Positions 1 through 64,000 of a stretch of DNA of 64,000 nt are shown here, one piece after another; the first letter of the stretch is position 1; every line of letters begins with the position of its first letter. This stretch comes from an uncultured Christensenella sp. (GTDB taxonomy: Bacteria > Bacillota > Clostridia > Christensenellales > Borkfalkiaceae): contig CAJUER010000001.1 of NCBI GenBank assembly GCA_910585705.1, positions 55,342-119,341 on the forward strand, read 5' to 3'. The notes beneath the pieces were generated by a model. It was not told where the DNA came from, searched no databases, and saw only the letters and a program-made list of their open reading frames with translations. The position numbers and the translations under genes were made by a program.

Positions 1-170
1 TCGGTTGCGGACTCGACGCAATCACAACCGACGAGGTGCGCGCTATTTTAGAGAGGAACGGTAAGCTTTACACACAAATAAAAATAGATGAAATCAATAA
101 TCTCGGCGTAGTGAAGATAAGACTTCGCAGTATGCTAGCGGCTATTGAGGAGACTCGAAGGCATCGATAA
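1..170 (+). CDS. 3-prime end of a gene cut by the window edge; activase/2-hydroxyacyl-CoA-dehydratase-related protein (partial)
   Basis: Open frame from nt 3 ([55 protein letters not shown]). Stop TAA 168-170 overlaps the next ATG (TAATG), so the two genes are coupled. Family call rests on context with the next ORF. Confidence 0.35.
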
Positions 171-1438
171 TGAATGAGAAGAATACGGCGGACTATACGA
201 CAAAGTATGTAATGTGGAACAAGTCGATGAAATCCACCCATAAAATATTGATACCGAATATGCTGCCGTGGCACTTTCTGATATTGCAGGAGGTGCTGCG
301 CCTCGAGGGATATGACGTCGAGGTTTTGGAGGGCGATTCGCGCACGGTAATAGACGAGGGACTTAAACACGTTCATAACGATACGTGTTATCCTTGTTTG
401 TGCGTTGTGGGACAGTATATTGACGCGCTTAAAAGCGGCAGGTATGATTTAGACAGAACGGCTGTTCTGATAACGCAGACGGGCGGAGGCTGCCGCGCTT
501 CGAACTATATGCCGCTGATAAGAAAAGCTTTGCATACGGAATTTCCGAAAGTCCCCGTGCTTTCTTTGAACCTTTCGGGACTTGAAAAAAATTCCTCGCT
601 GGAATTGAATTTAAAACTGCTTATGAAGCTCGCCTACGCAGTATTTTACGGCGACAGCATAATGTGGTGCTATAATCAGACTAAACCCTACGAAACGGAA
701 AACGGCGCGGCGGACGTTGCAAGGGACGTTGCCGTGAAATTTACGGTTGAAGCGTTTGTTAAGGGCGGATATAAAAATTACAGAAAAATAAACGCGAATA
801 TTATACAAACGTTTGCGGCGGTAAAGCGCACGCAGGAGAAAAAGGTAAAGGTGGGAATAGTGGGCGAAATTTACGTCAAGTATTCTCATCTCGGCAATAA
901 CGGACTTGAAAAGTTTTTAATTTCCGAAAATTGCGAACCGGTTGTGCCCGCGCTTATGGACTTTGTGCTGTACTGTATTATAAACGTGGTAAACGACAGA
1001 AAGCTGTACGGACACGGCGCAATTAAAGCAATGCTGTATAAGCTGGTTTATAACGTTTTGCACAAAAAGCAGAAGAACATTATAAAGCAGTTTGAAAAGG
1101 AGGGCAGCTTTGCGCCCGTGCACGATTTCGAGCATCTTAGAAAGTGTGCCGATATCGTGCTCAATCAGGGAGTAAAAATGGGCGAAGGCTGGCTTATTCC
1201 TGCGGAAATGGCGGCGCTTGCGGAAACGGGCGTGCCCAACGTAGTGTGCGCGCAACCGTTCGGCTGTCTGCCGAACCACATAGCGGGCAAGGGCGCGATA
1301 AGAACGCTTAAAAACCTCTATTCGGACGCAAACATCGTTGCGGTAGACTACGACCCTTCGGCTACGAAAGTCAATCAGGAGAACCGCATAAAATTAATGC
1401 TCGCCACCGCAAGAGAAATGTTAAACGAAAAGCCGTAA
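170..1438 (+). CDS. 2-hydroxyacyl-CoA dehydratase-family / DUF2229-like Cys-rich protein
   Basis: 422-aa ATG ORF. Motifs HNDTCYPC, QTGGGCRASNY and CAQPFGCLPNH resemble the dehydratase-component fold found with BcrAD/BadFG-type activases. Recognised from memory, not searched. Confidence 0.55.
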   Translation: MNEKNTADYTTKYVMWNKSMKSTHKILIPNMLPWHFLILQEVLRLEGYDVEVLEGDSRTVIDEGLKHVHNDTCYPCLCVVGQYIDALKSGRYDLDRTAVLITQTGGGCRASNYMPLIRKALHTEFPKVPVLSLNLSGLEKNSSLELNLKLLMKLAYAVFYGDSIMWCYNQTKPYETENGAADVARDVAVKFTVEAFVKGGYKNYRKINANIIQTFAAVKRTQEKKVKVGIVGEIYVKYSHLGNNGLEKFLISENCEPVVPALMDFVLYCIINVVNDRKLYGHGAIKAMLYKLVYNVLHKKQKNIIKQFEKEGSFAPVHDFEHLRKCADIVLNQGVKMGEGWLIPAEMAALAETGVPNVVCAQPFGCLPNHIAGKGAIRTLKNLYSDANIVAVDYDPSATKVNQENRIKLMLATAREMLNEKP

Positions 1439-1542
1439 AGCGCTGAATTTTAATATTTAAACAATAAGCGGCGGTGTATTAAAGCGCATTTTCCATAGGG
1501 ATTAAAAACTAAAATATTATCAGCTTTTATAGATAAACAAAA

Positions 1543-1579
1543 ACGCTCTCGGTCAATAAATGTCGAGGGCGTCTTTTTG
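1543..1579 (+). terminator. intrinsic terminator after the dehydratase-like gene
   Basis: ACGCTCTCG / CGAGGGCGT 9-bp stem (one G-U), 12-nt loop, followed by CTTTTTG. Confidence 0.55.
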
Positions 1580-1605
1580 CACATAATTCATAATAAAATT
1601 GTAAT

Positions 1606-2343
1606 TTATCCGGTATGCCGACCGTATCGATGTTTCCACGGGCGATTTTTGCCAAGCCAACCGTTATTATACCAATACTCATTGTCAAGTCCTGCAACAC
1701 CGCGCTTACGCACCTTTTTCTGAATAAGGCGACAAATTATAAATTTGATTTTTGTAGTAAGCTTAGTGCGGGCAGGTTTGGCATAATTGATTTTAGAGAA
1801 TCGAACAGCAAGTTTATTTATCTTATTAGTTAATTTTTTGCGCTTCTTTTCGGAAAGTTTATCCCAGATAATCTCGCTCATAAGCGCTCCGTTAAATATG
1901 CCGATTTTCGATATTCCCCACCAAGACAAGCTTTGCGTTATATCTTTTGCGGTCGATTTTGCGCCTGCGCCAAGACATTGCGTAATAACGACCGCACGTT
2001 TATCAAACATTTCGGGCGCAGGTCTGTGCGGCATCCAACGATAACCAAAATGGTCTAATAACGCCTTCATTGCACCTGTTGCGTGCATAACGTATGCAGG
2101 CGAAGTCAGGACAATTAAATCGGATCCGATAATAGATTTTTCGATTTTGTTTATGTAATCAAAGTCCTTACAGTTTTGTTCGCCTTTCATAAAGCAACTT
2201 GTACAGCCTATACAAAAAGACGGGCAATCTTTCGGCAGATAAAACTCAACTACGTCCGCGCTTTGAAAGTTTTGTAGAAAAATCTTCTTTAAGCGATATG
2301 TAACGCCGTGTTTTTCCGTGCCGTTTATTACTGTTATTTTCAT
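1606..2343 (-). CDS. flavodoxin-fold NAD(P)H-dependent FMN reductase / iron-sulfur flavoprotein-like
   Basis: 245-aa ATG ORF. N-terminal MKITVINGTEKHG flavodoxin-like start. Cys cluster CPSFCIGCTSCFMKGEQNC typical of iron-sulfur flavoproteins. Confidence 0.6.
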   Translation of the reverse strand: MKITVINGTEKHGVTYRLKKIFLQNFQSADVVEFYLPKDCPSFCIGCTSCFMKGEQNCKDFDYINKIEKSIIGSDLIVLTSPAYVMHATGAMKALLDHFGYRWMPHRPAPEMFDKRAVVITQCLGAGAKSTAKDITQSLSWWGISKIGIFNGALMSEIIWDKLSEKKRKKLTNKINKLAVRFSKINYAKPARTKLTTKIKFIICRLIQKKVRKRGVAGLDNEYWYNNGWLGKNRPWKHRYGRHTG

Positions 2344-2556
2344 AATAATTTTCCTAAATTAAAACACTTTTCAACTTCCTCAAAAGTATTCACATTCAAC
2401 GCAATTTCAAAACGCCCTTTTAAACCTTCATAATTTGCCAATTAAATCACAGTTACAGTGTAGTAATTGCATTATTAAAAGCGAAAAAAAACGATTGAAA
2501 TTTCAGCCATATATCGCGATGCTGCAAGCGAACGTCTGCGAAGAAAAGACCGGAAA

Positions 2557-2587
2557 AGGCGTGGCTTTACGCCACGCCTTTTTTTTT
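2557..2587. terminator. bidirectional hairpin terminator downstream of tkt
   Basis: AGGCGTGGC-tttac-GCCACGCCT flanked by A-run and T8. Serves the minus-strand tkt operon. Confidence 0.7.
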
Positions 2588-2657
2588 GCTGGCGGTTTGC
2601 CAATTATTCTCTGTGGAAATCACGGCAAAGCGCAACGCCGCTGTTCGGTTTTATGTT

Positions 2658-4646
2658 TTAGTAATATCTTCTTCTTGATTTTTCGAGGGAAAGTTTTGCT
2701 TTTTCTACGACTTTATCGGCTGTGAAACCGAAGTGTTCGAACACCTCGTTTGCAGGTCCCGACATACCGAAAGTTCTCATAGCAATCACTTCGCCGTTGT
2801 CGCCGGCGTATTTGTACCATGCAAAGTGTGAAGCCGCTTCAACGCATACCCTTGCCTTGACGAGCGGAGGAAGCACATAATCTTTGTATTCGTCGGTCTG
2901 TTTTTCAAACTCTTCCATACTGGGCATGGAAACGACGCGCGCGCGTATTCCTTCGTCTTCGAGCTGTTTTCTCGCCTTTGTGCAAAGCTCTATTTCCGAG
3001 CCGCAGGATATGAGAATAACGTCGGGCGTACCCGAGCAGTCTTCGAGGATATATCCGCCCGCAAGAGCTTTAATGTCCGAATTTTCGTTCTGGGGCAGGT
3101 TCTGGCGCGAAAGCACGAGAACGGTGGGGGAATCCTGCGTGAATGCGGAGATGTACGCCGCCGCAGTTTCTTTGCCGTCGCAGGGACGGAACACCTTTAT
3201 GTTGGGTATGGAACGCAGTGCGATAAGCTGTTCGACGGGTTGGTGAGTGGGTCCGTCCTCGCCGACGCCAATACTGTCGTGCGTCATAACGTAGATGACG
3301 GGAATATTCATAAGCGCGCTCATTCTTATTCCGCCCTTCATATAGTCCGAGAAAGAGAAGAATGTCGAGCAGACTATGCGCAGACCGCCGTGAAGCTGTA
3401 TGCCGTTGCAAATCGCCGCCATAGCGTGTTCGCGTATTCCGAAATGAATGTTGCGCCCTTCGCGGTTATCGGGCGAGAAGTACCCTTTGCCTTTAAGTTC
3501 TGTCTTGGTGGAGGGGGCAAGGTCTGCCGAACCCGACATAAGGTTGGGCATAAGCTCGGAAATCTTGTTTAAAATTTTGCCGCCCGAAATTCTCGTGGCT
3601 TCGGATCCTTCAAAACGGAACAGCTCGGGCATTTCGTTGAAGTCCGGCTCGCTTCCGTCCATAAATCTCTTGTATTTTTTTGCAAGCTCGGGATAGTCGC
3701 GTTCGTATTTCGCAAACATTTTGTTCCATTCGTTCTCGGCTTCCAGCTTGGCTTCCGCAATTTTGAAGCAGTGTTCTTTAACGTCTTCTGGTACGCAGAA
3801 AGGCTCTTCCGTCCACTTGAAAAATTCTTTCGTTTTTTGCAGGTTATCTTCGCCCATAGGCGCGCCGTGCACGTCGGCAGAGTCGGCAAGGGGAGAGCCG
3901 TAGCCGATAACCGAACGGCAGATGATAATGGAGGGGCGTGTCAAATCGCTCTTCGCGCGCTCGATGGCGGTTTTAAGCATAACGAGGTTGTTTGCGTCGT
4001 TTACGCGTATAACCTGCCAGCCCTGCGCCGCAAACCTTGTTGCAGGGTCTTCCGAGAAGGTCTGTTTTATGCTTCCCTCTATGGTGATGTCGTTTTTATC
4101 GTAGAGGAGTATCAGCTTGCCGAGCTTCTGGTTGCCAGCAAAGGAACACGCTTCATAGCTCAATCCTTCTTCCAGACAGCCGTCGCCGCACAAAACGTAA
4201 GTGAAGTGGTCTACTACGGGATAGTCGGGTCTGTTGAAAATAGCGGCAAGGTGCGACTCGGCAACGGCAAAACCCACAGCGTTGCCCACGCCCTGTCCCA
4301 AAGGACCCGTTGAGGTTTCAACGCCTTCGGTCTTTCCGTATTCGGGGTGGCCGGGCGTTCTCGAATCGACCTGTCTGAAATTCATCAAGTCCTCTTTGGT
4401 TACGTCGTAACCGAAAAGGTGTAAAAGCGAGTAAAGGAGCATGGAGCCGTGTCCCGCAGAAAGAATGAACCTGTCGCGGTTGTCCCACTTGGGGTTTTTG
4501 TAGCTGAATTTCAAAAAATCGCTAAACAGCTCGTAGCCTATCGGGGCGGCGCCCATACAGATGCCGGGATGTCCGGAATTAGCCTTCTGGATAGCTTCGG
4601 CAGAGAGTATTCTTATTGTGTCAACGCTTTTATCGGCAACAGACAT
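2658..4646 (-). CDS. tkt: transketolase
   Basis: 662 aa. SGHPG, GDGCLEEG and THDSIGVGEDGPTHQP motifs. AAAGGAGAA RBS upstream of the ATG. Confidence 0.95.
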   Translation of the reverse strand: MSVADKSVDTIRILSAEAIQKANSGHPGICMGAAPIGYELFSDFLKFSYKNPKWDNRDRFILSAGHGSMLLYSLLHLFGYDVTKEDLMNFRQVDSRTPGHPEYGKTEGVETSTGPLGQGVGNAVGFAVAESHLAAIFNRPDYPVVDHFTYVLCGDGCLEEGLSYEACSFAGNQKLGKLILLYDKNDITIEGSIKQTFSEDPATRFAAQGWQVIRVNDANNLVMLKTAIERAKSDLTRPSIIICRSVIGYGSPLADSADVHGAPMGEDNLQKTKEFFKWTEEPFCVPEDVKEHCFKIAEAKLEAENEWNKMFAKYERDYPELAKKYKRFMDGSEPDFNEMPELFRFEGSEATRISGGKILNKISELMPNLMSGSADLAPSTKTELKGKGYFSPDNREGRNIHFGIREHAMAAICNGIQLHGGLRIVCSTFFSFSDYMKGGIRMSALMNIPVIYVMTHDSIGVGEDGPTHQPVEQLIALRSIPNIKVFRPCDGKETAAAYISAFTQDSPTVLVLSRQNLPQNENSDIKALAGGYILEDCSGTPDVILISCGSEIELCTKARKQLEDEGIRARVVSMPSMEEFEKQTDEYKDYVLPPLVKARVCVEAASHFAWYKYAGDNGEVIAMRTFGMSGPANEVFEHFGFTADKVVEKAKLSLEKSRRRYY

Positions 4647-4668
4647 AAAATTCTCCTTTTATATGTAA

Positions 4669-6192
4669 TTAATATGTAATAAATTTTTTTAAATTTTCGG
4701 TATTCAGAAAGGCGTAGCCTTCGAGCATTTTCAAAAGCTTTTCCGCCATAATTCTGTTTCCGCCGCGAACGTTGCTTTCGAAGTTTATAGGCATAACGGG
4801 GTCGTGCACGCTTTGGCGTATCAGCAGCCAGCCGTCGCCTTCGCCCTTGCCGAAGTTAATCCTCGCGCCCTCGTAATTGTCGGGGGCGAGCTTCATACCG
4901 TCGGAAACAAGCGCCGCCGCTTTCATGTCGCCGATAACTTTCTGTCCTTCGGCTTTAAAGTTTAGGCTTTCTTCGGAGAACGTCAAACGCACTTCGTCGC
5001 ATTCTACCGGTTCGGGCAGAAGCGAAATAAGATCGCACAGACTTTTCCCTGATTTAGCTTGTTCGGAAAGAGTGATAAGTATGCGCGTTATAAGGTACGC
5101 GCCGTCGTCCAGCATATAATTTTCCAAAAAAGCGGCGTGTCCCGAAGTTTCCATAGCGAGAGGGGAATAGCCGCCGCCTCTGTTTACTTCCATACACTTG
5201 TCAATAACGTTTCTGTAACCGCGCTTGTATCTTATGTGCTGTCCGCCAAGATCTTTTATGAACGCGGAAAGTCCGTCGCTCGTAACCGAATCGGTTACAA
5301 TAACGCCCGCTTTTTCTTTGAGAAGAATCGCCGCCACAAGCGCGATAAGCCTGTTTCTGTTAATCTCGCGTCCGTCGCAATCTACCGCGCCAGCGCGGTC
5401 CACGTCGGTATCGAATATTATTCCCAAATCAGCGCCGCTCGATATTACGGCGTCGGAAAGGCTTTTAATCGCCTGCTTGTCTTCGGGGTTGGGTATGTGG
5501 TTCGGGAATGTTCCGTCCGGTTCCAAAAACTGGCTGCCCGTAACGTCCGCGCCGAGCGGTACGAGTACTTTTTCGGCAAAGAAACCGCCCGCGCCGTTGC
5601 CCGCGTCCACTATTATTTTTTTACCCGCAAGGGGGTAGGCGCAACCGCACTTTTCACGCACGGTATCCGCAAGGATTGCGCTGTATTCGTCCATATACGA
5701 TTTTTCGGAATAATTTCCCTCGCCGTCTATAAAGATTCCGCTTTCGGCTATTTCGAGGATTTCGTCTATATCTGCGGAATCGAGTCCTCCGTCGGGAGTG
5801 AAAAATTTAAGCCCGTTTCTGTCGTAAGGCAGGTGCGAGGCGGTAATCATAACCGAAGCGTCGCAGCCCCAGTCGGATTTTTTCAGCAGTATAAACATCG
5901 ACGGGGTGGAGGACAGACCCGTGTAGACGGTATCGCTTCCGCTCGATAAGATTCCCTCTTTGACGCAATTCAAAATACGCGGGGCGGAAATTCTGCTGTC
6001 GTTGCCGACGGCGATTTTAAACTTGTCCTTTTTGTATCTTTTTGTCAGCCACTTCACAAAGGCGCGGCTAATGGAAATAACCGCTTCGTCCGTAAGCGTT
6101 ACGGGCGACGAACCTTCGACGGCAACGCCGCGCACGTCGGTTCCGCTTTTAAGTTGTTTAAGTCCGCATATCTGCATAGCTTCATTATACAT
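4669..6192 (-). CDS. phosphomannomutase/phosphoglucomutase-family phosphohexomutase
   Basis: 507 aa. Active-site loop TASHLPYDRNGLKFF, metal loop GIIFDTDVDRAG, sugar loop ETSGH. 22 nt upstream of tkt, so probably one operon. Confidence 0.85.
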   Translation of the reverse strand: MYNEAMQICGLKQLKSGTDVRGVAVEGSSPVTLTDEAVISISRAFVKWLTKRYKKDKFKIAVGNDSRISAPRILNCVKEGILSSGSDTVYTGLSSTPSMFILLKKSDWGCDASVMITASHLPYDRNGLKFFTPDGGLDSADIDEILEIAESGIFIDGEGNYSEKSYMDEYSAILADTVREKCGCAYPLAGKKIIVDAGNGAGGFFAEKVLVPLGADVTGSQFLEPDGTFPNHIPNPEDKQAIKSLSDAVISSGADLGIIFDTDVDRAGAVDCDGREINRNRLIALVAAILLKEKAGVIVTDSVTSDGLSAFIKDLGGQHIRYKRGYRNVIDKCMEVNRGGGYSPLAMETSGHAAFLENYMLDDGAYLITRILITLSEQAKSGKSLCDLISLLPEPVECDEVRLTFSEESLNFKAEGQKVIGDMKAAALVSDGMKLAPDNYEGARINFGKGEGDGWLLIRQSVHDPVMPINFESNVRGGNRIMAEKLLKMLEGYAFLNTENLKKFITY

Positions 6193-6305
6193 TATTTAAT
6201 TTTTTAAAACAAGTATTTGATATTGAATATATGTAATTTTTTCGCTTCCTTATTGCGGTAAATTCCGAAAACGGCGGCAAATCGTTTTATTTTTGCAATA
6301 GGGTG

Positions 6306-6314
6306 TGATATAAT
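6306..6314 (+). promoter_or_regulatory. extended -10 element (TGaTATAAT) for proS
   Basis: TGATATAAT lies 20 nt upstream of the proS ATG, with AAAGGAGAA RBS at 6321-6329. No well-spaced -35. Confidence 0.35.
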
Positions 6315-6333
6315 TTAACGAAAGGAGAATTTT

Positions 6334-7761
6334 ATGGCAAAGGAAAGTTTTGTTGAACAGGTTGCGGACATTGAAAAGGATTTTCCGCAGTGGTATACCG
6401 ATGTTGTTTTAAAGACGGGGCTTGTGGATTACGGTCCCGTAAAGGGCACTATGATTATCCGTCCTTACGGCTATGCCATATGGGAAAACATACAGTCGGA
6501 AATGGACGCGCGCTTTAAAGCTACGGGTCACAAAAACGCATATTTTCCGCTTTTAATACCTATGAGCTATTTCACCAAAGAAGCCGAACACGTCGAAGGC
6601 TTCGCGCCCGAAGTGGCGGTGGTTACGCACGCAGGCGGAGAAGAACTTTCCGAGCCGTTGGCAATCCGCCCCACGTCGGAAACGATTATAGGCAGTATGT
6701 ATTCCAAATGGATACAGTCGTACAGGGATTTGCCTGTTCTTATAAATCAGTGGGCGAACGTTATGCGCTGGGAAAAAACAACGCGCCCCTTTTTGCGCAC
6801 TTCCGAATTCTTATGGCAGGAAGGACACACCGCCCACGTCACCGAAGAAGAGGCGATGGAAGAGACGATGAAAATGCTTTCGGTGTATAAGGAGTTTGCC
6901 GAAAACGTTTTGGCAATTCCCGTCATCTGCGGCAGGAAGACGGAGAAAGAAAAGTTTGCAGGCGCGGTTGCGACCTTCGGAATGGAAGCCATGATGAAGG
7001 ACGGCAAAAGCTTGCAGTCGGGCACGTCGCATTACTTCGGGCAGAATTTTGCAAAAGCGTTCGATATAAAATATCTCGATAAAGACGGCGTGCAAAAGTA
7101 CGCCTACACCTCAAGCTGGGGCACCTCGACGCGTATGATAGGCGCGCTTATAATGGCGCACGGCGACGCGCGCGGACTTGTTCTGCCCCCCAAAGTCGCT
7201 CCGCATCAGGTCGTAATCGTTCCCATCGCGGCGAAGAAGGGCGGCGTTATGGAAGCCTGTGCCGATATAAAATCGCAGCTTGAAAAAGCGGGTGTGCGCG
7301 TTATTTTCGACGATACGGACAACAGTCCCGGCTGGAAGTTCAATGAGTGGGAAATGAAGGGCGTTCCTTTGAGAATCGAGCTCGGCCCGCGCGATCTGGA
7401 AGCGGGCAAGGCGCTTATATTCCGCCGTGACACGCTTGAAAAACAGGAGGTCGCAATTTCCGCAATAGTTGAGGAAACGGCAAACCTTCTTAAAGAAGTT
7501 CAAAAGGATATGCTCGAAGCGGCTCGCGTCCGCCGCGATGCTAAAACGGTTTACGCCGCAGACCTTAAAGGAATTTTAGACGGCGTAGACGGCGGCAATT
7601 TCGTGAAAGCGGGTTGGTGCGGTTGCCGCGAATGCGAGGATAAAATAAAGGCGGAAACAGCCGCGACGGCAAGGGTCTTTGCCGAAGGCGAAACAGCGGA
7701 AAAATGCGCCGTGTGCAGTAAGAATGCCAAGCATATGGTAATTTTTGCGAGAGCCTATTAA
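6334..7761 (+). CDS. proS: proline--tRNA ligase (archaeal/eukaryote-like short form)
   Basis: 475 aa class II aaRS. RPTSET and FRTSEFLWQEGHT motifs, C-terminal Zn-type Cys cluster and terminal Tyr. Confidence 0.9.
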   Translation: MAKESFVEQVADIEKDFPQWYTDVVLKTGLVDYGPVKGTMIIRPYGYAIWENIQSEMDARFKATGHKNAYFPLLIPMSYFTKEAEHVEGFAPEVAVVTHAGGEELSEPLAIRPTSETIIGSMYSKWIQSYRDLPVLINQWANVMRWEKTTRPFLRTSEFLWQEGHTAHVTEEEAMEETMKMLSVYKEFAENVLAIPVICGRKTEKEKFAGAVATFGMEAMMKDGKSLQSGTSHYFGQNFAKAFDIKYLDKDGVQKYAYTSSWGTSTRMIGALIMAHGDARGLVLPPKVAPHQVVIVPIAAKKGGVMEACADIKSQLEKAGVRVIFDDTDNSPGWKFNEWEMKGVPLRIELGPRDLEAGKALIFRRDTLEKQEVAISAIVEETANLLKEVQKDMLEAARVRRDAKTVYAADLKGILDGVDGGNFVKAGWCGCRECEDKIKAETAATARVFAEGETAEKCAVCSKNAKHMVIFARAY

Positions 7762-7780
7762 ACATAACCGAAAGACAAAA

Positions 7781-7811
7781 GCGGCGGCGCAATTCTGCGC
7801 CGCCGCTTTTA
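7781..7811 (+). terminator. intrinsic terminator of proS
   Basis: GCGGCGGCGCA-attc-TGCGCCGCCGC 11-bp stem followed by TTTTATTT. Confidence 0.8.
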
Positions 7812-7830
7812 TTTAAAAACGTCAATAATT

Positions 7831-7862
7831 TAAAAAATAAGGACTTCCGAAAGGAAGCCCTT
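7831..7862 (-). terminator. intrinsic terminator of the minus-strand ABC operon
   Basis: GGGCTTCC-tttc-GGAAGTCC on the minus strand, followed by TTATTTTTT. Confidence 0.6.
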
Positions 7863-7878
7863 GAATTGTAAAAATAAG

Positions 7879-8685
7879 TTATTTTGTAATTTTCTTTTCT
7901 ATGACGGTGACTATTCCGTACATTCCGCCTGCAAGCACGCAGAGTATAAAAGTAGCCGTCATAACAAGGTCAAGACGGAAAACCTGCCCGCCGTAAACTA
8001 TTAAGTATCCGAGCCCCGCTTTCGAAACGATGTATTCGCCCATGATCGAGCCTATCCAGCTAAGTCCGACCGCTACCTTCAACGTGTTTACGAGAGTGGG
8101 GAAGGAAGCGGGGATAATCAGCTTTCTCAGCGTTGTGGCACGGCTTGCGCCCATCGACTTCATTAAAAGCAGTTTGGTTTTATCTACGGCGATAAAGCCC
8201 GAAAGCATATTCATCGTGCAGACGATAATCGAAACAAGCACCGTCATGAAAATTATCGCGTCGTAGCCCGTGCCTATCCAGATTATGATAAGCGGACCGA
8301 GCGCAATTTTGGGCAGAGAGTTGAGCACGACGATGTAAGGCTCGGCAATCTTCCTCACGGTCTCGCTCGACCAAAGGATTATAGCCGCCGCATAACCTAA
8401 AATTATGGCTATGGCAAAGCCCACAAAAGTTTCCATAAGCGTTACGCCTATGTGGTAGAACAGCGTGCCGCCCTTGTACAAGTCGGCAATGGTTTTTGCT
8501 ACGCGCGAGGGCGAGCTTATGATAAAGGGGTCTATAACCTTGAACTGCGCCAAAAGCTCCCACACGCCGAGAAATATAACCAAAATCAGCGCCCTTGCAA
8601 GCACGACGATAATTTTTTTGTTTCTGTTCTTTTTCAGGTACGCGAGGTGCTCGCGCGAGTAGTTGTTGTTCTTCTTGTTTTTCAT
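7879..8685 (-). CDS. ABC transporter permease (NitT/TauT, SsuC-like)
   Basis: 268 aa, about 6 TM segments, in an operon with the ATPase and an NMT1/THI5-like binding protein. Confidence 0.8.
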   Translation of the reverse strand: MKNKKNNNYSREHLAYLKKNRNKKIIVVLARALILVIFLGVWELLAQFKVIDPFIISSPSRVAKTIADLYKGGTLFYHIGVTLMETFVGFAIAIILGYAAAIILWSSETVRKIAEPYIVVLNSLPKIALGPLIIIWIGTGYDAIIFMTVLVSIIVCTMNMLSGFIAVDKTKLLLMKSMGASRATTLRKLIIPASFPTLVNTLKVAVGLSWIGSIMGEYIVSKAGLGYLIVYGGQVFRLDLVMTATFILCVLAGGMYGIVTVIEKKITK

Positions 8686-8709
8686 AAGTTTATTACCTTT
8701 AAGCGTTTG

Positions 8710-9435
8710 TTAAATTCCCAGCTCTTTTCTCAGGATTTCGAACGTTGCGGAAAACTCCGCGCATTCGCGCCGTTTTTTGGGGCTTCCTTCGCCGAAAGTT
8801 ATCAAATGCTCCGCGACGACCGTTGCGGGTCTTGCCGACAGCACGACGACTTTGTCTGAAAGCGCAATCGCTTCGGATATGTCGTGCGTGATTAAAAGCG
8901 CGGCTTTTTTCTCGCTCTTGATAATGCCCTGAACGTCGTCGCAGACTTCCAGCCTCGTCTGATAGTCGAGCGCGGAAAACGGTTCGTCCAAAAGCAGAAT
9001 TTCGGGCTCGGCGGCAAGCGTCCTTATAAGCGCAACTCTCTGGCGCATACCGCCCGAAAGTTGCGAAGGCGTCTTTTTAAGGAAATCCTTCAAGCCGTAC
9101 TTTTCGGCAAGCTCTACGGCGCGCGCACGTTTTTGCGCGGTGTTGCGTTTTTTGACTTCGAGCGGGAGAAAGATATTCTGTTCCACCGTCCGCCAAGGAA
9201 ACAGCGCGTCGCGTTGCAGCATATATCCGAATTCGCCGTCGCCGCGAATTATCTGCCCTGCGGACGGGGACAAAAGCCCCGCCGCGAGCGACAGAATGGT
9301 GGTTTTTCCGCATCCGGAAGGACCGATTACCGAAACGAATTGTCCGTCTTCCACGCGGAAATTCAGGTCCTTTACGGCAGTGGTTTCGCCCTGTTTTGTA
9401 TGATAGGTATATGAGATATTATCGAATATAAGCAT
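8710..9435 (-). CDS. ABC transporter ATP-binding protein (NitT/TauT family)
   Basis: 241 aa. Walker A GPSGCGKTT, signature LSGGMRQR, Walker B LLLDEPFSALD. Confidence 0.9.
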   Translation of the reverse strand: MLIFDNISYTYHTKQGETTAVKDLNFRVEDGQFVSVIGPSGCGKTTILSLAAGLLSPSAGQIIRGDGEFGYMLQRDALFPWRTVEQNIFLPLEVKKRNTAQKRARAVELAEKYGLKDFLKKTPSQLSGGMRQRVALIRTLAAEPEILLLDEPFSALDYQTRLEVCDDVQGIIKSEKKAALLITHDISEAIALSDKVVVLSARPATVVAEHLITFGEGSPKKRRECAEFSATFEILRKELGI

Positions 9436-9437
9436 AT

Positions 9438-10433
9438 TTATGCGTAAATTTCTTCGTACACTTTATGCGCCGTCTCCGTCAGAACCAAATCGCCGAAGGC
9501 AACGCGTTTTTCAAGTTCGCCCGCAAGCTCTATAACGTCCTGCAAGCGCGTGAAGGAGGCTTCCTTCATAGCCATATCGGTAACCCATGCGTCTATCGAC
9601 TTGTAGCTGTCAAGCGAGGTTTTTACGCTTGCTTCGCTTGTGCCGTCAAAGTAAGGCGTAAGCAGTTTCGCAACATCCGCGCTGTCGTTTGCAAGCAGGT
9701 ACTTCGTCGCTTTGGTCACCGCGCGTAAAAGCCCTTCGATTTTGTCGCCGTGCTTGTTGATATAGCTGTCCTTCGCTATAAAGCAGGTGTAGGGGATTTC
9801 GCCCGACTCTTTTCCGACGGAAGCAACTATGTGACCTTTGCCTTCCGCTACATAGTTTGAAGCCGCAGGCTCGAACATAGTGCAGTAGTCGCCCGTGCCG
9901 CCCTCGAACGCCGCAGTCATCATATTGAAGTTAACATTGGTAACGAAGTTGGCGTTTACTTTCTGGGTTTTGCAAACGTATTCGAAAGTCATAAAGGGCA
10001 CGCCGCCGGGTCTTCCCGCAAGCACGTTCTTGCCTTCCAGGTCGCTCCATTTAAAGTCGGGTTGGGCGGTCCTTCCCACGAGGAAGCTGCCGTCGCGCTT
10101 TGTTAGCTGACCGAATACTTTGGGCGTGTCGGTCGTTCCGCCGACTGCAACGTAGATTGCCGCTTCGGGACCGCAGAAGCCTATATCCGCCGCGCCGGAA
10201 AGCACCGCCGCCATAGTATTGTCCGCGCCGCCGCCGTTCGTCAGTTCGATTTCTATGTTTTCCTCATCGAAGTATCCGAGAGCGTCCGCAAGATACAAGG
10301 GGGCGTAAAACACCGAGTGAGTGACTTCATTAATCTTGATAAGCTTATCGTTCTTTTTACAGCCCGTGAAGGCAAAGGTAAGCACCGCCGCCATACACGC
10401 CGTAAGTAACAAACAGAGAATTTTCTTTTTCAA
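9438..10433 (-). CDS. ABC transporter substrate-binding lipoprotein (NMT1/THI5-like)
   Basis: 331 aa. TTG start, lipobox LTFAFTGC, AAGGAG about 15 nt upstream. Adjacent to its ATPase (2-nt gap). Confidence 0.75.
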   Translation of the reverse strand: MKKKILCLLLTACMAAVLTFAFTGCKKNDKLIKINEVTHSVFYAPLYLADALGYFDEENIEIELTNGGGADNTMAAVLSGAADIGFCGPEAAIYVAVGGTTDTPKVFGQLTKRDGSFLVGRTAQPDFKWSDLEGKNVLAGRPGGVPFMTFEYVCKTQKVNANFVTNVNFNMMTAAFEGGTGDYCTMFEPAASNYVAEGKGHIVASVGKESGEIPYTCFIAKDSYINKHGDKIEGLLRAVTKATKYLLANDSADVAKLLTPYFDGTSEASVKTSLDSYKSIDAWVTDMAMKEASFTRLQDVIELAGELEKRVAFGDLVLTETAHKVYEEIYA

Positions 10434-10494
10434 TGTAAGTATTTTAAACTCCTTAAAAATTTAATAATACATTTTATGCTTTCGGTCATAGCGT

Positions 10495-10524
10495 TTGACA
10501 ACGTCAAGGCGGTTGCGGTATAAT
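10495..10524 (+). promoter_or_regulatory. sigma-A-type promoter for valS
   Basis: TTGACA (10495-10500), 18-nt spacer, TATAAT (10519-10524). GAGG RBS 5 nt before the ATG at 10552. Confidence 0.55.
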
Positions 10525-10551
10525 AATTAAGTATTTTGTAACGAGGTTATT

Positions 10552-13167
10552 ATGGATAAGGTATATAATCCTAAGTCTTTCGAGGACAGACTTTATAAAG
10601 AATGGGAGGAAGGCGGCTGCTTCAAAGCCGTGCGCGACGACGACAAAGTCCCGTTCACTATAGTTATGCCTCCCCCCAACATAACGGGACAGCTCCATAT
10701 GGGACACGCTATGGACGAAACCTTGCAGGACTCTATTATACGCTTCAAGCGTATGCAGGGTTACTGCGCGCTGTGGCTTCCCGGCACCGACCACGCTTCC
10801 ATTGCTACGGAAGTGAAAATAGTCGAGCAGATGAAAAAGGAGGGGCTTTCCAAAGAGTCGCTCGGGCGCGACGGCTTTTTAAAGCGCGCTTGGGACTGGA
10901 AAGCGAAGTATGCGGGACGCATTGTAGAACAGCTTAAAAAGTTGGGCTCGTCCTGCGACTGGTCGCGCCTCACTTTCACTATGGACGAAAAATGCTCCAA
11001 AGCCGTGAGGGAGGTGTTTTTCAACCTCTACAACAAAAAACTTATTTACAGGGGAAGCCGTATAATAAACTGGTGTCCCTGCTGTAAAACCACTCTTTCG
11101 GACGTGGAGGTGGACTATTCCGAAGAGGAAGGTCACTTCTGGCACATAAAATATTTTACTGAGGACGGTTCCGCCGCTTTGGAAGTTGCGACAACCCGTC
11201 CCGAAACAATGTTCGGCGACACGGCCGTTGCCGTCAACCCCGAAGATAAACGCTATAAACATTTAATCGGCAAAAACGTAATTCTTCCCGTATCGAACAA
11301 GCCCATACCCGTAGTCGGCGACGCGCACGCGGATATGGAGTTCGGCACCGGCGTGGTAAAAATCACCCCCGCGCACGACCCCAACGATTTCGAGGTAGGC
11401 TTGCGGCATAATCTGCCCGTAGTCCGCGTTATGAACGACGACGGAACTATGAACGAACTTGCGGGCAAGTACAACGGTATGGACAGGTATGAATGCCGCA
11501 AAAAGTTAGTGGAAGAGCTGAAAGCACTCGGCAATCTTGCCTCGGTTGAGCCGCACGTCCATAACGTCGGACACTGCTACCGCTGCGGCGCCACTGTTGA
11601 ACCAATCGTTTCGAAACAGTGGTTTGTCAAAATGGAAAGCCTTGCGCGCCCTGCGATTCACGCCGTACTTGACAAGAAAATTTCTTTCATACCCGAAAGA
11701 TTTGCAAAAACCTACTACAACTGGATGGAAAACGTCAAGGACTGGTGTATTTCGCGCCAGCTTTGGTGGGGACACAGAATCCCCGTATGGTACTGCAACG
11801 ACTGCGGCAAGGAAATTTGCGCGAAGGACGACGTTAAGGAATGTCCGCACTGCAAAAGCCGCAACCTCGTTCAGGACGAGGACGTGCTCGATACTTGGTT
11901 CTCGTCCGCGCTCTGGCCGTTCTCTACGCTCGGCTACCCCGACGACACTTCCGATTTGGAGTACTTCTATCCTACGGACGTGCTTGTTACGGGCTACGAC
12001 ATAATTTTCTTCTGGGTGTCGAGAATGATTTTCTCGGGACTCGAGCATATGCGCAAAGTGCCCTTCCGCGACGTTTTGATGCACGGACTTGTGCGTGACG
12101 AGAAGGGCAGGAAGATGTCTAAGTCGCTCGGCAACGGCGTTGACCCTCTCGAGGTTATTGATAAATACGGCGCCGACTCTCTGCGCTTCTCGCTGTTGCA
12201 GGGGGTTTCGCCCGGTAACGATACGCGATACTCGGATACGAAGGTGGAAAGCTGCCGTAACTTTATGAACAAGATATGGAACGCAAGCCGTTTCGTAATA
12301 ATGAACAGCGAAGGCAGAAAAATAAAACCGCTTTCGGAAATCAAGCTTCTGCCTGCGGATAAGTGGATTATCGCAAAATTACAGTCGGCGATACGCGACG
12401 TTACTCTTGCAATGAACAAGTACGAGCTGGGCATAGCCTGCCAGATAATGTACGACTTTATGTGGTCGGACTTCTGCGACTGGTATATCGAACTTGTAAA
12501 GCCCGTGCTTTATTCGGACGACACAACAAAGCGCGACGGCGCAATTTCCGTTCTCGTGTTCGTTCTTGAAAACGCGCTCAAGCTTCTGCATCCGTTCATT
12601 CCGTTCGTAACCGACGAAATTTACCGCAGTCTGCCCAATGCTTCGGGCACAATTATGAATAAGGAATTCCCCCGCTATAACGCGAAACTTTCCTATAAAA
12701 AGGACGCGCAGGCGTTCGAGGGGATAATAGATATAATAAGGTCAGTCCGCGCGGTTAAAACCGAGCTTGACTGTCCCCCTTCAAAAAAAGTCAATCTTTA
12801 TATCAGTACGGAAAGCAAGCGGCTTGTTTCCGCCAACGAGGACAGCATATTAAAGTTAGCCGGCGCGAACGACGTAAAGTTTGTTTCTTCGGCTTCGGAA
12901 GCGGGCGAAAACGCCGTAACGAAAGTGCTTGCCATAGGCACGCTTTATATACCTATGGGCGAGCTTGTGGATTTGGAAAAGGAAAAGGCAAGGCTTTCCG
13001 CCGAACTTGAAAAGGTAACGGCGGAGATAGCGCGCGCGGACGGCAAGCTCAATAATTCGGGCTTTATTTCAAAAGCTCCGAAAAAGCTTGTCGACGACGA
13101 GAGGGCTAAACTCGACAAATATATAGCGATGCGCGAAAAGATTTTAACCCAGCTTAAATCGCTGTAA
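10552..13167 (+). CDS. valS: valine--tRNA ligase
   Basis: 871 aa. HIGH motif PPPNITGQLHMGHA, KMSKS motif KMSKSLGN, C-terminal coiled coil. Confidence 0.97.
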   Translation: MDKVYNPKSFEDRLYKEWEEGGCFKAVRDDDKVPFTIVMPPPNITGQLHMGHAMDETLQDSIIRFKRMQGYCALWLPGTDHASIATEVKIVEQMKKEGLSKESLGRDGFLKRAWDWKAKYAGRIVEQLKKLGSSCDWSRLTFTMDEKCSKAVREVFFNLYNKKLIYRGSRIINWCPCCKTTLSDVEVDYSEEEGHFWHIKYFTEDGSAALEVATTRPETMFGDTAVAVNPEDKRYKHLIGKNVILPVSNKPIPVVGDAHADMEFGTGVVKITPAHDPNDFEVGLRHNLPVVRVMNDDGTMNELAGKYNGMDRYECRKKLVEELKALGNLASVEPHVHNVGHCYRCGATVEPIVSKQWFVKMESLARPAIHAVLDKKISFIPERFAKTYYNWMENVKDWCISRQLWWGHRIPVWYCNDCGKEICAKDDVKECPHCKSRNLVQDEDVLDTWFSSALWPFSTLGYPDDTSDLEYFYPTDVLVTGYDIIFFWVSRMIFSGLEHMRKVPFRDVLMHGLVRDEKGRKMSKSLGNGVDPLEVIDKYGADSLRFSLLQGVSPGNDTRYSDTKVESCRNFMNKIWNASRFVIMNSEGRKIKPLSEIKLLPADKWIIAKLQSAIRDVTLAMNKYELGIACQIMYDFMWSDFCDWYIELVKPVLYSDDTTKRDGAISVLVFVLENALKLLHPFIPFVTDEIYRSLPNASGTIMNKEFPRYNAKLSYKKDAQAFEGIIDIIRSVRAVKTELDCPPSKKVNLYISTESKRLVSANEDSILKLAGANDVKFVSSASEAGENAVTKVLAIGTLYIPMGELVDLEKEKARLSAELEKVTAEIARADGKLNNSGFISKAPKKLVDDERAKLDKYIAMREKILTQLKSL

Positions 13168-13176
13168 AGGTGAATC

Positions 13177-14364
13177 ATGGCAAACCACAGAAGAAATGTA
13201 CGCAAGGCGGCTAAAAAATATCCCACACTGTTTCTCGTTCTGGGCATATTGGTTGCGATAGCCGTAATCGTGCTGTTAGTGCTTTACTTTATGAAAATAG
13301 GTCCGTTTAAGCCAAAGCCCGAAAGTGAAGCGCCCGGCGACGGTATAGTGACCGAAGTTGCGGACGCGGATTTGTCAATACACTTTTTAGAGCTTGGCAA
13401 TAAATACACGGGCGACTGCACGCTTATAAAGTGCGGAGATACAGAAGTTCTGATTGACGCGGGTTCGAGAAAGAACAGCGCGGCGACAATCAAAAGCTAC
13501 GTTGACGAGTACTGTACGGACGGCATTTTGGAATACGTTATAGCAACCCACGCCCATCAGGACCATATTGCGGGCTTTGTCGGCAATACGGACGGCGACG
13601 GCAGGACGGGCATACTCTATCAGTACAAGGTCGGAACGCTAATTCAGTTTTCGGGAACCGATACAACGTCGCAGATTTACGGCAACTATTTCAACGCGGT
13701 TAATTATGCAAAAAGTCAGGGAACGGAGGTCTACACCGCAAAACAGTGTTGGTACGAAACGGACGGCGCACGCAAAACCTATTATCTCGATAAGGACGAG
13801 AAGGTTTCTTTAAATATTCTGTATCAGAAGTTTTACGACGAACCCACACGCGGGGACGACGAAAACAATTACTCGGTTTGTACGCTTTTGTCGCAGGTTA
13901 CAGAAAATAAAACGCTTAACTATCTGTTCACGGGCGATTTGGAGGAAGAGGGCGAAAGCAGTCTTGTAGACAGTAACGCTTTGCCCGAAGTCGAGCTTTT
14001 CAAAGGCGGACATCACGGCAGTTATACGGCTTCCTCGCAAAAGCTTTTAAGCGTTATCAAGCCTAAGAACGTTGCCGTCTGCTGTTGTTGCGGCACTGAA
14101 GAATACGACGCCAAACCCGAAAACACGTTTCCGGCGCAAAGTTTTATCGACCGCGTTTCCGCATATACGTCGAACATTTACTGCACTACGCTTATCACGG
14201 ATTACAAACAGGGCAAGTATGAATCTATGAACGGAAATATAGTTTTCTATTATATAAAGAGCGGCGAAGGCGACGGAGAGTTAAAACTTTACTGCTCGAA
14301 CAATTCCGTAATTTTAAAGGATACCGAGTGGTTTAAACAAAACCGCGTCTGGCGCGGAAGATAA
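13177..14364 (+). CDS. membrane-anchored MBL-fold metallo-hydrolase (ComEC C-terminal-domain-like)
   Basis: 395 aa. N-terminal TM helix and HAHQDHIAG (HxHxDH) motif. Confidence 0.75.
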   Translation: MANHRRNVRKAAKKYPTLFLVLGILVAIAVIVLLVLYFMKIGPFKPKPESEAPGDGIVTEVADADLSIHFLELGNKYTGDCTLIKCGDTEVLIDAGSRKNSAATIKSYVDEYCTDGILEYVIATHAHQDHIAGFVGNTDGDGRTGILYQYKVGTLIQFSGTDTTSQIYGNYFNAVNYAKSQGTEVYTAKQCWYETDGARKTYYLDKDEKVSLNILYQKFYDEPTRGDDENNYSVCTLLSQVTENKTLNYLFTGDLEEEGESSLVDSNALPEVELFKGGHHGSYTASSQKLLSVIKPKNVAVCCCCGTEEYDAKPENTFPAQSFIDRVSAYTSNIYCTTLITDYKQGKYESMNGNIVFYYIKSGEGDGELKLYCSNNSVILKDTEWFKQNRVWRGR

Positions 14365-14390
14365 ATTCTAATGTAAGAGGTGTTAAAACA

Positions 14391-15176
14391 ATGGAAGAAC
14401 AGCCTTTGAATGAAAAAAATAGCGGACAGCCGCAGAAGGTTAAAACGGTTGCACGGAATAAGGACGTTATCTGCGACAACCTTTTGACTCAGGCGATTTA
14501 CAGAATAGTGTTCTGCGTAATTTCCGCGCTCGGATGTTTGCTTTCGTTTGGGTTTTTCGATAGAACTTACGGGTCGGAAGAATTTACTTTTTCAAACGAT
14601 TTCTGGCAGTATTATACGAACCTTTCAAACTATTATTGTCTGGGCATAGGCATAGCGGTATGCGCGGATACGTTAAGGAAGCTGCGCAAGGGCGAAACGC
14701 ACGGCAGCAATACCGTTGCGCCCACGCTTAAGCTGTGCGGCGTGGTCATGATTATGGTGACTTTCCTCGTTTATTCTATTTTGCTCGGCGAGCCGAATAA
14801 ACTGGAATTTTGGAACAGTCTCGGAAATCTCTGCTACCATGTAATCGTGCCGATATTGTTCATAGTCGATTTCTTCATATTCGACAAGCACAGACAAATC
14901 AAAATTCTCGACCCTTTAAAGTGCACTTTTATGCCTCTCGGATACGTTGTTTACATACTTGTTTACGGGGCAATATGCAGGGCGGCGGATTTGAATTTCG
15001 AATATCCTTATTTCTTTTTGAACGTGGACGAGCTCGGCTACAGCGGAGTTGTGGGCTGGGTTTTCGCCCTCCTTGCAGTGTTTATCGCGATAGGGTATCT
15101 TATGTTTGTTTACGATAAACTCGTAAAAGAGGACGGTAAGTGGAAACTGGATTTTAAGAACCTAAAAGTCTGGTAG
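14391..15176 (+). CDS. polytopic membrane protein (Pr6Pr-family-like)
   Basis: 261 aa, about 6 TM segments. FWQYYTNLSNYY motif resembles the Pr6Pr family. Weak recognition. Confidence 0.4.
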   Translation: MEEQPLNEKNSGQPQKVKTVARNKDVICDNLLTQAIYRIVFCVISALGCLLSFGFFDRTYGSEEFTFSNDFWQYYTNLSNYYCLGIGIAVCADTLRKLRKGETHGSNTVAPTLKLCGVVMIMVTFLVYSILLGEPNKLEFWNSLGNLCYHVIVPILFIVDFFIFDKHRQIKILDPLKCTFMPLGYVVYILVYGAICRAADLNFEYPYFFLNVDELGYSGVVGWVFALLAVFIAIGYLMFVYDKLVKEDGKWKLDFKNLKVW

Positions 15177-15227
15177 TATAAAGTTTTATATAAATTTTTC
15201 GGACAGAATTAACCGAATGGAGAAAAT

Positions 15228-16742
15228 ATGAAAAGTCAGAGTGTAGTAACCGATTTACGCAGGAAAGTTTTTACGGAAGTTGCGCGCGTTGCGTATGATT
15301 CCGAAAACGTATCTAACGATATAGAGGAAATTCCCTTTTTAATCACGCCCGACGAAGTGCCCAAGTACCGTGAAAATATTTACCGCGAAAGGCAGATAGC
15401 TTCTGAAAGGGTGCGCCTTGCAATGGGGCTTTCGCTCCGTCCTGCAAACAAACCCGTGCATATTACGGCAGGCGTTGACAAAAGCACGATTGCGGAAAAA
15501 TATTACGAACCGCCTTTAATGCAGGTTATACCTTCCGCATGCGACAAGTGCCCCGATAACGAATATTACGTTTCCGACCAGTGTCGCAACTGCGTGGCGC
15601 ATTCGTGTATTAAAAACTGTCCTAAGGGCGCAGTTTCCATCGTCGACGGCAAATCTTATATCGATCAGTCGAAATGTATAAAATGCGGCAAGTGCAAGGC
15701 GGCTTGCCCTTACGACGCAATTGCGCATCATGTTCGCCCCTGCGCTTCCGCGTGCGGAGTAAAAGCCATTTCAACCGACGAATACGGCAGGGCGCACATC
15801 GATACGGATAAGTGCGTGGCGTGCGGTCAGTGCATGTCTGCATGCCCGTTCGGCGCCATTGCAGACAAATCGCAGATTTTTCAACTTATTCAAGCTATCA
15901 AAAAGGGGGACGAGGTGGTGGCGGCGGTCGCTCCCGCAATCATAGGGCAGTTCGGTCCTAAGGTTACGCCGGGTAAGCTTAAATCGGCATTGCTCGCGCT
16001 CGGCTTTAAAGACGTGTACGAGGTAGCGGTTGGCGCGGACGTCGGCTGCATCGCCGAAGCACACCACTATGTGAATGAAGTGACTACGGGTAAACTCCCT
16101 TTTCTTTTCACAAGTTGCTGTCCTGCGTGGGCGGTGCTTGTTAAAAAATACTTCCCCGATTTGGCAGGCAAGGTTTCCGAAGAACTTACTCCTATGGTGG
16201 CGACGGCGCGTTCTATTAAAGTCAACCGTCCCGACGCAAGGGTGGTGTTCATCGGTCCGTGCGCGGCAAAAAAACTCGAAGCTTCGCGCACGTCGGTGAG
16301 AAGTTATGTGGACTTTGTAATCACGTTTGAAGAGCTTGCAGGTATGTTCGACGCTAAGAACTTAAAGCTCGAAGAGCTGGAAGATCTGCCTGTCAGCTTC
16401 AAAGCTACAGGTGCCGGCAGGGGCTACGCCTGCGCGGGCGGAGTTGCCAGCGCGATAGAAAAGTGCATTAACGAATACTATCCCGAAGCACAGGTTAAAA
16501 TTCAGCACGCGGAAGGGCTTTCCGACTGCAAAAAGGTTTTAACGCTTGCTAAGGCGGGCAAGCTCAACGGATACATGATAGAAGGTATGGGCTGTCCCGG
16601 AGGTTGCGTCGCGGGCGTCGGCACGATTATTCCGCCCGAGCGCGCGAAAGCTGCGGTCGAGCAGATTGTAAAGCAAAGCACGGAAATTATTCCTCCGCGC
16701 GAAATGGAAGACCTTGCCGAAAAACTTTCCAAAATGAACTGA
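15228..16742 (+). CDS. [FeFe]-hydrogenase (monomeric, with two ferredoxin-type 4Fe-4S motifs)
   Basis: 504 aa. CIKCGKCKAACP and CVACGQCMSACP clusters. H-cluster motifs TSCCPAW, GPCAAKKLE and EGMGCPGGCVAG. Confidence 0.8.
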   Translation: MKSQSVVTDLRRKVFTEVARVAYDSENVSNDIEEIPFLITPDEVPKYRENIYRERQIASERVRLAMGLSLRPANKPVHITAGVDKSTIAEKYYEPPLMQVIPSACDKCPDNEYYVSDQCRNCVAHSCIKNCPKGAVSIVDGKSYIDQSKCIKCGKCKAACPYDAIAHHVRPCASACGVKAISTDEYGRAHIDTDKCVACGQCMSACPFGAIADKSQIFQLIQAIKKGDEVVAAVAPAIIGQFGPKVTPGKLKSALLALGFKDVYEVAVGADVGCIAEAHHYVNEVTTGKLPFLFTSCCPAWAVLVKKYFPDLAGKVSEELTPMVATARSIKVNRPDARVVFIGPCAAKKLEASRTSVRSYVDFVITFEELAGMFDAKNLKLEELEDLPVSFKATGAGRGYACAGGVASAIEKCINEYYPEAQVKIQHAEGLSDCKKVLTLAKAGKLNGYMIEGMGCPGGCVAGVGTIIPPERAKAAVEQIVKQSTEIIPPREMEDLAEKLSKMN

Positions 16743-16754
16743 CGGATTTTTTGA

Positions 16755-16775
16755 AAGCCCCGCGCGTCGGGGCTT
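16755..16775 (+). terminator. GC-rich hairpin after the hydrogenase gene (weak terminator, no U-tract)
   Basis: AAGCCCCG-cgcgt-CGGGGCTT. The downstream sequence is A-rich rather than T-rich. Confidence 0.3.
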
Positions 16776-16805
16776 AAAATTTATAAAAAAGGCGATAACT
16801 CAACT

Positions 16806-17657
16806 ATGTACGACGTTGCGATTATAGGAAGCGGACCTGCGGGAATTTCCGCCGCAATCAACTTAAAAATACTCAATAAAAATTTTATATGGTTTTCAAG
16901 CCGTACCGTGTCGAAAAAGGTAGGTCAGGCTGAATTTGTCAAAAACTATTTGGGACTGCCCGACGTTACCGGCGGCGAGCTTGCCTGGACGTTCCGCAAC
17001 CATTACGAGAGTATGGATATTAAGCCCGAAGAAAAGACGGTGACGGGCGTTTACAGGACTGAAGGGCATTTTACTCTGCTTGCGGGGAATGAAAACTATC
17101 TTGCAAAGTGCGTAATTCTTTGCACGGGCGTTCAGACGGAAAAGCCGCTCGAAGGCGAAGAAGAGTTTTTGGGACGCGGCGTAAGCTATTGCGCAACGTG
17201 CGACGGAAATTTGTATAAGAACAAAAAAATAGCCGTTCTCTGCACGGACAAGCAGTTCGAGCACGAGGCGGAATTTCTTGCGGAGCTTTCCAAAAAAGCT
17301 TACGTTATGCCTATGTATCGCGGATATGAAATAAAGTCGGAAAAAGCCGAAGTCATACTCAAAAACCCCGTAAAGGTTTCGGGAGGTATGAAGGTTGACA
17401 AGATTCATTTTAAGGACGGCTTTATAGAAGCGGACGGCTTGTTTATTTTGCGCGGCTCAGTTTCGCCCGCAACTCTTGTTCACGGGTTAAAGACGGAAGG
17501 CGGACATATTTCCGTCGCGCGCGATTTGTCGACGAATATCAAGGGAATTTTCGCTGCAGGCGACTGCACGGGCAGACCGTACCAGTACGCAAAATCCGCA
17601 GGCGAGGGGAACATAGCCGCACATTCCGCAGTAGAATATCTTGCAAGCCTTAAATAA
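16806..17657 (+). CDS. thioredoxin-reductase-like FAD/NAD(P) oxidoreductase
   Basis: 283 aa. GSGPAG dinucleotide motif, redox CATCDG, GDCTG. Confidence 0.7.
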   Translation: MYDVAIIGSGPAGISAAINLKILNKNFIWFSSRTVSKKVGQAEFVKNYLGLPDVTGGELAWTFRNHYESMDIKPEEKTVTGVYRTEGHFTLLAGNENYLAKCVILCTGVQTEKPLEGEEEFLGRGVSYCATCDGNLYKNKKIAVLCTDKQFEHEAEFLAELSKKAYVMPMYRGYEIKSEKAEVILKNPVKVSGGMKVDKIHFKDGFIEADGLFILRGSVSPATLVHGLKTEGGHISVARDLSTNIKGIFAAGDCTGRPYQYAKSAGEGNIAAHSAVEYLASLK

Positions 17658-17676
17658 TAAGTTGAGACGGGCTAGC

Positions 17677-17717
17677 GCCGCGCGGATTTTAATTAAGCGA
17701 AATCCGCGCGGCGTTTG
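17677..17717 (+). terminator. intrinsic terminator
   Basis: GCCGCGCGGATTT-loop-AAATCCGCGCGGC 13-bp stem followed by GTTTGT. Confidence 0.55.
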
Positions 17718-17759
17718 TAATTACTTGCAATAAAGCACGCCGCGTGTTAAAATATCTCT

Positions 17760-18698
17760 ATGAAATTTACCGAACTAACTATACATACTTCCAGCGAGGC
17801 GAGCGAGCTTGTCGCCGACGTTTTGTGGCGTTACACTAACTACGGCGTAGCCATTTCCGACGTGAAGGACGTAATCGCCCTGCAACGCAACAAAGCGATG
17901 TACTGGGATTATATAGACGAAAATTTAACCATAGGCGGCGACGTACTTGTCAAAGCCTTTATCGCGCTTGACGAGGCGGCGGAAACCGTTCCCGAAATCC
18001 GCGCCGATTTGGAGGCGCTGAAAGAAAACGGCGCCGCATATTTTTCGTTCGGCACGCTCGAAAGCACACAGCGCACCGTCGAGGGCGACGATTGGCTGGG
18101 AATATGGCGCAAGCATTTCCGCCCCATTCACATAGGCGAAAAAATAGTGGTTTGCCCCGAATGGATAAGCTATGAAAAACAACCCTTCGAGCAGGTTGTC
18201 AAGCTCGATTCGAATATGGCTTTCGGTACGGGCGAACATGAAACTACGGCAATGTGCCTTAAACTGTTACAGCAGTATTTAACGCCCGACAGCGTGTGCG
18301 TAGACGTGGGTTGCGGAAGCGGAATTCTCGGTATTTCCGCTGTGAAGCTGGGCGCAAAATTTGCGTATCTTACCGACATTGACGACATAGCGGTCAAGAG
18401 CGCGACGCACAATGCGCAGATAAACGGCGTGTCGGAAAAAGTAAAAGTTGCCCGTGCCGACCTTTTGGACAGCGCGGAAATAAAGGGCGACATTCTGCTT
18501 GCCAACATAACGGCGGAAATACTTTGCCGCCTTGCGCCGTCTATACCCAAAAATCTGAAAAACGGCGGTACGCTTATTTTAAGCGGCATTATTGAAAGTC
18601 GCCTGAACGTTGTTTACGAAGCGTACAAAGCGCAGGGGCTTATACCCGATAAAGAGATAAGAGAGGGCGAGTGGTACGCGCTTTCGTTTAAATTATGA
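17760..18698 (+). CDS. prmA: ribosomal protein L11 methyltransferase
   Basis: 312 aa. DPGMAFGTGxHxTT-like block (SNMAFGTGEHETT) and SAM motif DVGCGSGILG. Confidence 0.9.
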   Translation: MKFTELTIHTSSEASELVADVLWRYTNYGVAISDVKDVIALQRNKAMYWDYIDENLTIGGDVLVKAFIALDEAAETVPEIRADLEALKENGAAYFSFGTLESTQRTVEGDDWLGIWRKHFRPIHIGEKIVVCPEWISYEKQPFEQVVKLDSNMAFGTGEHETTAMCLKLLQQYLTPDSVCVDVGCGSGILGISAVKLGAKFAYLTDIDDIAVKSATHNAQINGVSEKVKVARADLLDSAEIKGDILLANITAEILCRLAPSIPKNLKNGGTLILSGIIESRLNVVYEAYKAQGLIPDKEIREGEWYALSFKL

Positions 18699-19423
18699 GC
18701 GGACGTAAAAGATTCTTCATTGACAAAATCGAATATCCCCAAGAAACCGAAGTTACGCTTAGCGGCGAAGAGTTCGTGCATGCCCGCACCGTTCAGCGCA
18801 TAGAGTCGGGTACGGAAATTACTTTGCTTGACGGAAGCGGAAACGAATATTCCGCAGTCGTATGCAATGTAGGCAAGCGCGATTTAACCGCGCATATTTT
18901 AAGCGCGGAGAAAAGCTGCCGCGAACCGCTTACGAAGATTTATTTGCTGTGCGGCGCGTTGAAAGGCGACAAAACCGAGCTTGTAGTGCAGAAGGCGACG
19001 GAGCTGGGCGCGTCTGAAATTGCGGTGTTCCAGTCGGAATACTGCGCCGCGTATATGAACGCTAATAAGCTTGAAAGATTGCAGAAAGTCGCGCGAGAGG
19101 CGGCAAAGCAATGTATGCGCGCGTGCGTGCCGGAAATAAAATATTACGGTAATTTAAAAGATGCACTTGCTTCTGCGAAAGGCTGTAAAAACAAACTGTT
19201 TGCGTGCGAGTTCGCAACCTCTTCCGAAACTGATATAACCTCACTCAGCGGTGTGACCGCGATTTTGGTCGGCAGCGAGGGCGGCTTTTCGCAAGCGGAG
19301 GCGGAGCTTTCGGCGGAATACGGTTTTTCGCGCATAACGCTGGGCAGGAGAATACTCCGCGCGGAAACGGCGGCGGTTGCTTTGACCGCGCTCGTCTCTT
19401 ACGCGCTTGGAGAGCTTAAATGA
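18695..19423 (+). CDS. rsmE: 16S rRNA (uracil1498-N3)-methyltransferase
   Basis: 242 aa. ATGA overlap with prmA. C-terminal LVGSEGGFS...LGRRILRAETA SPOUT block. Confidence 0.85.
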   Translation: MSGRKRFFIDKIEYPQETEVTLSGEEFVHARTVQRIESGTEITLLDGSGNEYSAVVCNVGKRDLTAHILSAEKSCREPLTKIYLLCGALKGDKTELVVQKATELGASEIAVFQSEYCAAYMNANKLERLQKVAREAAKQCMRACVPEIKYYGNLKDALASAKGCKNKLFACEFATSSETDITSLSGVTAILVGSEGGFSQAEAELSAEYGFSRITLGRRILRAETAAVALTALVSYALGELK

Positions 19424-20637
19424 AGGCGGTTGTGTTCACGCTCGGCTGTAAGGTCAACGAGGTGGAAAGCGCGTCGATAATGTCCGCGCTGGAAGCGGCG
19501 GGCTGGGAGGTCGGCAACTCGCTCGGCTATGCCGACGCGTATATTTTAAACACATGCGCCGTCACCCGCGAGGCGGAAAAGAAAAGCAGGCAGCTTGTTG
19601 CGCGCGTGCGTAAATTCAATCCCGAAGCCGCTGTTTTCGTGTGCGGTTGCGCTTCGCAAAAAGACGATGCAAGCTTCCGTAAAAAGGGAGTAACGTTCGT
19701 CACGGGCGCACGGAAAAAGGAAGAAGTCGTCTCCGCGTTCAGTCGTGTGTTCGGCTGTGCGGACTGCGGACTGCCCTATCCCAAACAGGTGAAAACCCGT
19801 GCGTTCGTCAAAATTCAGGACGGTTGCAACAATTTCTGTTCGTACTGCATAATTCCCTATCTTCGCGGCAGAGAGACTTCTCGTCCGCAAGACGATATAG
19901 TAAACGAAGTTTTAAACACGGACAGCGCGGAAATAGTTTTGACGGGCATAAATATTTCGTCGTACAATAAAGGCGATCTTGTTCCTCTTGTTTCGGCTCT
20001 GCGCGGCGTGGATAAGAGAATACGCTTCGGCTCGCTCGAATGTGGCGTTATCACTGAGGGGTTTTTGGATGCGCTTTCGGATTTGAAAGATTTTGCTCCG
20101 CAGTTTCATCTGTCTTTACAGAGCGGAAGCGACGCCGTGTTGAAGGCAATGAACCGCCGTTATACGCGCGCGGAATATCTTGAAAAGTGCGCGAAAATTT
20201 ACAGCCGTTTTCCCGACGCGGCGATAACGACAGACATAATTTCGGGCTTTCCGACCGAAACGGAGCAAGACTTTAATCAAAGTCTTTCCATTATAGAAGA
20301 AGCGGGCTTTGCGCGCGTTCACGCATTCTCGTTTTCCCCGCGCGAGGGCACTGCCGCGTTTAAAATGCGCGGCTTGGAAGACGGGATAAAGGAGCGGCGG
20401 CTTAAAGCGCTTTTGACCGCCTCTGAAAGCTGTTCGCAAAAATATATCGAACGTTTTTGCGGCAGTGAACAGATTATCATCGCGGAAGATTTTAACATGG
20501 GTTTTACGAGCGGATATACCGGCAATTATATAAGAGTGTACGTTCCCGAAAAGCTGGATTCGGGCATAAAATATAAGGTTAAATTGAAGCAAATTTTTAA
20601 GGACGGAGTATCAGGCGAAACAGATGGCAAAAACTAA
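19420..20637 (+). CDS. mtaB: tRNA t6A37 methylthiotransferase (MiaB-like, MtaB type)
   Basis: 405 aa. N-terminal UPF0004 Cys residues, radical-SAM CNNFCSYC, ATGA overlap with rsmE. Confidence 0.8.
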   Translation: MKAVVFTLGCKVNEVESASIMSALEAAGWEVGNSLGYADAYILNTCAVTREAEKKSRQLVARVRKFNPEAAVFVCGCASQKDDASFRKKGVTFVTGARKKEEVVSAFSRVFGCADCGLPYPKQVKTRAFVKIQDGCNNFCSYCIIPYLRGRETSRPQDDIVNEVLNTDSAEIVLTGINISSYNKGDLVPLVSALRGVDKRIRFGSLECGVITEGFLDALSDLKDFAPQFHLSLQSGSDAVLKAMNRRYTRAEYLEKCAKIYSRFPDAAITTDIISGFPTETEQDFNQSLSIIEEAGFARVHAFSFSPREGTAAFKMRGLEDGIKERRLKALLTASESCSQKYIERFCGSEQIIIAEDFNMGFTSGYTGNYIRVYVPEKLDSGIKYKVKLKQIFKDGVSGETDGKN

Positions 20638-22201
20638 ATCGTTAATCGCACGGGCAACAATTACATACTTATTCAAAGAAACTTTCCGCGCACGGTCCAA
20701 AGCGGAGTATAAGGAAATTTTCACACGCGGACTTAACGAAGATAACAGCGGCGTAAGCGGTGCATTCCCGTGGCTTTACGTCCGCGCGTTTTTTGTGCTT
20801 TTGGTGCTGTTTACGGTTAATATTCTCGTTCTGCGCCTCACCAACAATCAGCTTTATATTCCTTCAGTAATATTTCTCGGCGGAATTACCTTCACCGTTC
20901 CGTTCATTGTTCTTTTGTTCGAGCTGTACCCTAAGCGCGACGTGAGTCTGTTTCTCGTGCTTGCGCTGCTGGTCGCCGGCGGTACTGCGGCGGGCGTGCT
21001 TACTCAGGTAGGTTATAAGTTCATTCGTCCCGAAAACGAATGGCTTTCTGCCTTGCTTGCAGGCTGTCTCGAAGAGGTGTGTAAAGCCGTTCCCGCAATT
21101 ATCGCGATAGCCTTTTTTAAACAAAAAAATTCCTACGCGTGCTATCTGTTTGCGGCGACAGTCGGCGCCGGCTTTTCCGTAATAGAGGATATGGGCTATA
21201 TTTTCGTCTATTCGGATAACTACTTTGTCGATATTCAGACGACCGTTACGATTTTTATGGACAGGGGACTTTCGTCTTTCTGCACGCATATTCTCTGGAC
21301 GGGTGCGATAGGCTGGGCTTACTCATATATCAAAAAACCGTTCAAGTCCGTGCGTTTCTTTTTAATGGTGCTTTTAAGCGTTGCAATGCACGTTTGCTGG
21401 GATTTTCCCCTCGAAGGCTGGTGGCAGGTTCTCGATATAGGTCTGTGCGTCGTCGTTGCGGCTGCCGTCAATCTTGCGATAGTCCATCTTTCGCGCAGAA
21501 ATACGCTTTCCTCCGAAATGGATTTAACCGCCGTGAATGAGGAAATTATCCGCGAAGCCAAAGCAATGGGCGAGAGAATGCGCTTTACAAACGCCGCAAA
21601 CCTTACTTACGTCATTATGTGGTCGGCGTTGTGCGTGATGATTTTGCTTTTCTGCGCAATGCCCATAGGTATGGATTACCGCCGCGTAGAGTACGATTCG
21701 AAAGAGGAATTTATCGCCTTTTTGGAAGACGGACGCAGCTTTTACAAAGGCCGCGACAGGGAATATAACAGAAATCAGCCGAATGTGGAAGAGCGGTGGA
21801 TAGAAGGCGAACTGACCTATGTGGTTCAACGCGCAGAGATAGACGGTTACGACTATTATTTCGGTTATTATATTACCCGCGAATCGGGATATGAAATATT
21901 CGACCTTTACGGCATATCCGTTGAGGTGGAAGTAAACAACGTGACCATGCAGTGTCCGAGTACTTCGTACAAGTTCGGAAATTCCGGCGACGAGTGGGTT
22001 TTCGATATAAATTCGGACGAAGTGCGCAACTATAAATATAAATCCGACGGAAGCGTAACGGCAGTGCTCACCGCCGAAGAATTCGAGGGGTACGACGTAC
22101 TCATAATAATGTGCGGAGTCGGCTGTGCGGTAACGCTTGCAAGCTTCGTTGTAATTTTGGGACTGAGATTAAAGATAAGGAGTATGAAAGATGCTGAATA
22201 A
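20624..22201 (+). CDS. PrsW-family intramembrane protease with a long C-terminal extension
   Basis: 525 aa. LEEVCKAVP (EExxK) and THILWTG His motifs inside a multi-TM core. An extra soluble segment of about 150 aa and a final TM helix. Confidence 0.6.
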   Translation: MAKTKSLIARATITYLFKETFRARSKAEYKEIFTRGLNEDNSGVSGAFPWLYVRAFFVLLVLFTVNILVLRLTNNQLYIPSVIFLGGITFTVPFIVLLFELYPKRDVSLFLVLALLVAGGTAAGVLTQVGYKFIRPENEWLSALLAGCLEEVCKAVPAIIAIAFFKQKNSYACYLFAATVGAGFSVIEDMGYIFVYSDNYFVDIQTTVTIFMDRGLSSFCTHILWTGAIGWAYSYIKKPFKSVRFFLMVLLSVAMHVCWDFPLEGWWQVLDIGLCVVVAAAVNLAIVHLSRRNTLSSEMDLTAVNEEIIREAKAMGERMRFTNAANLTYVIMWSALCVMILLFCAMPIGMDYRRVEYDSKEEFIAFLEDGRSFYKGRDREYNRNQPNVEERWIEGELTYVVQRAEIDGYDYYFGYYITRESGYEIFDLYGISVEVEVNNVTMQCPSTSYKFGNSGDEWVFDINSDEVRNYKYKSDGSVTAVLTAEEFEGYDVLIIMCGVGCAVTLASFVVILGLRLKIRSMKDAE

Positions 22202-22529
22202 CGACTGTATTTTCTGCAAAATAATAAAGGGCGAAATATCTTGCGCAAAGGTTTACGAGGACGGGAAAATGCTCGTTTTTAAGGACATAGAACCCAAAGC
22301 GAAGGTGCATTTGCTCGCGGTTGCAAAGGACCACTTCAAGCTCATTTCCGAAGCGGACGAAGCCCGTGCCGAGCTTATAAAATATATGCTTATGAAAATT
22401 CCGCAAATTGCGGAGAACAACGGCTGCGACAACGGCTACCGACTGGTGATAAATCAGGGAGAGGACGCCGGGCAGACGGTTTTCCATTTGCATATACACA
22501 TACTCGGCGGCGAGCCGCTCGAACAATAA
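22191..22529 (+). CDS. HIT-family (histidine triad) nucleotide hydrolase
   Basis: 112 aa. HLHIHIL triad. AAGGAG RBS 8 nt upstream. Confidence 0.9.
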   Translation: MLNNDCIFCKIIKGEISCAKVYEDGKMLVFKDIEPKAKVHLLAVAKDHFKLISEADEARAELIKYMLMKIPQIAENNGCDNGYRLVINQGEDAGQTVFHLHIHILGGEPLEQ

Positions 22530-22561
22530 ACGGTATTATAAAATTTGATAAAATTGTAAAT

Positions 22562-22600
22562 AAAAAACGTACGCGTAATTAAAGTGCGTACGTTTTTTTA
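22562..22600. terminator. bidirectional terminator between the HIT gene and the WYL regulator gene
   Basis: AAAAAACGTACGC-loop-GCGTACGTTTTTTT. Confidence 0.75.
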
Positions 22601-22601
22601 T

Positions 22602-23522
22602 TTAGTTCTGTTCGTAAATCCGCTTTGCGGCGCAAATTACTTTTTCTTTAACCGATTGCGGTTCAAGCACCTTAACGGCTCCGCCGTAGCTTAAAATTTT
22701 ATTTACCAGTCCTCCGTTGTCGGGCAACGTCATACGCGCGATAAACGAATTGCCTCGCGGCTCGATATTGTCTATACCAAGCCATTCCTCTGCGTCGGCA
22801 ATAGAGCTTTTTTCTATTTCCAGCACCACGTCGCACAGTTCGGCGGAGGTGTAGGTAAAGTCTAAATCCAGCTCGTCGCGCATAATTTCTTTTTTAACGA
22901 AATTTCCGCCCGTCAGCGTCGCGCTTTTAATTCTTCCGATTTTGAATGTTCTGAATGTCTGTTTGGTATGGCAGAACGCATAAACATACCAAACGTTTTG
23001 TTTGAAAATCAGAACGTGCGGGTCTATTACTCTTTTGCTGTGTTCGCCGTCGCGTGAAACGTAGTCGATAAAAAGGCTTTGCCGCTCGTTCACCGCCTTT
23101 TCGCAAACGCGCATCTTTTCGGAAAAGCTTTTGCTGTCGCCCCAAGTTCCGCCGTCTATAATAATGTTTCCGCACACCGAAAGTTCGCGCTTTTCCGTCT
23201 TTTGCTGGCTTTGCAGTTTTTCCAGCGCTGCGAGTATGTTTTCGTCGGTCACTTGCGAGCGCATGGCTTGAAGCGCGTTCACGGTTGCGGCGTACTCCTC
23301 GCGCGTAAAGTAGCCTGTGGGCAGGCGGAATGTGTCGGCAATGGTAATTCCGCCGTACCGCCCGCGCGTAACGTCTACCGGAATACCGCAAACGTTCAGC
23401 TCGTCAATGTACCTGTATACGCTTCGTTTGGATATTTCGTAGCGTTCGGCAATGAATTTAGCGGTCAGCTTGCGCCTTGCAAGCAGAAGCATCATAATAT
23501 TTATCATTATCTGGTATTTCAT
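22602..23522 (-). CDS. HTH + WYL-domain transcriptional regulator (YafY/PafBC-like architecture)
   Basis: 306 aa. N-terminal winged HTH (AERYEISKRSVYRYIDEL) and central WYL-like block (FKQNVWYVYAF). Confidence 0.75.
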   Translation of the reverse strand: MKYQIMINIMMLLLARRKLTAKFIAERYEISKRSVYRYIDELNVCGIPVDVTRGRYGGITIADTFRLPTGYFTREEYAATVNALQAMRSQVTDENILAALEKLQSQQKTEKRELSVCGNIIIDGGTWGDSKSFSEKMRVCEKAVNERQSLFIDYVSRDGEHSKRVIDPHVLIFKQNVWYVYAFCHTKQTFRTFKIGRIKSATLTGGNFVKKEIMRDELDLDFTYTSAELCDVVLEIEKSSIADAEEWLGIDNIEPRGNSFIARMTLPDNGGLVNKILSYGGAVKVLEPQSVKEKVICAAKRIYEQN

Positions 23523-23601
23523 TTTTAATCACTCCGTCATATTTTGTTAATGCAACGAATAGTATAAACCGTTAAAAGAATTTAAAAAATTTTATCATAT
23601 A

Positions 23602-23616
23602 TGACAGTTATTGTCA
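23602..23616. promoter_or_regulatory. palindrome TGACAgttatTGTCA in the divergent promoter region (candidate operator)
   Basis: Perfect 5-bp arms around a 5-nt centre, between the WYL gene start and the small ORF at 23663. Confidence 0.3.
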
Positions 23617-23662
23617 AGTATTAGATGTAGAATGAAATTGTAATAAATAGGAGAAAAGAAAA

Positions 23663-23845
23663 ATGACTTATACGGCGTATATAGAAAGACAGAAAAACAT
23701 AATTAAAAACCGCCATGAAAGCGATTTTATGATTGTTCGCAGTACGGCGTATGCGGAGGAGGACAGCGAACAGCTTTTCCGCGAGCTTTTGTCTCTCGGC
23801 GGCTTGAATACTTCCGAAAGACTTAACGCGGGGAGAGAGGTATGA
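23663..23845 (+). CDS. hypothetical 60-aa protein
   Basis: ATG preceded by TAGGAGAAAAG RBS. Divergent from the WYL regulator. No recognisable domain. Confidence 0.4.
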   Translation: MTYTAYIERQKNIIKNRHESDFMIVRSTAYAEEDSEQLFRELLSLGGLNTSERLNAGREV

Positions 23846-23919
23846 TTAACTTCGTAAAAAAAGCGGCGCACCTTGCCATTGTGGTGTCCGCCGCATTTAT
23901 GCTCACGGTCATAATCTGA
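23842..23919 (+). CDS. hypothetical 25-aa hydrophobic micro-protein (MINFVKKAAHLAIVVSAAFMLTVII)
   Basis: ATGA overlap with the preceding stop, GAGAGG 5 nt upstream, one predicted TM helix, followed by a terminator at 23941. Below the ORF-track length cut-off. Confidence 0.3.
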   Translation: MINFVKKAAHLAIVVSAAFMLTVII

Positions 23920-23940
23920 CCGTTTTTAAAACATAATAAA

Positions 23941-23974
23941 AGCTCCCCGAAACTTCGGGGAGCTTTGCTTTTTT
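23941..23974. terminator. bidirectional intrinsic terminator
   Basis: AGCTCCCCG-aaactt-CGGGGAGCT followed by TTGCTTTTTT on the plus strand and TTTATTATGTTTT on the minus strand. Confidence 0.8.
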
Positions 23975-25694
23975 ATGCTTTGATAATTTTCTTTACCGCC
24001 GTCTGCATTTTTTCGAGCGCGGCTTCCGCGTCCTGCTTGTTGTTTGCCTTGACGGAGAAATAAATTTTCAGCTTGGGTTCCGTACCCGAAGGGCGCACGC
24101 AGATGAAACTGCCGTTTTCCAGCTCGTAATAGACGCAGTTGGTGAGGGGGGAGCCTATTTCGGAGGTTTCGCCCGTAGCTACGTCGGTTTTAGTGTTGCT
24201 CGAATAATCGCGCACGGCAGTCACGCTGTAAATATCGAATGATTTTACGGGTGACTTTTTCAAGCCGTCCACTACGGCGTTCATATCTTTCATTGCGTTC
24301 AGACCGCTAAAAGGTATGGAAATGTTGCAGTCGAGAACGTAACCGTAAGTGTCGTAAATTTCCTGCAATCTGTCGAAGACGGTCTTGTTCTTGCTTGTGT
24401 AATAGCAAACCATTTCCGCCGTAAGCATGGAAGCGACAACCGCGTCCTTGTCGCGTGCGTGCGTGCCGCGCAGGTATCCGCAGCTTTCCTCGAAGCCGAA
24501 CACATAAGTATGAGAGCGGTCGCGTTCCCACAGCTTTATTTTCTCGCCTATGAATTTGAAGCCTACGGGCACTTCGAAAAGTTCCGCGCCGAACTTCTGG
24601 CAGATAGACTTAGCCATACCGGTAGTTACGAATGATTTTACAACTGCCGCGTTTGCGGGCAGAGCGTCTTCCTCGCTAAGCCTTGTGAGAATGTAATCGA
24701 GAAGAAGAATACCTACCTGATTTCCCGAAAGCGCTTCGAACTCGCCTTCCTTGTTTTTAACGGCTACGCCGAGCCTGTCGCTGTCGGGATCGGTGCCGAA
24801 AACTACCGTCGCGCCTATTTTCTGCGCCAGCGCGATACCCATTGAAAGCGTTTCCTTGTATTCGGGATTGGGCACTTCAACGGTGGAAAAATCAGTGTCG
24901 CGGCAGGTCTGTTCCTTGACGACCGTCGCGTTTATTCCTATCTTTTTGAGAATGGTGGTAACGGGGATATAACCCGAGCCGTGAACGGGAGTGTAAACGA
25001 GCTTTAAATCCTTGCCGCACTGTTTTACGGCTTTTTTGGAAAGTGTAAGCTTTTTCAGCTCCTTATAATATTTTTTGTCGACCTTCGAAGGCACGGACTT
25101 AATGAGCTTTTTAGCCTGCTCTTCCGTAAGTCCTGGCGTCGAAAAATAATCCGTGATTTTTTGGATATAGGATACGACGACGGCGGTGTCTTCGGGGGAC
25201 ATCTGCGCGCCGTCTTCGCCGTAAACCTTGTAACCGTTGTATTGCTTGGGGTTGTGCGAAGCGGTCACCATAATGCCGGCAACGGTGTTTAAACATCTGA
25301 CCGCAAACGAAAGCATGGGCACGGGGTGCACCTCGTCGAAGAGGTACGCCTTAATTCCGTTAGCTGCCAAAACTTCCGCCGCCGCCCGTGCGAAAACGTC
25401 GCTTTTAAGCCTTGTATCGTAGGAAATGACAACGCCGCGCTGCATATCTGCTTCGCCGCGATTTTTAATAAATTCCGCAAGTCCCTGCGTCGCGCGCTTA
25501 ACAGTGTGCACGTTCATCATATTCGTGCCGTATCCGATAATCCCGCGCATTCCCGCCGTACCGAATTCAAGCTCCGCGCCGAAACGGTATTCTATTTCTT
25601 CCTTATTGTCTTTTATGTTATCGAGCTCGCGCTTGCCTTCGCCGCTTAAACGCTCGTCTTTCAACCAGTTTTCGTAAATTGCTTTATAGTCCAT
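23973..25694 (-). CDS. alpha-phosphoglucomutase-type phospho-sugar mutase
   Basis: 573 aa. TASHNPKQYNGYKVY active-site loop, FGTDPDSDR metal loop, GFEESCGY sugar loop. Confidence 0.9.
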   Translation of the reverse strand: MDYKAIYENWLKDERLSGEGKRELDNIKDNKEEIEYRFGAELEFGTAGMRGIIGYGTNMMNVHTVKRATQGLAEFIKNRGEADMQRGVVISYDTRLKSDVFARAAAEVLAANGIKAYLFDEVHPVPMLSFAVRCLNTVAGIMVTASHNPKQYNGYKVYGEDGAQMSPEDTAVVVSYIQKITDYFSTPGLTEEQAKKLIKSVPSKVDKKYYKELKKLTLSKKAVKQCGKDLKLVYTPVHGSGYIPVTTILKKIGINATVVKEQTCRDTDFSTVEVPNPEYKETLSMGIALAQKIGATVVFGTDPDSDRLGVAVKNKEGEFEALSGNQVGILLLDYILTRLSEEDALPANAAVVKSFVTTGMAKSICQKFGAELFEVPVGFKFIGEKIKLWERDRSHTYVFGFEESCGYLRGTHARDKDAVVASMLTAEMVCYYTSKNKTVFDRLQEIYDTYGYVLDCNISIPFSGLNAMKDMNAVVDGLKKSPVKSFDIYSVTAVRDYSSNTKTDVATGETSEIGSPLTNCVYYELENGSFICVRPSGTEPKLKIYFSVKANNKQDAEAALEKMQTAVKKIIKA

Positions 25695-25753
25695 TTTTTC
25701 CTCCCAGAAATGCGGTGTTTGTTTAAGTGTAGTATTTACCTTTATATATTATA

Positions 25754-25785
25754 TAAAAAAAACTCCGCGTTGTAAAGAGCGGAGT
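25754..25785 (-). terminator. intrinsic terminator of the 319-aa membrane-protein gene
   Basis: On the minus strand, ACTCCGC-loop-GCGGAGT followed by T8. Confidence 0.7.
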
Positions 25786-25850
25786 GAAAAATTTTTTCCG
25801 AAACAGTGAAGATTTTATAATTTTTTATATTATTTCGTAAATAAAAGCGA

Positions 25851-26810
25851 TTATTCGCCCTTGAAGAACTCTTCGCGCGTTAAAGTGCGTTCCTTTCTGG
25901 GTTTTATAATGGTATCCCTGTCAAGGAAATATTTAAGTTCTTCCCTGTCGTAATAGTTTACAAGCTGGAAGCAGACGAGTATCGCGTAGCTCGAAGGCAC
26001 TGTTATAAGCGCCGCCGCGCCGCAAGTGAAAATAATCGCTCCTACGTTTATCGCAAAAATTATCAGCACGATAACAACGTAGTTCGAAAGAACGTTGAAC
26101 GTGTTTTTGCCTCTTCTGTCAAAGGTGTAAAGAAACGCCTTTTTTTGTCCGCATTTGCCGCGAATGAGCGCGGGAAGCCAGTCGGACGTAAACACCATTT
26201 TGAAGGAAATTGCAAGCACCGCAAGCGTAACGAAGAGGAACAGCCTTAACGGGAAATATAAAAACGACATTGCCTTGAAAATGAGGAAGTACAGCCCCGT
26301 ATAACATAAAGCGTCATAAGCGTAAGTGAGGGGGACGTACATAAGATTGTAAAGGCAGGATTCCTTTAAATTTTTTATGAGAGTAATGAGGTAAGGCGAC
26401 TGTGCGTGAAAAGCCATTTTATCGTTGATAACGGCGGACATAGCATAGTTGCCGAGTCCTGAAAAGAACTTCTGAACAAGGTACACTAAAACGACGCCCA
26501 GAATTCCCCATACGAGATTACCCTTATTGTGTGCGATATATTCTAAAAGCGCGGTGAACGATTCCTTAATCTGTTCGGTTGCCTCGCCAAGTTCGGCAGG
26601 ATGTCCTTCCACAAGGTTCTTCAAAAACGCCTTTACACCGCTTAAAAGTCCCTGATACTGCGCCGAACCCGTCAGTCCGTTTACGAAAGGATAGGCTATT
26701 GCGGCGATAAGTCCGCCTGCGATTAAAAGCACCGCAAGACGGTATAATAGATGCTTATATGTGACCGAAAAATTATCCACGAATACATGGAAGGAGTGTT
26801 TGAATTTCAT
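25851..26810 (-). CDS. polytopic membrane protein, unknown function
   Basis: 319 aa, about 6-7 hydrophobic segments. GAGGGGAAATAT RBS region upstream of the ATG. Confidence 0.5.
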   Translation of the reverse strand: MKFKHSFHVFVDNFSVTYKHLLYRLAVLLIAGGLIAAIAYPFVNGLTGSAQYQGLLSGVKAFLKNLVEGHPAELGEATEQIKESFTALLEYIAHNKGNLVWGILGVVLVYLVQKFFSGLGNYAMSAVINDKMAFHAQSPYLITLIKNLKESCLYNLMYVPLTYAYDALCYTGLYFLIFKAMSFLYFPLRLFLFVTLAVLAISFKMVFTSDWLPALIRGKCGQKKAFLYTFDRRGKNTFNVLSNYVVIVLIIFAINVGAIIFTCGAAALITVPSSYAILVCFQLVNYYDREELKYFLDRDTIIKPRKERTLTREEFFKGE

Positions 26811-26825
26811 ATATTTCCCCTCGCG

Positions 26826-27296
26826 TCAGACTATCGGCACTATTTTGTGCACAGCCTTTTCGCCGTTTATGATAAGATAAATGTAACTTTTTTCGGAATA
26901 ACGGTTTCCCGTACCGGGATTTAAAAGAGTAATACCGTCGATAACGTCCTCGCGCGCGTCGTGGGTGTGTCCGTAAAGAGCGATTTTGCAGCCGAGCTCT
27001 TTCGCGCGTGCGGCAAGCTTTACAAGCGTTTGCTTTACGCCGTAACGGTGCCCGTGACAGGCAAAAATTTTTACGCCCTCCACGTCGAGTACTTTTTCGC
27101 CTTCGCCCAGCTTTACGGGGTCGCAGTTGCCGTTAATGACCACAGTCTTTCCGGGATATTTTTTGCTTATGAAATACCCGTCGGAGGAGGTGTCGCCCAA
27201 GTGCACGATAAAGTCGCTTTCCGAAAAAATCACGTCAAGCTTTTCGAACAGGCTTCTGTTGCCGTGCGTGTCGGATAAGACGGTAAGCGTTTTCAA
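26826..27296 (-). CDS. YfcE/MJ0936-family metallophosphoesterase
   Basis: 156 aa. SDTHGN, GDT, GNCD and GHTH motifs. TTG start overlapping the rdgB stop (TTGA). Confidence 0.8.
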   Translation of the reverse strand: MKTLTVLSDTHGNRSLFEKLDVIFSESDFIVHLGDTSSDGYFISKKYPGKTVVINGNCDPVKLGEGEKVLDVEGVKIFACHGHRYGVKQTLVKLAARAKELGCKIALYGHTHDAREDVIDGITLLNPGTGNRYSEKSYIYLIINGEKAVHKIVPIV

Positions 27297-27862
27297 ATTT
27301 TACCCCTCAAATCGGATAAGGCGCGGTAGCGGTGGGATACGGAATTTTTTTCTTCCGCACTTGCCAGCCCGAAACTCTTTTTCAAATCGTCCGAGTAGAA
27401 CAGGCAGTCGTATCCGAATCCGTTTTCTCCTATTTCTTCCTGTAAAATTCTGCCGTAAGTTCTGCCCTCGCCGAAGAATTTTTTGCCGTTCGGGAAGTAG
27501 AGGCACACAGCGCTTTCGAAGTAAGCCTTTCTGTCGGTTATGTTGGAAAGTCTTTTTAACAGCAGGTCGCGGTTGGCTTTGTCGCCTTCGCCCGAAAAAC
27601 GAGCCGAATATATGCCGGGCGCCCCGTGAAGCGCTTCTACGCACAGTCCCGAATCGTCCGCAAGCGCAGGCATATTGAATTTTGCGGCGATGGTTTTCGC
27701 TTTGATTTTCGCGTTTTCCTTAAACGTTTTACCCGTTTCATTGATGTCGTCGGAAAAGCCGAGCTCCTGCATGGAAACGATTTCCACACCGGTGAAAATT
27801 TCGCGTATTTCGCGTATCTTGCCTTTGTTGCCGCTTGCAACGATAATTTTATCCAATTTCAT
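27293..27862 (-). CDS. rdgB: non-canonical purine NTP pyrophosphatase (RdgB/HAM1)
   Basis: 189 aa. ASGNKGKIREI start block and FGYDCLFY...SHR C-terminal block. Confidence 0.9.
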   Translation of the reverse strand: MKLDKIIVASGNKGKIREIREIFTGVEIVSMQELGFSDDINETGKTFKENAKIKAKTIAAKFNMPALADDSGLCVEALHGAPGIYSARFSGEGDKANRDLLLKRLSNITDRKAYFESAVCLYFPNGKKFFGEGRTYGRILQEEIGENGFGYDCLFYSDDLKKSFGLASAEEKNSVSHRYRALSDLRGKI

Positions 27863-27902
27863 AATAAGTATTATACATTAACGCTTTAAAAATGTAAAGC
27901 GG

Positions 27903-28397
27903 TTAATCCCATTTGAGGCGGTGCAATGCGCCCTCCGTTTTGAAACCCGAAAAATCAAGCTGCCTCAGCCCTTCGTAAACGGCTATCGCCACAGAGTTGG
28001 ACAGGTTCAGGCTTCTCGTTTCGCCAATCATCGGTATGCGCAGACAGCTTTGCTTGTTCGCCTTTAACAGTTCTTCTGGGAGTCCTTTCGTTTCCTTGCC
28101 GAACACGAGGAAGTCGCCCTCCTTAAATTTCTCGTCGCAGTGTCTTTTAAGCGCTTTGGTTGTGAAGTAGAAAAACCGCGCGTCGGGGGTTGCGTTAAAA
28201 ACTTCGCCTAAGCTGTCGTAATATATAATTTCCACTTCGTCCCAGTAATCCAGCCCCGCGCGCTTTAAATGTTTGTCGCTGACTTCGAAGCCGAGCGGAC
28301 GGACGAGGTGGAGCCTGCAACCCGTCGCGCGGCAGGTTCTTACGATATTTCCCGTATTCTGCGGAATTTCGGGTTCAACAAGTACGATATTAAACAT
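27903..28397 (-). CDS. trmL: tRNA (cytidine/uridine34-2'-O)-methyltransferase, SpoU/TrmL type
   Basis: Family-typical start MFNIVLVEPEIPQNTGN at the ATG at 28397. The ORF-track start at 28436 is a TTG lying inside a TTGCAA-17-TACAAT promoter-like sequence. C-terminal SLNLSNSVAIAVYE knot motif. Confidence 0.8.
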   Translation of the reverse strand: MFNIVLVEPEIPQNTGNIVRTCRATGCRLHLVRPLGFEVSDKHLKRAGLDYWDEVEIIYYDSLGEVFNATPDARFFYFTTKALKRHCDEKFKEGDFLVFGKETKGLPEELLKANKQSCLRIPMIGETRSLNLSNSVAIAVYEGLRQLDFSGFKTEGALHRLKWD

Positions 28398-28532
28398 AAG
28401 CGTATATATTGTAAAATAAAAGCGCAAATTTTGCAAACAAATAGCTTAAATCAAATTTTATTATTTTATTTGACAGACACGTTCGTTTACTGATACAATA
28501 TATAAGCAAAGGTTTGTGCCTTTGCTAAAACT

Positions 28533-30347
28533 ATGGAGAAAAATTTGTTTATGGCTTCGTCTTTGATGGCTTTAAGCTCCTCAAACGTTTTAACCGTAAT
28601 AAACAATCTGCTGCTTTTGTTCGGCGGCGTCGCCGCGTTCATCGTCGGTATGAACATAATGGGCAGCAACCTTGAAAAAGCGGCGGGCAAGCCCATGCGC
28701 AGACTTATGGCGAAAGCTACGAAAAACCGTTTTCGCGGAGTCGCAACGGGCGCGGCGGTTACGGCAATCGTAACAAGCTCTTCTGCGACGACGGTAATGC
28801 TAATCGGCTTCGTCAACGTCGGACTTATGACGCTCGTTCAGGCGGTGCCCGTGATTATGGGCGCAAACATCGGCACGACGATTACGGCTTTTATTTCCGC
28901 CGTTTCCACTGCGGGAGCGGAGCTTTCCATAACCTCGCTTTTCGCCTTTCTCGCGTTCGTCGGCGTGCTTATGTCGATGATAAGCAAAAAGGACAGAATA
29001 AAGAGAATAGGCTCTATATTTCAGGGCGTTGGACTTATATTCATAGGCATGAACGTTATGTCTTCCTCTGTGGGCGGACTTATGACGGAAAAGATAATAG
29101 AAAACGGCGTGGCTGTGCCTAACCCCATTGCGGAGGCGGTTAAAAAACTGTTCATAGCGATAGGTCTCGGCAAAGACGTGTTAAGCTGGGAAATAATAGT
29201 TTTGTTCCTGCTCGGCGCGGTGCTTACGGGGCTTATGCAGTCTTCTGCGGCAATCACCGCAATAGTAATTTCGCTTTCCACGTCGGGGCTTATTTCTCTG
29301 CCTATGGCAATGTTCATAATTCTCGGAACCAACGTGGGAACGTGCGTAACCGCGCTTCTATCATCTATGGGAACAAGCGTAAACGCAAGAAGAACGGCGG
29401 TGGTGCACCTGCTTTTCAATATCATAGGCGGCGTAATATTTATGATTCCGTTGTCCGTTCCTGCGGTATCGAACGGCATCGCTAAATTTTTGCAATCGTT
29501 CATAAAAGATATAAGCTGGCAGATAGCGATTTTCCATATGGTGTTCAACGTGCTTACAACGGTTATTCTCGTTGGGTTCGTCAAATACCTCGTAAAGCTC
29601 GCCTGCGTACTCGTACCCGAGAAGAAGGGCGCGGAAGCCGACGGGGAAGTGGAAACTTTGGATAAACGTTTTCTCAAAACTCCTGCAATAGCGGTAGGAC
29701 AGGTAAGAAAACAGCTTTTACTTCTGGGCGGCGAAGCGTTCGCAAACTATAAACGCTCGCTCGATATGCTTCTTACCGGCGATATGTCCGACAGGAAGCA
29801 GTTTGCCGAAACCGAGCAGAACATAAACGCAATGCATAAATATATTGTTTCGTATCTCGTACAGCTTTCGTTGCAGGAAATTTCCGAAATAGACGAAAGG
29901 AAGCTCAGCTCGTTCTACCACGTTTCTTCCGATCTCGAAAGAATAGGCGACTATGCGGAAAACATAGTGGAGTTCGCGGAAAAAGCGGTGGAGGATAAGG
30001 TTACCTTTTCCGAAAAGGCGCGCGAGGAAATCCGCGAAATGGATTTGCATATAACGGAGCTTTACAAATACACCTGCGAAGTGTTCTCCAACAGCGATTT
30101 GAGGTGTATCCCCGACGTAGAGCGCGAAGAAGCCGAAACGGACAGAATGAATAATGTAATGCAGCAGATGCATTTGCAGAGAATGAACGAAGGCAAATGC
30201 ACTGCGGAAGCGGGTGCGCTGTTCTTACAGCTCGCCGTAAGTATGGAGCGTATAGGCGACCATATGCACAATATCGCCGAATCCGTAAGAGCATACGGAC
30301 ACGGCGCACAGCAGACCGAAAACAGGCAGGACGCCGCTCAGCAATAA
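28533..30347 (+). CDS. Na+/phosphate symporter-family protein (NptA core + PhoU-like C-terminal domain)
   Basis: 604 aa. Two Na_Pi_cotrans-type repeats (GANIGTT / GTNVGTC) and duplicated PhoU-like helices with ERIGDY / ERIGDH. Confidence 0.85.
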   Translation: MEKNLFMASSLMALSSSNVLTVINNLLLLFGGVAAFIVGMNIMGSNLEKAAGKPMRRLMAKATKNRFRGVATGAAVTAIVTSSSATTVMLIGFVNVGLMTLVQAVPVIMGANIGTTITAFISAVSTAGAELSITSLFAFLAFVGVLMSMISKKDRIKRIGSIFQGVGLIFIGMNVMSSSVGGLMTEKIIENGVAVPNPIAEAVKKLFIAIGLGKDVLSWEIIVLFLLGAVLTGLMQSSAAITAIVISLSTSGLISLPMAMFIILGTNVGTCVTALLSSMGTSVNARRTAVVHLLFNIIGGVIFMIPLSVPAVSNGIAKFLQSFIKDISWQIAIFHMVFNVLTTVILVGFVKYLVKLACVLVPEKKGAEADGEVETLDKRFLKTPAIAVGQVRKQLLLLGGEAFANYKRSLDMLLTGDMSDRKQFAETEQNINAMHKYIVSYLVQLSLQEISEIDERKLSSFYHVSSDLERIGDYAENIVEFAEKAVEDKVTFSEKAREEIREMDLHITELYKYTCEVFSNSDLRCIPDVEREEAETDRMNNVMQQMHLQRMNEGKCTAEAGALFLQLAVSMERIGDHMHNIAESVRAYGHGAQQTENRQDAAQQ

Positions 30348-30503
30348 AAGAAAATAACGGAGGTAAACCGACTTGCGCATATAATTCCTTTGAACGTTGA
30401 ATCTGCACGGCAAAGGGCAGACCGCCCTTATATTTTCCGTGCGCTTCGAAAGGGAATTTTTGTGCACAAACCAGCCTCAGCCGCATTTTTTCGCGGCGCA
30501 TTT

Positions 30504-30534
30504 TTCCGCAGAAATTTCCTTGCGGAATTTTTTT
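30504..30534 (+). terminator. leader terminator (candidate attenuator) immediately upstream of the ABC-F gene
   Basis: TTCCGCA-10-nt loop-TGCGGAA followed by T7. It ends 4 nt before the AAAGGAGG RBS (30539-30546) of the TTG start at 30553. Confidence 0.7.
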
Positions 30535-30552
30535 ATTTAAAGGAGGTTTACT

Positions 30553-32022
30553 TTGGTTATAAGTTTAAAAAATATTACTTTTTCATATGCGGATTCTCTT
30601 GAACCCGTATTCAAAAATATCAATCTTAATCTCGACTCCGAGCGCAGGTTCGCACTGGTCGGCGACAACGGTGCGGGTAAAACTACGCTTTTGAAAATCC
30701 TTTGCGGCGAGATAAAAACTGATTTTCGCTCCGTTCTGCCTTTCAACCGTTTTCCGTTCGATTTCCCCGACGGCGGTAAATCCGCTTACGAGGCGGCGCA
30801 CGTCATTGCGCCGCAGACGGAGTTTTGGGAAATAATGCGAGAGGCGGATCTTCTGGGCTTGCCCGACGAAACGCTTTACCGCCCGTTCGACACGCTTTCG
30901 GGCGGCGAACAGACCAAGTTCAAGCTCGCCGTAATTTTTGCGCGCGGCGGCTTCGCGCTTCTTGACGAACCTACCGACCATCTGGATATTTACGGCAGAA
31001 AAAGGCTTGCAAAATATTTGTCGGCTAAAAAAGGATTTATTGCCGTTTCGCACGATAAAGCCTTTTTGAACGAATGTTGCAACGCAGTGATTGCGTTGGA
31101 AGGCGGCGAGGCAAGCGTTACGCACGGCGGATTTGCCGTTTACGAAGAAGAGCGCGGAAAGAAAGCTCGCGCCGACGCCGTAAAAAAGAGCTCGCTTGAA
31201 GCGGAAAGAAAACGTCTTAAAAAATCGGCTTTACAATCTTGCAGCTGGGCGGACGCGGCGGAACGCGAAAAATTCGGCGGAAACGTAAAAGCAAAGCATG
31301 CTGCGGTCGATCGCGGCTTTCTCGGCGCGAAGGCGGCGAAAATGCAAAGGCGTGCGGCTGTGGCGGAAGCTCGGCGCGACAAAGCCGAAACCGAAATACA
31401 GCTTTTATTAAAGGGCTTCAAGGAAGATGATGAGCTGAAAATTCACTGCGAAAAATTTTTCCGCGCACGGCTTGTTTATCTTTCGGATATAACTGTACAG
31501 GTTGACGGAAAACCTCTGTTTCGCAATCTGAATTTAACTGTGGACGAGGGCGAGCGCGTTGCCGTGACCGGCGCGAACGGAGCGGGCAAGACTACGCTTT
31601 TAAAACTTGTTACGGGCGGCTTTCAAAATTTTTGCGGTGTGCGTGACGTTTCGCCTAAACTTAAAATTTCCTATGTGCCCCAAAGCTTTTCGTTTGACGG
31701 AACGCTTTCCGATTATGCGCAGATGTATTCGCTCGACGAGGGGAAGTACAAAGCCGTTCTTAAAAAATTCGGGTTCGATTCTAAGGACTTCGATCGCCCC
31801 GTCAATTTGTTTTCCAAAGGACAAAAGAAAAAGGCGGCGCTTGCGCGTAGCCTTTCGGAAAAAGCAAATTTATATGTTTGGGACGAGCCGTTAAACTATC
31901 TCGATATGTCCGCGCGTGAGCGGCTTGAAAAAGCCGTGCTGTCATCGGGCGCAACGCTTTTATTCGTCGAGCACGACGCGGCGTTTGCGGATACGGTTGC
32001 AACGCGTAAAATACTGCTTTAA
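30553..32022 (+). CDS. ABC-F ATPase, ARE/Lsa-like ribosomal-protection type
   Basis: 489 aa. Two NBDs (GDNGAGKTT / GANGAGKTT; LSGGEQTK / FSKGQKKK), no TM domain, basic helical inter-domain linker. Size typical of Lsa/Vga-type ARE proteins. Confidence 0.75.
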   Translation: MVISLKNITFSYADSLEPVFKNINLNLDSERRFALVGDNGAGKTTLLKILCGEIKTDFRSVLPFNRFPFDFPDGGKSAYEAAHVIAPQTEFWEIMREADLLGLPDETLYRPFDTLSGGEQTKFKLAVIFARGGFALLDEPTDHLDIYGRKRLAKYLSAKKGFIAVSHDKAFLNECCNAVIALEGGEASVTHGGFAVYEEERGKKARADAVKKSSLEAERKRLKKSALQSCSWADAAEREKFGGNVKAKHAAVDRGFLGAKAAKMQRRAAVAEARRDKAETEIQLLLKGFKEDDELKIHCEKFFRARLVYLSDITVQVDGKPLFRNLNLTVDEGERVAVTGANGAGKTTLLKLVTGGFQNFCGVRDVSPKLKISYVPQSFSFDGTLSDYAQMYSLDEGKYKAVLKKFGFDSKDFDRPVNLFSKGQKKKAALARSLSEKANLYVWDEPLNYLDMSARERLEKAVLSSGATLLFVEHDAAFADTVATRKILL

Positions 32023-33467
32023 ACCGTTTCTTCCTGTTTTTGCGTATCTTCGTCCGTTTCGGCGTCTGTTGCGGCGGCTTCGCTTTCGGCAAGCTTCAAT
32101 GGTACGACGGGTATTGCGGGGCTTCGCGAAAGCGCTTTTTTGCGAATTGCAAGGAAGGCGTAATAACCGCCGTTCATTGCGTAGAAAATTGCTACATAAG
32201 CCGCGTACAGTCCGAGAATGTACAGCATATTCAGTTCGCACTTCCATATGGTTAAGCCCCACACGGGCACGCTGAAAGGCAGCGGGTTAATCTGTGTGAA
32301 CGCATAGTTCGGCATAAGCCATTCGCCGTCCTGCAACGTGTAGCCGTTATATGTAAAGCCCATAGAGGCGGAGGTAACGAGCGCACTCGCAACGGACGCG
32401 ATTATAATCACCGCAAAATAATATATCAGCGGAATTATAACGTCTTTGGGCTTGAATTTATAATGCCCGAGCGCTGTCGGAAGAACGGACAGCGCAAACA
32501 GAAGACAGTGCGTAAGGGTGAAGTACAGAATGGAGTAACTGCAAAAAATGCCGTAGTTCGACATTTCGTTTTTGCCGAAGTAGAAGAACACCGTCAAGGC
32601 GCCCGCCGCATGCACGAAAAATGAAATAGCGTAAAGAACTTTCTTTTTCAGTATTACGGAAATGCTTGCAACGTATACCCCGATGTTGCATATAAACAGC
32701 GGTATACACGCAAAAACAGTGTGATAAACGTTGTATCCGTCGCCCATTACGACGGAGTCTTTACTGTGGTACTGTATCAACAGCACAATCGCCGCCGCCG
32801 CAAGATATTCGTCCTGCGAGCGGCGCGTTTTGTTTTTAAGGAAGTAGTATGCGCCCACCGTAAAGCAGACGAGTATAATTACCGCGAGAAGGTGCCACAC
32901 CGTAAAGTTTTTGAACCGAAGAAAATGCCCGCTCGAAAAGTTTTCGATGTCGAAAAAGTTTTCGAATATATTCAAAGGTATGCACGCAAGCATAGCGAAC
33001 GGAAGACGGATAAAACCGCTTAAATTCGTCCTCCAACCGTCGCGCACGAATAAAAGCGCGCAAATGAGGAGGTACAGAAAGTTCGATATGTAAAACAGCG
33101 CAACGTTTGCCCGTTTGGGTATGAATTCGTTTATGTGCGCGTAAACAAGCTCTGCGGGAGTACTGTCGGGAGTAACGGCGGTAGCGTCGAAAAAGCTTCC
33201 GAATGTAAAGCACGAAATTATTATAAAGACGGGCAGAACGTACCTTGCAATCGCCGAGCAGCTTTTCTTATCGAAGAACGCCGCCATCGGAATAACGAGA
33301 AGCCCTGCCTTTTTTATCCACTGAGAAAGCACGAAAAAAAAGCCGAACTCGTCCGCGCGGTTGAATATGTAATAATCCGATACCGTGAACGTAAGCAGCA
33401 ATGCAACGGCGAGTAATGCCGCCGTCGCAGCTTTCAAGCCTGCGTCCGTAAATTTTTTCAGTTTCAT
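32019..33467 (-). CDS. large polytopic membrane protein, unknown function, acidic C-terminal tail
   Basis: More than 10 hydrophobic segments. I prefer the ATG at 33467 (MKLKKF...) over the TTG at 33527 in the ORF track. Its 3-prime end overlaps the ABC-F stop by 4 nt (convergent). Confidence 0.5.
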   Translation of the reverse strand: MKLKKFTDAGLKAATAALLAVALLLTFTVSDYYIFNRADEFGFFFVLSQWIKKAGLLVIPMAAFFDKKSCSAIARYVLPVFIIISCFTFGSFFDATAVTPDSTPAELVYAHINEFIPKRANVALFYISNFLYLLICALLFVRDGWRTNLSGFIRLPFAMLACIPLNIFENFFDIENFSSGHFLRFKNFTVWHLLAVIILVCFTVGAYYFLKNKTRRSQDEYLAAAAIVLLIQYHSKDSVVMGDGYNVYHTVFACIPLFICNIGVYVASISVILKKKVLYAISFFVHAAGALTVFFYFGKNEMSNYGIFCSYSILYFTLTHCLLFALSVLPTALGHYKFKPKDVIIPLIYYFAVIIIASVASALVTSASMGFTYNGYTLQDGEWLMPNYAFTQINPLPFSVPVWGLTIWKCELNMLYILGLYAAYVAIFYAMNGGYYAFLAIRKKALSRSPAIPVVPLKLAESEAAATDAETDEDTQKQEETV

Positions 33468-33748
33468 CGCGCCTTTATTATAGTATAAAACACGGCGCTT
33501 TGTCAACGGCTTGAATTTTCTATTCAAAGGAATTAAAGTAAAGCCTTTCCAAAATCGGTTAATTATCGCGGGTAAACGTTCACTGCTCGGAAAAAAATTG
33601 TTATGCTCAAATTAACGTTTTAATGTATTACTTTGTCAGAAGAATAAGCGGGCGCGTAAAATAATATAGGCGCAAAATTCGGTTAAGTTTATAATCAGTT
33701 TATTTTCTTGCGTTATAATAATTAAAAATACGTCAGGAGGAAACAATT

Positions 33749-34405
33749 ATGCAGGCTTCGGCTCAGGTTATAAACGATACCCGAACTACGGAACGCGAAA
33801 AGAGCTTTTACGTTAAAGCGTCATGCATTTTTCTGGTGATGATTATAATGTCGGCGATAGGTTGGATAGCGGAAAATACCGTCAAGCTTATATCGTCGGG
33901 CAAAATGGATAACAGATTCCACGTTCTGCCTTTCATATTTCCTTACGGTCTTGCATTCCTTGCAATGTATGCGGTGCTCGGCAATACTAACGATATAGGC
34001 TTTTTCGGCAAAAAGCTGTTTTCAAAGAGAAGCGTGAAATCCGTAATTCTTTCGAATATAATGTATGTTTCGATAGTGAGCTTCTTCGTTTTTATCGGCG
34101 AGCTGTCCGTCGGCAACCTTTACGAATTTGCGACGGGCGCAAAGCTTTGGGACTATTCAAGTCAGCCTCTGCATCTTACGCAATATGTAAGTTTATCATC
34201 CGCGCTCGGCTACGGAGTAGGGGCGTATATCGTTATGAAAGCGCTTTCTCCTCTGTGCAACGCACTTATAGAAAAGGGCAATATCAGGGCGGTGATTATC
34301 GCCGACTGTACATTGGGCGCCGCCATATTGACGGACAGCGTTTGTATGATTTTAATAACGCTTATAACAAAAACTCCGCCTGTTTACTGGGCTATTCAAT
34401 TTTAA
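33749..34405 (+). CDS. membrane protein (PF06541 putative ABC-transporter type IV-like)
   Basis: 218 aa. CAGGAGG RBS. GWIAEN...NRFHVLPFIFPYG pattern resembles that family. Weak recognition. Confidence 0.45.
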   Translation: MQASAQVINDTRTTEREKSFYVKASCIFLVMIIMSAIGWIAENTVKLISSGKMDNRFHVLPFIFPYGLAFLAMYAVLGNTNDIGFFGKKLFSKRSVKSVILSNIMYVSIVSFFVFIGELSVGNLYEFATGAKLWDYSSQPLHLTQYVSLSSALGYGVGAYIVMKALSPLCNALIEKGNIRAVIIADCTLGAAILTDSVCMILITLITKTPPVYWAIQF

Positions 34406-34458
34406 TTTCTCCTAATAAAAAATATGTAATAAACGGTAATGCAGGGTTAAAGAGTTCG

Positions 34459-34486
34459 GGCGTGGCGCAAAGCCGCGCCTTTTTTA
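34459..34486 (+). terminator. intrinsic terminator
   Basis: GGCGTGGC-gcaaa-GCCGCGCC followed by T6. Confidence 0.7.
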
Positions 34487-34620
34487 TTTATCGGATTTTA
34501 TTTACAATATTTTCCATTGTCTTACTTTCGCATATTTGCATATATAGTGTATACCGAAAAAAGGATAAATGTTTGACAATGCCTAATTAAGGATGAGATT
34601 TGCCCATACAAGATTTAAGA

Positions 34621-34666
34621 GCGAAAGTAAAACCACTCGGAAAAATCCGGGTGGTTTTACTTTCGC
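34621..34666. terminator. 16-bp perfect hairpin downstream of the NYN gene
   Basis: GCGAAAGTAAAACCAC-14-nt loop-GTGGTTTTACTTTCGC, with T-rich sequence on both sides. Confidence 0.6.
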
Positions 34667-34702
34667 ATTTATTTATTGAAATTTTTTTTTCGCGCTGATT
34701 TT

Positions 34703-35467
34703 TTAATCTATTATTTTTATCTTGTCCGAGCGGTCGTTTTTCTCTACCTGAAAAACATACTTCCCGTTTTGTTTGATGCTCTTGAAAAACTGAATGGGGC
34801 GGCTGTTTTGAAATCCGTACAGCTTGGGGTTGAAGTCGTTTTCCTTGCGGCGTATTTCGTTCATAAACGCGGAGAAGTGCATCCATCCGTCGGAATCCGC
34901 TCCGTCGTCGATAATCTGCTTCGCGGCGGTTATAAGCGGTTCTATTTTCTTAATGGGGGCGGAGGCGGTTGTCTTTTTGTTTTCCGTCTGTTTTTTCTTT
35001 GCGTTCGATGCGGGTTGCTTTGCGTTTGCCTTTAAAAGTTCTTCGATGGGAATAAAAATGTCGCACGCTCGCCTGAACGAGAGCGGGGTTTTCTGTTCTC
35101 CCGCGCCTATAACTACGAGGTTGTCGTTGCGGAACCGCATTGCAAGGTTAGTAAAGTCGCTGTCGCTGGTCGCAAGGCAGAAGCAGTCAACTTTGTCCTT
35201 GTAGAGTATGTCCATTGCGTCGATTATCATTTTCGAATCGGTCGCGTTCTTTCCGGAAGTAAATGCAATCTGCTGAATCTGCTCTATCGAGTGTTCTAAC
35301 AGCGCAGGCTTCCAGCCGTTTGCTTTGTGGTTTGTAAAGTCTCCGTAAAGCCTTCTGTAAGTGACTTTGCCGTATTGGCTCAGTTCGTCGAGAATAATAG
35401 AAAAGTAGTCGCTTGAAACGTTGTCGGAATCTATTAAAAGCGCGATTGTTCTGTCCTTGATTTCCAT
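34703..35467 (-). CDS. NYN-domain (LabA-like) protein with C-terminal OST-HTH/LOTUS domain
   Basis: 254 aa. IALLIDSDNV...YGDF...CLATSDSDFTNLAMRF NYN/PIN-like acidic motifs. C-terminal GWMHFSAFMNEIRR...YGF OST-HTH pattern. Confidence 0.75.
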   Translation of the reverse strand: MEIKDRTIALLIDSDNVSSDYFSIILDELSQYGKVTYRRLYGDFTNHKANGWKPALLEHSIEQIQQIAFTSGKNATDSKMIIDAMDILYKDKVDCFCLATSDSDFTNLAMRFRNDNLVVIGAGEQKTPLSFRRACDIFIPIEELLKANAKQPASNAKKKQTENKKTTASAPIKKIEPLITAAKQIIDDGADSDGWMHFSAFMNEIRRKENDFNPKLYGFQNSRPIQFFKSIKQNGKYVFQVEKNDRSDKIKIID

Positions 35468-35547
35468 TTATAGTTCCTTAAATTTTCGTTATACTTCTAT
35501 ATTATCAAAAAACGGCGAATTTATCAAGCGATATGCCTTCGAACTTT

Positions 35548-36582
35548 TCAGTTAATGCGGTTTGTCGAGTCCCTTGCAATAAGCGTAACGGAAACGGTGA
35601 TAACTCTCGAAGGACTGTTCGGGTTTTCTATCCTGTTTATAAGCGTCCTTAAAGTTTCCGTGCCGAGAAATTCTCTGTCTACCGAAAAGGAGGTTATATA
35701 GGGAATATTCGATACCGCTTCCGAAACGTTGTCGAAGCCGACTATTAAAGCCGACTGCGGAACTGCAACGTTCAGCGCTTTAAGCGCGTTGCATACGCCG
35801 CGCGCAACAAAATCGTTACAGCAAATAAAAACGTCGGGTCTGTATTTGAGTTTAAGTATTTCCGTCTTTAAAGCGTCAAGGCTTCCGTAATTGAAAACCT
35901 CGTCGCTACAAAAAATATCTTCGCTGCGGGAATGTGTTCCGCCTGATGATAAAATTCCCGCAATCATTCCGTTGTACCTTTTCTGGAAGCTTCTGCAATG
36001 CCGCCAGTCGCCGACAAAGGTGAACCGCTCGGTACGGTTTTTCGAATACAGCGCCCTGACTATTCCGCTTATCGACTGTTCGTCGTTCGTGGCTATTATG
36101 TCGTAATTTTTGTCGGTTCTTATTTCCGCCGTGCAAAAATCGTTAAAGCAGACCGGCTTGCCGAGATTGATAAGTTTATTTATGAAATCTTTGTCAAAGC
36201 ATTCTATCGCCACAATGCCGTCGGCTTTCAACTCGTTGATATAGTCGGAAACTTCTTTGAACGGGGTTTTACTTGCGTTGTAAGTATATTGAAAAAGTTC
36301 GTAATTCTTTTCGAAGCAGTTGTTTTCAATACTTTTAATAAGCGGCACAAAGTAATTTATATTGTTCAGCGGCTTGCCCGAAACAAGCAAAATGCGGTAT
36401 CTTTTGTTACCGGTTTCTATATGGTTTACGTTAAGCGACTTGTACTTCATTTCCTGCGCTTTCCGCAAAACCCTTTCGCGCGTCTTTTCGGGGACATACT
36501 GCCCGTTAAGCGCTTTTGCCACCGTATTTCTTGATAAATTAAGTTGTTCCGCAATGTCCTTTATGGTTACCGCTTTCTTCAT
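35548..36582 (-). CDS. LacI-family transcriptional regulator
   Basis: 344 aa. N-terminal HTH VTIKDIAEQLNLSRNTVAKALNG plus a periplasmic-binding-protein-like core. Divergent from the GH32 locus. Confidence 0.9.
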   Translation of the reverse strand: MKKAVTIKDIAEQLNLSRNTVAKALNGQYVPEKTRERVLRKAQEMKYKSLNVNHIETGNKRYRILLVSGKPLNNINYFVPLIKSIENNCFEKNYELFQYTYNASKTPFKEVSDYINELKADGIVAIECFDKDFINKLINLGKPVCFNDFCTAEIRTDKNYDIIATNDEQSISGIVRALYSKNRTERFTFVGDWRHCRSFQKRYNGMIAGILSSGGTHSRSEDIFCSDEVFNYGSLDALKTEILKLKYRPDVFICCNDFVARGVCNALKALNVAVPQSALIVGFDNVSEAVSNIPYITSFSVDREFLGTETLRTLINRIENPNSPSRVITVSVTLIARDSTNRIN

Positions 36583-36649
36583 ACATTAATTATAATGGTG
36601 CGCTTCAAAAAAATCAAGTATACAAATGCACAAATTTATTAACTAAAAC

Positions 36650-36667
36650 ATTGTGCATTTGCACAAT
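36650..36667. promoter_or_regulatory. candidate LacI operator ATTGTGCA-TT-TGCACAAT
   Basis: Perfect 8-bp arms. Further TGCACAA half-sites at 36627-36633 and GCACAA at 36720-36725 bracket the promoter. Confidence 0.5.
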
Positions 36668-36681
36668 AATCTTTAAACTTG

Positions 36682-36710
36682 TTGACAATGTATTTAACCA
36701 TAAGTATTAT
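36682..36710 (+). promoter_or_regulatory. sigma-A-type promoter of the fructan locus
   Basis: TTGACA, 17-nt spacer, TATTAT. 55 nt upstream of the ATG at 36765. Confidence 0.6.
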
Positions 36711-36764
36711 GTACTAAACGCACAAATATTGTTTCAATATTTCATTTCAGGGGGGAACTTAATT

Positions 36765-37982
36765 ATGAAGAAGCTTTTTGCGGCGGTTTCGGCGGCTGTA
36801 ATGCTGTTCGGCGCGGTATCGGGATTTACCGCTTGCGGAAAAGAGGAAGATGAGCACGCGCATATTTGGAACGAAGGTGAAATAACTCTCGCGGCAACGT
36901 GCACGCAGACGGGCGTTAAAACTTTTTTATGCACCGTTGAAGGCTGTACGGAAAGCTATGAAGAGTCCGTTGAAAAAATCGCACACGATTTCACTGGCGA
37001 ATGGATAGGGGACGAGAACGGTCACGCAAGAAAATGCGTCAACTGCGGAACGGTAAACAGCGAAAGCGAGTCGCACAACTTCGAAGAAGATGCGGAAAGG
37101 TATGTGGCGGCAACGTGCAATTCGGATGGTGAAAAGGTATACGTCTGCCGCGATTGCGGAGCGGAAAAGACTGAAAAGGTAACGGAACGCCCTGCACACG
37201 ACTTCACTGGCGAATGGGCAGGGGACGAAAACGGTCACGCAAGAAAATGCGTCAACTGCGGAACGATAGACGAAAAAAATACACATAATTTTACATATAC
37301 GGATATCGGCGCGGACGGACATAAGGAAGTTTGTACGGATTGCGGTTACGGTTCGGCTCTTTCGGCGCACGAATTCGGCGAGGGTACGGTTATAACTCAG
37401 GCGACTTTTAATAAGAAAGGAGAAGCGGAGTACTCTTGCGTTTGCGGACATACCAAAACCGAAGCAACCGATTATGCGGCGGCAAACTACGGCGAGCAGT
37501 TCACAGTCAGCCCCGATGAAAATCACGCATGGTCCTACGGCAAAGCAGACTATGTTTGGAGTCCTGCCGAAAACTTTACTTTTACGGCTGCGACGGACAC
37601 TACCGACGACGCGTGGAAAATCGGCAACAGCGAAATTAAGGCGGGCTGGATAAACGCCGACAACAATGTGGCGATAGGCTACAAAATCCCCGAAGGCGTA
37701 ACCAAAATCAAATTCGACTTGTCCTATACGGGCGGCGGAGAAGATCCCGGAAGGTTTGATATAAGAATTTGGAGAATGGCGCCGGACGGAACGTTGCAGG
37801 GCAACAGTATATTTATAGGTAAAAACCCCGACGGCGGTAAGGTTGAGAATAGCGGTGAAATAGAAACGAATGCAGGCGAAACGGTTTACCTTATTTTCTT
37901 CCACGAGGGCGGTTGGTCGCAGGTCGATAATTTCTACTATTCTTTGACGAATATAACTCCCGAAGCTCTACCTGAGGAATAA
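36765..37982 (+). CDS. surface lipoprotein with repeated Cys/His-rich modules and an uncharacterised C-terminal domain
   Basis: ATG at 36765 gives the signal/lipobox MKKLFAAVSAAVMLFGAVSGFTAC; the ORF-track start at 36651 is an upstream alternative start. Two near-identical modules AHDFTGEW(I/A)GDENGHARKCVNCGT. Confidence 0.6.
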   Translation: MKKLFAAVSAAVMLFGAVSGFTACGKEEDEHAHIWNEGEITLAATCTQTGVKTFLCTVEGCTESYEESVEKIAHDFTGEWIGDENGHARKCVNCGTVNSESESHNFEEDAERYVAATCNSDGEKVYVCRDCGAEKTEKVTERPAHDFTGEWAGDENGHARKCVNCGTIDEKNTHNFTYTDIGADGHKEVCTDCGYGSALSAHEFGEGTVITQATFNKKGEAEYSCVCGHTKTEATDYAAANYGEQFTVSPDENHAWSYGKADYVWSPAENFTFTAATDTTDDAWKIGNSEIKAGWINADNNVAIGYKIPEGVTKIKFDLSYTGGGEDPGRFDIRIWRMAPDGTLQGNSIFIGKNPDGGKVENSGEIETNAGETVYLIFFHEGGWSQVDNFYYSLTNITPEALPEE

Positions 37983-38015
37983 TACAACCAATATAAAAAT
38001 CAAAAAGGATAAAGT

Positions 38016-40988
38016 ATGAAATCGGGAAAATTAAAAATCTCGTTTATTGCAATGCTTGCGTCGATTGCGCTTTTTGCGGTCGGCGCAGGCGTTCTGTCGG
38101 CAAATAAAAACGCTTTTGCGCAAACTTCCTCTTATGGAGAAAGTTACCGCAACAGGCTTTCTTATTCCGCGAAATCGGGTTGGAACAACGACCCCAACGG
38201 GCTTCTGTACGCAGACGGCGTTTACCATATGTATTACCAATATACTTGGGATTCGAGAACGAACGCCACTGCAAATTGGTGGGACCATATGAGCTGGGGT
38301 CACGCAACCAGTTCCGATTTGGTGCACTGGACGGAACAGCCCGTTGCAATTCCCTCGTACTGGGACGAAGAAAACGTAGAGCATATGATGTTTTCGGGCA
38401 GCGCGATTTACGACGGGAACAATACGAGCGGACTTTTCGTAACCGAAAACGGCAAAGTCGTCAAGGGACAGGGAATCGTCGCCGTTTTAACCCAACCCGA
38501 CGAAAAGCAGGGCGGACAGAGGCAGATACTCGCATACAGTAAAGACGGCGGCACAAGCTTTGAAATTTACGGCGAAGTGCTCGGCGCAAACGCGGAAGGC
38601 AGTCTCGGAGACGGCGAATTCCGCGACCCCAAAGTGTTTTGGAACGATACTCTCGGCAAATGGCTTATGGCTGTCGGCGGAGGTTCGGTGAGAATGTATT
38701 CGTCGGATAATCTTAAAGAATGGAATTATCTCGGCGAAACGGGCTTCTGGGGCGAATGTCCCGATATTTCCCGCTACGAAACAGACGGCGGGGAGAAGTA
38801 CGTTTTGATTATTTCCCCCGAAGATAAAAGTAAGAGCCACGAATACAACGGTACGAACCGCGTAGACGATTATTATCCTTCTGAATATTATGCCGTCGGC
38901 GAGCTTGACGCAAACGGACTTTTCCGCGCAACCCAGCCTTTAAAGCGGCTGAGCGAAGGGATAGACAGCTATGCGTTTCAATCGTTTAACAACGTGCCCG
39001 ATAACAAGGTTTACGGAATAAGCTGGTCGGCAAGCTGGCTTACGGTAGGCTCGTACGAAGGTTTTAGGGAAAGCCACAACGGAGGTATGACCGCCGCTTG
39101 CGAGCTTAAACTTGTAAACGACGGAACTGATTACTCGCTGTTGAGAAAACCCGTAGAACAATATTCGGATCTGCGCAAAGAGGAGACTGTTGTTTCGGGT
39201 AAAGCGGAAACAGGCAAAAATCCGCTTAAAGACGTAAAGGCGACGGAAGCGGACATAGAAGCCGAACTCGATTTTTCCGACGGTGCAACCTGTGCCGAGC
39301 TTTGCCTTCGCGTTTCGGCTGCGGAAAAAATCAAGATAAGCTATGACGCCCCTTCGCAAATTCTTACGCTCGACCGTTCGGAAAGCTCGCTCATTGCGGA
39401 AAATACAAATTTTTTCAAGGGCGCTTACAAAAAGCAGGTTGCGCTTGACAACGGCAAACTCAATTTAAGGATACTTCTCGACAGAGCGTTTATAAGCGTA
39501 TTTGCAAACGACGGCGAGGCAAGTTTCTTCTCTGCGGTTTTTCCTTCCGCAGTATCGGACGGAATGTCGCTTTCTTCGGACGGAGTTAAATACTCTTTAA
39601 AAATTTATTCGGTTGAAAGTATTTTCGGCGAGACGGGAAACAGCGAATCGCTTATTCTCTCCGCAACTAAGATTGACGCGACTGTGGGCGCCGAAAGGGC
39701 GGTAGTGGCTTCGTCTTACGCCGCGAACTTCGATTTTACGGACGTTAAATATGCCGTTGCGGAAGGGAGCGAAAACGTTTCCGTTCGCGTGGCAGACGGA
39801 ATAGCTTATATAAAAATGCTCAAAAAGGGCAGCGCAAAAATAAAGGTTTCCTACAAGGGTGCGGAAAAATTTATCGAGGTTTACGTTTACGATAACGGCT
39901 TTATAGGCAACGTAAATTTCACTGAAAGCTACCGCGCGTTCAGTTACATGCGCGATGACGGACTGTTTCTCGGCGCGGGCGGAGTCGACGCTTTCTTGTT
40001 CGGCGACGCCGGCGGTACTGATTTCACTTATTCCGCAAGCTTTACGCCTCAGGCAAACGCTCAGGCAGGCGGACTCGCTTTCGGCTATAACGGCAATCCT
40101 TCGGGCTACTGGTTCGTCACGGCAGACGTCAAGGAAAACGCAGTAAAGCTCGTATTGTTCTGCGGCGAAAAGCAAGCCGCGCAAACGCTTGCAACCGCAC
40201 AGTGCGCGCTTTCTTCAAGCGGGACGTACAGCCTGTCGGTAACCGTTAAGGGCGGCAGGGCGGAAGCGTATTTCAACGGCGTAAAGGTTTTATCTGCCGA
40301 GCTTGAAAACTACAAGGGCGGCAGAGTGGGGCTAAACGTTTTCAACTCCGATATGGTTGTAAACAAGGTGTTCTGCTCGGCGGCGCAAAGCGGCGGAGGA
40401 ATAGCCTTAGGCGAACAGGAAATAGTTAAAATAATAAACGTTACCGACGCAAGCCACAGGCTTGAAGAACAAGATTATTCCGTTGCGGACGGCAAACTCT
40501 TTATAAGCGAAACTTACCTTAAAACTTTGGACGCGGATAAGGATTATACTTTCAGAGTAGTTACCGCAACGACCGACTTCGACGCGGTTATTCATACAGA
40601 TTTTACGGCGGTGACTCTTACGCCCGTGCAAGACGAATTTTCGAAAGGTGAAAACATCTCATTTGCTCTGAGCGATAACTCGCCCGTGTACAAGGTGGAA
40701 ATCAACGGCGTGCAGACGGAGTTCACCAGAGACGGAAACATAATAACCGTTTCGGGTGAGTCGCTTAAAAATCTTACGGGAGGAACTCACGTTTTAAAGG
40801 CGTATACCGCCGACGGAAGACCTGCGGCAAGCTTCAAATTAGCGCCGCTTCCCGACTTCGAGGAAGACGAAGTAAAAATTATAAACCGAATGTTCTTCTG
40901 GATAGACGTATCGATATTCGCCGCACTCATTTGCGGATATGCGGCGTTTACGGCGGTTAAAAAAACAAAAGCGAAAAAATCCAAGTAA
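38016..40988 (+). CDS. large extracellular GH32 fructan beta-fructosidase (levanase/inulinase-like) with C-terminal TM anchor
   Basis: 990 aa. Signal peptide, GH32 motifs WNNDPNG, FRDPKV and ECPD, long beta-rich C-terminal region, terminal hydrophobic helix plus KKTKAKKSK. Confidence 0.9.
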   Translation: MKSGKLKISFIAMLASIALFAVGAGVLSANKNAFAQTSSYGESYRNRLSYSAKSGWNNDPNGLLYADGVYHMYYQYTWDSRTNATANWWDHMSWGHATSSDLVHWTEQPVAIPSYWDEENVEHMMFSGSAIYDGNNTSGLFVTENGKVVKGQGIVAVLTQPDEKQGGQRQILAYSKDGGTSFEIYGEVLGANAEGSLGDGEFRDPKVFWNDTLGKWLMAVGGGSVRMYSSDNLKEWNYLGETGFWGECPDISRYETDGGEKYVLIISPEDKSKSHEYNGTNRVDDYYPSEYYAVGELDANGLFRATQPLKRLSEGIDSYAFQSFNNVPDNKVYGISWSASWLTVGSYEGFRESHNGGMTAACELKLVNDGTDYSLLRKPVEQYSDLRKEETVVSGKAETGKNPLKDVKATEADIEAELDFSDGATCAELCLRVSAAEKIKISYDAPSQILTLDRSESSLIAENTNFFKGAYKKQVALDNGKLNLRILLDRAFISVFANDGEASFFSAVFPSAVSDGMSLSSDGVKYSLKIYSVESIFGETGNSESLILSATKIDATVGAERAVVASSYAANFDFTDVKYAVAEGSENVSVRVADGIAYIKMLKKGSAKIKVSYKGAEKFIEVYVYDNGFIGNVNFTESYRAFSYMRDDGLFLGAGGVDAFLFGDAGGTDFTYSASFTPQANAQAGGLAFGYNGNPSGYWFVTADVKENAVKLVLFCGEKQAAQTLATAQCALSSSGTYSLSVTVKGGRAEAYFNGVKVLSAELENYKGGRVGLNVFNSDMVVNKVFCSAAQSGGGIALGEQEIVKIINVTDASHRLEEQDYSVADGKLFISETYLKTLDADKDYTFRVVTATTDFDAVIHTDFTAVTLTPVQDEFSKGENISFALSDNSPVYKVEINGVQTEFTRDGNIITVSGESLKNLTGGTHVLKAYTADGRPAASFKLAPLPDFEEDEVKIINRMFFWIDVSIFAALICGYAAFTAVKKTKAKKSK

Positions 40989-41003
40989 GACAGGGGCGAA
41001 TTT

Positions 41004-42056
41004 ATGGAAAATATAAAAACAGTGCAGGCGGACGGCGCGGCTTTAAGTGAAAACGAAGCTTTAATAGAGCAGGCGTACGAAGCAATGGCGGAAGGCAAGC
41101 CCGAAAAGCAACCCAAACAAAAACCCGCCGCAAGCAATCCCAAATGGGAAAAGTGGAAACAAAATTTCAAGCGCAGGGGCTGGATTCTTGTGTTTATTCT
41201 GCCTGCGCTTATTTACGTTCTCATTTTCTGTTACGGACCTATGTACGGTATTCTTGTCGCCTTTCAGGACTATATGCCGGGCGACAATATAATAGGTTCC
41301 GGAACGAACTGGATAGGTCTGGATAACTTTAAAACATTTTTTTCGGACCCGAACTTCGGCAACTATTTTTTAAACACTTTTCTATTGTGTATTTTAGGTT
41401 TCCTCGTCGGGTTTCCCCTGCCTATAATTGTTGCGCTTTTGCTTAACTCGCTTAAACCCAAAAAAATCAAAAAGGGATTGCAAATACTTTATTATGCGCC
41501 CCACTTTATATCGCTCGTCGTACTTGTCGGAATGTTGAAACTTATATTCGGCTCTGACGGACTTTTGGACCAGCTGAGCGTAAAGTTTGGAGGGGACGTA
41601 AACGGCTTGCAGTTGTTTTTAAAGCCCGAAGCGTTCAGACCGCTCTTCATCTTCTCGGGCAACTGGCAGGATTTCGGCTGGTCGGCAATTATATATCTTG
41701 CCGCGCTTTCCGGAGTAGATCCCGCCCTGCACGAGGCGGCAAAGGTGGACGGAGCTTCGAGATTCAGAAGGATTTTCAGCGTTGATTTGCCCGCGATTTT
41801 ACCGACGGTAATAATGCTTATGATTCTTTCGATAGGTAATTTAATGAGCTGCGGATACGAAAAAGTTCTTCTGATGCAGACGGGCGGAAACCTCGAAACG
41901 AGCGAAATTTTGTCAACATACGTCTACGGCGGATTAATGAGCGGACAGTACGGACTCAGTACGGCTTCGGGACTGTTCAATTCGGTTATAAACGTTGTGT
42001 TGCTTGTAATAGCGAATTTCACTTCGAAGAAGCTTGCAAATCAGAGTATGTGGTGA
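41004..42056 (+). CDS. sugar ABC transporter permease (LplB/MsmF-like)
   Basis: 350 aa, about 55-aa hydrophilic N-terminal extension then 6 TM segments. EAA-like loop AAKVDGASRFRRIFSVDLP. Confidence 0.85.
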   Translation: MENIKTVQADGAALSENEALIEQAYEAMAEGKPEKQPKQKPAASNPKWEKWKQNFKRRGWILVFILPALIYVLIFCYGPMYGILVAFQDYMPGDNIIGSGTNWIGLDNFKTFFSDPNFGNYFLNTFLLCILGFLVGFPLPIIVALLLNSLKPKKIKKGLQILYYAPHFISLVVLVGMLKLIFGSDGLLDQLSVKFGGDVNGLQLFLKPEAFRPLFIFSGNWQDFGWSAIIYLAALSGVDPALHEAAKVDGASRFRRIFSVDLPAILPTVIMLMILSIGNLMSCGYEKVLLMQTGGNLETSEILSTYVYGGLMSGQYGLSTASGLFNSVINVVLLVIANFTSKKLANQSMW

Positions 42057-42060
42057 CGGT

Positions 42061-42966
42061 ATGGAAGATAAAGAATTAAAAGCGTTAAAAAAGAAAAACA
42101 AAATCAAAGGCAGTAAAACCGATTATGTGTATTACGTTATCTGCGGCTTTATTCTGTTTTTGCTTGCGGTTATCGTAATTTATCCGCTGTACTATATTGT
42201 CATTGCTTCCGTGTCGGACCCCGACGCGGTTATGACGGGCAAGGTGTGGCTGTACCCCGTAAAAGTCACGTTTTCGGGCTATGCACAGCTTTTCAACCGC
42301 GACGACGTTTGGCGCGGCTACTTCAATACTCTCGTATATACCATATTTGGAACGCTTTTCAACATAGCCTTGACGATACCTGCGGGCTGGGCGCTTTCAC
42401 GCGATTATCTGCCTTTCAGAAAGGTTATAAACGTGCTTTTGATAATCACGATGTTTTTCGGCGGCGGACTTGTGCCTTACGTCATACTGTGCAGAACGCT
42501 GGGACTTTATCAGAATCCGTTGATTTTAATAATAGGCGGAGGCGTAAGCGTTTACAACGTGTTTATGTGTAAATCGTTCTTTCAGGTCAACGTTCCTAAG
42601 GAAGTGCTGGAAGCCGCGCAGATAGACGGCGCAGGAGAAATACGCACGTTCTTTGACCTCGTTCTTCCGCTTGCAAAATCTATAATAAGCGTAATGGTTC
42701 TCTTCTACGCTGTGGGGCACTGGAACAACTATATAGACGCCTATATATTCAGTATAGACAAAGACTTTTATCCTTTGCAGGCGGTCATTAACGGACTTCT
42801 CGACGCTACCGCCGGCGGCGAAGGCGACGTGGTGCTCGAACAAATGCGCGTAGCAACGCAAATAAAATTCACGTCGATTATCGTTGCAACCTTGCCTATT
42901 TTGGTGCTTTATCCGATGATTGAAAAGCACTTCGGTCAAGGCGTTCTTGTGGGTTCGTTCAAATAA
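42061..42966 (+). CDS. sugar ABC transporter permease (LplC/MsmG-like)
   Basis: ATG at 42061 (MEDKELKALKK...); the ORF-track start at 42034 is a TTG inside the previous gene. EAA loop AAQIDGAGEIRTFFDLVLP. Confidence 0.85.
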   Translation: MEDKELKALKKKNKIKGSKTDYVYYVICGFILFLLAVIVIYPLYYIVIASVSDPDAVMTGKVWLYPVKVTFSGYAQLFNRDDVWRGYFNTLVYTIFGTLFNIALTIPAGWALSRDYLPFRKVINVLLIITMFFGGGLVPYVILCRTLGLYQNPLILIIGGGVSVYNVFMCKSFFQVNVPKEVLEAAQIDGAGEIRTFFDLVLPLAKSIISVMVLFYAVGHWNNYIDAYIFSIDKDFYPLQAVINGLLDATAGGEGDVVLEQMRVATQIKFTSIIVATLPILVLYPMIEKHFGQGVLVGSFK

Positions 42967-42982
42967 AAACACGGAGAAAATT

Positions 42983-44620
42983 ATGAAGAAAATAATTGCG
43001 GGAGTGCTCGTCGCGGTTCTATGGTTTGCGGTCGTCATAACCTATACCGCCGTCGCTATGAAAGGCGACGGAGACGAGGACGGTCACGAATTTACAATTC
43101 TTACCGTTAAGGAAGAAACGGTAAAAGATTATAATACGATGCCTGTGTTCAAAGCGCTTGCAAGAGAAACGGGCAGGGACGTTTACTGGACGTACAACAC
43201 TTCCACGCAGTACGCAAACAACACAGACCCCGTCGGCATAAACGGAATAGACGCAATTTATCACTCAGGCTTTTCAAACCTGCAACTGTATAATTACGGC
43301 AGTCGCGGCAGAATAGTCGCAATAGACGAGTACCTCAAATATATGCCTAATTTTTCAAAGATTTTGCAGGACCGTCCCGACATAGCCGAAGCGTTAAAAT
43401 CGCCGCCTACGCCCGACGCACCGGAGGGACATATTTATTCGCTTCCGCGCGTGGAGGAAATGGGGCTTAAAGCTTATCCCAATATTCTGTTTTTGAATAA
43501 GGCGTGGGTTGAAAAGCTTATCGACTTAAACGAATTGCCCGCAGAAGTCGGACTGGAAAAATCCGATTTGACCGACGGTCTTGTTTTAAAACGCAGTCAG
43601 TTCAAAGCCATATTGCAAAAGTTCAACGATTTGGATATGGACGGCGACGGAAGCAGTGAAAACGAAATTCCTCTCACCTTCGTAAGCGGTAACTGGCAGG
43701 GCAACGAAAGCGACCTAATAGCTTCATTCGGCGTGCCTGAAAACGTAGAGCATAAAACGATTGTCGACGGCAAGGTTTCCTTTACCGTAGAAAATGAAAA
43801 CTGGTTCAACGCGGTAAAGGAGCTCAACGACTGGTACAATAAAAAACTTATCCGCTCGACGGCGTTCACGCAGACTCAGGACGAGTTCCTTGCAAAAGGT
43901 CAGGACGGCAGATACGGCGCGTTCTACTGGTGGGAAAAGGAAACGGTGGTCGCCAAAAATTTGCAGGAAAATTATATTATGCTTCAACCACTTGTGGACG
44001 ACGCCACAGGTAAGCAGTACGTCGGACAGAGCAACGAGCTTGAAATAGAAAAGGGCGAATGCGTGATATTGTCGTCCTGCAAGGATAAGGAAGGACTTCT
44101 CTCTTACTTCGATAAGTTTTTCGAACCTCTCTATTCGGCGCAATTGAATTACGGCTCGATAGAATCGGGCGCATTCGAAAAACAGAAAGAGGGTGAAAAG
44201 CTCATACCGAACGACGATCACGGCGCGCAGAGCGCGGACGACTTCCGTATGAAAAACGCCCCTTACGGCGTGGTGTATCTTACGGGCGACGTTTGGGAAA
44301 ATCACGTTGAAATGGAAGCGCGTGCAAAGCTCAGGTTACAGCGGCTTGAAGAATATCTTAAAAACAATTCTTTTGAGAACGTAAAGGCGATTCCGAATTT
44401 AAATTATACCAAAGATGAGCTCGATACACTCAACAGATACGAAAATTCGCTCGGCAAAAATATTACTTCGTGGATGATAAACAAAATCACTTCGTCGGGT
44501 GCGCCGACTTTAAGCGACTGGCAGAGTTTTCTCAAAACTAACGAAACTTCAATACAGCAGGTAAAAAACGTAAACCAGAAGGCGTACGACAGGTACGTTG
44601 AAGCGACGACGCGCAAGTAA
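42983..44620 (+). CDS. extracellular solute-binding protein (LplA-like, large family-1 type)
   Basis: ATG at 42983 with ACGGAGAAAA RBS gives MKKIIAGVLVAVLWFAVV signal anchor. About 545 aa, typical of LplA-type binding proteins. Confidence 0.8.
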   Translation: MKKIIAGVLVAVLWFAVVITYTAVAMKGDGDEDGHEFTILTVKEETVKDYNTMPVFKALARETGRDVYWTYNTSTQYANNTDPVGINGIDAIYHSGFSNLQLYNYGSRGRIVAIDEYLKYMPNFSKILQDRPDIAEALKSPPTPDAPEGHIYSLPRVEEMGLKAYPNILFLNKAWVEKLIDLNELPAEVGLEKSDLTDGLVLKRSQFKAILQKFNDLDMDGDGSSENEIPLTFVSGNWQGNESDLIASFGVPENVEHKTIVDGKVSFTVENENWFNAVKELNDWYNKKLIRSTAFTQTQDEFLAKGQDGRYGAFYWWEKETVVAKNLQENYIMLQPLVDDATGKQYVGQSNELEIEKGECVILSSCKDKEGLLSYFDKFFEPLYSAQLNYGSIESGAFEKQKEGEKLIPNDDHGAQSADDFRMKNAPYGVVYLTGDVWENHVEMEARAKLRLQRLEEYLKNNSFENVKAIPNLNYTKDELDTLNRYENSLGKNITSWMINKITSSGAPTLSDWQSFLKTNETSIQQVKNVNQKAYDRYVEATTRK

Positions 44621-44642
44621 AGGATAAAAGGAGGGGGGAGCA

Positions 44643-45329
44643 ATGAAAGGTTTCAGACTGTTCGGCGATTATGCTTTCGAGTTTTTTGTCGTCACTTTAT
44701 TACTTGCCCTTTCGGCGTTGCTGGTAATTCCTTTTGTTCCCATGCTTGTAGGCGTTACGGCGTATTTCAAAGAGAGTATTAACGTCCGCCGCTTTAAGGA
44801 CATTTTTACCGCAATAGGGAAAAATATAAAAATACTCGTTTTTTATACCCTGTTCCAGCTCGTGATTATTATTTTCCCCGTGCTGAACGTCTACTTTTTC
44901 AACACCCACCCCGAAAGCGTGAATTACTTCGTGCTTGCGGTAAGCTGCGTTGCGCTGTTCGTCGGTATAATATACCTTGTGACCGCGCCGACGGTAATCG
45001 TAAATATGTCGGTTACGCTCCGCCAGCTTTTTTACAACGGCATAATGCTTCTTTTCGGCGGACTTGTGCGCAGTATAATTTCTGTTGCGTGCATTGCGGG
45101 AATCGTCGCGCTGATAATTTTTTATCCCTACGTTGTGCCTTTCACGCTGTACGCCGCGCCTTTGCTTATTTCGAAATTGATGAACGAAAATTTTTTGAAG
45201 CTCAAAGCAAAAGCGCTTAATACAAGCGTGTTCGAGCTTAAAAGAAAGCAAACAGAAGACGATTATCTCGATGAAAACGGAGAAATAAACCGTACGGAAA
45301 TTTTGGAGAAATATGATGAAGAAAATTAA
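44643..45329 (+). CDS. YesL/DUF624-family membrane protein
   Basis: 228 aa, AGGAGGGGGG RBS, 4-5 TM segments. Typical accessory gene of LplABC-type sugar loci. Confidence 0.6.
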   Translation: MKGFRLFGDYAFEFFVVTLLLALSALLVIPFVPMLVGVTAYFKESINVRRFKDIFTAIGKNIKILVFYTLFQLVIIIFPVLNVYFFNTHPESVNYFVLAVSCVALFVGIIYLVTAPTVIVNMSVTLRQLFYNGIMLLFGGLVRSIISVACIAGIVALIIFYPYVVPFTLYAAPLLISKLMNENFLKLKAKALNTSVFELKRKQTEDDYLDENGEINRTEILEKYDEEN

Positions 45330-46962
45330 GCTTTTGCTTTTACCGCTCGCGGCTTCCGCATTGACGCTTGCCGCTTGCGGACAGAAAGAAATAAATCACG
45401 GACCTGAGCTTTGGGGCGTGAATGATATAATCTGTCTTGCGGGCACTACCGTTGACTTGCTTGACGGCGTTGCCGCGCTCGATTTGGAGGACGGAGACAT
45501 TACTCCGAATTTGCGCGTAACGGTAACGCCCGAAGTCCCCGTTGAAAACGGCTATACCGTATTCCCCGCAGCAGGCGAGTACGAGGTGTGTTACGAAGCT
45601 TACGACAGTCAGGGCAAGTACGTCAGGACTACCGTCGGCGCGTCGGTCAAGCAACGCGAAGTATATACGGACAGTGTGCTTACCAACGGTTTTTCTTTAA
45701 ATACGGGCGGTAAGGTCGAAATAATAAACGAGGGTTTGAACTCGAACGTATACTCGTTTAAAGTCACAGGCAACGAAATTGCGGAGGACGTAAAACTTTC
45801 CCGCGAGTACACGCTCGTTTCGGGTGTGGAATATACTTTTGCTTATCACTTCGACTGCAACGCTTCGGGCAGGATAAAATGTGCGGCGGACGGCTTTGCG
45901 TTTGCGGAAAGGAATATAGCCGCAGGCAGTGGACAAATTCAATTTACCTATTCTCTGCCGTACTCCGAAACTGCGGACGGTCAGGCGGCTTCCGACACAG
46001 TTTTAATAGAGCTTTGGCTCGGCGGACTCGATGGAGAAATGAATTTTTCTTTATCTAAATGCGAATTATCGTATCTCAGTACCGGCGACGGCTTGGTTGA
46101 AAAATTGCCGAATTTCGATTTCAACGGCAAGACGGAAGGCAGGTTTGACGGAACGGTAGGAACGGCAGGCGCTGCCGAAGGCGGTAAGGGAGTGTTTGTG
46201 GAAATAAGCAAAGCTTCCGCCGACACCTGGCGCGGCGGGGTGTTTGTTAACACGGGGCTCAATATCGCGGACGGTGTGACCTACAAGGTTTCTTACGACG
46301 TGGAAGCGCAAAACGACGGTCCTTTCGAGGTCATATTGCAGAACAAACAGTGGGACGCGAACGAATTCCATAAAACATTCAATACAGGTCACAGCGAATT
46401 CGACGTTACGATAAACGCGCAGTCGAGCGGCACGCTCTGGATTTATATAGCGTCGGGTGCAAACGTAAATAGAATCACGCTTAAAAACCTCAGCGTTAAA
46501 GCGCAGGAAAGCGGAACTATCAAAAAGACGTTTGAAATAGGTCAGATTTATTCCAACAACTCCGACGGCGGCGAAGGAAGCGCAGTTTGTGAGTACGGAA
46601 GGATAATTTACGATATTAAAAAGTTCGGCGCCAATTGGGGCAATAACGAATTGGGCACTCCTTCTTTCGCGCTGTCCGGCGCGGCGGGAAACTTCGTCAT
46701 AACTTTCAAAGCAAAGGCTTCCTCGCCTGTGAATTGCGTTTTTGCGGCAAGCGCGGCGGACTATTGGGATACCTTTGTCTGGAAACAGCTTAAAATCACC
46801 GAACAAGAGCGGACTTATTCCGTCCGTTGCGACGATAAGAGCGTGGAAGGAAATTATAAATTTCTATGGCAGTTCGGCTCGTCAGCGAACTCCGTTTATT
46901 CAGACGTAAAGGTTGAAATCAGCGACTTAAAAATATGTTATTTAAGCGAACTCGAAGGTTGA
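45313..46962 (+). CDS. surface lipoprotein with N-terminal Ig-like (DUF5011-like) module and beta-rich putative carbohydrate-binding region
   Basis: 549 aa. Lipobox LTLAAC. GVNDIICLAGTTVDLLDGVAALDLEDGDITPNLRV resembles DUF5011/Ig-like modules. The rest is unassigned. Confidence 0.55.
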   Translation: MMKKIKLLLLPLAASALTLAACGQKEINHGPELWGVNDIICLAGTTVDLLDGVAALDLEDGDITPNLRVTVTPEVPVENGYTVFPAAGEYEVCYEAYDSQGKYVRTTVGASVKQREVYTDSVLTNGFSLNTGGKVEIINEGLNSNVYSFKVTGNEIAEDVKLSREYTLVSGVEYTFAYHFDCNASGRIKCAADGFAFAERNIAAGSGQIQFTYSLPYSETADGQAASDTVLIELWLGGLDGEMNFSLSKCELSYLSTGDGLVEKLPNFDFNGKTEGRFDGTVGTAGAAEGGKGVFVEISKASADTWRGGVFVNTGLNIADGVTYKVSYDVEAQNDGPFEVILQNKQWDANEFHKTFNTGHSEFDVTINAQSSGTLWIYIASGANVNRITLKNLSVKAQESGTIKKTFEIGQIYSNNSDGGEGSAVCEYGRIIYDIKKFGANWGNNELGTPSFALSGAAGNFVITFKAKASSPVNCVFAASAADYWDTFVWKQLKITEQERTYSVRCDDKSVEGNYKFLWQFGSSANSVYSDVKVEISDLKICYLSELEG

Positions 46963-46966
46963 TAAA

Positions 46967-48325
46967 ATGAACGAACTTAAAAAGGCTAACTTATATATTT
47001 CAAAAGCAAAACACACGATAAATTCAAAATACCGTCTTAACTATCATTTAATGCCGTCCGTCGGCTGGATGAACGACCCCAACGGACTGATATATTTCAA
47101 CGGCAAATATCACCTGTATTACCAGTTTAATCCATACGATACTCACACGGGCAAAATGTGCTGGGGGCACGCCGTTTCCGACGATTTGGTTTCATATACC
47201 GATTGCGGAGTTGCGCTCATGCACGAGGGCGAACACGAAAGGGTTTTCTCCGGCGGAGCGATTGAAGCCGACGGAGGAATAACGGCATATTATACCCTCC
47301 ATATAGAAGAGGGAGCGGAAAAGACGGAAGAGGTTTTCAAAGCCCGTTCGCTTGACGGAAACGAATTTACCGAACATGTAAAGGTATTCGACAATAACGA
47401 CCTGCCCGAAAATATTTCGAGGACGGATTTCCGCGATCCCTGCCCTGTAAAGATAGGCGATATGTATTATGTGTTTGTCGGCGGTAAGGACGTAACTTTG
47501 AACAAGGGCGTAATTATTGTGCTCGGCGGCGAAACTACGGATAATTTAAATTATAAGTTTTATCTCGGACCTTATTACGAGCTCGGCGATATGGGCGAAT
47601 GTCCGTCATATTTCAAAGTGAACGGAAAAGACGTTCTGCTTGCTTCGGGGTGTCATGTCCACGACAGGGGAAACGACTTCAAAAACACGAATTCAAGCGT
47701 TTTTATCGTCGGCAGTCTGGACTTCGAAAGGGGTGCGATGAAGGTTGATTTTATAAAAGAAATCGACAAGGGAGACACATTTTACGCGCCCCAGTTCATA
47801 CGCGGAGAGGATAAGCCGATAATGATAGGATGGTTCGAAATGTGGGATAAACCTTATCCCACGAAGGATGCGGGGCACGGCTGGGTCGGCGCGTTTACCG
47901 TTCCCAGAGAGTTGACTTATTCCGACGGCGACGTTTTCCAAAATCCGACGGAGAGCCTGAACGCGTATCTTTACGAGCCCGCCGCAGACGAGGTGCCGAA
48001 ATGTTCGGATATACGCTTTGAATTTTTCGGCGAAGGTGCGCTTACGGTCGAGGGCGCAAACGGGAAAGTAGTAATAGGCAACGACGGCGGCGTGTATCTT
48101 GACACGATTCATTCAAACAACTCGTTTGGAAGCATAAGGCGCACTAACGGCAGTTACAGCCGTTGCAGCATTAGAGTTCTTTTGGACGTGTCTGGAATAG
48201 AGGTTTTCGTGGACGGCGGCAGGGAAGTTATATCCAGCAGAATTTATATCGACGGCGATTACCGCATAAGAACGTGCGGCGGCGTCGGCGGTTTGAAAAT
48301 TAAAGGCATAGGTGGAAAGCAATGA
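46967..48325 (+). CDS. intracellular GH32 beta-fructofuranosidase / sucrose-6-phosphate-hydrolase-like
   Basis: 452 aa, no signal peptide. WMNDPNGLIYFNGKYHLYYQFNP, FRDP and ECPSY motifs. Confidence 0.9.
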   Translation: MNELKKANLYISKAKHTINSKYRLNYHLMPSVGWMNDPNGLIYFNGKYHLYYQFNPYDTHTGKMCWGHAVSDDLVSYTDCGVALMHEGEHERVFSGGAIEADGGITAYYTLHIEEGAEKTEEVFKARSLDGNEFTEHVKVFDNNDLPENISRTDFRDPCPVKIGDMYYVFVGGKDVTLNKGVIIVLGGETTDNLNYKFYLGPYYELGDMGECPSYFKVNGKDVLLASGCHVHDRGNDFKNTNSSVFIVGSLDFERGAMKVDFIKEIDKGDTFYAPQFIRGEDKPIMIGWFEMWDKPYPTKDAGHGWVGAFTVPRELTYSDGDVFQNPTESLNAYLYEPAADEVPKCSDIRFEFFGEGALTVEGANGKVVIGNDGGVYLDTIHSNNSFGSIRRTNGSYSRCSIRVLLDVSGIEVFVDGGREVISSRIYIDGDYRIRTCGGVGGLKIKGIGGKQ

Positions 48326-49830
48326 TTAAAAAACGGCTTGTACCGATAATTGCGGCTTTGGCGTGCGTGCTTGCGGCAGGTTGCGGCACGCCCGGAAAAA
48401 ATTCGACGGATCAGGAGTCGAAGACAGTTTTTCCCGTTTCCTCTTACGATGAAACTTTGCCTGTGTCTATGGGCGACGTAATGCCTTTCTACGACGACGG
48501 GGTTATGAATATATATCACCTGCAAAACAGCAGGGGTACACTCAGTCTTTTCTATCACCCCATATCGCGCCTTACAACGACTGACTTCGTCAACTATACC
48601 GACTGCGGCGTCGCGCTCGACTTCGAAGAAAATTCCCAGTCGCCGGACGCGGCTCTCGGAACGGGTTCTTTCATAAAAGATAAGGAAGGCAATTTCCATT
48701 GTTTTTATACGGGGCATAACGATAACGGACAGGAAGAGGGCTTGAAATTCAACGAAGTCATCCGTCATGCAAAAAGCGTCGACAATCAGGAAACTTGGGT
48801 AAAGGACGAAGACTTCAATCTTTACGGTTATGAAAACGACTTCCGCGACCCTTACGTCTATTACGACGCTGAAGAGGATATTTACAATATGCTCGTAACC
48901 ACGCGCGATTACGGCGTTGGCGTAATAAAAAGATATTCGTCAGCCTCGCTCGATGCGTCTTGGGAGGAGTGGCAGGACAGGGGTGTGTTTTTCCGTAACG
49001 ACGACGGCAGTTACAATATGGAGTGTCCTTCATACGTTGAGTATAACGGTTATCGGTATCTCGCTTACAGCGAGCAGGGCGAAAACCGTGTAACGCATTA
49101 CAGGTATAAAACCGAAAAGAACGGCGAGTGGAAAAAGTTCGAGCGCGACAGTATTGACGCAAGCGGTTTTTACGCGGGCAGATTGGAAAAGGCGGGCGAT
49201 AAATTATACGCATTCGCGTGGTGCGCCAACCTTTCCGCAGGCAGCACGGGCGATTTTGACTGGGGCGGCAACCTCGTCACCCACGAGATAAAACAATCGT
49301 CAAACGGAGAGCTTTGCGCCGTTATGGTCGCCAGCGTCAAAGACGCTTTTTCAAACCGCGTCAAATACGAATATATAAGCGGCGGCGAAATTAAGGAAGC
49401 AACTTTCGGCAGTAATTTTTCTGCGCGTTGCGCTGAAAAGCTCGCAACAAACGTCACGAGGATTAATTTTACATTTTCCGTCGGCGATTTCGGCGGCGAC
49501 TGCGGATTAACCTTCGGGCTTGACGGTAAGTACGACAACCGTTTGGGCACTGCGGCGGTTGCATTCGACACGGCTGAAAGCAGGCTCGTATGCTACAACA
49601 AAATTTCAAGCGTAGTACGCTACGGCGACCCGTTGGCTTCGGTTGCGTTCGCGTATTCCGCAGGACGCATATATAACGTTGATATTATTATCGAGGGTGA
49701 AATTCTCACCGTATATCTTGACGATACAGTTTGCCTTACGGCAAGGTTTCCTGATATGCAAAGAAGATGCTTTGCATTTTATTCTAACGGCTGTACGGCG
49801 GAATTCAAGGGGATAACTTTTTATGAGTAA
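48322..49830 (+). CDS. divergent GH32/clan GH-J-like lipoprotein
   Basis: 502 aa. Lipobox LAAGC. FRDPYVYYD and MECPSY present, but the nucleophile block is SMGDVMPFYDDG instead of WMNDPNG. Confidence 0.55.
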   Translation: MIKKRLVPIIAALACVLAAGCGTPGKNSTDQESKTVFPVSSYDETLPVSMGDVMPFYDDGVMNIYHLQNSRGTLSLFYHPISRLTTTDFVNYTDCGVALDFEENSQSPDAALGTGSFIKDKEGNFHCFYTGHNDNGQEEGLKFNEVIRHAKSVDNQETWVKDEDFNLYGYENDFRDPYVYYDAEEDIYNMLVTTRDYGVGVIKRYSSASLDASWEEWQDRGVFFRNDDGSYNMECPSYVEYNGYRYLAYSEQGENRVTHYRYKTEKNGEWKKFERDSIDASGFYAGRLEKAGDKLYAFAWCANLSAGSTGDFDWGGNLVTHEIKQSSNGELCAVMVASVKDAFSNRVKYEYISGGEIKEATFGSNFSARCAEKLATNVTRINFTFSVGDFGGDCGLTFGLDGKYDNRLGTAAVAFDTAESRLVCYNKISSVVRYGDPLASVAFAYSAGRIYNVDIIIEGEILTVYLDDTVCLTARFPDMQRRCFAFYSNGCTAEFKGITFYE

Positions 49831-50782
49831 ATTATATTCTGTGGGCGAGCTTTTAATCGACTTTCAATCTGTCGGAACGGGCGGTCTGAAAGAAACAAAG
49901 CAGTTTATAAAAAACGCGGGCGGAGCGCCTGCCAACGTGTGCGTTCAGGCTGTTAAGCTCGGACAAAAAGCCGCGTACCTCACAAAGGTAGGCGACGACG
50001 GCTTCGGAGAATTTTTGATAGATTCGCTTAAAAAAGAAGGCGTGGACGTTTCGTATATTTCCAGAAGCGGCGAATACGACACCTCGCTTGCATTTGTAAG
50101 CTTTAAGGACGGAGGCGAGCGCGAGTTCAGCTTTTACAGGAAAGCGGCGGCGGATCTGCACTTTACCGAACAAGACTTTAAAGACGTGAACTTCCGCGCG
50201 GACGACGTTCTCGAATTCGGAAGCGTCGCGCTTAAAACCGCGCAGGCGCGCGATACGCACAAATTTTTAATAGACCGTGCGGAGAGCGCCGGAGCGTTAA
50301 TCTGCTTCGATCCCAATTTAAGGTTTAACCTGTGGGAAAGCAGACAAGAGCTAAAAGACGCGGTAAAAGAATTTGCCGCATATGCCGACGTAATAAAGGC
50401 AGGCGCCGACGAGCTGGAATTTCTTTGCGGACTGCCCGTTGAAGAAGCCGTTAAAATTATGTTTGGCGGAAAACTTAAAATGCTGTTCGTAACCGACGGA
50501 GGCAAGGGGGCAAAGCTTTACCTTGCAGACGGCAGAAGTTATTCGTGCGAAGGATACAAGGTCAATACAATCGACACGACGGGCGCGGGCGACTCGTTCT
50601 TCGGCGGCGCGATTGCTCAGATTATGCGGCTAAATCTTAGCGCGGATAATCTTGTAAACGGCAAGACGGATTACGGTAAGATACTCGATTTCGCCTGCAA
50701 ATGCGGCGCGTATACCACAACGGGGTACGGCGCGATTCCAGCAATGGGCGACAGAGAAAATATTGAAAAGGCGGTGAAGTAA
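49823..50782 (+). CDS. PfkB-family fructokinase
   Basis: 319 aa. GGAPANV N-terminal motif and DTTGAGDSFFGG ATP/anion-hole motif. Confidence 0.85.
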   Translation: MSKLYSVGELLIDFQSVGTGGLKETKQFIKNAGGAPANVCVQAVKLGQKAAYLTKVGDDGFGEFLIDSLKKEGVDVSYISRSGEYDTSLAFVSFKDGGEREFSFYRKAAADLHFTEQDFKDVNFRADDVLEFGSVALKTAQARDTHKFLIDRAESAGALICFDPNLRFNLWESRQELKDAVKEFAAYADVIKAGADELEFLCGLPVEEAVKIMFGGKLKMLFVTDGGKGAKLYLADGRSYSCEGYKVNTIDTTGAGDSFFGGAIAQIMRLNLSADNLVNGKTDYGKILDFACKCGAYTTTGYGAIPAMGDRENIEKAVK

Positions 50783-52177
50783 ATGGCAACTGTTCAGCTT
50801 ATAAACGTAAACAAAGTGTACGACGGCGGAGTTCATGCCGTGCACGATTTCTCAATTGACATAAAGGACAAAGAGTTTATCGTGTTCGTAGGTCCTTCGG
50901 GCTGCGGAAAATCGACTACTTTGAGAATGATAGCGGGACTCGAAGAAATTTCCTACGGCGATTTTCTGATCGACGGAAAAATAATGAACAGCGCCGCGCC
51001 TAAGGACAGGGATATCGCAATGGTGTTCCAGTCGTACGCGCTGTATCCGCAGATGACGGTTTACAACAATATGGCATACGCGCTTAAACTGCGTAAAGTG
51101 CCCAAAACGGAAATAGACGAGCGCGTAAGGGAGGCGGCGAGAATACTTAAACTCACACCGTATCTCGATAGAAAGCCGCGTGCGCTTTCGGGCGGACAGA
51201 GACAGCGCGTCGCGCTCGGCAGGTCGATTGTGCGCCGCCCCAAAGTTTTCCTTATGGACGAACCCCTGTCCAACCTCGACGCAAAGTTGCGCGTCGCTAT
51301 GAGAAGCGAAATAGTGCGCATTCACGAGGAAGTGGGTGCAACCACCATTTACGTTACTCACGACCAAATCGAAGCTATGACTATGGCTTCGAGAATAGTG
51401 GTTATGAAAGACGGATTTATCCAGCAGATAGGCGAACCGAACGAGGTCTATAAAAATCCCGCAAATATGTTTGTCGCCGGCTTTATAGGCACGCCCGCAA
51501 TGAACTTTCTGCACGGCGTGATAGAAAAAGGAAACTTCGTTTTAGACGGCACGGGTGAAAAAATCAAACTTACCTCCGACCAGAAAAAGCTTGTAAAAAA
51601 TTACGAAGGCAAAAGAATAGTTTACGGCATTCGTCCCGAAAATCTTATTTTCGAGCAGTCCGAACGTTTCGAAAAATTCAAGGACTATGCGTTCAAAATG
51701 AAAGTGGGTATGATAGAACTTCTCGGCGATATCGTAAACGTTCACGGCGAAGTAGGCGGCGGCAAGGCTATTTTGAAAATGAACAGCAAATACGCCGTAA
51801 AGGATAAAGCGGAAATAAAAGCGGCTGCGGACTGCGAGTACGCACGTTTCTTCAACGAAAGTACGGGTAAAGCTATAACGGAAGAATATTGCGAATACGA
51901 AGAGGCGGAAGTAACCCAATCGCTTGACGAGGATAACGTGGTAATCGTCGAGCAAAAGCCGCAGGGCTTGTTTGCAAAGGCGGTGGACGCAATCAAATCG
52001 GCGATAAGCAAGGTTAAGCGTAAACCCGAAACGAAAGAGGAGGACTCGGCGGAAGATAAAAAAGTTGAAGCCGAGACTTTGCAAACGGCAGAGGATAAAA
52101 AAGACAAAGCGGAAACTTTGCAAACGGCAGAGGATAAAAAAGATAAAGCCAAAACTTCGCAAACGGATAACGAATAA
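50783..52177 (+). CDS. MsmK/UgpC-type sugar ABC transporter ATPase with repeat-containing C-terminal tail
   Basis: 464 aa. Walker A GPSGCGKST, LSGGQRQR, LMDEPLSNLD, TOBE-like domain, then an extra tail of about 90 aa ending in three 13-aa repeats. Confidence 0.9.
   Translation: MATVQLINVNKVYDGGVHAVHDFSIDIKDKEFIVFVGPSGCGKSTTLRMIAGLEEISYGDFLIDGKIMNSAAPKDRDIAMVFQSYALYPQMTVYNNMAYALKLRKVPKTEIDERVREAARILKLTPYLDRKPRALSGGQRQRVALGRSIVRRPKVFLMDEPLSNLDAKLRVAMRSEIVRIHEEVGATTIYVTHDQIEAMTMASRIVVMKDGFIQQIGEPNEVYKNPANMFVAGFIGTPAMNFLHGVIEKGNFVLDGTGEKIKLTSDQKKLVKNYEGKRIVYGIRPENLIFEQSERFEKFKDYAFKMKVGMIELLGDIVNVHGEVGGGKAILKMNSKYAVKDKAEIKAAADCEYARFFNESTGKAITEEYCEYEEAEVTQSLDEDNVVIVEQKPQGLFAKAVDAIKSAISKVKRKPETKEEDSAEDKKVEAETLQTAEDKKDKAETLQTAEDKKDKAKTSQTDNE
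52049..52165 (+). repeat. 3 x 39-nt in-frame tandem repeat in the ATPase tail
   Basis: Units at 52049-52087, 52088-52126 and 52127-52165 (GC(G/A)GA(A/G)GATAAAAAAG...ACTT(T/C)GCAAACG), encoding AEDKK(V/D)(E/K)AETLQT-type repeats. Confidence 0.85.
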
Positions 52178-52180
52178 AAA

Positions 52181-52208
52181 AAGCGAACCTGAAAAGGTTC
52201 GCTTTTTT
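52181..52208. terminator. bidirectional intrinsic terminator closing the fructan locus
   Basis: AAAAAAGCGAACC-tgaaaa-GGTTCGCTTTTTT. Confidence 0.85.
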
Positions 52209-52248
52209 AACTGCGCTTAAAATATATTTATTAAAAGAATAATTAATT

Positions 52249-52815
52249 TTACTGTTTTTTTATAAAGACGTAGTAATCGTAATATTTTGTTCCGTCGTGA
52301 CCTATAAGCGGTTCGTCTGATTTAACATATCCTATTGATTTCAATGCCGTAATGCGCTCCGTAGCCGAAGGTATTGCTTTTGTAGCCACTTTTTTACATC
52401 CGAACATTTCAAACGATGGTATCGTAATCAGCGATAAAATGCTTTCGGCATCCTCCGTGTTTTCGTAATCGCTACGCAAATCAAGTCTGATAAGTCCGCA
52501 ATCGGTATAATAGTCTTTTTCGTTGCGTAGAAATTCTTCTATCGTACCGATAGCTTCTTTCGTTGTTTTATCTACTATGGCGAACCTTACAAACCAACCG
52601 TTTTCGTAAGCTTGCTTCCAAAAGTCCAACGCCTGACTCATACGTTCGAGCGTAGCATAATAAAAATCATCGCCGTGACAGTTGTCGCCGTTAAAAAAAG
52701 GTACGGCTTTTTTATCGCTGTAAACCTTAAATAAATCGCTTAAATCTCTGTCGTCTATCGGTCGCAAAATAAATTTATTGTTTTGCAGTATAGGACAGTT
52801 TTCATAAATATTCAT
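52249..52815 (-). CDS. GNAT-family N-acetyltransferase
   Basis: 188 aa. FILRPIDDRDLSDLFKVYSD N-terminal pattern typical of RimJ/RimL-like GNATs. GGAGC RBS. Confidence 0.65.
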   Translation of the reverse strand: MNIYENCPILQNNKFILRPIDDRDLSDLFKVYSDKKAVPFFNGDNCHGDDFYYATLERMSQALDFWKQAYENGWFVRFAIVDKTTKEAIGTIEEFLRNEKDYYTDCGLIRLDLRSDYENTEDAESILSLITIPSFEMFGCKKVATKAIPSATERITALKSIGYVKSDEPLIGHDGTKYYDYYVFIKKQ

Positions 52816-52840
52816 AAAATTTAAAGCTCCTGGTAGTGTC

Positions 52841-52987
52841 TTATAATTTGATTATAATATAAATAAGCGCCGAATGCAACTCTATTAAAAATTTTTCAAC
52901 CTTTCGGTTAAACGCCGTCGACTCTTTTTCGGAAATAAAATGATTGCCTTTAATAACCGTAAATTCGTCGTTGGTTACGCCTTTCGG
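52841..52987 (-). pseudogene. 3-prime remnant (48 codons) of an alpha/beta-hydrolase gene
   Basis: Minus-strand frame reads PKGVTNDEFTVIKGNHFISEKESTAFNRKVEKFL..., matching the usual C-terminus of alpha/beta hydrolases (catalytic His in G-x-H-F, E-x-P-x-x-F-N-x-x-V-x-x-F-L). An in-frame TAA sits immediately upstream at 52988-52990, where AT-rich DNA begins. No start codon. Confidence 0.4.
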
Positions 52988-53196
52988 TTAAATAATTATT
53001 TTAACTCTACCGCCGGTAGAGTTTTAAATTTATCCGGTAGAGACGGAATTTATATTGTAGAATTTAGTTTTTTTAAAGTTTAGTTTTTATTTTAAATCGT
53101 ATAATTAAATCTATTAAAAGTAGGGTGTAATTGAATTTGTTATTATTTATAATGAAATTGATAAGTTGAAATAAACAATAAAAAAAGGAGCTTTCA

Positions 53197-54066
53197 ATGA
53201 ATAAAGTAAAAATAATAACCGATAGTTGTTGCAGTTTGTCGCTGGAAAAATTAAAGCAGTTTGATATTGATTTTGTTCAAATGAGCTTTACTGTAAACAA
53301 TAAAAATTTTAATGCTTATGAACACCCGATTAAAGATGGGCAAAAATTTTATGATGAGCTTGCAAAATCAAAAAATTGTTCTACAAGTTGCGTCAACCCT
53401 TACACGTTTTCCGCAATATTTGAAAAATACGTCAAATTCGGTTATGACGTGGTATATATCGGTATATCAAGCGGAATGAGCGCAACTTATAAAAATGCAG
53501 TAGTTTCGGCGAAAGAAATCAATACTGCTTTTGGCCGACACGTTTGGGTGGCTGATAGTTTGTCAGGAAGTTACGGGATTGCTTTAATGCTTGAATATGC
53601 CGTTAAACTTCGCAATGAGGGTAAAACTGCTGAGGAAATATTTGAGTCGATAGACAAAATCCGTATGAACGTGTTTGCAGTGTTTGTGCCAAGTGATTTG
53701 ATATTTTTAAACCGTTCGGGAAGAATAAACAGATTTGTTGCAAGTATCGGAACTTTGCTCAAAGTAACGCCGGTTATAACAGCCAATGATAAAGGCGAAC
53801 TTAAATTGCTTGCCAAATGTATCGGAAGAAAAAAAGCGATAAAGACGATTCAAGATTTTATTTTACAGAAAGCGTGTTTGGAAAATGAACGCAGAATTTA
53901 TATTGGACATACAGGCGTGAAAGAAGACGCGGAAAGACTTGCGGAATTTATAAAAGCAAATACCGATATTAAAGACGTTGTTGTGGACTTAATTGACTAT
54001 ACTATGGGTTGTAACTGCGGACCTTACACTCTCGCCGTTTTCGGGAAATTAAAGGTAGAGCGGTAA
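53197..54066 (+). CDS. DegV-family fatty-acid-binding protein
   Basis: 289 aa. AAAGGAG RBS. IITDSCCSL start block and ISSGMSATY motif typical of DegV. Confidence 0.85.
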   Translation: MNKVKIITDSCCSLSLEKLKQFDIDFVQMSFTVNNKNFNAYEHPIKDGQKFYDELAKSKNCSTSCVNPYTFSAIFEKYVKFGYDVVYIGISSGMSATYKNAVVSAKEINTAFGRHVWVADSLSGSYGIALMLEYAVKLRNEGKTAEEIFESIDKIRMNVFAVFVPSDLIFLNRSGRINRFVASIGTLLKVTPVITANDKGELKLLAKCIGRKKAIKTIQDFILQKACLENERRIYIGHTGVKEDAERLAEFIKANTDIKDVVVDLIDYTMGCNCGPYTLAVFGKLKVER

Positions 54067-54085
54067 CAAAATAAGCAAAATTTAA

Positions 54086-54124
54086 AAGCGGACACGTTTT
54101 GATAAAACGGGCCCGCTTTACTTT
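54086..54124. terminator. imperfect long hairpin between degV and the minus-strand gene string
   Basis: AAGCGG..CGTTTT-gat-AAAACG..CCGCTT, with T-rich flanks on both strands. Confidence 0.45.
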
Positions 54125-54231
54125 GTAAAAAATTAAAGCAAAAAAAATTATTCTTTGTCAAACTCCGCCGTCTTATTTTATCAATAGCCCGAACTTTAAA
54201 GTCTTGTCAAATGCAGCGGAACGTAAATAAT

Positions 54232-54660
54232 TTAAAAATTTTTGCAACTTAAATAAATGTGGCATACGGCAAAAATAACGGAAAAGAAAATCAACGGAAT
54301 GTTTGCCGTCACAATGCCGCTGAATATGAATATACAAGACGGAATTATCGAAAGCGACAATGCTTTTAATTTGTCGTTTCTGTTCCAACATATAATCCAA
54401 AAAATCAAATATGCCAAGCATAAACCGCCGTTTACTGACAAATAGACGGTAAGCGCATTATCAAACCAAAAGTTAAAAAATGTATACGGAATATTAAAAA
54501 TCATTAAAACAAAACAGCCGTATATGCCGATTTGTTCCAAGATTTCAACCGTTTTATTTCGGTAGGAGTTTTCGTTATTTTTATGTTTTGCGGCATAAAT
54601 AATATTCGGTATCATAATGATTGCCATTATAATAAGCCCGTAATAATTAAACCAACTCAT
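54232..54660 (-). CDS. small 4-TM membrane protein, unknown function
   Basis: I prefer the ATG at 54660 (MSWFNYYGLII..., GGAG 10 nt upstream) over the TTG at 54693. 142 aa, four hydrophobic segments. Confidence 0.45.
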   Translation of the reverse strand: MSWFNYYGLIIMAIIMIPNIIYAAKHKNNENSYRNKTVEILEQIGIYGCFVLMIFNIPYTFFNFWFDNALTVYLSVNGGLCLAYLIFWIICWNRNDKLKALSLSIIPSCIFIFSGIVTANIPLIFFSVIFAVCHIYLSCKNF

Positions 54661-54801
54661 ACTGTCAATGCTCCAAAGAAAAGCCCAAAACAATTCCTGC
54701 GGGGTTCGTTTCGGGCTATTGCTGGCGGGCAGTCATCACCCGAATTTGAACTTTTTATGTATAAAGAGCATTTCGGGATAGAAATACTGTTATAAAACAC
54801 T

Positions 54802-55566
54802 TTAAGACTTCGTTATAGTGCCTTCCTTAATGTGATATTGCTTTCCATTTGTTTCGCAAAATAGAATCACTTTTTCAGCCATTTCATTAAAGAATTTTTT
54901 ATAATCTTTATATTGCGAAACTTTTGCATTGTAATTTAGTCTCCCAAAAATTATTTTATCTACAAAGGATATTGCATCTATAATTTCATCTAAACTTTGT
55001 TCAATGAAATTAGGTGTGGGATATGGTTCAATGCTTACCCATGTTTTGCATCCCGCTTCATGGAGATTTTTTAAAGATTGTATTCTTTCAACGTATGGAG
55101 CAGAGCCTGGCTCAATCTCTTTCCTAAAATCCTCATTAAGAGAAATCAAAGTTATGCCATATTCATTTTCATTTGACAATTCGCTAAGTTCAAACGGTAG
55201 CGTTCCTTTTGTAAGTGCTGTGCATTTAATTCCACTTTCATTTAATTTACGCATACACTGCGAACTTAAATCAGATATCTCAGGATAGTTGTACATAAAT
55301 GGGTCTGTGGTAAAACAAAGTTGTACGGATTGAATTTTATCTTTCAATTTGGGTATTTCTATATCAAGCAATTCTAAAGCATTACCAATAAGTTTGGGAC
55401 AGCACCAATCCTCATAAGTTTTAGCTTTACCAAACCTTTTTGCCATCATCATAGCATAGCACGGATATTTACATCCATGCGAACACCCTTCGGCGATATT
55501 TATTGTATAATCACCATATTCAACGCCCGTCTTATAAAGCAAACTTTTTCGCATTATTTTTTCCAT
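54802..55566 (-). CDS. three-Cys-motif / SPL(COG1533)-like radical-SAM-fold protein with non-canonical CX3CX3C
   Basis: 254 aa. GCSHGCKYPCYA near the N-terminus, then blocks laid out like SPL-type radical-SAM barrels (VQLCFTTDPFMY, ALTKG, ISLNEDFRKEIEPGSAP..RI, WVSIEPYP). RBS AAAGGA inside the end of the upstream gene. Confidence 0.5.
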   Translation of the reverse strand: MEKIMRKSLLYKTGVEYGDYTINIAEGCSHGCKYPCYAMMMAKRFGKAKTYEDWCCPKLIGNALELLDIEIPKLKDKIQSVQLCFTTDPFMYNYPEISDLSSQCMRKLNESGIKCTALTKGTLPFELSELSNENEYGITLISLNEDFRKEIEPGSAPYVERIQSLKNLHEAGCKTWVSIEPYPTPNFIEQSLDEIIDAISFVDKIIFGRLNYNAKVSQYKDYKKFFNEMAEKVILFCETNGKQYHIKEGTITKS

Positions 55567-55572
55567 TTTTTA

Positions 55573-56700
55573 TTATCCTTTAATATCATAATAATCGGAA
55601 GTATAGTTACTTTTCCTAACACCATCATTTAACTTAACCAGTATACCGTCTTCAATCAACGCTTCAAATACATGCTTCTTTAAATGACTTTTTCGTAACA
55701 TCGTTTTCTCCAATATAGGGAGTGCAATATCTTGATATGAAACATGGTTTTTATTTGGCAATCCAAGAATTATCTTTTTTGCGGATTCGGCATTGCAACT
55801 GATGATATATGCTTCATTATCTTTAGCAAATTGCTCTTCCATTATTGGGGTAAAAAATGATAACTGGTTTGTGTCGATTTTGCGAGGATTGCGATAATAA
55901 GATGCACCATTAAATGTTGTCCAAAGAGCGTCTTTGAGAACTTCCAATCCTTTATCTTTAGGAGTTATGTAAATAATTTGGTAAAGCTCCGTATTCGTTT
56001 CCGTATGGAATTCATAATTAAAACTATATTTCATTTTTCCAGTCTTTAATTGGGTGATAATATAGTTTACTAATTCATTTTTGTTGTTAATATTTGCGTT
56101 TGGATTATCAATTACATTATCAATCCTTGTATCCATATCATTATTTCTATTTCTTACCCAATCACTGGTGAAGAGATTAAAAAGAAGCTCACAATAATAT
56201 TGCTGGCAAAATTTCTTTAAGGTAGGGATATGCACAGTACCGAAATCATATGGATCTACATATAGTAATGTTGTTTGTGGATATGAAAACCTCTCTTTAT
56301 TTTGAAGCAAAATTGATAAGTAACCATTTACATCTTTTTGTGAGATGAATATTTTTAAGTTTGGTAGTTTGGTTTTATACACTATGTTAATGACTTCCTT
56401 AAGCACCTCTATTCGCTTTGCGTCAATATCATTTAAGTATAGGTTAAATACACGATCTTTGTGAATAGCCGCAGACTGTATAAATAATTTTAAAACCTCG
56501 ATGGATGTGCAAAAATCTCCATCTTGATAAACCCCAGCATTGGACATACAATCAATAAAATTAATACCTTCGACAAATTGAGCATTGCCTAAAACATACA
56601 ACCAATTTTGTACATAGTTTTTAACATATTTAATTTTATTAGTTGTTTGCGGTTTTTTAAGATCTAACAACTTTTTATATTTCTTTACCAATTCTTGCAT
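55573..56700 (-). CDS. TcmP-like (three-Cys-motif partner protein-like), probable Rossmann/methyltransferase fold
   Basis: 375 aa. N-terminal K-x-x-Y-V-x-x-Y-x-x-x-W pattern followed by INFIDCMSNAGVY (motif-I-like), LYLNDID (motif-II-like acidic) and LLYVDPYDFG (DPPY-like). Recognised from memory of family TIGR04474, not searched. Confidence 0.45.
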   Translation of the reverse strand: MQELVKKYKKLLDLKKPQTTNKIKYVKNYVQNWLYVLGNAQFVEGINFIDCMSNAGVYQDGDFCTSIEVLKLFIQSAAIHKDRVFNLYLNDIDAKRIEVLKEVINIVYKTKLPNLKIFISQKDVNGYLSILLQNKERFSYPQTTLLYVDPYDFGTVHIPTLKKFCQQYYCELLFNLFTSDWVRNRNNDMDTRIDNVIDNPNANINNKNELVNYIITQLKTGKMKYSFNYEFHTETNTELYQIIYITPKDKGLEVLKDALWTTFNGASYYRNPRKIDTNQLSFFTPIMEEQFAKDNEAYIISCNAESAKKIILGLPNKNHVSYQDIALPILEKTMLRKSHLKKHVFEALIEDGILVKLNDGVRKSNYTSDYYDIKG

Positions 56701-56703
56701 AAC

Positions 56704-57051
56704 TTACTCCGAAACTTTGTTGATAATCGATTCGATAAAATCAATTTCCTCATATGTGAGGTGCTTTTTAACATCAGTACCTTTTGAAAATAAAGTTTTG
56801 AATCCTTGTGCCATCAAGAAATTTTCAGCATTTACGTAATATTGCTGAAAGGTAATGGGCGGATTATTATTTACTGTATTCCACACGAGTGTTTCCACGC
56901 AATATTTTTGCATTAGACTGTTGATATGATTTAGCATTTCATCAAATTGTTGAGTGTTATAATAAAATCGCAATTTTTCCACATCATCGATGAAATCAGC
57001 AATTTCTTTAATATCTTTATAGTGTTCAAAAATAGATTTATAATCTTTCAT
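56704..57051 (-). CDS. hypothetical 115-aa protein (orphan, helical, acidic)
   Basis: ATG with GGAG 11 nt upstream. 27 nt after the res stop and 3 nt before the next gene. No recognisable motif. Confidence 0.5.
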   Translation of the reverse strand: MKDYKSIFEHYKDIKEIADFIDDVEKLRFYYNTQQFDEMLNHINSLMQKYCVETLVWNTVNNNPPITFQQYYVNAENFLMAQGFKTLFSKGTDVKKHLTYEEIDFIESIINKVSE

Positions 57052-57078
57052 AGAATCAACACTCCAATAGTATGTAGG

Positions 57079-60036
57079 CTATTCCCTAAACAAATCTTCA
57101 ACAATTTCAACCATTTTATCGCTGTGGAGCTGCTTTCTGTAACGAACATTAGGGACTTCTCGTTGCATTTCTTCAAATAGTTTTTGCGCGCAAGTAATTT
57201 TACGCACTTCTTCCGGGTCAAGCTCGCTATTTTCTTTGTCTTTTGTTTCGACAATCAAATTCAGTTGCTTGCTTCCGTCTTTCTTTTTGACGATATACAT
57301 AAAATCGGGGCTATACGTTCCGTCGGCATAGGTCGGTATTCGTACCGTGCGTTTCGGTATTTTGCCGAATACTTCCACTTCGGCTATTTGCGATTTTATA
57401 TCAAGCGTAATATTGTCTTTTTCAAGCTGTGAATCGTAACAGCAAGCATCATAGAGGTAGTTATCCAAAACCGCTGTATCAGAAGTAAATACTCCGACAT
57501 CATTACGAATTATAGATTTTTTTAGACCGTTCTCATCGCAAAGCGGATCATTGACTTTTACGTCTATCTTTTCATAAGAATACCGTTCATTGAATTTTGC
57601 AATAAACCATAGTCTATATTCATCTACAAATCTTTGCAATGTCTGTTTGCTAAAATATTCGGAAGGTATTGCTCGCGTAGCAAAATGTTCGCATAATGCC
57701 GAATGCATCAACTTAATCGGTATATTTGTGCGTTGCTGTACTTCTCTCAAAAAGACAGAGTACGGCAAAACCTTTTTTACGGTAAAAGAAGTGCCTGCAA
57801 TATCCTCAAAATCAACGCTACCATCAGCGTCGACTTTCTTTGATTTCGCTATTTTAGTTGTAACCGTAGAGCGCCCGTCAATATTTTTTGCAAGGATATC
57901 GGCTATGGCTCTTTTTAGCACATCATCGTCAATTTTTTCAATATGTAAATAGTACTTTTGGTTTATAAGTTTCCATAATTTTTCGAGCTTGCCGAAAATA
58001 TTTTCACGAATACCAATGCGCGCTGTGTTCTGATTTTTGGATTTGTTGATGTCAATAATTTTACCATTAGACAAAGCCTTAAACAAATCGGGATAGGCAA
58101 GCATAAATTCATCTTTTTTATCTTCGATTAAACTAAAGTCTATCGGATCGATAAAGGCTTTAGCAATAATATCACGCAAGAACTCTCGAATATCAATGTG
58201 TTTTGCCTTTGCATATTTTTCAAGGAATTCTCTTGTAATTTTCAGTTCAAGACTAGCATCGCCGTTAATCTCTTTCTTTAATTTATCGGCAAAATCTTTT
58301 TCAGAATAATCAATAATATAACGCAAATACATTTGTTCGTCGCTGATGCGATTACCAAACTCATCTACCGGCAAACGCAACCCGCGCCCGACTTCTTGCA
58401 ATTTGCTTGTTTCACTTCCGCTACTGCGAAGTTTGGCAATGACAAAAACATTCGGATTATCCCAACCTTCTTTCAACGTCCACTTGGAGAAAATGAAGCG
58501 TGTAGGCTCAAAATTTCCATTATCGTCTTTAATACGTATAATTTTGTCTTTTGCTCGAAGAACCTTATCAACTTCGTTTTTAACATCGTCGCTATCGGTA
58601 TTGTTGTCCTCAGAGAAGTATGCAGCGATGGTGTCAGATAAATGATCCAAAGAATATTCAAGATAGGCTTTATACTCTTTGTCCCGTTCTGAAGAAGTAA
58701 GGGACCGAATTTCTGTCTTCAACTTGGTTAGCAGTAAATCTTCAAAGTCTTTCCTTAAATGTCCGTCATTTCGGAAAGATTCTATACTGTCAATAAAGAA
58801 GAGTGAAAGGGTTTTAATTCTATTCAAACGTCTGAAATTATCACGCTCTTTTTCAAAATGCCTGTCGAGAGCTAACGATAGCATCATTTTTTGGAAAGTA
58901 TCACTAAATACTTGCGGATAAATTGAATCGCTCGTATGCAAATCCATACCGTTTGAAAGAGTGATAATGCCTTTATCGATTTTATCTACGGTAACTCCTA
59001 TAAGACTATCATCTATTTCAGCAAGAGACTGACCTATGACTAAATCATACGCCTTCTTGGTTAATTCGTTTTGTAATCTTACCGTTTTTTCTTCACCTTT
59101 ATTTGACGTAATAGACAAAACTTTAATTTTAACTTGTTCTTTCAGTTTGGCTTCTTCGGCAATATATTCAACTTCTACGCCCTTGATAAGATTGTCGTTG
59201 AAGGCATCGCAAGAACCGAGATTAAATACTACGTTTTCGTAATCGAAAACTCCTTTCGATATTTCGGGGAACGTAGCGCCGTACCGAATAACACATTGCG
59301 GTTTTATATTGTCTATCAAGCATTTGAAGGTTTTTTGTGTGCGTGTAAATTTATGCGGCTCGTCGATAATCACAAAAGGGGCAATTTCGCGCAATGTTTC
59401 ATACGGCTTGGTATATACACCCAAAAGCGTTTGATCATAACTTGCACCCATAGTTGCCTTTGATGTAAGCATACCGCTGTTTATTAAAAGCACATCGATT
59501 CTGTTGCCGCCTATGTCTGTCGCGTTAGCAAAATCGACGATGGCAGAAGGAATCATCTTTCTGCCTTTTGTGCTTTTTTGAGAATCCAAAACGTGCAAGC
59601 ATAATTGAGTACCGCCATATAACGCCTGCAAATCTGTCCTCATATAACTCGATGTCAGGAACGACTTTGCACCTTCTTTAATGGGAACGGTAGGAACAAG
59701 TACGATAAATTTATTGATTCCGTAGTGTTTATGTAATTCAAACATAGTGCGGGTATATACATACGTTTTACCCGTACCTGTTTCCATTTTAACGTCTATA
59801 TTCAGATAATCGCTATCCGTATAATTGCGCTTATAGTAATCCGGCAATCTATAATCGTCGGCATAAAAGTCTCCGTTTTGAACAGCGGCTACATTGCGTT
59901 TAATAGCTGGATCGGAAAAATCAACACGTAAGCACTTATTTTTATCTGCACTTGGTATGAAACCAACGCCCGCGAATACACCGCAAACGGCATTTACGGC
60001 ATTCAACTGATGCGGTAAATTATTTTCTAATCTCAT
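57079..60036 (-). CDS. res: Type III restriction enzyme, Res subunit
   Basis: 985 aa. SF2 helicase motif I METGTGKTY, motif II IIDEPHKF, later motifs KLQEVGRGLRL, and C-terminal PD-(D/E)xK nuclease SPDFMY...LIVETKDKE. GAGGTG RBS overlapping the mod stop. Confidence 0.9.
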   Translation of the reverse strand: MRLENNLPHQLNAVNAVCGVFAGVGFIPSADKNKCLRVDFSDPAIKRNVAAVQNGDFYADDYRLPDYYKRNYTDSDYLNIDVKMETGTGKTYVYTRTMFELHKHYGINKFIVLVPTVPIKEGAKSFLTSSYMRTDLQALYGGTQLCLHVLDSQKSTKGRKMIPSAIVDFANATDIGGNRIDVLLINSGMLTSKATMGASYDQTLLGVYTKPYETLREIAPFVIIDEPHKFTRTQKTFKCLIDNIKPQCVIRYGATFPEISKGVFDYENVVFNLGSCDAFNDNLIKGVEVEYIAEEAKLKEQVKIKVLSITSNKGEEKTVRLQNELTKKAYDLVIGQSLAEIDDSLIGVTVDKIDKGIITLSNGMDLHTSDSIYPQVFSDTFQKMMLSLALDRHFEKERDNFRRLNRIKTLSLFFIDSIESFRNDGHLRKDFEDLLLTKLKTEIRSLTSSERDKEYKAYLEYSLDHLSDTIAAYFSEDNNTDSDDVKNEVDKVLRAKDKIIRIKDDNGNFEPTRFIFSKWTLKEGWDNPNVFVIAKLRSSGSETSKLQEVGRGLRLPVDEFGNRISDEQMYLRYIIDYSEKDFADKLKKEINGDASLELKITREFLEKYAKAKHIDIREFLRDIIAKAFIDPIDFSLIEDKKDEFMLAYPDLFKALSNGKIIDINKSKNQNTARIGIRENIFGKLEKLWKLINQKYYLHIEKIDDDVLKRAIADILAKNIDGRSTVTTKIAKSKKVDADGSVDFEDIAGTSFTVKKVLPYSVFLREVQQRTNIPIKLMHSALCEHFATRAIPSEYFSKQTLQRFVDEYRLWFIAKFNERYSYEKIDVKVNDPLCDENGLKKSIIRNDVGVFTSDTAVLDNYLYDACCYDSQLEKDNITLDIKSQIAEVEVFGKIPKRTVRIPTYADGTYSPDFMYIVKKKDGSKQLNLIVETKDKENSELDPEEVRKITCAQKLFEEMQREVPNVRYRKQLHSDKMVEIVEDLFRE

Positions 60037-60044
60037 AATTCACC

Positions 60045-61970
60045 TCAATACCGCAAGATTGGCTCAATCGAAGTTCTGTTTTTCAATGTCTTCAAGTTAG
60101 AGCGTAACGCCGTATTTGTTGTATAGCTAAAAGCATATCCGTATTCAATAATTCTGTCTATGTTCAGTTCGTGAGCTTCAATTTTTCTTACAAGCTCAAT
60201 AATAGACTTTTCAGGCATATCCTCAATCAAGTACAGGCTTGTACCGACTTTGTTATCTGAGAGAAGATAAGCAGTGTAACCGTGCAAATCAACTGTTTGC
60301 ACCATTGCATTAAAGCCGTAGCCGTCTTTTATTTTCCAAGTTTCTAAAACGGTATCCACACCGAATTTACTTTTTATATCTTCTCCGTCGATAGGAAGCA
60401 TAGGATTAAATTCGGTTATTTTATCCAATGTGTTTTTATCCGTTGCTTTCAAGTAATATGTTTTAAAACTCAAATCCACACTTGATGCACTGTCGGGGTT
60501 TGCTTTTTCAATCTTCTTCGCCGCAAGCTGTATCCTTTTTCTGCCAATTTCATCTATCGTAGTATAGCCATTTTCTTCCGCTATAGAGCCGTGAGAAACT
60601 TGCTCGGACAACTGTACCATAATAAATCTATGATTGGTTGTATTAATGGTATTATATTGCATAATTGCATGTGCCATAGAAGCTGAACCTGAGAAGAAAT
60701 CTAAAATAATATTCTCCTCATCATCATTTGTCGCCATTTGACAGATGCGCGCAAGCATCTCGATAGGTTTTGGATAATCGAAAACTTTGCATCCAAACAA
60801 CTCTTTTACTAATAAAGTACCTTTTTCTGTATTAGTATCTTTATCCCACCAAACAGAACGAGCCATTTTACGCGCTTCTCGATATTTTTCAACTATTTGA
60901 AAACCGCCATTTCGCATTGCTTTGGCTTTTATATTAATATTTAAGTTTGCTATTGCTTTATCTTTTCCCCATCTCCAAACAGTTTTAACTCCTTGTGATT
61001 CTAATGGATATAACTTTATCCAATCTTCTTTAGGAGTTAAAGAAATATCATATAACCCATTTTCATCTGCACGAGATGAGTCAATGTAGAATGGATAGTA
61101 TAAATTGGGACGATTTTCCTTGTTGAATTTTATGTTACGATTTCTTAATTCTCTTAATTCATACCCTCCGAATTCGTCAAATTGAGTAAACTCGCCGTCT
61201 TCATCGTCAATCAGGTTTATTTCACATTTATCTGTTTTTCTATAAGCGAGAATATAATCATTCATACGTGCAATACCACCATAATCTCGCCCTCTTGGAT
61301 TCGCAACAACTGTTATTTGTCCAATAAAGTTGCCTTCTCCAAATATCAAGTCGCAAAGCAATTTGGCATTTGTAATTTCATTATCATCTAAACTAATAAA
61401 AATGCATCCATCATTAGAAAGTAAATCTTTCGCCAACTCTAAACGTGGATACATAAAAGTAAGCCAAGCAGAGTGCGTGCTTTTACCTTGCATATCCAAA
61501 ACGCGCTGCGCCTCATCTTCTTCTATATTTATTTTTCTTGCAAGTTCTTCAGCAGTAAACTCAAATTTATCGTTATAAACAAAACCATCCGAGCCCGTGT
61601 TGTATGGGGGATCGATATAGATACACTTTATTTTTTCCGAATAGGAGTATTTCAAGTGTTGCAATGCATCGAGATTATCGCCTACGATATAGACATTTTG
61701 TGAATCGATATTTTTATTTTCTTCGTCGGGTAAAATAACAGTTTCGGAATCAAGACTCGCCAAATAACGGGCATAAGACTTGCCCAAGAAGTCAAGAGAA
61801 TAGCCCTCTTTCTTTATATCAACTTCTTCAGTCCTAATCAAGTCCTCAAACGTTTTCAAATCAAACTTGCCGTCTTTATCAAAGCATTGGGGAAAATCCT
61901 TTTTAAGAAGTTCTATTTCTCGGCTATTGACTTTTGCTTGAGAATTCTTTTCTATTGTTTCTTTTATCAT
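60045..61970 (-). CDS. mod: Type III DNA methyltransferase, Mod subunit (amino-MTase, beta-class motif order)
   Basis: CIYIDPPYNTGSDGF (motif IV) precedes ILDFFSGSASMAHA (motif I). I prefer the ATG at 61970 (GGAG 6 nt upstream); the ORF-track ATG at 61997 has no RBS and lies 12 nt from the predicted -10. Confidence 0.9.
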   Translation of the reverse strand: MIKETIEKNSQAKVNSREIELLKKDFPQCFDKDGKFDLKTFEDLIRTEEVDIKKEGYSLDFLGKSYARYLASLDSETVILPDEENKNIDSQNVYIVGDNLDALQHLKYSYSEKIKCIYIDPPYNTGSDGFVYNDKFEFTAEELARKINIEEDEAQRVLDMQGKSTHSAWLTFMYPRLELAKDLLSNDGCIFISLDDNEITNAKLLCDLIFGEGNFIGQITVVANPRGRDYGGIARMNDYILAYRKTDKCEINLIDDEDGEFTQFDEFGGYELRELRNRNIKFNKENRPNLYYPFYIDSSRADENGLYDISLTPKEDWIKLYPLESQGVKTVWRWGKDKAIANLNINIKAKAMRNGGFQIVEKYREARKMARSVWWDKDTNTEKGTLLVKELFGCKVFDYPKPIEMLARICQMATNDDEENIILDFFSGSASMAHAIMQYNTINTTNHRFIMVQLSEQVSHGSIAEENGYTTIDEIGRKRIQLAAKKIEKANPDSASSVDLSFKTYYLKATDKNTLDKITEFNPMLPIDGEDIKSKFGVDTVLETWKIKDGYGFNAMVQTVDLHGYTAYLLSDNKVGTSLYLIEDMPEKSIIELVRKIEAHELNIDRIIEYGYAFSYTTNTALRSNLKTLKNRTSIEPILRY

Positions 61971-62009
61971 ACCTGACTCCTTTGCCTTGAAAGACATTAT
62001 ACAAGTTTA

Positions 62010-62018
62010 ATTATATCA
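62010..62018 (-). promoter_or_regulatory. extended -10 (TGATATAAT) for the mod-res operon
   Basis: On the minus strand TGATATAAT lies about 40 nt upstream of the 61970 start. No good -35. Confidence 0.4.
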
Positions 62019-62075
62019 TACTTTTTCAAAAAAACATAGCAAATCAATGCGTCTTGTCGAAAATTGGACATAACT

Positions 62076-62344
62076 CTTACCGCGAAAATCGGGTTTCCCG
62101 ATTGTTCCAGCAAGGCGATAGCCGAGCGTCAAAATAACCGATTCCCAAGAATTTTGGTTATTTTCTTTACCTGCTTGTAAAAACAGCGTTTTATTGGCTA
62201 TTTTCCCAAAATAATCGCAGTATGGAAGCAACTATTTATTTAGGATTTTGCTTTAGTTTTGGTGCGTATTGTATACGGAAACAAAGCAGGTAAAGAAAAG
62301 TACACCAAAGTGTCTTTTGAGGTAAGCAATCGGGAAACCCGATT
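62076..62344. repeat. nested inverted repeats (18-nt and 16-nt perfect arms) forming a potential ~270-nt cruciform/stem-loop
   Basis: AATCGGGTTTCCCGATTG (62087-62104) versus CAATCGGGAAACCCGATT (62327-62344). TTTTCTTTACCTGCTT (62161-62176) versus AAGCAGGTAAAGAAAA (62284-62299). Extra CTTACC/GGTAAG arms and an internal hairpin AAAATAACC/GGTTATTTT (62131-62164). Confidence 0.75.
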
Positions 62345-62390
62345 CTTTTGTTAGATAAATTTTCACCTTCTTGATTGCAAAACCGAGAAT

Positions 62391-62828
62391 AAGTGTACTT
62401 GGTTATATGGGGATATACAAAGTTTTTTCGTCGTTTCGGTTGTATTTCTCAAAAAAGTGTCCTAGGAGATATAGAAGGGGTAAGAAAATTTTTTGAAAAA
62501 GTTTCGGTTCAGACCGTCAACTTTTTGCTATAACTGTGCTTGGTATAGTAGAGGGAGAAAGATTAAAGGTTGATGAAATTTTCGTCCACGCGTAAATATT
62601 TTCGAGATAAGTGTGCTTGGATAAGTGAAGGGAATTTTTCATTAGACCCCGAACTTTTAAAGAAAAGTGTGCTTGGTTATATAGAGGGGTAATAAAAAGT
62701 TTGCCTTAGACCGTGTACTTTTCGGGATATGTGTGCTTGGTTATATGGAGGGACTTGAAAATTCTTTTGAGAATTTCTACTCAGACCGCCACGTTTTGGA
62801 GATAAGTGTGCTTGGTTAAGTAGGGAGT
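62391..62828 (+). repeat. seven-unit degenerate bipartite tandem array (consensus AGACCG-N15-AAGTGTGCTTGGTTATATGGAGGG), non-coding
   Basis: Core copies start at 62391, 62455, 62532, 62609, 62665, 62729 and 62804 (spacings 64, 77, 77, 56, 64, 75 nt). An AGACC(G/C) box lies exactly 21 nt upstream of the core in four units (62511, 62644, 62708, 62783). Confidence 0.85.
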
Positions 62829-62863
62829 ATTTTAAGGAGGTACAACTATGAGCGGATAAACTC

Positions 62864-62892
62864 TTGACAAACAACTCCATATAGAGTAAAAT
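62864..62892 (+). promoter_or_regulatory. near-consensus sigma-A promoter
   Basis: TTGACA, 17-nt spacer, TAAAAT, directly after the last array unit and 55 nt upstream of the ATG at 62947. Confidence 0.65.
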
Positions 62893-62900
62893 ATATTCAG

Positions 62901-62914
62901 TCGTATATATACGA
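62901..62914. promoter_or_regulatory. perfect 14-bp palindrome TCGTATATATACGA at the predicted transcription start (candidate operator)
   Basis: Lies 9 nt downstream of the -10 hexamer and upstream of the GGAGGAAAG RBS. Confidence 0.4.
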
Positions 62915-62946
62915 TTATATATATTTACCCTACGGAGGAAAGAACA

Positions 62947-63213
62947 ATGGCAACAGACAGGTCTATTAAAGACAAGCGTTATGAAGAAAAGCATAAGGAA
63001 GAGAGAAAAGCCAAGTATATGATTTGGGGTACGAGCGTACCGCGAAAGTATGCCGAAGAAATAAACGAGTTTTTGGCGAAGTACGGGTTTACCAAAGTGC
63101 AACTCATCGAAGCGGGGTTTAAGGCTTTGATTGACGAAGCGGCTGAAACGGATACTTCTCTTGCCAAGACTATGGACGGCTACGACGATTTCTTTGTATT
63201 GGAGAAAAAGTAA
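62947..63213 (+). CDS. hypothetical 88-aa charged protein, possibly a small DNA-binding (RHH-like) protein
   Basis: Good RBS and promoter. Basic N-terminus (KDKRYEEKHKEERKAK), then a beta-strand-like MIWGTSVP and two short helices. The fold guess is weak. Confidence 0.5.
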   Translation: MATDRSIKDKRYEEKHKEERKAKYMIWGTSVPRKYAEEINEFLAKYGFTKVQLIEAGFKALIDEAAETDTSLAKTMDGYDDFFVLEKK

Positions 63214-63313
63214 CTCTTCTTCCTTATGGATGGTAGCGAGGAAAAATAACCGGATATCTCGACGTCCACATAGGACTTAAATTATTTTCAGCAAAAACTT
63301 TTTATCCGTAGAT

Positions 63314-63478
63314 TTGGCTACGTGTATTACTCAGCAAACAGACTATGAAATAACACAAGAACAGATAGAAACAAGCGCAACAATATTAGCAAACATACTA
63401 CTCGACTTTGTAAAACAAAACGGTACTTCTATCTTATTCCCCGAAAGAGTATTCGGCAAAGGAGAACACAATGAATAA
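63314..63478 (+). CDS. possible 54-aa ORF (TTG start) translationally coupled to the recombinase gene
   Basis: Open frame from 63281. Its stop TAA 63476-63478 overlaps the recombinase ATG at 63471 (ATGAATAA). No ATG, weak start context. May be a gene remnant. Confidence 0.2.
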   Translation: MATCITQQTDYEITQEQIETSATILANILLDFVKQNGTSILFPERVFGKGEHNE

Positions 63479-64000
63479 ACGAGCGGTTATATATGCAAGA
63501 TTCAGCTCGCACACGCAAACGGAACAATCTATCGAAGGTCAGCTTCGGGAATGCTATGACTATGCCAAACGACACGACTTACTTATTGTCGGAGAGTACA
63601 TAGACCGCGCATTCACGGGTACAACTGACAAGCGTCCGAACTTCTTGCAAATGATAGAAGACAGCAAGAAAAAGACTTTCGATTATGTCCTTGTCTATCA
63701 ATTAGACCGATTTGCTCGTAACCGCTATGACAGCGCGAACTACAAAGCGAAGTTGAAAAAGAATGGCGTTCGTGTTCTTTCGGCAAAGGAAAACATTACC
63801 GAAGATGCGAGTGGCATTCTCATAGAAGGCGTTCTCGAAAGTATGGCGGAATATTATAGTGCCGAGCTTTCGCAAAAGGTACGGCGCGGTATTAGAGAAA
63901 GTTTGAGCAAAGGCTACTTCATTGGTGGATACAAGTTATTCGGCTATGACATCATAGACAAGCGTTGGATTATAAACCCGATTGAAGCCCCGATAGTCAA
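63471..64000 (+). CDS. large serine recombinase, N-terminal resolvase domain (runs off the right edge)
   Basis: AVIYARFSSHTQTEQSIEGQ catalytic-Ser block, VYQLDRFARN, AEYYSAELSQKVRRG. GGAGAACACA RBS. Confidence 0.9.
   Translation, partial: MNKRAVIYARFSSHTQTEQSIEGQLRECYDYAKRHDLLIVGEYIDRAFTGTTDKRPNFLQMIEDSKKKTFDYVLVYQLDRFARNRYDSANYKAKLKKNGVRVLSAKENITEDASGILIEGVLESMAEYYSAELSQKVRRGIRESLSKGYFIGGYKLFGYDIIDKRWIINPIEAPIV

Follow-up and report, generated by a model that had tools for sequence, protein, structure and literature searches.

In the 64,000-nucleotide stretch of uncultured Christensenella sp. DNA analysed here (the window), the two genes of a Type III restriction-modification (R-M) system are followed by three further genes on the same strand, which raises the question of whether the five genes work as one integrated system or are separate modules sharing an operon. 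The preliminary description of the locus took the former view and suggested that the tail might provide extra modification chemistry, a second restriction or abortive layer, or control. We consider it rather probable that the cargo comprises three modules stacked for layered defence: the Type III pair, a small 'hinge' gene and an autonomous pair formed by TcmP and a radical-SAM protein (rSAM).

An ORF listing of the window confirmed five minus-strand ORFs running head-to-tail: mod, res and ORFs of 115, 375 and 254 aa. Direct reading of the sequence recovered gaps of 8, 27, 3 and 6 nt and the ribosome binding sites described earlier, with GAGGTG overlapping the mod stop and GGAG, GGAG and AAAGGA preceding genes three, four and five. 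In good agreement with the earlier statement that no junction carries a stem-loop plus T-tract, our terminator scan detected no terminator-like site at any of the four operon junctions; the minus-strand matches fell within res, apart from a weak stem of 5 bp in the 115-aa ORF. Moving downstream from mod, the first convincing terminator is a folded hairpin with a U-run (54674..54717, minus strand); it lies beyond the 254-aa gene, in host sequence immediately flanking the island. The AT-rich composition was likewise borne out (30-39% G+C in the operon region vs ~48% elsewhere in the window). All five ORFs are real genes, since the same proteins recur on other contigs, several of which carry an identical five-gene block, and dN/dS is 0.05-0.24 where measurable (res, hinge, rSAM and TcmP). 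Coupled starts and terminator-free junctions support the proposed single transcription unit, and the five genes are probably co-transcribed as one long operon.

The first gene, mod (60045..61997, minus strand; 650 aa), encodes a Type III methyltransferase that matches PF01555 (7.7e-28), PADLOC MTase_III (1e-154) and, through an EcoP15I-type C-terminal domain, PF18273 (1.4e-22). Its true start is likely the ATG at 61970, which is preceded by AAGGAG. The IDPPY motif stands before FFSGSAS, i.e. motif IV before motif I, the order of a beta-class N6-adenine methyltransferase; the two Mod signatures reported as intact are present, with motif I departing from a strict FxGxG. The central target-recognition region (~61315-60712) differs allelically from the sister islands and appears as a gap in DNA homology. 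The res gene (57079..60036, minus strand; 985 aa) follows directly after the 8-nt gap, as is the rule for Type III gene order, and its product scores 1000 bits against NF012027 (1e-300; cut-off 564), with additional matches to PF04851 and PF19778. The Res signatures were indeed intact: GTGKT and DEPH belong to an SF2 helicase with a C-terminal PD-(D/E)xK nuclease (PD...ETK). As predicted from sequence, mod and res make up a Type III R-M system that is both complete and conventional.

What follows this pair is exchanged between related islands. L014 shares its recombinase, mod, res and hinge with the window and continues with HamA and a helicase (Hachiman). L015 shares mod, res and hinge, and the next genes are unrelated ones encoding 581 and 315 aa; in both islands, Res is 95-97% and the hinge protein 84-86% identical to that of the window. 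In L009 the same recombinase and an 88-aa gene are followed by a DpdF-like helicase, hinge and LmuA/LmuB (Lamassu). DNA homology to the sister islands ends at 56720-56760, the hinge 3' end, and resumes at 54780-54723. The locus therefore consists of three separable modules with cassette exchange at defined breakpoints, a conserved DNA block (57051-56720) separating two exchangeable cargo slots, and slot 2 elsewhere holds the validated systems Hachiman and Lamassu. The three tail genes, previously treated as one unit, are thus divided between the conserved block and an exchangeable cassette.

The 115-aa gene (56704..57051, minus strand) is here called hinge. The AF2 model of its product is all-helical (pLDDT 83) with no fold match in PDB or BFVD, and the protein has no match in Pfam, NCBIfam or PHROG. 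Its family, ~100-aa proteins with 137 cluster representatives, is also found away from this recombinase scaffold. Across 29 hinge loci the first downstream gene falls into 21 unrelated clusters, and the cassettes include Hachiman, Lamassu, nSTAND (nSTAND3), Mokosh and PD-T4-6. The upstream gene could be scored in 26 of the 29 and belongs to 10 clusters, with 19 of the 26 in three R-M clusters; besides Type III, the partners are Type I, Type II and Type IIG R-M and a DpdF-like helicase. The supposed specificity of the tail for Type III fails on this point, since hinge also links R-M systems of other types to cassettes such as Lamassu, nSTAND3 and Mokosh. Judging from these contexts, the gene marks where a restriction system gives way to a downstream slot of hypervariable content; we found no dedicated marker gene of this kind at an R-M/cassette junction described in the literature. 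Note that the triplet of hinge, TcmP and rSAM is seen again in two other architectures (L080-type and L157), a recurrence that counts against the separate-modules reading.

By its gene content and ends, the region is the cargo of a ~10.6-kb integrative island, driven by a large serine recombinase and located beside tRNA-Ser(UGA). The recombinase gene is cut by the window end and only its N-terminal part is present (63471..64000, plus strand; translation starts MNKRAVIYARFSS); the full 514-aa gene in L001 encodes Resolvase, Recombinase and Zn_ribbon_recom domains and abuts the tRNA gene. The element thus has a three-domain recombinase at one end, defined ends and host-specific flanks. An 88-aa scaffold gene (62947..63213, plus strand), with no family match, is 95-99% identical in L009 and L014. 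Between this divergent gene and mod lie 5-7 degenerate direct repeats (62389..62827; core ATAACCAAGCACACTTAT, spaced 56-77 nt) in a region conserved in L009 and L014; the array, which has no Rfam match, may serve as a regulatory region of the element. At the opposite end, a 58-nt terminal segment (54723..54780, minus strand, ending ...GTTCAAATTCGGGTGATGACTGCCCGCCA) shares 89-98% identity with L009 and L015, where it stands downstream of unrelated cassettes. Homology stops at 54723 in L009, L002/L008 and L003/L005/L006, each with a different flank, and the match detected in L015 stops a few bases before 54723; the flanks of L009, L003 and L015 also start with a hairpin and T-run, as read by eye. 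We take the terminal segment to be the right boundary of both slot 2 and the element. Cassettes would most simply be swapped by homologous recombination between the hinge gene and this segment.

In the window, slot 2 is occupied by TcmP and rSAM, and profile searches settled the family guesses that had been made for them. TcmP, the three-Cys-motif partner (55573..56700, minus strand; 375 aa), exceeds the TIGR04474 cut-off as anticipated (1.2e-30, 107.4 bits; cut-off 53) and matches the PADLOC component-A profiles PDC-M30A (3.9e-23) and PDC-M41A (5.9e-7). In the AF2 model (pLDDT 89.6) the core is a class-I SAM-methyltransferase fold, for which RlmJ/DUF519 is the nearest counterpart (Foldseek matches 6qe5, which is RlmJ, at a target-normalised TM of 0.54, and 2oo3). 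An additional helix is present at the N-terminus, and the C-terminal domain resembles a winged helix. The invariant motifs are DCMxNAG.Y, ND, DVN and VDP[YF][DN]F, with DP[YF][DN]F at the motif-IV position.

The 254-aa protein (54802..55566, minus strand) matches PF04055 over residues 22-198 (4.2e-10, 40.5 bits vs cut-off 29.5), upholding the radical-SAM guess. The guess of PF07505 (Gp37/Gp68) fell short: the protein reaches 21.4 bits vs the gathering threshold of 28.9, over the N-terminal 80 residues only, and is therefore treated as a sister family of DUF5131 and not a member, to which it is related by hhalign (E 8.5e-6 against bona fide DUF5131). Matches to the PADLOC component-B profiles are weak (3.1e-4 for PDC-M30B, 8.7e-5 for PDC-M41B) and cover ~40 N-terminal residues. 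The invariant cysteines C28-x3-C32-x3-C36 (GCSHGCKYPCYA) are spaced CX3CX3C and not in the canonical radical-SAM form CX3CX2C; binding of a [4Fe-4S] cluster with this variant spacing is plausible. The protein belongs to the neighbourhood of spore photoproduct lyase (SPL), Rv2578c and PA0069, within a radical-SAM megacluster that also holds DUF5131 (PMC9477430). Its homologues are 55-90% identical across phyla and are annotated 'DNA repair photolyase'; distant relatives are encoded by Bacteroides phages and archaeal viruses, and the subfamily is nearly missing from cultured phage genomes.

The two genes travel together. They are translationally coupled in the window (6-nt gap), and across loci the median gap is -4 nt. 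An rSAM homologue stands immediately downstream in 26 of 27 usable TcmP loci; conversely, in 76 of 79 rSAM loci an ORF lies close upstream on the same strand. In 61 of the 76 it resembles the three TcmP reference subfamilies, and of the remaining 273-319-aa partners all seven tested exceed the TIGR04474 cut-off. The pair is present in >563 GTDB species. The preliminary description did not recognise the gene combination as a known defence or modification system, but the pair is the TIGR04474 'three-Cys-motif partner' pair and probably corresponds to PADLOC PDC-M30/M41, which are candidates only, defined by embedding in BREX, DISARM or Type I R-M (10.1101/2024.01.29.577857). Our literature search found no later anti-phage test of PDC-M30/M41 and no experiment on TcmP or DUF5131.

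The expectation that tail homologues would lie near R-M genes proved partly right. In 19 of 79 rSAM loci and ~8 of 31 TcmP contexts (~25%; raw counts, uncorrected for the rate at which other defence cassettes abut R-M in these genomes) a recognisable R-M gene is no more than two genes away and on the same strand, and Type III is the commonest neighbour; the other 60 and ~23 (~75%) have no recognisable adjacent R-M, which also runs against a Type III-specific tail. Where Type III genes do occur, they are close: ORF matches lie at positions ±1 to ±3, 18 of 22 at ±1/±2, with only two farther matches, both in L110 at -4 and one of them on the opposite strand; positions 5-10 hold none. Diffuse co-residence on islands would bring the pair next to R-M much less closely and less often than is seen, so that dependence on, or synergy with, R-M is possible.

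This adjacency bears directly on the competing explanations. Were the five genes one integrated system, one would point to their tight spacing, shared strand and composition, terminator-free junctions and the identical block on several contigs, as well as to L033 and L038, where a Type III system lies directly upstream of the pair, and to ten further rSAM loci (10 of 79) that abut Type III genes. We nevertheless give this explanation very little credence: the same R-M and hinge genes carry Hachiman or another cassette, hinge accompanies Type I, II and IIG systems and the DpdF-like helicase with 21 different downstream cassettes, most TcmP-rSAM pairs have no Type III neighbour, L033 and L038 have no detectable hinge homologue, and the Type III genes are downstream, not upstream, of the pair in 7 of the 10. 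Cassette exchange largely refutes it. An accessory role of the pair, coupled to R-M in cis or trans, is unlikely but deserves more weight. The pair could be a putative guard, detecting when restriction enzymes that require SAM fail or are inhibited (e.g. by phage SAM lyases or proteins like Ocr), or a Type-IV-like complement attacking DNA whose modifications evade R-M. Both proteins are predicted SAM binders, the R-M neighbours are nearly all SAM- or ATP-using types (III, I and IIG), and the embedding that defines PDC-M30/M41, like PrrC with EcoprrI and BrxU in BREX, fits such a role; against it stand the ~75% of pairs without adjacent R-M, a partner range too diverse for physical interaction and the uncorrected nature of the adjacency counts.

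It is more doubtful still that the pair is no defence system at all and is instead a nucleic-acid modification or repair hitch-hiker on mobile elements, laying down an epigenetic or RNA mark or repairing DNA lesions, with hinge serving element maintenance or regulation. The photolyase annotation, the SPL neighbourhood, the extreme conservation of rSAM, its phage and archaeal virus relatives and one pair found alone among metabolic genes (L052) would suit that role. However, the slot elsewhere harbours Hachiman, Lamassu, nSTAND3 or similar systems, the neighbours of the pair are mostly defence and mobile-element genes (SoFic, PDC candidates, R-M systems and recombinases), the subfamily is nearly missing from cultured phages, and its distribution is patchy and HGT-like, as is typical of conflict systems. 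The stacked-module explanation, which we favour, would place the Type III pair in slot 1, hinge at the boundary and the coupled TcmP and DUF5131-like rSAM in slot 2 as an autonomous, stand-alone nucleic-acid-modifying immune or conflict module. Because of its RlmJ-like amino-methyltransferase fold, DP[YF][DN]F motif and winged helix, we infer that TcmP binds SAM as well as nucleic acid, exposing a flipped-out base on which its [4Fe-4S]/SAM partner of the SPL/DUF5131 clade might perform radical chemistry. The pair would sit behind R-M for co-expression and layered defence, and not as an R-M subunit.

P2/P4 hotspots, ICE hotspots and integron cassettes combine conserved flanks around variable defence cargo with a site-specific recombinase. 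The island shares these traits, but differs in having two slots split by a protein-coding hinge, whose family also occurs without this recombinase scaffold, and no attC-like site was found. Compared with EcoP15I-like Mod2Res systems, mod and res are ordinary, with full domain sets, canonical order and a coupled junction, whereas the downstream genes are exchangeable and outside the Type III family definition. The likeness of slot 2 to the TIGR04474/PF07505 pair and PDC-M30/M41 rests on the TcmP profile matches, a ~250-aa three-Cys DUF5131 homologue directly after TcmP and frequent attachment to R-M systems; moreover, L023 encodes a related TcmP with 44% identity whose partner is a canonical DUF5131. 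That protein reads GCSKVTDGCKNCYA (C-x6-C-x2-C), whereas the window partner has C-x3-C-x3-C, lies below the PF07505 and above the PF04055 threshold, and matches PDC-M30B and PDC-M41B weakly and at the N-terminus only. RlmJ, the 23S rRNA m6A2030 methyltransferase (DUF519), is among the best structural matches of the TcmP model, and SPL shares the megacluster of rSAM; yet no sequence similarity to any solved structure was detectable, and TcmP adds the N-terminal helix and C-terminal winged helix to the RlmJ fold.

PrrC with EcoprrI and BrxU in BREX are established precedents for embedded defence. Both are discussed as cases of 'guilt by embedding', in which R-M, BREX, DISARM or Hma operons carry defence genes, either internally or as an appendage (Payne et al., 10.1101/2024.01.29.577857). 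Similarly, the window holds a second, unrelated defence module in the same orientation beside an R-M operon, with which it is probably co-regulated; here, however, that module is added on behind the R-M genes and not nested within them, and the hinge gene marks the junction.

The five minus-strand genes are best read as defence modules stacked in one operon, probably transcribed together, that is carried by a mobile island. A Type III R-M system, complete in itself, comes first; a hinge gene then marks a slot whose content can be exchanged, and in the window this slot is filled by a TcmP/radical-SAM module that is best regarded as autonomous. The ORF listing places the genes exactly as in the preliminary description: mod at 61997-60045 (650 aa), res at 60036-57079 (985 aa), the 115-aa hinge at 57051-56704, the 375-aa TcmP at 56700-55573 and the 254-aa radical-SAM protein, rSAM, at 55566-54802. 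Reading of the junction sequences bore out the gaps of 8, 27, 3 and 6 nt as well as the ribosome-binding sites GAGGTG (over the mod stop), GGAG, GGAG and AAAGGA. Since the ATG at 61970 is preceded by AAGGAG, it is a likelier start for mod than 61997. In a consensus scan we found zero terminator-like sites at all of the junctions, in agreement with the earlier claim, and promoter-like matches were not enriched relative to shuffles (52 versus 43.8 ± 6.6); the first strong hairpin with a U-run after mod is located at 54717-54674. The AT-rich composition ascribed to the island is likewise real, with a G+C of 30-39% over 52-63 kb compared with ~48% elsewhere in the window.

Judging by Pfam, NCBIfam and PADLOC matches, mod and res constitute the textbook Type III pair they had been taken for. 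Mod matches PF01555, PF18273 and PADLOC MTase_III (1e-154), and Res matches NF012027 above its cut-off (1e-300), PF04851, PF19778 and PADLOC REase_III (1e-237). TRF detected no phase-variable repeat in mod. Three fetched islands (L002, L014 and L015) that are otherwise 88-95% identical to the window at the DNA level have no DNA homology to the centre of mod, its target-recognition region (60712-61315); the pattern resembles an exchange of TRD alleles, by which Type III specificity would change.

The last three genes had been proposed to form a functional add-on to the R-M pair; as an add-on specific to Type III R-M, this is refuted by cassette exchange. We looked up the neighbourhoods of homologues of the 115-aa protein. 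L014 shares with the window the serine recombinase, the 88-aa gene, mod, res (95%) and the hinge (86%), and continues with HamA and a helicase (Hachiman); L015 shares mod, res (97%) and the hinge, and continues with unrelated 581- and 315-aa genes. L009 combines the same recombinase (93%) and 88-aa gene (99%) with a DpdF-like helicase that replaces the R-M system, the hinge (83%) and LmuA/LmuB (Lamassu). A Type II methyltransferase and a 1329-aa T5orf172/ResIII/Eco57I enzyme precede the hinge in L011, where a 1486-aa nSTAND3 protein follows, and in L016 the hinge lies between hsdM-hsdS and a 264-aa gene. Where the restriction slot differs, DNA homology to the window starts exactly at the hinge ATG (57051); it stops at 56720-56760, 15-55 nt short of the hinge stop, and returns only in a 55-58 nt segment directly past the rSAM stop (54780-54723). 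These breakpoints delimit window 56720-54780 (TcmP and rSAM) as one exchangeable cassette and ~62346-57052 (mod and res) as a second. The three-gene tail is not one unit. For annotation, the warning is that genes continuing an R-M operon need not belong to that R-M system.

Some of the exchanged cassettes, at L015 5387-8076 (the 581- and 315-aa genes) and L016 4120-4914, lack any PADLOC or Pfam family match, and the 264-275-aa slot family of L016 is seen again in L064 and L072-L074; for a number of further GTDB genes in this slot, the scan was in bulk only. By virtue of the shared slot, such family-less cassettes are candidate new defence genes, and the DNA behind hinge genes should be enriched in cassettes of this kind, those of L015 and L016 being examples.

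How general is this arrangement? A profile search over 1.84 billion representatives returned 137 hinge clusters (87 at E <= 1e-10), all of them proteins of ~90-125 aa. We retrieved 26 hinge loci from GTDB; clustering covered 29 loci, and the upstream gene was scored in 26. Among the 21 loci with usable upstream ORFs the upstream neighbour is mostly an R-M system, namely a Type IIG REase-MTase (with a Type II methyltransferase) in 11 and Type III mod and res in four. Downstream genes are varied (PDC-S57, PD-T4-6, MkoA, mad6, Type IIG, PDC-S60 and many unknowns): the first-downstream genes of the 29 loci fall into 21 unrelated clusters, and the upstream genes of 26 loci into only 10, with 19 of the 26 in three R-M clusters. 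In position, the hinge is thus the part that stays the same, with a restriction system before it and a hypervariable slot behind it.

The hinge is itself under purifying selection (dN/dS 0.05-0.24), on which ground we rejected a non-coding anchor. We also rejected the hinge as a gene of the serine-recombinase scaffold alone, because most of the 26 GTDB loci lack the recombinase and the 88-aa gene. The 115-aa protein has no significant match in Pfam, NCBIfam, PADLOC or PHROGs (best, NsnC at 0.005), and its predicted, all-helical model (pLDDT 83) has none under E = 1 in Foldseek searches of PDB and BFVD. The protein might link the cassette behind it to the restriction system, or adjust the one with respect to the other.

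The island is bounded on one side by a large serine recombinase gene (63471-64000, cut by the window end), which in full adjoins tRNA-Ser(UGA) in L001 and likewise in L014; the recombinase stop overlaps the tRNA. In L001 (1-573, outside the window) the tRNA-Ser is preceded by four tandem ~100-nt units, each of which opens with the tRNA-Ser 5' 18-mer GGAGAGATGGCAGAGTGG. On the other side, homology in four contig sets (L002/L008, L003/L005/L006, L009 and L015) ends at 54723 or a few bases off, at ...GCCCGCCA, with a different flank beyond in each set; those of L009, L003 and L015 visibly open with a hairpin and a T-run. Together, the two ends define an element of ~10.6 kb. Its right end (54723-54780) reads ...GTTCAAATTCGGG..GCCCGCCA and loosely resembles a tRNA 3' end, although a tRNA-3'-like origin of the 54723 end (GTTCAAAT...CCGCCA) is only suggestive. 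Low G+C (33-37%) runs past 54723 over window 52200-54700; genes for a 142/153-aa membrane protein, DegV and a GNAT-like protein lie in this stretch, which may be an older or separate insertion.

Upstream of the restriction slot lies a direct-repeat array (62389-62827) of 5-7 degenerate copies spaced by 56-77 nt, with the core ATAACCAAGCACACTTAT followed by ..ACGGTCT... It sits between mod and the divergent 88-aa scaffold gene (62947-63213), whose product has no family match and is 95-99% identical in sister islands. The array is conserved in L009 and L014, and an Rfam search across 52-64 kb gave sub-threshold noise only, with no match to it; the repeats may serve as operators or iterons through which the operon of the island is controlled. 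The best promoter-like site of the region, TTGACA-17-TAAAAT, is at 62864-62892, and the 88-aa gene is transcribed divergently from there.

HMM searches identify the 375-aa protein as TcmP, the family suggested for it (TIGR04474, 107 bits against a cut-off of 53; PADLOC PDC-M30A, 3.9e-23). Of the two families suggested for the 254-aa protein, radical SAM (PF04055) holds, whereas DUF5131 (PF07505) falls just below its cut-off. A TcmP profile retrieved 29 GTDB loci, and in 26 of the 27 usable ones an rSAM homologue (55-82% identical) lies directly 3' of TcmP. The exception, L023, carries a canonical DUF5131 instead (PF07505, 1e-99), to which the 254-aa family aligns (hhalign E 8.5e-6) with the common motifs GC..GC..CYA..MAKR, TDPF, LTK and SIEP. 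The rSAM profile matched at least 563 stretches, placing this TcmP-rSAM subfamily alone in >560 species. The best 80 of these are 63-85% identical, from Firmicutes, Alphaproteobacteria, Akkermansia, Nitrospiraceae, Spirochaetes and Tenericutes. In 76 of the 79 loci drawn from these best 80, a same-strand ORF is immediately upstream of rSAM (median gap -4 nt), and in 61 loci this partner resembles a TcmP subfamily, of which there are three (375, 390 and 416 aa). Ten partner variants of 273-416 aa were scored against TIGR04474 and each exceeds its cut-off: seven of the unclassified short partners, the partner in L157 and the reference types of 390 and 416 aa.

Across loci L088-L166, rSAM is 63-85% identical across phyla, compared with 24-75% for its TcmP partner. 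Within these loci, the nearest relatives of the window's rSAM are partnered by TcmP of the 390-aa subfamily, whereas its own partner belongs to the 375-aa subfamily; this kinship points to swapping of partner subfamilies and recombination within the pair. TcmP/DUF5131-type pairs are widespread, strongly conserved and horizontally mobile. We considered and rejected the pair as a phage gene set, close homologues occurring in only two uncultured fragments of the phage collection. A scaffold labelled uncultured 'Bacteriophage sp.' (L046, MT836112.1, 3080-10089) encodes a 416-aa TcmP and an rSAM 62% identical to that of the window, with 739- and 971-aa ORFs after it.

Is the pair nevertheless tied to restriction? 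In the TcmP set, 8 of the ~31 distinct contexts have an adjacent same-strand R-M system: Type III in the window, L033 and L038, Type I in L037, MmeI IIG in L041 (gap about 4 nt), Eco57I-type in L042, HpaII Type II in L047 and IIG in L049 (gap 4 nt). The same holds for 19 of the 79 rSAM loci from the best 80 of at least 563 matches (Type III 10, of which 3 upstream and 7 downstream; IIG 5; Type I 3; Type II 1). Eighteen of 22 Type III ORF matches around rSAM lie at gene positions ±1/±2 and two at ±3; the only farther ones are two at -4 in L110, one on the opposite strand, and there are none at gene distances 5-10, where 25-58 ORFs are available per distance bin. Type III adjacency is tighter than mere island co-residence. 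A loose functional coupling of TcmP-rSAM to restriction enzymes that depend on SAM is conceivable, in which the pair might, for instance, guard against phages that deplete SAM or counter restriction; however, ~75% of the pairs lack a recognisable R-M neighbour, and other neighbours include SoFic, PDC-M45, PDC-M19, DUF488, recombinases and metabolic genes.

Hinge, TcmP and rSAM also occur together in two further architectures: Dcm methyltransferase and a 349-aa gene, hinge (49% identical), TcmP-390 and rSAM (85% identical) in L080-type loci, and IIG, hinge, TcmP-318 and rSAM in L157. No rSAM homologue is found downstream of the hinge in 21 new GTDB hinge loci. The hinge, in turn, is absent from 77 of the 79 rSAM loci (best 80 of at least 563).

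The predicted structure of TcmP (pLDDT 89.6, pTM 0.87) resembles class-I SAM methyltransferases, its closest matches by TM-score being RlmJ and DUF519 (6qe5, TMt 0.54; 2oo3). RlmJ flips an adenine out of RNA. Invariant residues of TcmP lie at methyltransferase motifs I-IV (D50-x-M-x-N-A-G-x-Y, N90-D91, D123-x-N125 and D149-P-[YF]-[DN]-F153), the last at the position of the amino-methyltransferase (D/N)PP(Y/F), and a C-terminal GMT-like wHTH domain is matched in some homologues. In rSAM, C28-X3-C32-X3-C36 is invariant; SPL-clade radical-SAM enzymes act on DNA bases. PDB sequence searches with the rSAM protein, the rSAM profile and the TcmP profile found no solved relative. Together, the two proteins would form a two-enzyme activity modifying nucleic-acid bases, and could be a new immune effector in which radical-SAM chemistry acts on nucleic acid presented by the methyltransferase-like partner.

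The slot common with Hachiman and Lamassu and the tight, repeated R-M adjacency give good reason to consider TcmP-rSAM as a candidate anti-phage mechanism based on radical-SAM chemistry. The wider joint proposal, of the hinge family (~110 aa) as defining an undescribed, R-M-anchored and hypervariable 'second-line defence' slot, linked with TcmP-rSAM as a new immune effector, is a speculative one that we consider rather unlikely to hold. Literature searches on TcmP, DUF5131 and PDC-M30 found annotation mentions only, with no reported function; one of these lists the TcmP gene SMa2243 beside Hna (SMa2245) in an S. meliloti expression table. Another rSAM defence system, Ophion, is unrelated. The tight R-M adjacency of TcmP-rSAM agrees with the origin of the PADLOC candidates PDC-M30/M41, cassettes that Payne et al. 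(bioRxiv 10.1101/2024.01.29.577857) defined by their embedding in BREX, DISARM or Type I R-M systems.

Follow-up and report, generated by a model that had tools for sequence, protein, structure and literature searches.

Three open reading frames (ORFs) lie directly behind the type III restriction-modification (R-M) genes res and mod in an uncultured Christensenella sp. An initial annotation had grouped them as a candidate nucleic-acid-modification module, composed of a 375-aa TcmP-like protein, a 254-aa protein resembling radical-SAM enzymes (rSAM), and a 115-aa orphan. Do these genes belong together, and what might they do? The locus is located in the window, by which we mean the whole stretch of 64,000 nt that was analyzed (GCA_910585705.1 CAJUER010000001.1:55342-119341). 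The three ORFs were found exactly where the annotation had placed them (54802-57051), all on the minus strand; the gaps between the 254-aa, 375-aa, and 115-aa genes and res are 6, 3, and 27 nt. The features of the locus are as follows.

54723..54784, no strand: conserved block of ~60 bp, the distal boundary of cargo slot 2 (93% identity to L095)
54802..55566, minus strand: radical-SAM enzyme (rSAM), 254 aa (PF04055; SPL-like partial TIM barrel; Cx3Cx3C-YA)
55573..56700, minus strand: TcmP, 375 aa (TIGR04474; class-I SAM-methyltransferase fold)
56704..57051, minus strand: 115-aa orphan, scaffold gene of the element between two cargo slots (no Pfam, NCBIfam, or PDB match)
57079..60036, minus strand: type III restriction endonuclease Res, slot 1 cargo (NF012027, PADLOC REase_III)
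60045..61997, minus strand: type III DNA methyltransferase Mod, slot 1 cargo (PF01555, PF18273, PADLOC MTase_III)
62947..63213, plus strand: 88-aa protein of the element's scaffold, adjacent to the recombinase (99% identity in L095)
63471..64000, plus strand: N-terminal part of a large serine recombinase that runs off the window end (resolvase-type N-terminus in the translation)

The mobile element and its cargo slots

The window carries an ~11-kb integrative element of the serine-recombinase type, in which slot 1 holds the type III R-M system and slot 2 holds TcmP-rSAM. The identity of the slot 1 cargo is clear from matches to the models of both subunits: Res matched NF012027 with 1000 bits (cut-off, 564) and PADLOC REase_III with 789 bits, and Mod matched both PF01555 and PF18273 in Pfam and PADLOC MTase_III with 514 bits. 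A tandem-repeat scan found no phase-variation tract in mod. In an Rfam scan, the only match on the island was tmRNA-like noise at 13 bits, and the promoter and terminator scan did not rise above shuffled expectation and was uninformative on operon structure. A neighboring 650-aa protein has a visible HExxH and a weak HTH match, which are the basis of a tentative reading as ImmA/CapP-like.

The limits of slot 2 are given by a sister element (L095), in which the scaffold genes are 93-99% identical to those of the window (93% for the recombinase and 99% for the 88-aa protein) and Lamassu stands where the window has TcmP-rSAM. The ~60-bp block, which begins about 20 nt past the stop codon of rSAM, corresponds to positions 10266-10323 of L095, directly after the Lamassu cargo, and the two elements diverge on both sides of it; this block may be the end of the element as well. 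The recombinase is present in full in another locus (L001), where it has 514 aa and Resolvase, Recombinase, and Zn_ribbon_recom domains. The 88-aa protein matched no family or structure, and a PDB sequence search gave nothing significant for it.

The 115-aa gene is part of the scaffold of this element and separates the two swappable cargo slots. It accompanies TcmP-rSAM in only 3 of the 83 genome loci and in none of the 68 viral loci, and the module of three genes was thus reduced to two. As homologs (83% and 59% identical) are followed by Lamassu or an nSTAND3 NTPase in places that have neither TcmP nor rSAM, we rejected the orphan as a third subunit. Its family comprises 112 cluster representatives, all of about 90-120 aa, and the orphan itself had no match in Pfam, NCBIfam, or the PDB.

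TcmP and its radical-SAM partner

The 375-aa protein is a member of TcmP, as the annotation had suggested from its N-terminus; TIGR04474 matched with 107.4 bits (cut-off, 53), aligning residues 17-261 with positions 1-261 of the 263 in the model. The PADLOC candidate models PDC-M30A and PDC-M41A matched with 80 and 27.5 bits, respectively. The N-terminal ~270 aa have a class-I SAM-methyltransferase fold of the RlmJ/DUF519 type, and the C-terminal ~90 aa form a variable helical/winged-helix region (the GMT-like wHTH domain PF22560 was found in 12 of 76 TcmP relatives). The three motifs listed in the annotation, INFIDCMSNAGVY, LYLNDID, and LLYVDPYDFG, occupy the places expected for a class-I methyltransferase in the AlphaFold (AF2) model (pLDDT 92): INFIDCMSNAGVY comes after strand 45-50 (the motif I position), D91 is at the end of strand 84-90, and D149-P150-Y151 follows strand 142-148.

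Foldseek searches with this model returned RlmJ (6qdx and 4blu) and DUF519 (2oo3) at a TM-score of about 0.5. By hhalign, TcmP matched E. coli RlmJ with 93% probability, and the columns of motif I (FIDCMSNAGVY in TcmP, YLDTHAGAGRY in RlmJ) and of the DP(P)Y motif IV (LLYVDP-YD and LILIDPPYE) were aligned, in agreement with the methyltransferase fold that had been postulated. No RlmJ/DUF519 Pfam match to TcmP was obtained at E<=0.1, a PDB sequence search with the TcmP family profile gave nothing significant, and a viral fold library yielded generic methyltransferases only. Judging from these comparisons, TcmP appears to be a remote homolog of RlmJ that stands outside that family. Seven residues (K22, Y29, D50, G56, D149, P150, and R183) are 97-100% conserved in a protein whose median identity is 19% over its whole length, and they look catalytic. 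As motif IV (DP-Y) is one residue shorter than DPPY, methyl transfer by TcmP is only putative. TcmP also differs from RlmJ, a conserved housekeeping gene, in its mobility, its hypervariability, and its constant pairing with a radical-SAM enzyme, and many TcmPs add a C-terminal helical/wHTH domain.

The 254-aa protein matched the Pfam Radical_SAM family (PF04055) with 40.5 bits (gathering threshold, 29.5) over residues 22-198 and positions 1-165 of the 166 in the model. Its AF2 model (pLDDT 88; about 70 in the cluster loop, the least confident part) has a partial (beta/alpha)6 TIM-barrel fold, and 50 PDB radical-SAM chains matched it in Foldseek at E<=1e-3. The SPL/COG1533-type barrel suggested by the annotation was supported in that, across the PDB, the highest TM-scores were with SPL (SplB, 4fhc; TMq 0.66-0.69); the viperin-like 9dfn was ranked third (TMq 0.55). 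The likeness to SPL and COG1533 families is at the level of the fold only. PF20903 (SPL) scored 15.2 bits, below its threshold of 27, and the COG1533-type 'DNA repair photolyase' families gave weak matches over residues ~19-199, far below their cut-offs (44 versus 410 bits for rSAM_mob_pairB, the rSAM mobile pair protein B; 43 versus 430 for Rv2578c; and 38.7 versus 360 for PA0069). Nothing significant was found in a PDB sequence search with the rSAM family profile. SPL is a DNA-acting radical-SAM enzyme; compared with it, rSAM is about 85 residues shorter, is unconnected with sporulation or UV repair, and has TcmP as an obligate partner.

The N-terminal three-Cys cluster noticed in the annotation is made up of C28, C32, and C36, which are invariant in 39 homologs and in 73 of 73 locus copies. 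Their spacing, C-x3-C-x3-C (CSHGCKYPC) followed by YA, differs from the canonical Cx3Cx2C that is present in SPL; non-canonical Cys spacings occur in the radical-SAM superfamily. Four more Cys residues (C55, C84, C115, and C237) are invariant in the 39 homologs. A [4Fe-4S] cluster and reductive cleavage of SAM by rSAM are predicted.

TcmP-rSAM is a new variant of the canonical pair of TcmP and DUF5131 (PF07505, 'phage Gp37/Gp68'), the pairing that defines TIGR04474 and that is represented in PADLOC by the unvalidated candidates PDC-M30 and PDC-M41. The two pairs share the family of the first gene, the gene order, the tight coupling, and the mobile-element or defense-island contexts (a Hymenobacter plasmid pair is an example), and the N-terminal cluster-binding segment of rSAM is homologous to that of DUF5131 (45% identity over 33 columns, ending CYA). 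However, rSAM can be aligned over its first ~35 residues only. PF07505 gave 21.4 bits (threshold, 28.9) on positions 2-82 of its 243, whereas the canonical partners give 332-336 bits, and the Hymenobacter Gp37/Gp68 protein has C19x6C26x2C29-YA in place of Cx3Cx3C-YA. Therefore, the 254-aa protein is not a member of Gp37/Gp68; TcmP here does stand next to a three-Cys-motif partner, as TIGR04474 describes, and the partner is a variant, not PF07505. Because the PDC-M30 and PDC-M41 B models match only residues 12-57 of rSAM (18-20 bits), PADLOC would probably not call the TcmP-rSAM system. DUF5131 has itself been curated as a radical-SAM subgroup adjacent to SPL (PMC9477430), and PDC-M30 was described as non-validated and found by 'guilt-by-embedding' (PMC10855318).

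Distribution, conservation, and neighborhoods of the pair

TcmP and rSAM are a real obligate pair. Their co-occurrence in other genomes proved to be near-universal: TcmP is immediately upstream of rSAM in 75 of 76 genome loci that could be evaluated (80 of 83 with a family HMM), and on viral contigs in 61 of 68 loci. Both genes invariably share a strand, the gap is 40 nt or less in 125 of 140 cases, and 40 pairs overlap, frequently by 4 nt. With at least 500 species-representative genomes carrying the pair, the association is far beyond chance. Most carriers are gut or rumen bacteria, and frequent neighbors of the pair are serine or tyrosine recombinases and Mob_Pre relaxases.

The two partners are conserved to very different degrees. 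The rSAM clade is nameless in Pfam and NCBIfam despite more than 7900 homolog matches, the best 120 of which are all at least 72% identical; over more than 10 phyla, its identity is 63-85% (median pairwise, 67%). The median pairwise identity of TcmP is 19%, and the identities of the two proteins are uncorrelated (rho 0.05). Between the window and L012, for instance, rSAM is 85% identical and TcmP 16%. In about 14 loci, tandem TcmP paralogs have a single rSAM in common; L128 has a long and a short TcmP together with rSAM. Neither isoelectric point nor charge separated a DNA-binding role from other roles.

Among the flanking genes, restriction enzymes of types I, IIS, IIG/ISP, III, and IV predominate, together with Fic, HipA, and Cro/C1 regulators. 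Placement behind mod-res, from which the annotation had drawn a modification or defense role, is facultative: adjacency to type III R-M recurs in about 15-25% of loci (a type III mod is nearby in 14/83 genome loci and 19/68 viral-contig loci), and more than 75% of the copies have no adjacent restriction gene. We therefore rejected an obligatory dependence on type III R-M, as most loci have no R-M system and others have type I, IIS, IIG, or IV. No nuclease or other obvious effector was universally linked to the pair among the loci examined. A role as phage-encoded DNA hypermodification genes was also considered and rejected, as curated phage genomes and plasmids contain almost no close homologs, and on IMG/VR contigs the neighbors of the pair are R-M and regulator genes rather than genes for replication or structural proteins.

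Proposed function and its alternatives

The presence of Lamassu in the same slot of the sister element makes TcmP-rSAM a good, though unproven, candidate for a novel type of immune or nucleic-acid-modifying system. Along with this substitution, the PADLOC candidate models and the R-M-rich neighborhoods strengthen the defense or conflict role that the annotation had suggested. On the other hand, cargo slots of mobile elements also carry anti-defense and addiction genes, which counts against a defense reading. Where the pair stands alone, as in L007 (next to guaA), self/non-self discrimination has no explanation in a defense model. Our literature search on TcmP, DUF5131, PDC-M30/M41, COG1533, Rv2578c, and radical SAM with defense found no functional study. 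Guilt by embedding may also be misleading; in P. aeruginosa, a core SPL-like rSAM merely flanks a defense hotspot (PMC10250203).

With somewhat less than even confidence, we propose that TcmP and rSAM are an autonomous, horizontally mobile two-gene cassette that would act as a nucleic-acid-directed conflict or defense module with a division of labor. The target would probably be DNA; the fact that RlmJ, the nearest characterized structural relative of TcmP, has an rRNA substrate counts against this choice. In the proposed mechanism, TcmP, the hypervariable component homologous to RlmJ-type SAM-binding amino-methyltransferases and often equipped with a C-terminal winged helix, would select the target and flip or prime a base, possibly by methylating it. 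The near-invariant SPL-like rSAM, in a putative complex with TcmP, would then use its [4Fe-4S] cluster and SAM for 5'-deoxyadenosyl-radical chemistry at the site chosen by TcmP, and the product may be a hypermodified base or an invader-blocking lesion. In wybutosine synthesis, the methyltransferase Trm5 primes the base (m1G37) and the radical-SAM enzyme TYW1 then builds on the same base. This is a precedent for the proposed two-step logic, although Trm5 and TYW1 are from unrelated families, serve in tRNA housekeeping, and are neither an operon pair nor mobile.

A more specific form of this proposal, which we offer as a possibility on the unlikely side, is a radical-based, restriction-like immunity in which TcmPs would be interchangeable specificity or sensor subunits, sometimes two at a time, that direct one SPL-like rSAM to modify or damage the nucleic acid of the invader.

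Alternatively, the pair might place a sequence-specific non-standard base on host or element DNA as a protective or epigenetic mark, with no effector activity of its own. Such hypermodification could serve as the 'M' arm for neighboring restriction enzymes or as an anti-restriction mark that aids the element in new hosts. The direct adjacency of type III mod/res on the same strand with gaps of 2-18 nt, in two different architectures, would fit, as would the counts of nearby type III mod genes given above, the type IIG/ISP enzymes directly upstream in several loci, and the carriage on integrative and mobilizable elements. Furthermore, TcmP is fixed only in motifs I and IV, which is the pattern of divergence among DNA methyltransferases of different specificity. 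We nevertheless consider this explanation unlikely. The large majority of copies lack an adjacent restriction gene, the type III systems that do adjoin the pair come with a Mod of their own, and the slot is swapped with complete defense systems (Lamassu, STAND), not with methyltransferases. The pair is also nearly missing from curated phages and plasmids, which commonly carry modification genes that counter restriction.

Another alternative is a small-molecule antiviral of the viperin type, in which a nucleotide would be converted by rSAM and methylated by TcmP, in either order, to yield an analog that terminates chains or is toxic in another way. Prokaryotic viperins (pVips) are an established radical-SAM precedent in antiviral defense, 9dfn is among the Foldseek matches of rSAM, and the extreme conservation of rSAM would fit a fixed small substrate. 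This explanation is very unlikely in our judgment, as the best TM-scores were with the DNA-acting SPL and not with viperin, the neighborhoods have no linked nucleotide kinases or transporters, and the low identity, the tandem paralogs, and the winged-helix domains of TcmP would be unexpected in a small-molecule methyltransferase. Known radical-SAM enzymes in anti-phage defense, pVips and Ophion, are of other rSAM clades with other partners and have no TcmP; pVips act on free nucleotides, and Ophion consists of rSAM, PHP, and PRTase (bioRxiv 10.1101/2025.09.30.679545).

Modification of rRNA or tRNA, as by RlmJ or Cfr, could confer resistance to antibiotics or toxins or shut down translation during infection. 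The closest characterized relative of TcmP is the 23S rRNA m6A2030 methyltransferase RlmJ, radical-SAM rRNA modifiers such as Cfr are borne on mobile elements, and the gut or rumen origin of most carriers would be compatible with such a role. However, an enzyme that targets a universally conserved RNA site would be expected to be conserved as well, whereas TcmP is hypervariable. TcmP also lacks the RNA-binding insert of ~45 residues present in RlmJ (by hhalign), and the neighborhoods contain R-M and defense genes rather than resistance genes; thus, this explanation has little probability. Finally, an addiction (toxin-antitoxin-like) module stabilizing the island, with the conserved rSAM as the toxin and the variable upstream TcmP as its neutralizer, would agree with a two-gene operon of a variable first and a conserved second gene and frequent short overlaps, its presence on mobile elements beside genes for R-M, Fic, HipA, and HigB, and the tight HTH/protease-type regulation in many loci that suggests costly expression, but it is highly improbable because the catalytic-looking methyltransferase residues of TcmP are complete and almost invariant, which is unexpected for a simple antitoxin, 375 aa is large for an antitoxin, and no similarity to any TA family was found in Pfam, NCBIfam, or PADLOC.

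Our preferred reading, the mobile two-gene conflict or defense cassette, lends itself to testing: the unit is minimal, it is naturally swapped with Lamassu in the same slot, and mutable residues are at hand in rSAM (C28/C32/C36) and in TcmP (K22, D50, D149/P150, and R183). Thousands of genomes have annotated TcmP genes and three-Cys partners, which PADLOC flags as defense candidates. Should the pair modify DNA, it would offer a new way of producing modified bases enzymatically, which would interest developers of epigenetic tools. Should it prove to be an immune system, it would represent a second radical-SAM chemistry in the immunity of bacteria, with nucleic acid as the probable target, and a new design of specificity in which a variable methyltransferase-fold subunit is combined with a fixed radical enzyme. 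Radical-based immunity, if true, would be an effector chemistry that works without a nuclease and is distinct from viperins and from every known type of R-M system.

Gene order and composition of the region

Five co-directional minus-strand genes occupy positions 54802-61997 of the window, separated at the res/115-aa, 115-aa/375-aa and 375-aa/254-aa junctions by gaps of 27, 3, and 6 nt, respectively. These and neighbouring genes are as follows.

Genes of the region
63471-64000: large serine recombinase, N-terminus (the part visible in the window)
62947-63213: 88-aa gene
60045-61997, minus strand: type III mod, 650 aa, with matches to PF01555 and the EcoP15I C-terminal domain
57079-60036, minus strand: type III res, 985 aa (NF012027, 1000 bits; cut-off 564)
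56704-57051, minus strand: 115-aa ORF (the orphan)
55573-56700, minus strand: TcmP, 375 aa (TIGR04474, PDC-M30A)
54802-55566, minus strand: radical-SAM protein (rSAM), 254 aa (Pfam Radical_SAM)
54232-54693, minus strand: 153-aa multi-pass membrane protein, in the low-GC stretch 52200-54723
53197-54066, plus strand: DegV family protein, in the same stretch
52249-52815, minus strand: GNAT acetyltransferase, in the same stretch

The GC content is 33-39% from about 52 kb to 64 kb, compared with 44-52% in the remaining window. The assignment of Res and Mod to a type III restriction-modification (R-M) system is solid. In the metagenome-assembled genome GCA_949935825.1, the next gene after the 88-aa one encodes a large serine recombinase of 514 aa. 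In two loci where res, orphan, TcmP, and rSAM are nearly identical to those of the window, mod differs: it encodes 622 aa in L002 (212-2080) and is truncated to 269 aa in L003 (609-1418), which suggests allele replacement or decay.

A GC content of about 34% persists past the apparent element end, over 52200-54723; this stretch may be a second acquired segment or merely an AT-rich host region. The fructan/sucrose utilisation cluster at 46967-52177 (two GH32 glycoside hydrolases, a PfkB-family sugar kinase, and a MalK-type ABC ATPase) consists of ordinary host genes with host GC content. The gene for the ABC-transporter ATPase (50783-52177) carries at its 3' end a 39-bp tandem repeat (52047-52166; 3.1 copies, 86% matches), which encodes a repeated AEDKKDKAETLQT-like acidic/lysine tail.

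The TcmP and radical-SAM proteins

The initial annotation had read the 375-aa protein as TcmP-like with a methyltransferase-like motif series, and both readings held. The protein matches TIGR04474 with 107.4 bits (cut-off 53) and PADLOC PDC-M30A with 80 bits. In the AlphaFold2 model (55 homologues; pLDDT 92, pTM 0.89), which has a Rossmann-type beta-alpha core, motif I follows strand 45-50, D91 forms the acidic end of beta-2, and D149-P150-Y151 (motif IV) follows strand 142-148. All matches of a Foldseek search against the PDB were SAM-dependent methyltransferases, and the rRNA m6A methyltransferase RlmJ, together with proteins of the related DUF519 group, ranked among the best (TM of about 0.5, target-normalised). 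A profile of 76 divergent TcmPs aligned with E. coli RlmJ with an hhalign probability of 93%, FIDCMSNAGVY on YLDTHAGAGRY and LLYVDP-YD on LILIDPPYE. Because of these matches and this alignment, TcmP is probably a remote homologue of RlmJ-type amino-methyltransferases, although its motif IV is one residue shorter and it has no Pfam-level membership in the RlmJ family. Residues about 285-375 are helical, and 12 of the 76 relatives match the Pfam GMT-like winged-helix domain there; short TcmPs (273-320 aa) lack this region. Conservation of 97% or more is confined to K22, Y29, D50, G56, D149, P150, and R183, a pattern that speaks for an active enzyme whose catalytic core is fixed and whose surfaces are free.

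For the 254-aa protein, the radical-SAM assignment (Pfam Radical_SAM, 40.5 bits against 29.5), the fold resembling spore photoproduct lyase (SPL), and the N-terminal three-Cys cluster of the initial annotation were borne out, but the matches to DUF5131, SPL, and COG1533-type NCBIfam families were all weak and sub-threshold. AlphaFold2 (pLDDT 88) models the protein as a partial TIM barrel, which matched many radical-SAM structures, with the top TM-scores for SPL (TMq 0.66-0.69). The invariant C28, C32, and C36 conform to C-x-H-G-C-x-[YF]-P-C-Y-A in every one of the 73 locus copies, and C55, C84, C115, and C237 are likewise invariant. DUF5131 is a curated radical-SAM subgroup positioned beside SPL (PMC9477430). 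One canonical TcmP partner, a 'phage Gp37/Gp68 family protein' on a Hymenobacter plasmid (PF07505, 332 bits), has Cx6Cx2C-YA, whereas the window family has Cx3Cx3C, and the two are alignable over only about 33 N-terminal columns (45% identity). On account of these differences, the window protein is not a member of the classical three-Cys partner family but a sister variant, and it belongs to an unnamed SPL-like Cx3Cx3C clade.

The annotated canonical pair of the Hymenobacter plasmid (NZ_CP049909.1; L093, 5947-7843) overlaps by 20 bp and is flanked by a tyrosine recombinase and an IS4 transposase, with a HigB toxin-antitoxin pair nearby. Unlike in L093, tcmP and the partner gene are convergent on a Streptomyces plasmid (L094).

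Pairing, divergence, and neighbourhoods

As expected from the initial annotation, the two genes co-occur in other genomes. TIGR04474 TcmP lies directly upstream of rSAM in 75 of 76 evaluable loci, in 80 of 83 genome loci by family HMM, and in 61 of 68 IMG/VR loci; among pairs, the order TcmP to rSAM on the same strand is without exception. The spacing is at most 40 nt in 125 of 140, and 40 pairs overlap, 28 of these by 4 nt. The rSAM search gave more than 7900 matches, the best 120 of which were all at least 72% identical; with each species represented by a single genome, at least 500 species were carriers (63-85% identity among the matches listed), including Clostridia, Bacilli, Negativicutes, Alphaproteobacteria, Parasutterella, Akkermansia, Muribaculaceae, Nitrospirota, Syntrophorhabdus, spirochaetes, Elusimicrobia, and Tenericutes. 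Close homologues of the pair were nearly absent from the curated phage genomes and PLSDB plasmids searched.

Pairwise identity over 73 pairs has a median of 67% for rSAM (minimum 54%) and of 19% for TcmP (minimum 11%), with no correlation between the two (Spearman 0.05). When the window is compared with locus L012, rSAM is 85% and TcmP 16% identical. About 14 loci carry two TcmP paralogues (long, about 379 aa; short, about 290 aa) before a single rSAM, for example L128 (7947-15789), L099, L119, L130-L132, L135, L138, L121, L126, L140, and L062; type III mod and res usually follow directly, giving a five-gene operon.

A type III mod gene occurs no more than a few kb from the pair in 14 of the 83 genome loci and in 19 of the 68 loci on viral contigs, and the link to type III R-M is therefore recurrent but facultative. 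In one architecture, that of the window, the order is mod-res-TcmP-rSAM; in the other it is TcmP-rSAM-mod-res, with gaps of some 10 nt. The 137 immediate neighbours of the pair in genome loci belonged, where recognisable, most often to type III Mod and Res, type I HsdR, type IIG/ISP fusions, a FokI-like enzyme, Fic, HipA, and Cro/C1 and S24 regulators; recombinases and Mob_Pre relaxases were frequent slightly farther out. IMG/VR neighbours included DNA methylases, ResIII, MvaI/BcnI, HindIII, GmrSD, HTH regulators, and only one terminase. Peptide deformylase, unusual as a neighbour since it is a housekeeping enzyme family, adjoins the pair in four loci (L052, 10773-11186; L067, 10774-11187; L021; L027).

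In 29 of the 68 IMG/VR loci and in 6-7 of the 83 from genomes, the operon comes after a small Cro/C1 HTH gene and a divergent protein of about 650 aa that combines an HExxH motif with an XRE-type HTH at the C-terminus; the window copy lacks both. In L101 (6520-8882), the large protein is phrog_4031 (HExxH as IHECVHWDKH), and a 76-aa Cro/C1 HTH_26 gene is directly upstream of TcmP. By analogy with the protease-repressor systems ImmR/ImmA and CapH/CapP, which control mobile elements and immune operons (bioRxiv 10.1101/2022.04.27.489752), these genes may provide ImmA/IrrE- or CapP/CapH-like inducible control.

A two-slot element and the possible role of the pair

The 115-aa orphan, initially counted as a third module member, does not belong to the module: only 3 of the 83 genome loci and none of the 68 viral ones have it beside the pair, and its homologues stand before Lamassu or nSTAND3. 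A word-index search found 9 homologues and an exhaustive search 112 cluster representatives, all about 90-120 aa, among which no known domain was found. In L095 (a sister element with Lamassu) and L096, an 83% identical homologue has a DpdF/PsyrT-like helicase with a 101-aa gene on one side and Lamassu (LmuA 282 bits, LmuB 400 bits) on the other; in L097 and L098, a 59% identical one separates a type IIG R-M enzyme from a 1486-aa nSTAND3 NTPase.

The window and L095 share the recombinase (93% identical), the 88-aa protein (99%), the orphan (83%), and a block of about 60 bp 3' of the cargo (window 54723-54784). Because L095 keeps this scaffold while similarity breaks off at the orphan stop codon and at the block, the element layout is recombinase, 88-aa gene, slot 1, orphan, slot 2, and putative end block. 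Slot 1 holds type III R-M in the window and the helicase with the 101-aa gene in L095; slot 2 holds TcmP-rSAM and Lamassu, respectively. L095 (1-10323) and window 54723-64000 represent a family of serine-recombinase integrative elements of about 10-11 kb with two swappable defence slots.

Both proteins have intact catalytic signatures, and their genes are obligately and tightly co-encoded; TcmP is hypervariable and sometimes duplicated, rSAM is nearly fixed, and the pair is mobile and located in defence slots. We tentatively favour a nucleic-acid-directed role in defence or conflict, for which the chances are somewhat below even. A protective or anti-restriction DNA modification is rather unlikely; RNA modification and the making of a viperin-like small-molecule product are both improbable, and an addiction module is slightly more so. 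In a nucleic-acid-directed defence role, TcmP would choose the target and give access to the base by base flipping, as in amino-methyltransferases, and possibly also place a priming methylation; the SPL-like rSAM would then perform 5'-deoxyadenosyl-radical chemistry at the same site. Wybutosine synthesis, in which Trm5 is followed by TYW1, is a precedent for such two-step logic, and SPL, which acts on flipped-out DNA bases, is a second.

The canonical TcmP/three-Cys pair, of which the window pair is a variant, is already known and uncharacterised. The pairing is the basis of an NCBIfam model, and PADLOC lists it as candidates PDC-M30 and PDC-M41. PDC-M30 occurred in 32 of 100 P. aeruginosa strains in one panel study (PMC10855318), and a TcmP gene adjoins the Hna defence gene in S. 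meliloti (PMC12445080); our literature search found no functional study of TcmP or three-Cys partner systems. New here are the RlmJ link of TcmP, the conservation asymmetry between TcmP and rSAM, the tandem TcmPs, and a distinct, unnamed Cx3Cx3C SPL-like partner clade, barely touched by PADLOC B models. Also new is the slot exchange with Lamassu, which is the strongest single contextual evidence for TcmP-rSAM as a self-contained conflict or defence unit.

Follow-up and report, generated by a model that had tools for sequence, protein, structure and literature searches.

The 64-kb stretch of DNA that we analyzed (the window) carries an array of seven plus-strand units between positions 62356 and 62833, with the unit spans taken from a unit-profile search. 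On the 5' side of the array lies 'Module A' (62084 to 62350), a strongly structured segment made of two inverted copies of AAGCAGGTAAAG...AATCGGGAAACCCGATT(T-run). Module A forms the left edge of the sequence common to relatives, and its 3' end is a plus-strand terminator (62328 to 62350) that directly precedes the array. On the 3' side, also on the plus strand, follow a Shine-Dalgarno (SD) sequence, AAGGAGG (62834 to 62840), and the mini-ORF ATG AGC GGA TAA (62848 to 62859), and then the promoter of an operon that encodes an 88-aa protein and a large serine recombinase (LSR). This promoter (62864 to 62892, TTGACA-17-TAAAAT) has 11/12 matches to the consensus, and the distance of 36 nt that the earlier note gave between the array and a near-consensus promoter agrees with an array end at 62828 and a TTGACA that begins at 62864. 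Between the -10 hexamer and the SD of the 88-aa gene is a perfect palindrome, TCGTATATATACGA (62901 to 62914), which is probably the own operator of the 88-aa/LSR operon. The 88-aa gene itself (62947 to 63213, plus strand) belongs to no known family, and the recombinase gene (63471 to 64000, plus strand) extends beyond the window and encodes 514 aa in the full locus.

All seven cores of the array were found at the positions first claimed for them, and the core-to-core periods of 64, 77, 77, 56, 64 and 75 nt reproduce the irregular range of 56-77 nt. Each unit combines a near-invariant box, A.AA.TGT.CTTGG, with a second block, AAATTT, which lies 25 nt 5' of the core and is the third conserved block of the unit when the AGACC(G/C) box is considered. 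The conserved module had been described as bipartite and about 46 nt long; its bipartite nature holds but its length does not, as the AAATTT block brings the conserved portion to about 57 nt of a diverged unit of about 65 nt. Searching the pattern AGACCS-N5-TTTT-N9-TGTGCTTGG gave exactly four matches (starts 62511, 62644, 62708 and 62783) and none in shuffled sequences, in line with the four units in which the box had been seen. With up to three mismatches allowed, AAGTGTGCTTGGTTA matched six times in the 64-kb window, every time in the array and on the plus strand, while shuffled controls gave a mean of 1.4 matches and reached six or more in 2/100 shuffles. A repeat search returned a 56-nt unit in five copies at 62500-62827 (identity 63-79%; spacings 77, 56, 64 and 75) along with a 25-nt core family that includes a member at 62389. 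Tandem Repeats Finder returned nothing because the units are too diverged and too irregularly spaced, so seeds and a profile were used instead. As had been noted, the plus strand is not open across the array, where any ORF is at most 46 aa long. The weaker outlier proposed at about 62309, by contrast, had to be dropped, being only an 18-nt stretch at 78% identity that the unit profile misses and that falls inside Module A.

The seven units, all on the plus strand, represent seven types. Unit 1 (type T1, 62356 to 62419) is a profile match with the core AAGTGTACTTGG from 62391, and its variable part is a hairpin, CTTGATTGCAAAACCGAG, with a GCAA loop. T1 is the sole unit type for which alifold gives a real consensus hairpin, and the unit alignment, read by eye, has a compensatory T-A to G-C change in the stem of orthologous T1 units. 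Unit 2 (T2, ..CGGTTGT.., 62420 to 62485) has the most diverged core, AAGTGTCCTAGG, from 62455. Unit 3 (T3, AGACCGTCAACTTTTT, 62497 to 62561; core AACTGTGCTTGG from 62532) is the only unit in the window with a canonical extended -10 element, TGGTATAGT, at 62541-62549. Unit 4 (T4, CCACGCGTAAATATTTT, 62574 to 62635) has its core from 62609. Unit 5 (T5, AGACCCCGAACTTTT, 62630 to 62694; core from 62665) carries ACTTTT-AAAG-AAAAGT followed by GTGCTTGG and TTATAT, a geometry that equals the minimal oriT of pMV158 (IR1+8, G/T nick). Unit 6 (T6, AGACCGTGTACTTTT, 62694 to 62759) has its core from 62729. Unit 7 (T7, AGACCGCCACGTTTT, 62770 to 62833; core from 62804) ends in a 3' half, TTAAGTAGGGAGTATTTT, that directly adjoins the ribosome-binding site, and among close relatives this 3' half of the last unit is constant regardless of which unit type is terminal.

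The array lies within an island of about 10.3 kb, whose extent from 54729 to about 64993 in window coordinates is given by an empty site in a sister strain (L085). The same empty site places the attL crossover region, TGGCGG, at 54723 to 54728 as the left end of the element, and the right end lies past the window at a tRNA-Ser 3' end, which leaves 7.6 kb between attL and the array and 2.2 kb between the array and attR. The island was integrated by the LSR at the tRNA-Ser 3' end. The element is present in ERR3199661 and ERR3199651. Its annotated ORFs encode a radical-SAM protein, a TcmP-like protein, a 115-aa protein, Res, Mod, the 88-aa protein, a 54-aa protein and the LSR, and the cargo consists of a type III restriction-modification (R-M) system and the TcmP/radical-SAM pair. 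The placement of the array between an R-M operon and a recombinase module was therefore right as to position, but the R-M genes are cargo of the same element and not a neighbor of it. We considered whether the AGACC box, which we take to be the EcoP1I site, is tied to the type III system, and regard this as coincidence because the box is also kept in relatives with other cargo, for instance a D12-class methyltransferase in L018.

A Mob_Pre/MobV relaxase gene lies directly 5' of the 88-aa gene in 15 or more relatives, and many have both the MobV relaxase and a pMV158-like oriT at the position of the array, so the family is one of integrative mobilizable elements (IMEs). Our search of the window found no Mob homolog, and a search of its element for a family-type oriT gave nothing but random 9-11-mers; this member of the family has lost mob. 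In Tn4451-type mobilizable transposons a Mob/Pre relaxase accompanies a large serine recombinase, and the present family resembles these and related IMEs in having an LSR, a Mob_Pre relaxase and an upstream oriT. It differs from them in targeting tRNA gene 3' ends and in having the 88-aa gene between the mob and recombinase genes, and the window member differs further in carrying defense cargo and in its loss of mob. A blastn search of phage and plasmid sequences with 62050-63300 and a tblastn search of plasmids with the 88-aa protein gave no match, and viral contigs held neither a relative of the 88-aa protein nor the exact core pattern; the array is not a phage feature. A literature search for tRNA-Ser-targeting serine-recombinase elements returned nothing pertinent.

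The proposal that the array is part of a mobile element and is kept in related elements was borne out by the empty site and by 141 units in 38 related loci, all in a single orientation, that of the strand of the 88-aa gene. The array lies 5' of the 88-aa gene in all loci whose contig includes that gene, and either the 88-aa gene or a gene for a 149-aa RHH-like protein lies downstream wherever the contig allows; the 149-aa gene of L042 spans 3440-3889. The unit search in related genomes suggested by the earlier note thus finds the array traveling with the 88-aa gene/serine-recombinase module. This linkage is partly ascertainment, because the genome loci were all retrieved via the 88-aa gene; a pattern scan of metagenome contigs added six further arrays, again with the 88-aa or 149-aa gene downstream where the contig allows. 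In almost every close relative, 139-142 nt separate the last box from the ATG that starts the 88-aa gene, which places this box 57-59 bp before the -35 hexamer. Core-to-core spacing across loci is 56-78 bp (70 intervals), with no clean helical phasing.

Among 105 distinct units, columns 35-48 (A.AA.TGT.CTTGG), T54, A57, G60 and the AAATTT block (columns 4-9) are 90-100% conserved, and columns 11-34 separate the seven unit types. The unit types themselves are old: relatives with only 70-79% identity in the 88-aa protein again have types T7 (GACCGCCACGTTTT), T5 (CCCGAACTTTTT), T6 (GTGTACTTTT) and T1/T2 (GGTTGT). The invariance of the box across distant relatives argues for purifying selection, and the keeping of the array in related elements argues that it is a real, selected element of the control region. 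In L061 and L071, the 5' half of the box differs (..ATCGCCCTTTTAAGTGAGGGG). Copy number ranges from 0 to 9 per element and differs even among near-identical elements; near-identical Mob-type elements have 0, 1-2 or 3 units, and the array is therefore dispensable.

The surroundings of the array are kept as well. The leader k-mers TTAAGGAGG and ATGAGCGGATAAAC are present in about 19-20 loci, the promoter sequence CTTGACAAA is kept in 22 loci, and palindromes like GTCGTAT..ATACGAC occur in more than 20 loci, array-less ones among them. All loci that we read have an SD and a tiny or short leader ORF 3' of the array, with the array ending about 12 nt before the strong SD; versions of this leader ORF elsewhere read MRY* (L042), MR* (L077) and M.NY..Y.PP* (L060, L065 and L070). 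A terminator precedes the array in L042 as well (around 2866-2895), and the array of L060 has a canonical promoter with terminators on one side and the mob-operon leader peptide on the other, in an element that also has a canonical oriT and a MobV relaxase gene at 2556-3719.

The adjacent gene offers a candidate for a protein that reads these sites. The first AlphaFold model of the 88-aa protein was too poor to use, and a better model (pLDDT 79.8) has a helix, one or more short strands and two helices, from which we infer that the protein may be RHH-like. It had no family in Pfam, NCBIfam, PHROGs or PADLOC, no sequence-profile match in the PDB and no Foldseek match in the PDB, and PADLOC gave no match for the 149-aa protein of the relatives. 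The segment M(I/V)WGTSVPR is the putative DNA-reading strand. The 88-aa sequence, this segment included, is the same with and without arrays (L060 versus L054; L062 versus L050), so the linkage of array and gene is no proof that the 88-aa protein is the binder.

We tentatively hypothesize that the array is a cis-acting, DNA-level region where protein docks at multiple sites and tunes the adjacent recombination/transfer operon. An array of protein-binding sites, as the earlier note proposed, is still the most likely reading, although the three specific kinds of site that it listed are not supported (see below); the binding, the identity of the binder and the effect on transcription are what we infer here. 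Each unit would have arisen long ago as a tandem duplicate, since diverged, of the sequence immediately 5' of the leader ribosome-binding site, and would consist of a vestigial terminator tail (...ACTTTT), the box A.AA.TGT.CTTGG, which is invariant, and the remnant of an SD, TAAGTAGAGGG. Selection would act on the box and the AAATTT block as the sites that a sequence-specific DNA-binding factor recognizes. Multiple copies of this factor could load on one face of the region, 57-59 bp and more 5' of the 88-aa/LSR promoter or, in relatives, upstream of the leader-oriT-mob region or of the 149-aa gene. Such loading would set the transcription level of the recombination/transfer module, and the copy number of 0-9 would be an evolvable gain control. 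Our first candidate for the binder would be a small protein that the element itself encodes (the 88-aa protein or, in relatives, the RHH-like one of 149 aa), followed by a MobV relaxase acting in trans and then by RNA polymerase itself.

Some observations bear on protein docking from either side. For it count the non-random nature of the repeat, its uneven conservation, its constant orientation and position, the like linkage in the metagenome contigs, its place inside the element, the lack of support for RNA readings, and the adjacent gene, whose small product, with short strand(s) followed by two helices, is a candidate binder. Against it count the lack of a match between the 88-aa protein and DNA-binding families, the identity of its sequence in relatives with and without arrays, the palindromic operator that the 88-aa/LSR operon already has at 62901-62914, spacings of 56-78 bp without clean helical phasing, which set the array apart from the contiguous operators that known RHH proteins bind, the ascertainment behind part of the linkage, and the dispensability of the array together with the altered 5' half of the box in L061/L071.

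Known systems resemble the array in part. Like parC/ParR and omega-type operators, it consists of same-orientation repeats of variable copy number directly 5' of a promoter whose gene, carried by a mobile element, encodes a small and possibly RHH-like protein. Those operators are contiguous 7-20-bp sites in helical spacing, read by a proven RHH binder with an NTPase partner or a defined regulon, whereas the array here has 56-78 bp spacing, seven differentiated types and no NTPase; the small protein next to it matched no family and shows no co-variation with the array. F-plasmid sopC, made of tandem 43-bp units with a short binding core in each, and mycobacterial MIRU/VNTR loci share with the array long units (40-100 bp) with a short conserved core, an intergenic position and copy-number polymorphism between strains. 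The copies in sopC and MIRU are near-identical among themselves, unlike the copies here, which are 63-79% identical with ancient unit identities, and we found no SopA/SopB equivalents.

A different, less likely explanation is that the units are extended -10 RNA-polymerase sites without a -35 element on the plus strand, acting as weak tandem promoters or as RNA-polymerase docking sites that feed the mini-ORF and the recombinase operon. The layout is promoter-like, with TG at columns 46-47, a hexamer at columns 49-54, a purine-rich start and an SD-like sequence. T46 and G47 are 92-99% conserved and T54 100%, a geometry of TGn plus a hexamer with a -7T, and the full TGnTAnnnT (TATAGT, TAATAT) occurs in 21/121 distinct units, including unit 3 of the window, while several of the nine units of L077 have TGnTAAnAT-type hexamers when read by eye. 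A start within the array would also be sensible between the terminators on its 5' side (62328-62350 in the window, and likewise in L042) and the SD and mini-ORF on its 3' side, and the extended -10 promoters of mobM in pMV158, which overlap oriT or lie next to it (PMC5863519), also count for this reading. However, about 77% of units have T instead of A at position -11, most units separate the conserved A from the T by 3 nt instead of 4 nt, and the best-conserved bases would fall within the promoter 'spacer'. Consensus and position-weight scans found no excess of sigma-70 promoters in the window array (0 on the plus strand and 1 on the minus strand, against a null of 1.3), and in some relatives the better promoter-like matches are on the opposite strand, with some minus-strand matches in L077, L004 and L042.

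It is rather improbable that the units, especially T5, are degenerate copies of a MobV-type oriT (a hairpin, about 8 nt and a G/T or G/C nick) that are read in trans by MobV (Pre) from sister elements. Just as doubtful is the corollary that the relaxase-less island is mobilized in this way and that relaxase-mediated recombination between units drives the change in copy number. The oriT sequence and geometry of pMV158 that we used for comparison come from PMC3105389 and PMC5863519. Relatives of this element carry MobV relaxases, as in the MobV (pMV158-type) systems whose oriT overlaps extended -10 promoters (PMC3105389, PMC5863519), with the MobV/Mob_Pre gene directly 5' of the 88-aa gene in the 15 or more relatives mentioned above. 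The hairpin GCACACTATACTTTC..GAAAGTAGTGTGCT before their mob genes resembles the pMV158 oriT, GCACACACTTTATGAATATAAAGTATAGTGTG/TTATAC (PMC3105389), and the box AAAGTGTGCTTGG resembles the right arm and nick region, AAAGTGTG(TG)CTCTG, of their oriTs. T5 units share the MobV layout, in which a short ACTTT..AAAGT hairpin is followed after about 8 nt by a G/T step and then by a TTATA-type hexamer with TG before it; they align to the family oriTs over about 30 nt (p 0.012-0.036), and unit 5 of the window, with 8 nt and G/TTATAT after its hairpin, has the IR1+8 geometry (PMC5863519). The absence of both a mob gene and a family-type oriT from the window element would also fit mobilization by such units.

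Other observations weigh against it, and the statistical support for the likeness is weak. The whole array aligned to the pMV158 oriT at p 0.22, with control windows scoring equally high, and only one of the seven units reached p 0.018, uncorrected. Pairing of the proposed stem holds in 66% of cells, compared with 50-60% in slid controls, without covariation, and the hairpin is found only in T5 and partly in T3 and T6. L061-type boxes are unlike the hairpin arm of that element itself, L060 carries an array in addition to its canonical oriT, and the cognate relaxase gene is absent from the window. MobV oriTs are not known to occur in seven tandem copies. In its fullest form, which we likewise consider improbable, the array would be a 'multi-oriT' in which relaxase nick-site mimics are fused to crippled extended -10 promoters; the defense island would be mobilized in trans by the MobV relaxases of sister elements present in the same community, Pre-type site-specific recombination would resize the array, and unit number would be a heritable rheostat for transfer and recombinase expression.

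There is little likelihood that the array works as RNA, with plus-strand read-through giving an unstructured 5' leader whose SD-like repeats (GAGGGG, AGAGGGA) bind 30S subunits or an RNA-binding factor and so stabilize or gate the message. An SD-like purine run ends each unit and looks homologous to the true SD (TTAAGTAGAGAG versus TTTTAAGGAGG), the plus strand is G-rich and C-poor, and the array of L060 lies between a promoter with terminators and the mob-operon leader peptide. Yet the best-conserved part of the unit is TGT.CTTGG and not the SD-like part, a terminator lies immediately 5' of the array in the window, no RNA-binding protein is evident in the element, and there is neither structure nor covariation across units. 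Folding of the array gave z values of about 0 on both strands and no alifold consensus across units, Rfam at E values up to 10 returned no relevant match in the array, and a tRNA scan of the window found none. Known structured RNAs were rejected, with no covariance-model match and no conserved fold. The array lies neither inside a coding gene nor in an Rfam family, either of which the earlier note had listed among the refuting outcomes. We also rejected a type III toxin-antitoxin (ToxI-like) locus, as the repeats are diverged, are followed by a mini-ORF, a promoter and the 88-aa gene, and neither the 88-aa nor the 149-aa protein had a PADLOC match. A CRISPR array was rejected as well, with units 63-79% identical, 'spacers' of varied length that are common to loci, and no CRISPR-DR match inside the array. 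A single weak CRISPR-DR match in the region falls outside the array.

Iterons, a partition centromere, or accessory or pseudo-att sites for the LSR, the three options of the earlier note, are together about as improbable as a role as RNA. The direct repeats adjoin a promoter and a small, possibly RHH-like gene in a layout like parC-parR, and GTGCTTG is common to the box and the attR P arm, GGGTGCTTG|TGGCGG. However, the annotated ORFs of the element include no Rep match that could be a replication initiator and no ParA-, ParM- or TubZ-type NTPase. Iterons are repeats of 17-22 bp spaced at roughly two helical turns, and the periods of 56-78 bp here are unlike such phasing. As for recombinase sites, the array is far from both att ends, the arm motif GGGTTCRAAT is absent from it, and its alignments to attR, the tRNA and the 91-nt repeats are no better than those of shuffled sequences, with 42-174/300 shuffles giving an equal score. 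We also rejected a derivation of the units from the tRNA-Ser/att site, suggested by the motifs GTGCTTG, AGAGGGA and AGACCGCC, since the alignments equal those of shuffles and an 8-mer match is expected by chance.

Least probable is a selectively neutral, functionless minisatellite, a MIRU/VNTR-like relic of tandem duplication in the leader region: although copy number varies from 0 to 9 among close relatives, the array is sometimes absent and the units resemble duplicated segments from terminator tail to SD, the 14-nt box is invariant against flanks diverged to 63-79% identity, distant relatives still have the same differentiated unit types, and neutral copies of such age should have lost the box.

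Uncultured gut Clostridia, represented here by Christensenellales-type MAGs, commonly contain IMEs that use an LSR, and these elements move defense cargo. The array is a conserved, differentiated and copy-number-variable feature of such elements, placed 5' of the recombinase operon (or, in relatives, of oriT-mob) where the decision on excision or transfer would be made. The exact attB, attL and attR sites defined here are directly usable for this recombinase family. If the units prove to be mimics of oriT, they would explain the spread of the relaxase-less islands of the family. If a protein reads the array, it would provide a handle on the regulation of this element family and might help to tune the expression of its serine recombinases.

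We found that the seven-unit array reads in the window as the earlier note described it: a profile made from the seven units matched seven times on the same strand across 62356-62833. Seed-and-extend repeat finding recovered a 56-nt unit five times across 62500-62827 (identity = 63-79%; spacings of 77, 56, 64 and 75 nt) and a 25-nt core family with 62389 among its members. Allowing up to 3 mismatches, AAGTGTGCTTGGTTA had six matches in the 64-kb window, all within the array and on the plus strand (shuffles: mean of 1.4 matches, six reached in 2 of 100). The bipartite module claimed for four units was borne out by the pattern AGACCS-N5-TTTT-N9-TGTGCTTGG, which gave four exact matches in the window and zero in every shuffle, the AGACC box lying at 62511, 62644, 62708 and 62783 in one orientation throughout. 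Tandem Repeats Finder reported nothing on the array because the copies are too diverged. As first noted, the array ends 36 nt before a promoter (TTGACA-17-TAAAAT) and no plus-strand ORF crosses it; the supposed outlier unit at 62309 belongs to another conserved element.

The repeat is also conserved in related elements, where it is linked to the 88-aa gene (window 62947..63213, plus strand). An iterated profile placed 141 units, of 123 distinct sequences, in 38 loci. Every unit has the same orientation and lies upstream of this gene wherever the contig includes it. Close relatives carry 1-7 units, with the last box (A.AA.TGT.CTTGG) 139-142 nt before the 88-aa ATG in nearly all; nine units were read by eye in one locus, L077, and otherwise near-identical Mob-type elements have 3, 1-2 or 0. 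A pattern scan without a protein seed found six further arrays in metagenome contigs, followed by the 88-aa or the RHH-like 149-aa gene where the contig allows, and no array in viral contigs.

Across an alignment of 105 distinct units, AAATTT (columns 4-9), A.AA.TGT.CTTGG (columns 35-48), T54, A57 and G60 are near-invariant, and columns 11-34 sort into about seven types: T1, CTTGGTTGCAAAACCGAG; T2, ..CGGTTGTGAAATGC; T3, AGACCGTCAACTTTT; T4, CCACGCGTAAATATTTT; T5, AGACCCCGAACTTTT; T6, AGACCGTGTACTTTT; and T7, AGACCGCCACGTTTT. The order of types is preserved across loci, and the same types recur in distant arrays. In close relatives the 3' half of the last unit is constant (TTAAGTAGAGAGATATT) whatever the type of its 5' half, so recombination within the box is what alters copy number. 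Array-less relatives (…CAGCGACTTTTTTGCGCCCAAAATTCAAATTTAGGAGG), by comparison, suggest that the units are old tandem duplications of a segment running from a terminator tail to the leader SD, with ..ACTTTT and TAAGTAGAGGG as the putative vestiges of that tail and that SD, respectively.

The array lies inside an integrated element of ~10.3 kb, since the sister assembly L085 (GCA_948928105.1), with the same protein-coding neighbourhood, has an empty site at which the equivalent of window 54728 runs straight into the 3' end of tRNA-Ser(TGA), overlapping it by 6 nt (TGGCGG). The element runs from 54729 to about 64993, past the window edge, and GC content drops at 52 kb of the window from about 0.48 to about 0.35. 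Read from window 54723-54728 and the empty site in L085, attB at the tRNA-Ser 3' end is GGGGTTCGTTTCGGGCTATTGC joined to TGGCGGAGAGAGAGGGATTTGAACC, also rendered as GGGGTTCGTTTCGGGCTATTGC joined to TGGCGGAG..., the exact integration site. The element arms are GGGTTCAAATTGGGTGCTTG (attR) and GCAGTCATCACCCGAATTTGAAC (attL), and each arm, of attB as of the element, carries a GTTC(A/G)(A/T)(A/T)T-type motif in inverted orientation. Directly past the tRNA-Ser(TGA) (12048-12135, minus strand, in L001, a locus of the same genome; window coordinate = L001 + 52946), just beyond the window end, are four to five tandem 91-nt repeats (L001 12117-12480, 96% identical). The 5' acceptor/D-arm of the tRNA is copied at the start of every repeat (GGAGAGATGGCAGAGTGG), where it is linked to an unrelated hairpin (AAGCACAATGTGCTT) and a 3' acceptor strand that matches. 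ARAGORN made no tRNA call for these pseudo-tRNA-like repeats; similar ones occur in the related locus L017.

The element's cargo (54802-61997) is defence-type and comprises a radical-SAM (54802-55566) and TcmP-like (55573-56700) pair matching the PADLOC candidate system PDC-M30, a 115-aa gene whose product has no family match, and type III Res (57079-60036) and Mod (60045-61997). There follow module A, the array, an SD with a mini-ORF, a strong promoter with a palindromic operator, the 88-aa gene, a 54-aa ORF and a 514-aa large serine recombinase (LSR); mob has been lost and a family-type oriT is absent. AGACC is the recognition sequence of EcoP1I, also type III, and the element itself encodes a type III system. 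The match is probably a coincidence, as the box is also kept in relatives with other cargo (e.g. L018).

Close homologues of the 88-aa protein number 461 (137 representatives at 50% identity), none of them named. A single scan across species-representative genomes yielded 80 loci, several per genome in some cases and often at contig ends, whose hosts are mostly Christensenellaceae, Borkfalkiaceae or Pumilibacteraceae-type MAGs. The recombinase gene of relatives terminates at the 3' end of a tRNA gene, namely tRNA-Ser with four different anticodons (the setting of close LSR relatives, about 85% DNA-identical in the gene), and more distant members target tRNA-Gln, Arg, Leu or Pro. The gene immediately upstream of the 88-aa gene encodes a Mob_Pre/MobV relaxase in at least 15 loci; other loci have a 123-149-aa gene in its place. 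The mob gene is preceded, alongside a conserved Pro-Pro-stop leader ORF, by a hairpin (GCACACTATACTTTC..GAAAGTAGTGTGCT) resembling the pMV158 oriT (GCACACACTTTATGAATATAAAGTATAGTGTG/TTATACTTTA; PMC3105389). On the strength of the LSR gene at the tRNA 3' end, the MobV relaxase and the oriT-like hairpin, these are tRNA-targeting integrative mobilizable elements (IMEs), a previously undescribed serine-recombinase family. Homology between loci begins just left of module A or the array, and left of this the cargo differs between most loci.

Module A (62084-62350) consists of two inverted copies of AAGCAGGTAAAG...AATCGGG(AAA/TTT)CCCGATT with a T-run, contains perfect inverted repeats of 18 and 16 nt, folds with z-scores of -6.9 and -7.5, and could function as an attenuator, as a small-RNA pair or as a single-strand origin. 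Among the family's non-coding motifs, AAGCAGGTAAAG and the hairpin are the most widespread (about 30-38 of 73 loci). The copies are divergent in the window and convergent in the related locus L004, and in another, L042, one copy is the terminator-bearing 5' leader of the 149-aa gene. After the array, a strong SD and tiny ORF (62834-62859, MSG*) have the same arrangement in every related locus read, with MRY*, MR* or MDD* elsewhere. An SD and short ORF of this kind are seen at L060 2372-2418 and in L065, L070, L054 and L061. In Mob-type relatives the ORF takes the form of a conserved leader of 10 codons, M(K/E/R)NY(H/Y)(H/Q)(Y/N)(H/Y)PP*, ending immediately 5' of the oriT hairpin, which suggests translation-coupled control of mob. 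L060 (1956-2080; equivalents in L065, L067 and L070) also has a canonical promoter with TG (TTGGCG-17-TACAAT) and a leader of about 110 nt ending in a strong terminator, followed by a second, weak one; all of this precedes the array and the leader peptide. The region resembles an attenuator or riboregulator, so far unrecognised, of the mob operon.

A perfect palindrome, TCGTATATATACGA (62901-62914), falls in the interval from the -10 to the SD of the 88-aa gene and is likely an autoregulatory operator separate from the array; relatives have GTCGTAT..ATACGAC palindromes at the equivalent place and a half-site upstream of the -35. The 88-aa protein had no family match in Pfam, NCBIfam, PHROGs, PADLOC or PDB sequences. 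Its AlphaFold model from a deeper alignment (pLDDT 79.8) predicts a helix (4-23), short strands (24-26 and 30-32) and two helices (33-46 and 50-76); Foldseek found nothing in the PDB, and the strand-helix-helix part appears RHH-like by sequence pattern. Because array-bearing and array-less relatives show no difference in the protein's sequence and its operon has its own operator, we consider this array-linked protein a candidate reader only.

Could the units instead be promoter-like modules? Extended -10 geometry is present, with a conserved TG at columns 46-47, a hexamer at columns 49-54 and an invariant T54, but T occupies -11 in about 77% of units and the full TGnTAnnnT occurs in only 21 of 121 distinct units, window unit 3 included. 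We keep this as a lead, less probable than the docking reading given below. Scans of the window array did not support an ordinary sigma-70 promoter array. A second lead, less probable again, is that the units mimic oriT. The box resembles the right arm/nick region of the family oriT (AAAGTGTG..CTCTG), and T5 units (ACTTTT-N4-AAAAGT + 8 nt + G/TTATAT) share the IR1+8, G/T layout of the minimal oriT of pMV158, which is overlapped by promoters that have an extended -10 box (PMC3105389, PMC5863519). However, the statistics are weak: T5 units gave p = 0.012-0.036 against family oriTs, the whole array gave p = 0.22 against pMV158, and the stem lacks covariation. An RNA leader is improbable. Nor is the array a structured RNA: fold z-scores were -0.04 on one strand and -0.06 on the other, the units gave no consensus structure and Rfam had no match for the array. 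Equally improbable, taken together, are the iterons, centromere or recombinase sites first proposed: the spacing is unlike either of the first two, no annotated element ORF matches a replication initiator or partition NTPase, and likeness to att sites or tRNA was not above chance. A neutral relic seems the least probable reading.

The array is a real, selected and copy-number-variable cis element in an IME control region, and falls among the repeat arrays of mobile-element control regions. Our leading, still tentative, reading is a DNA-level multi-site docking platform, at which docking would tune the adjacent recombination/transfer operon.
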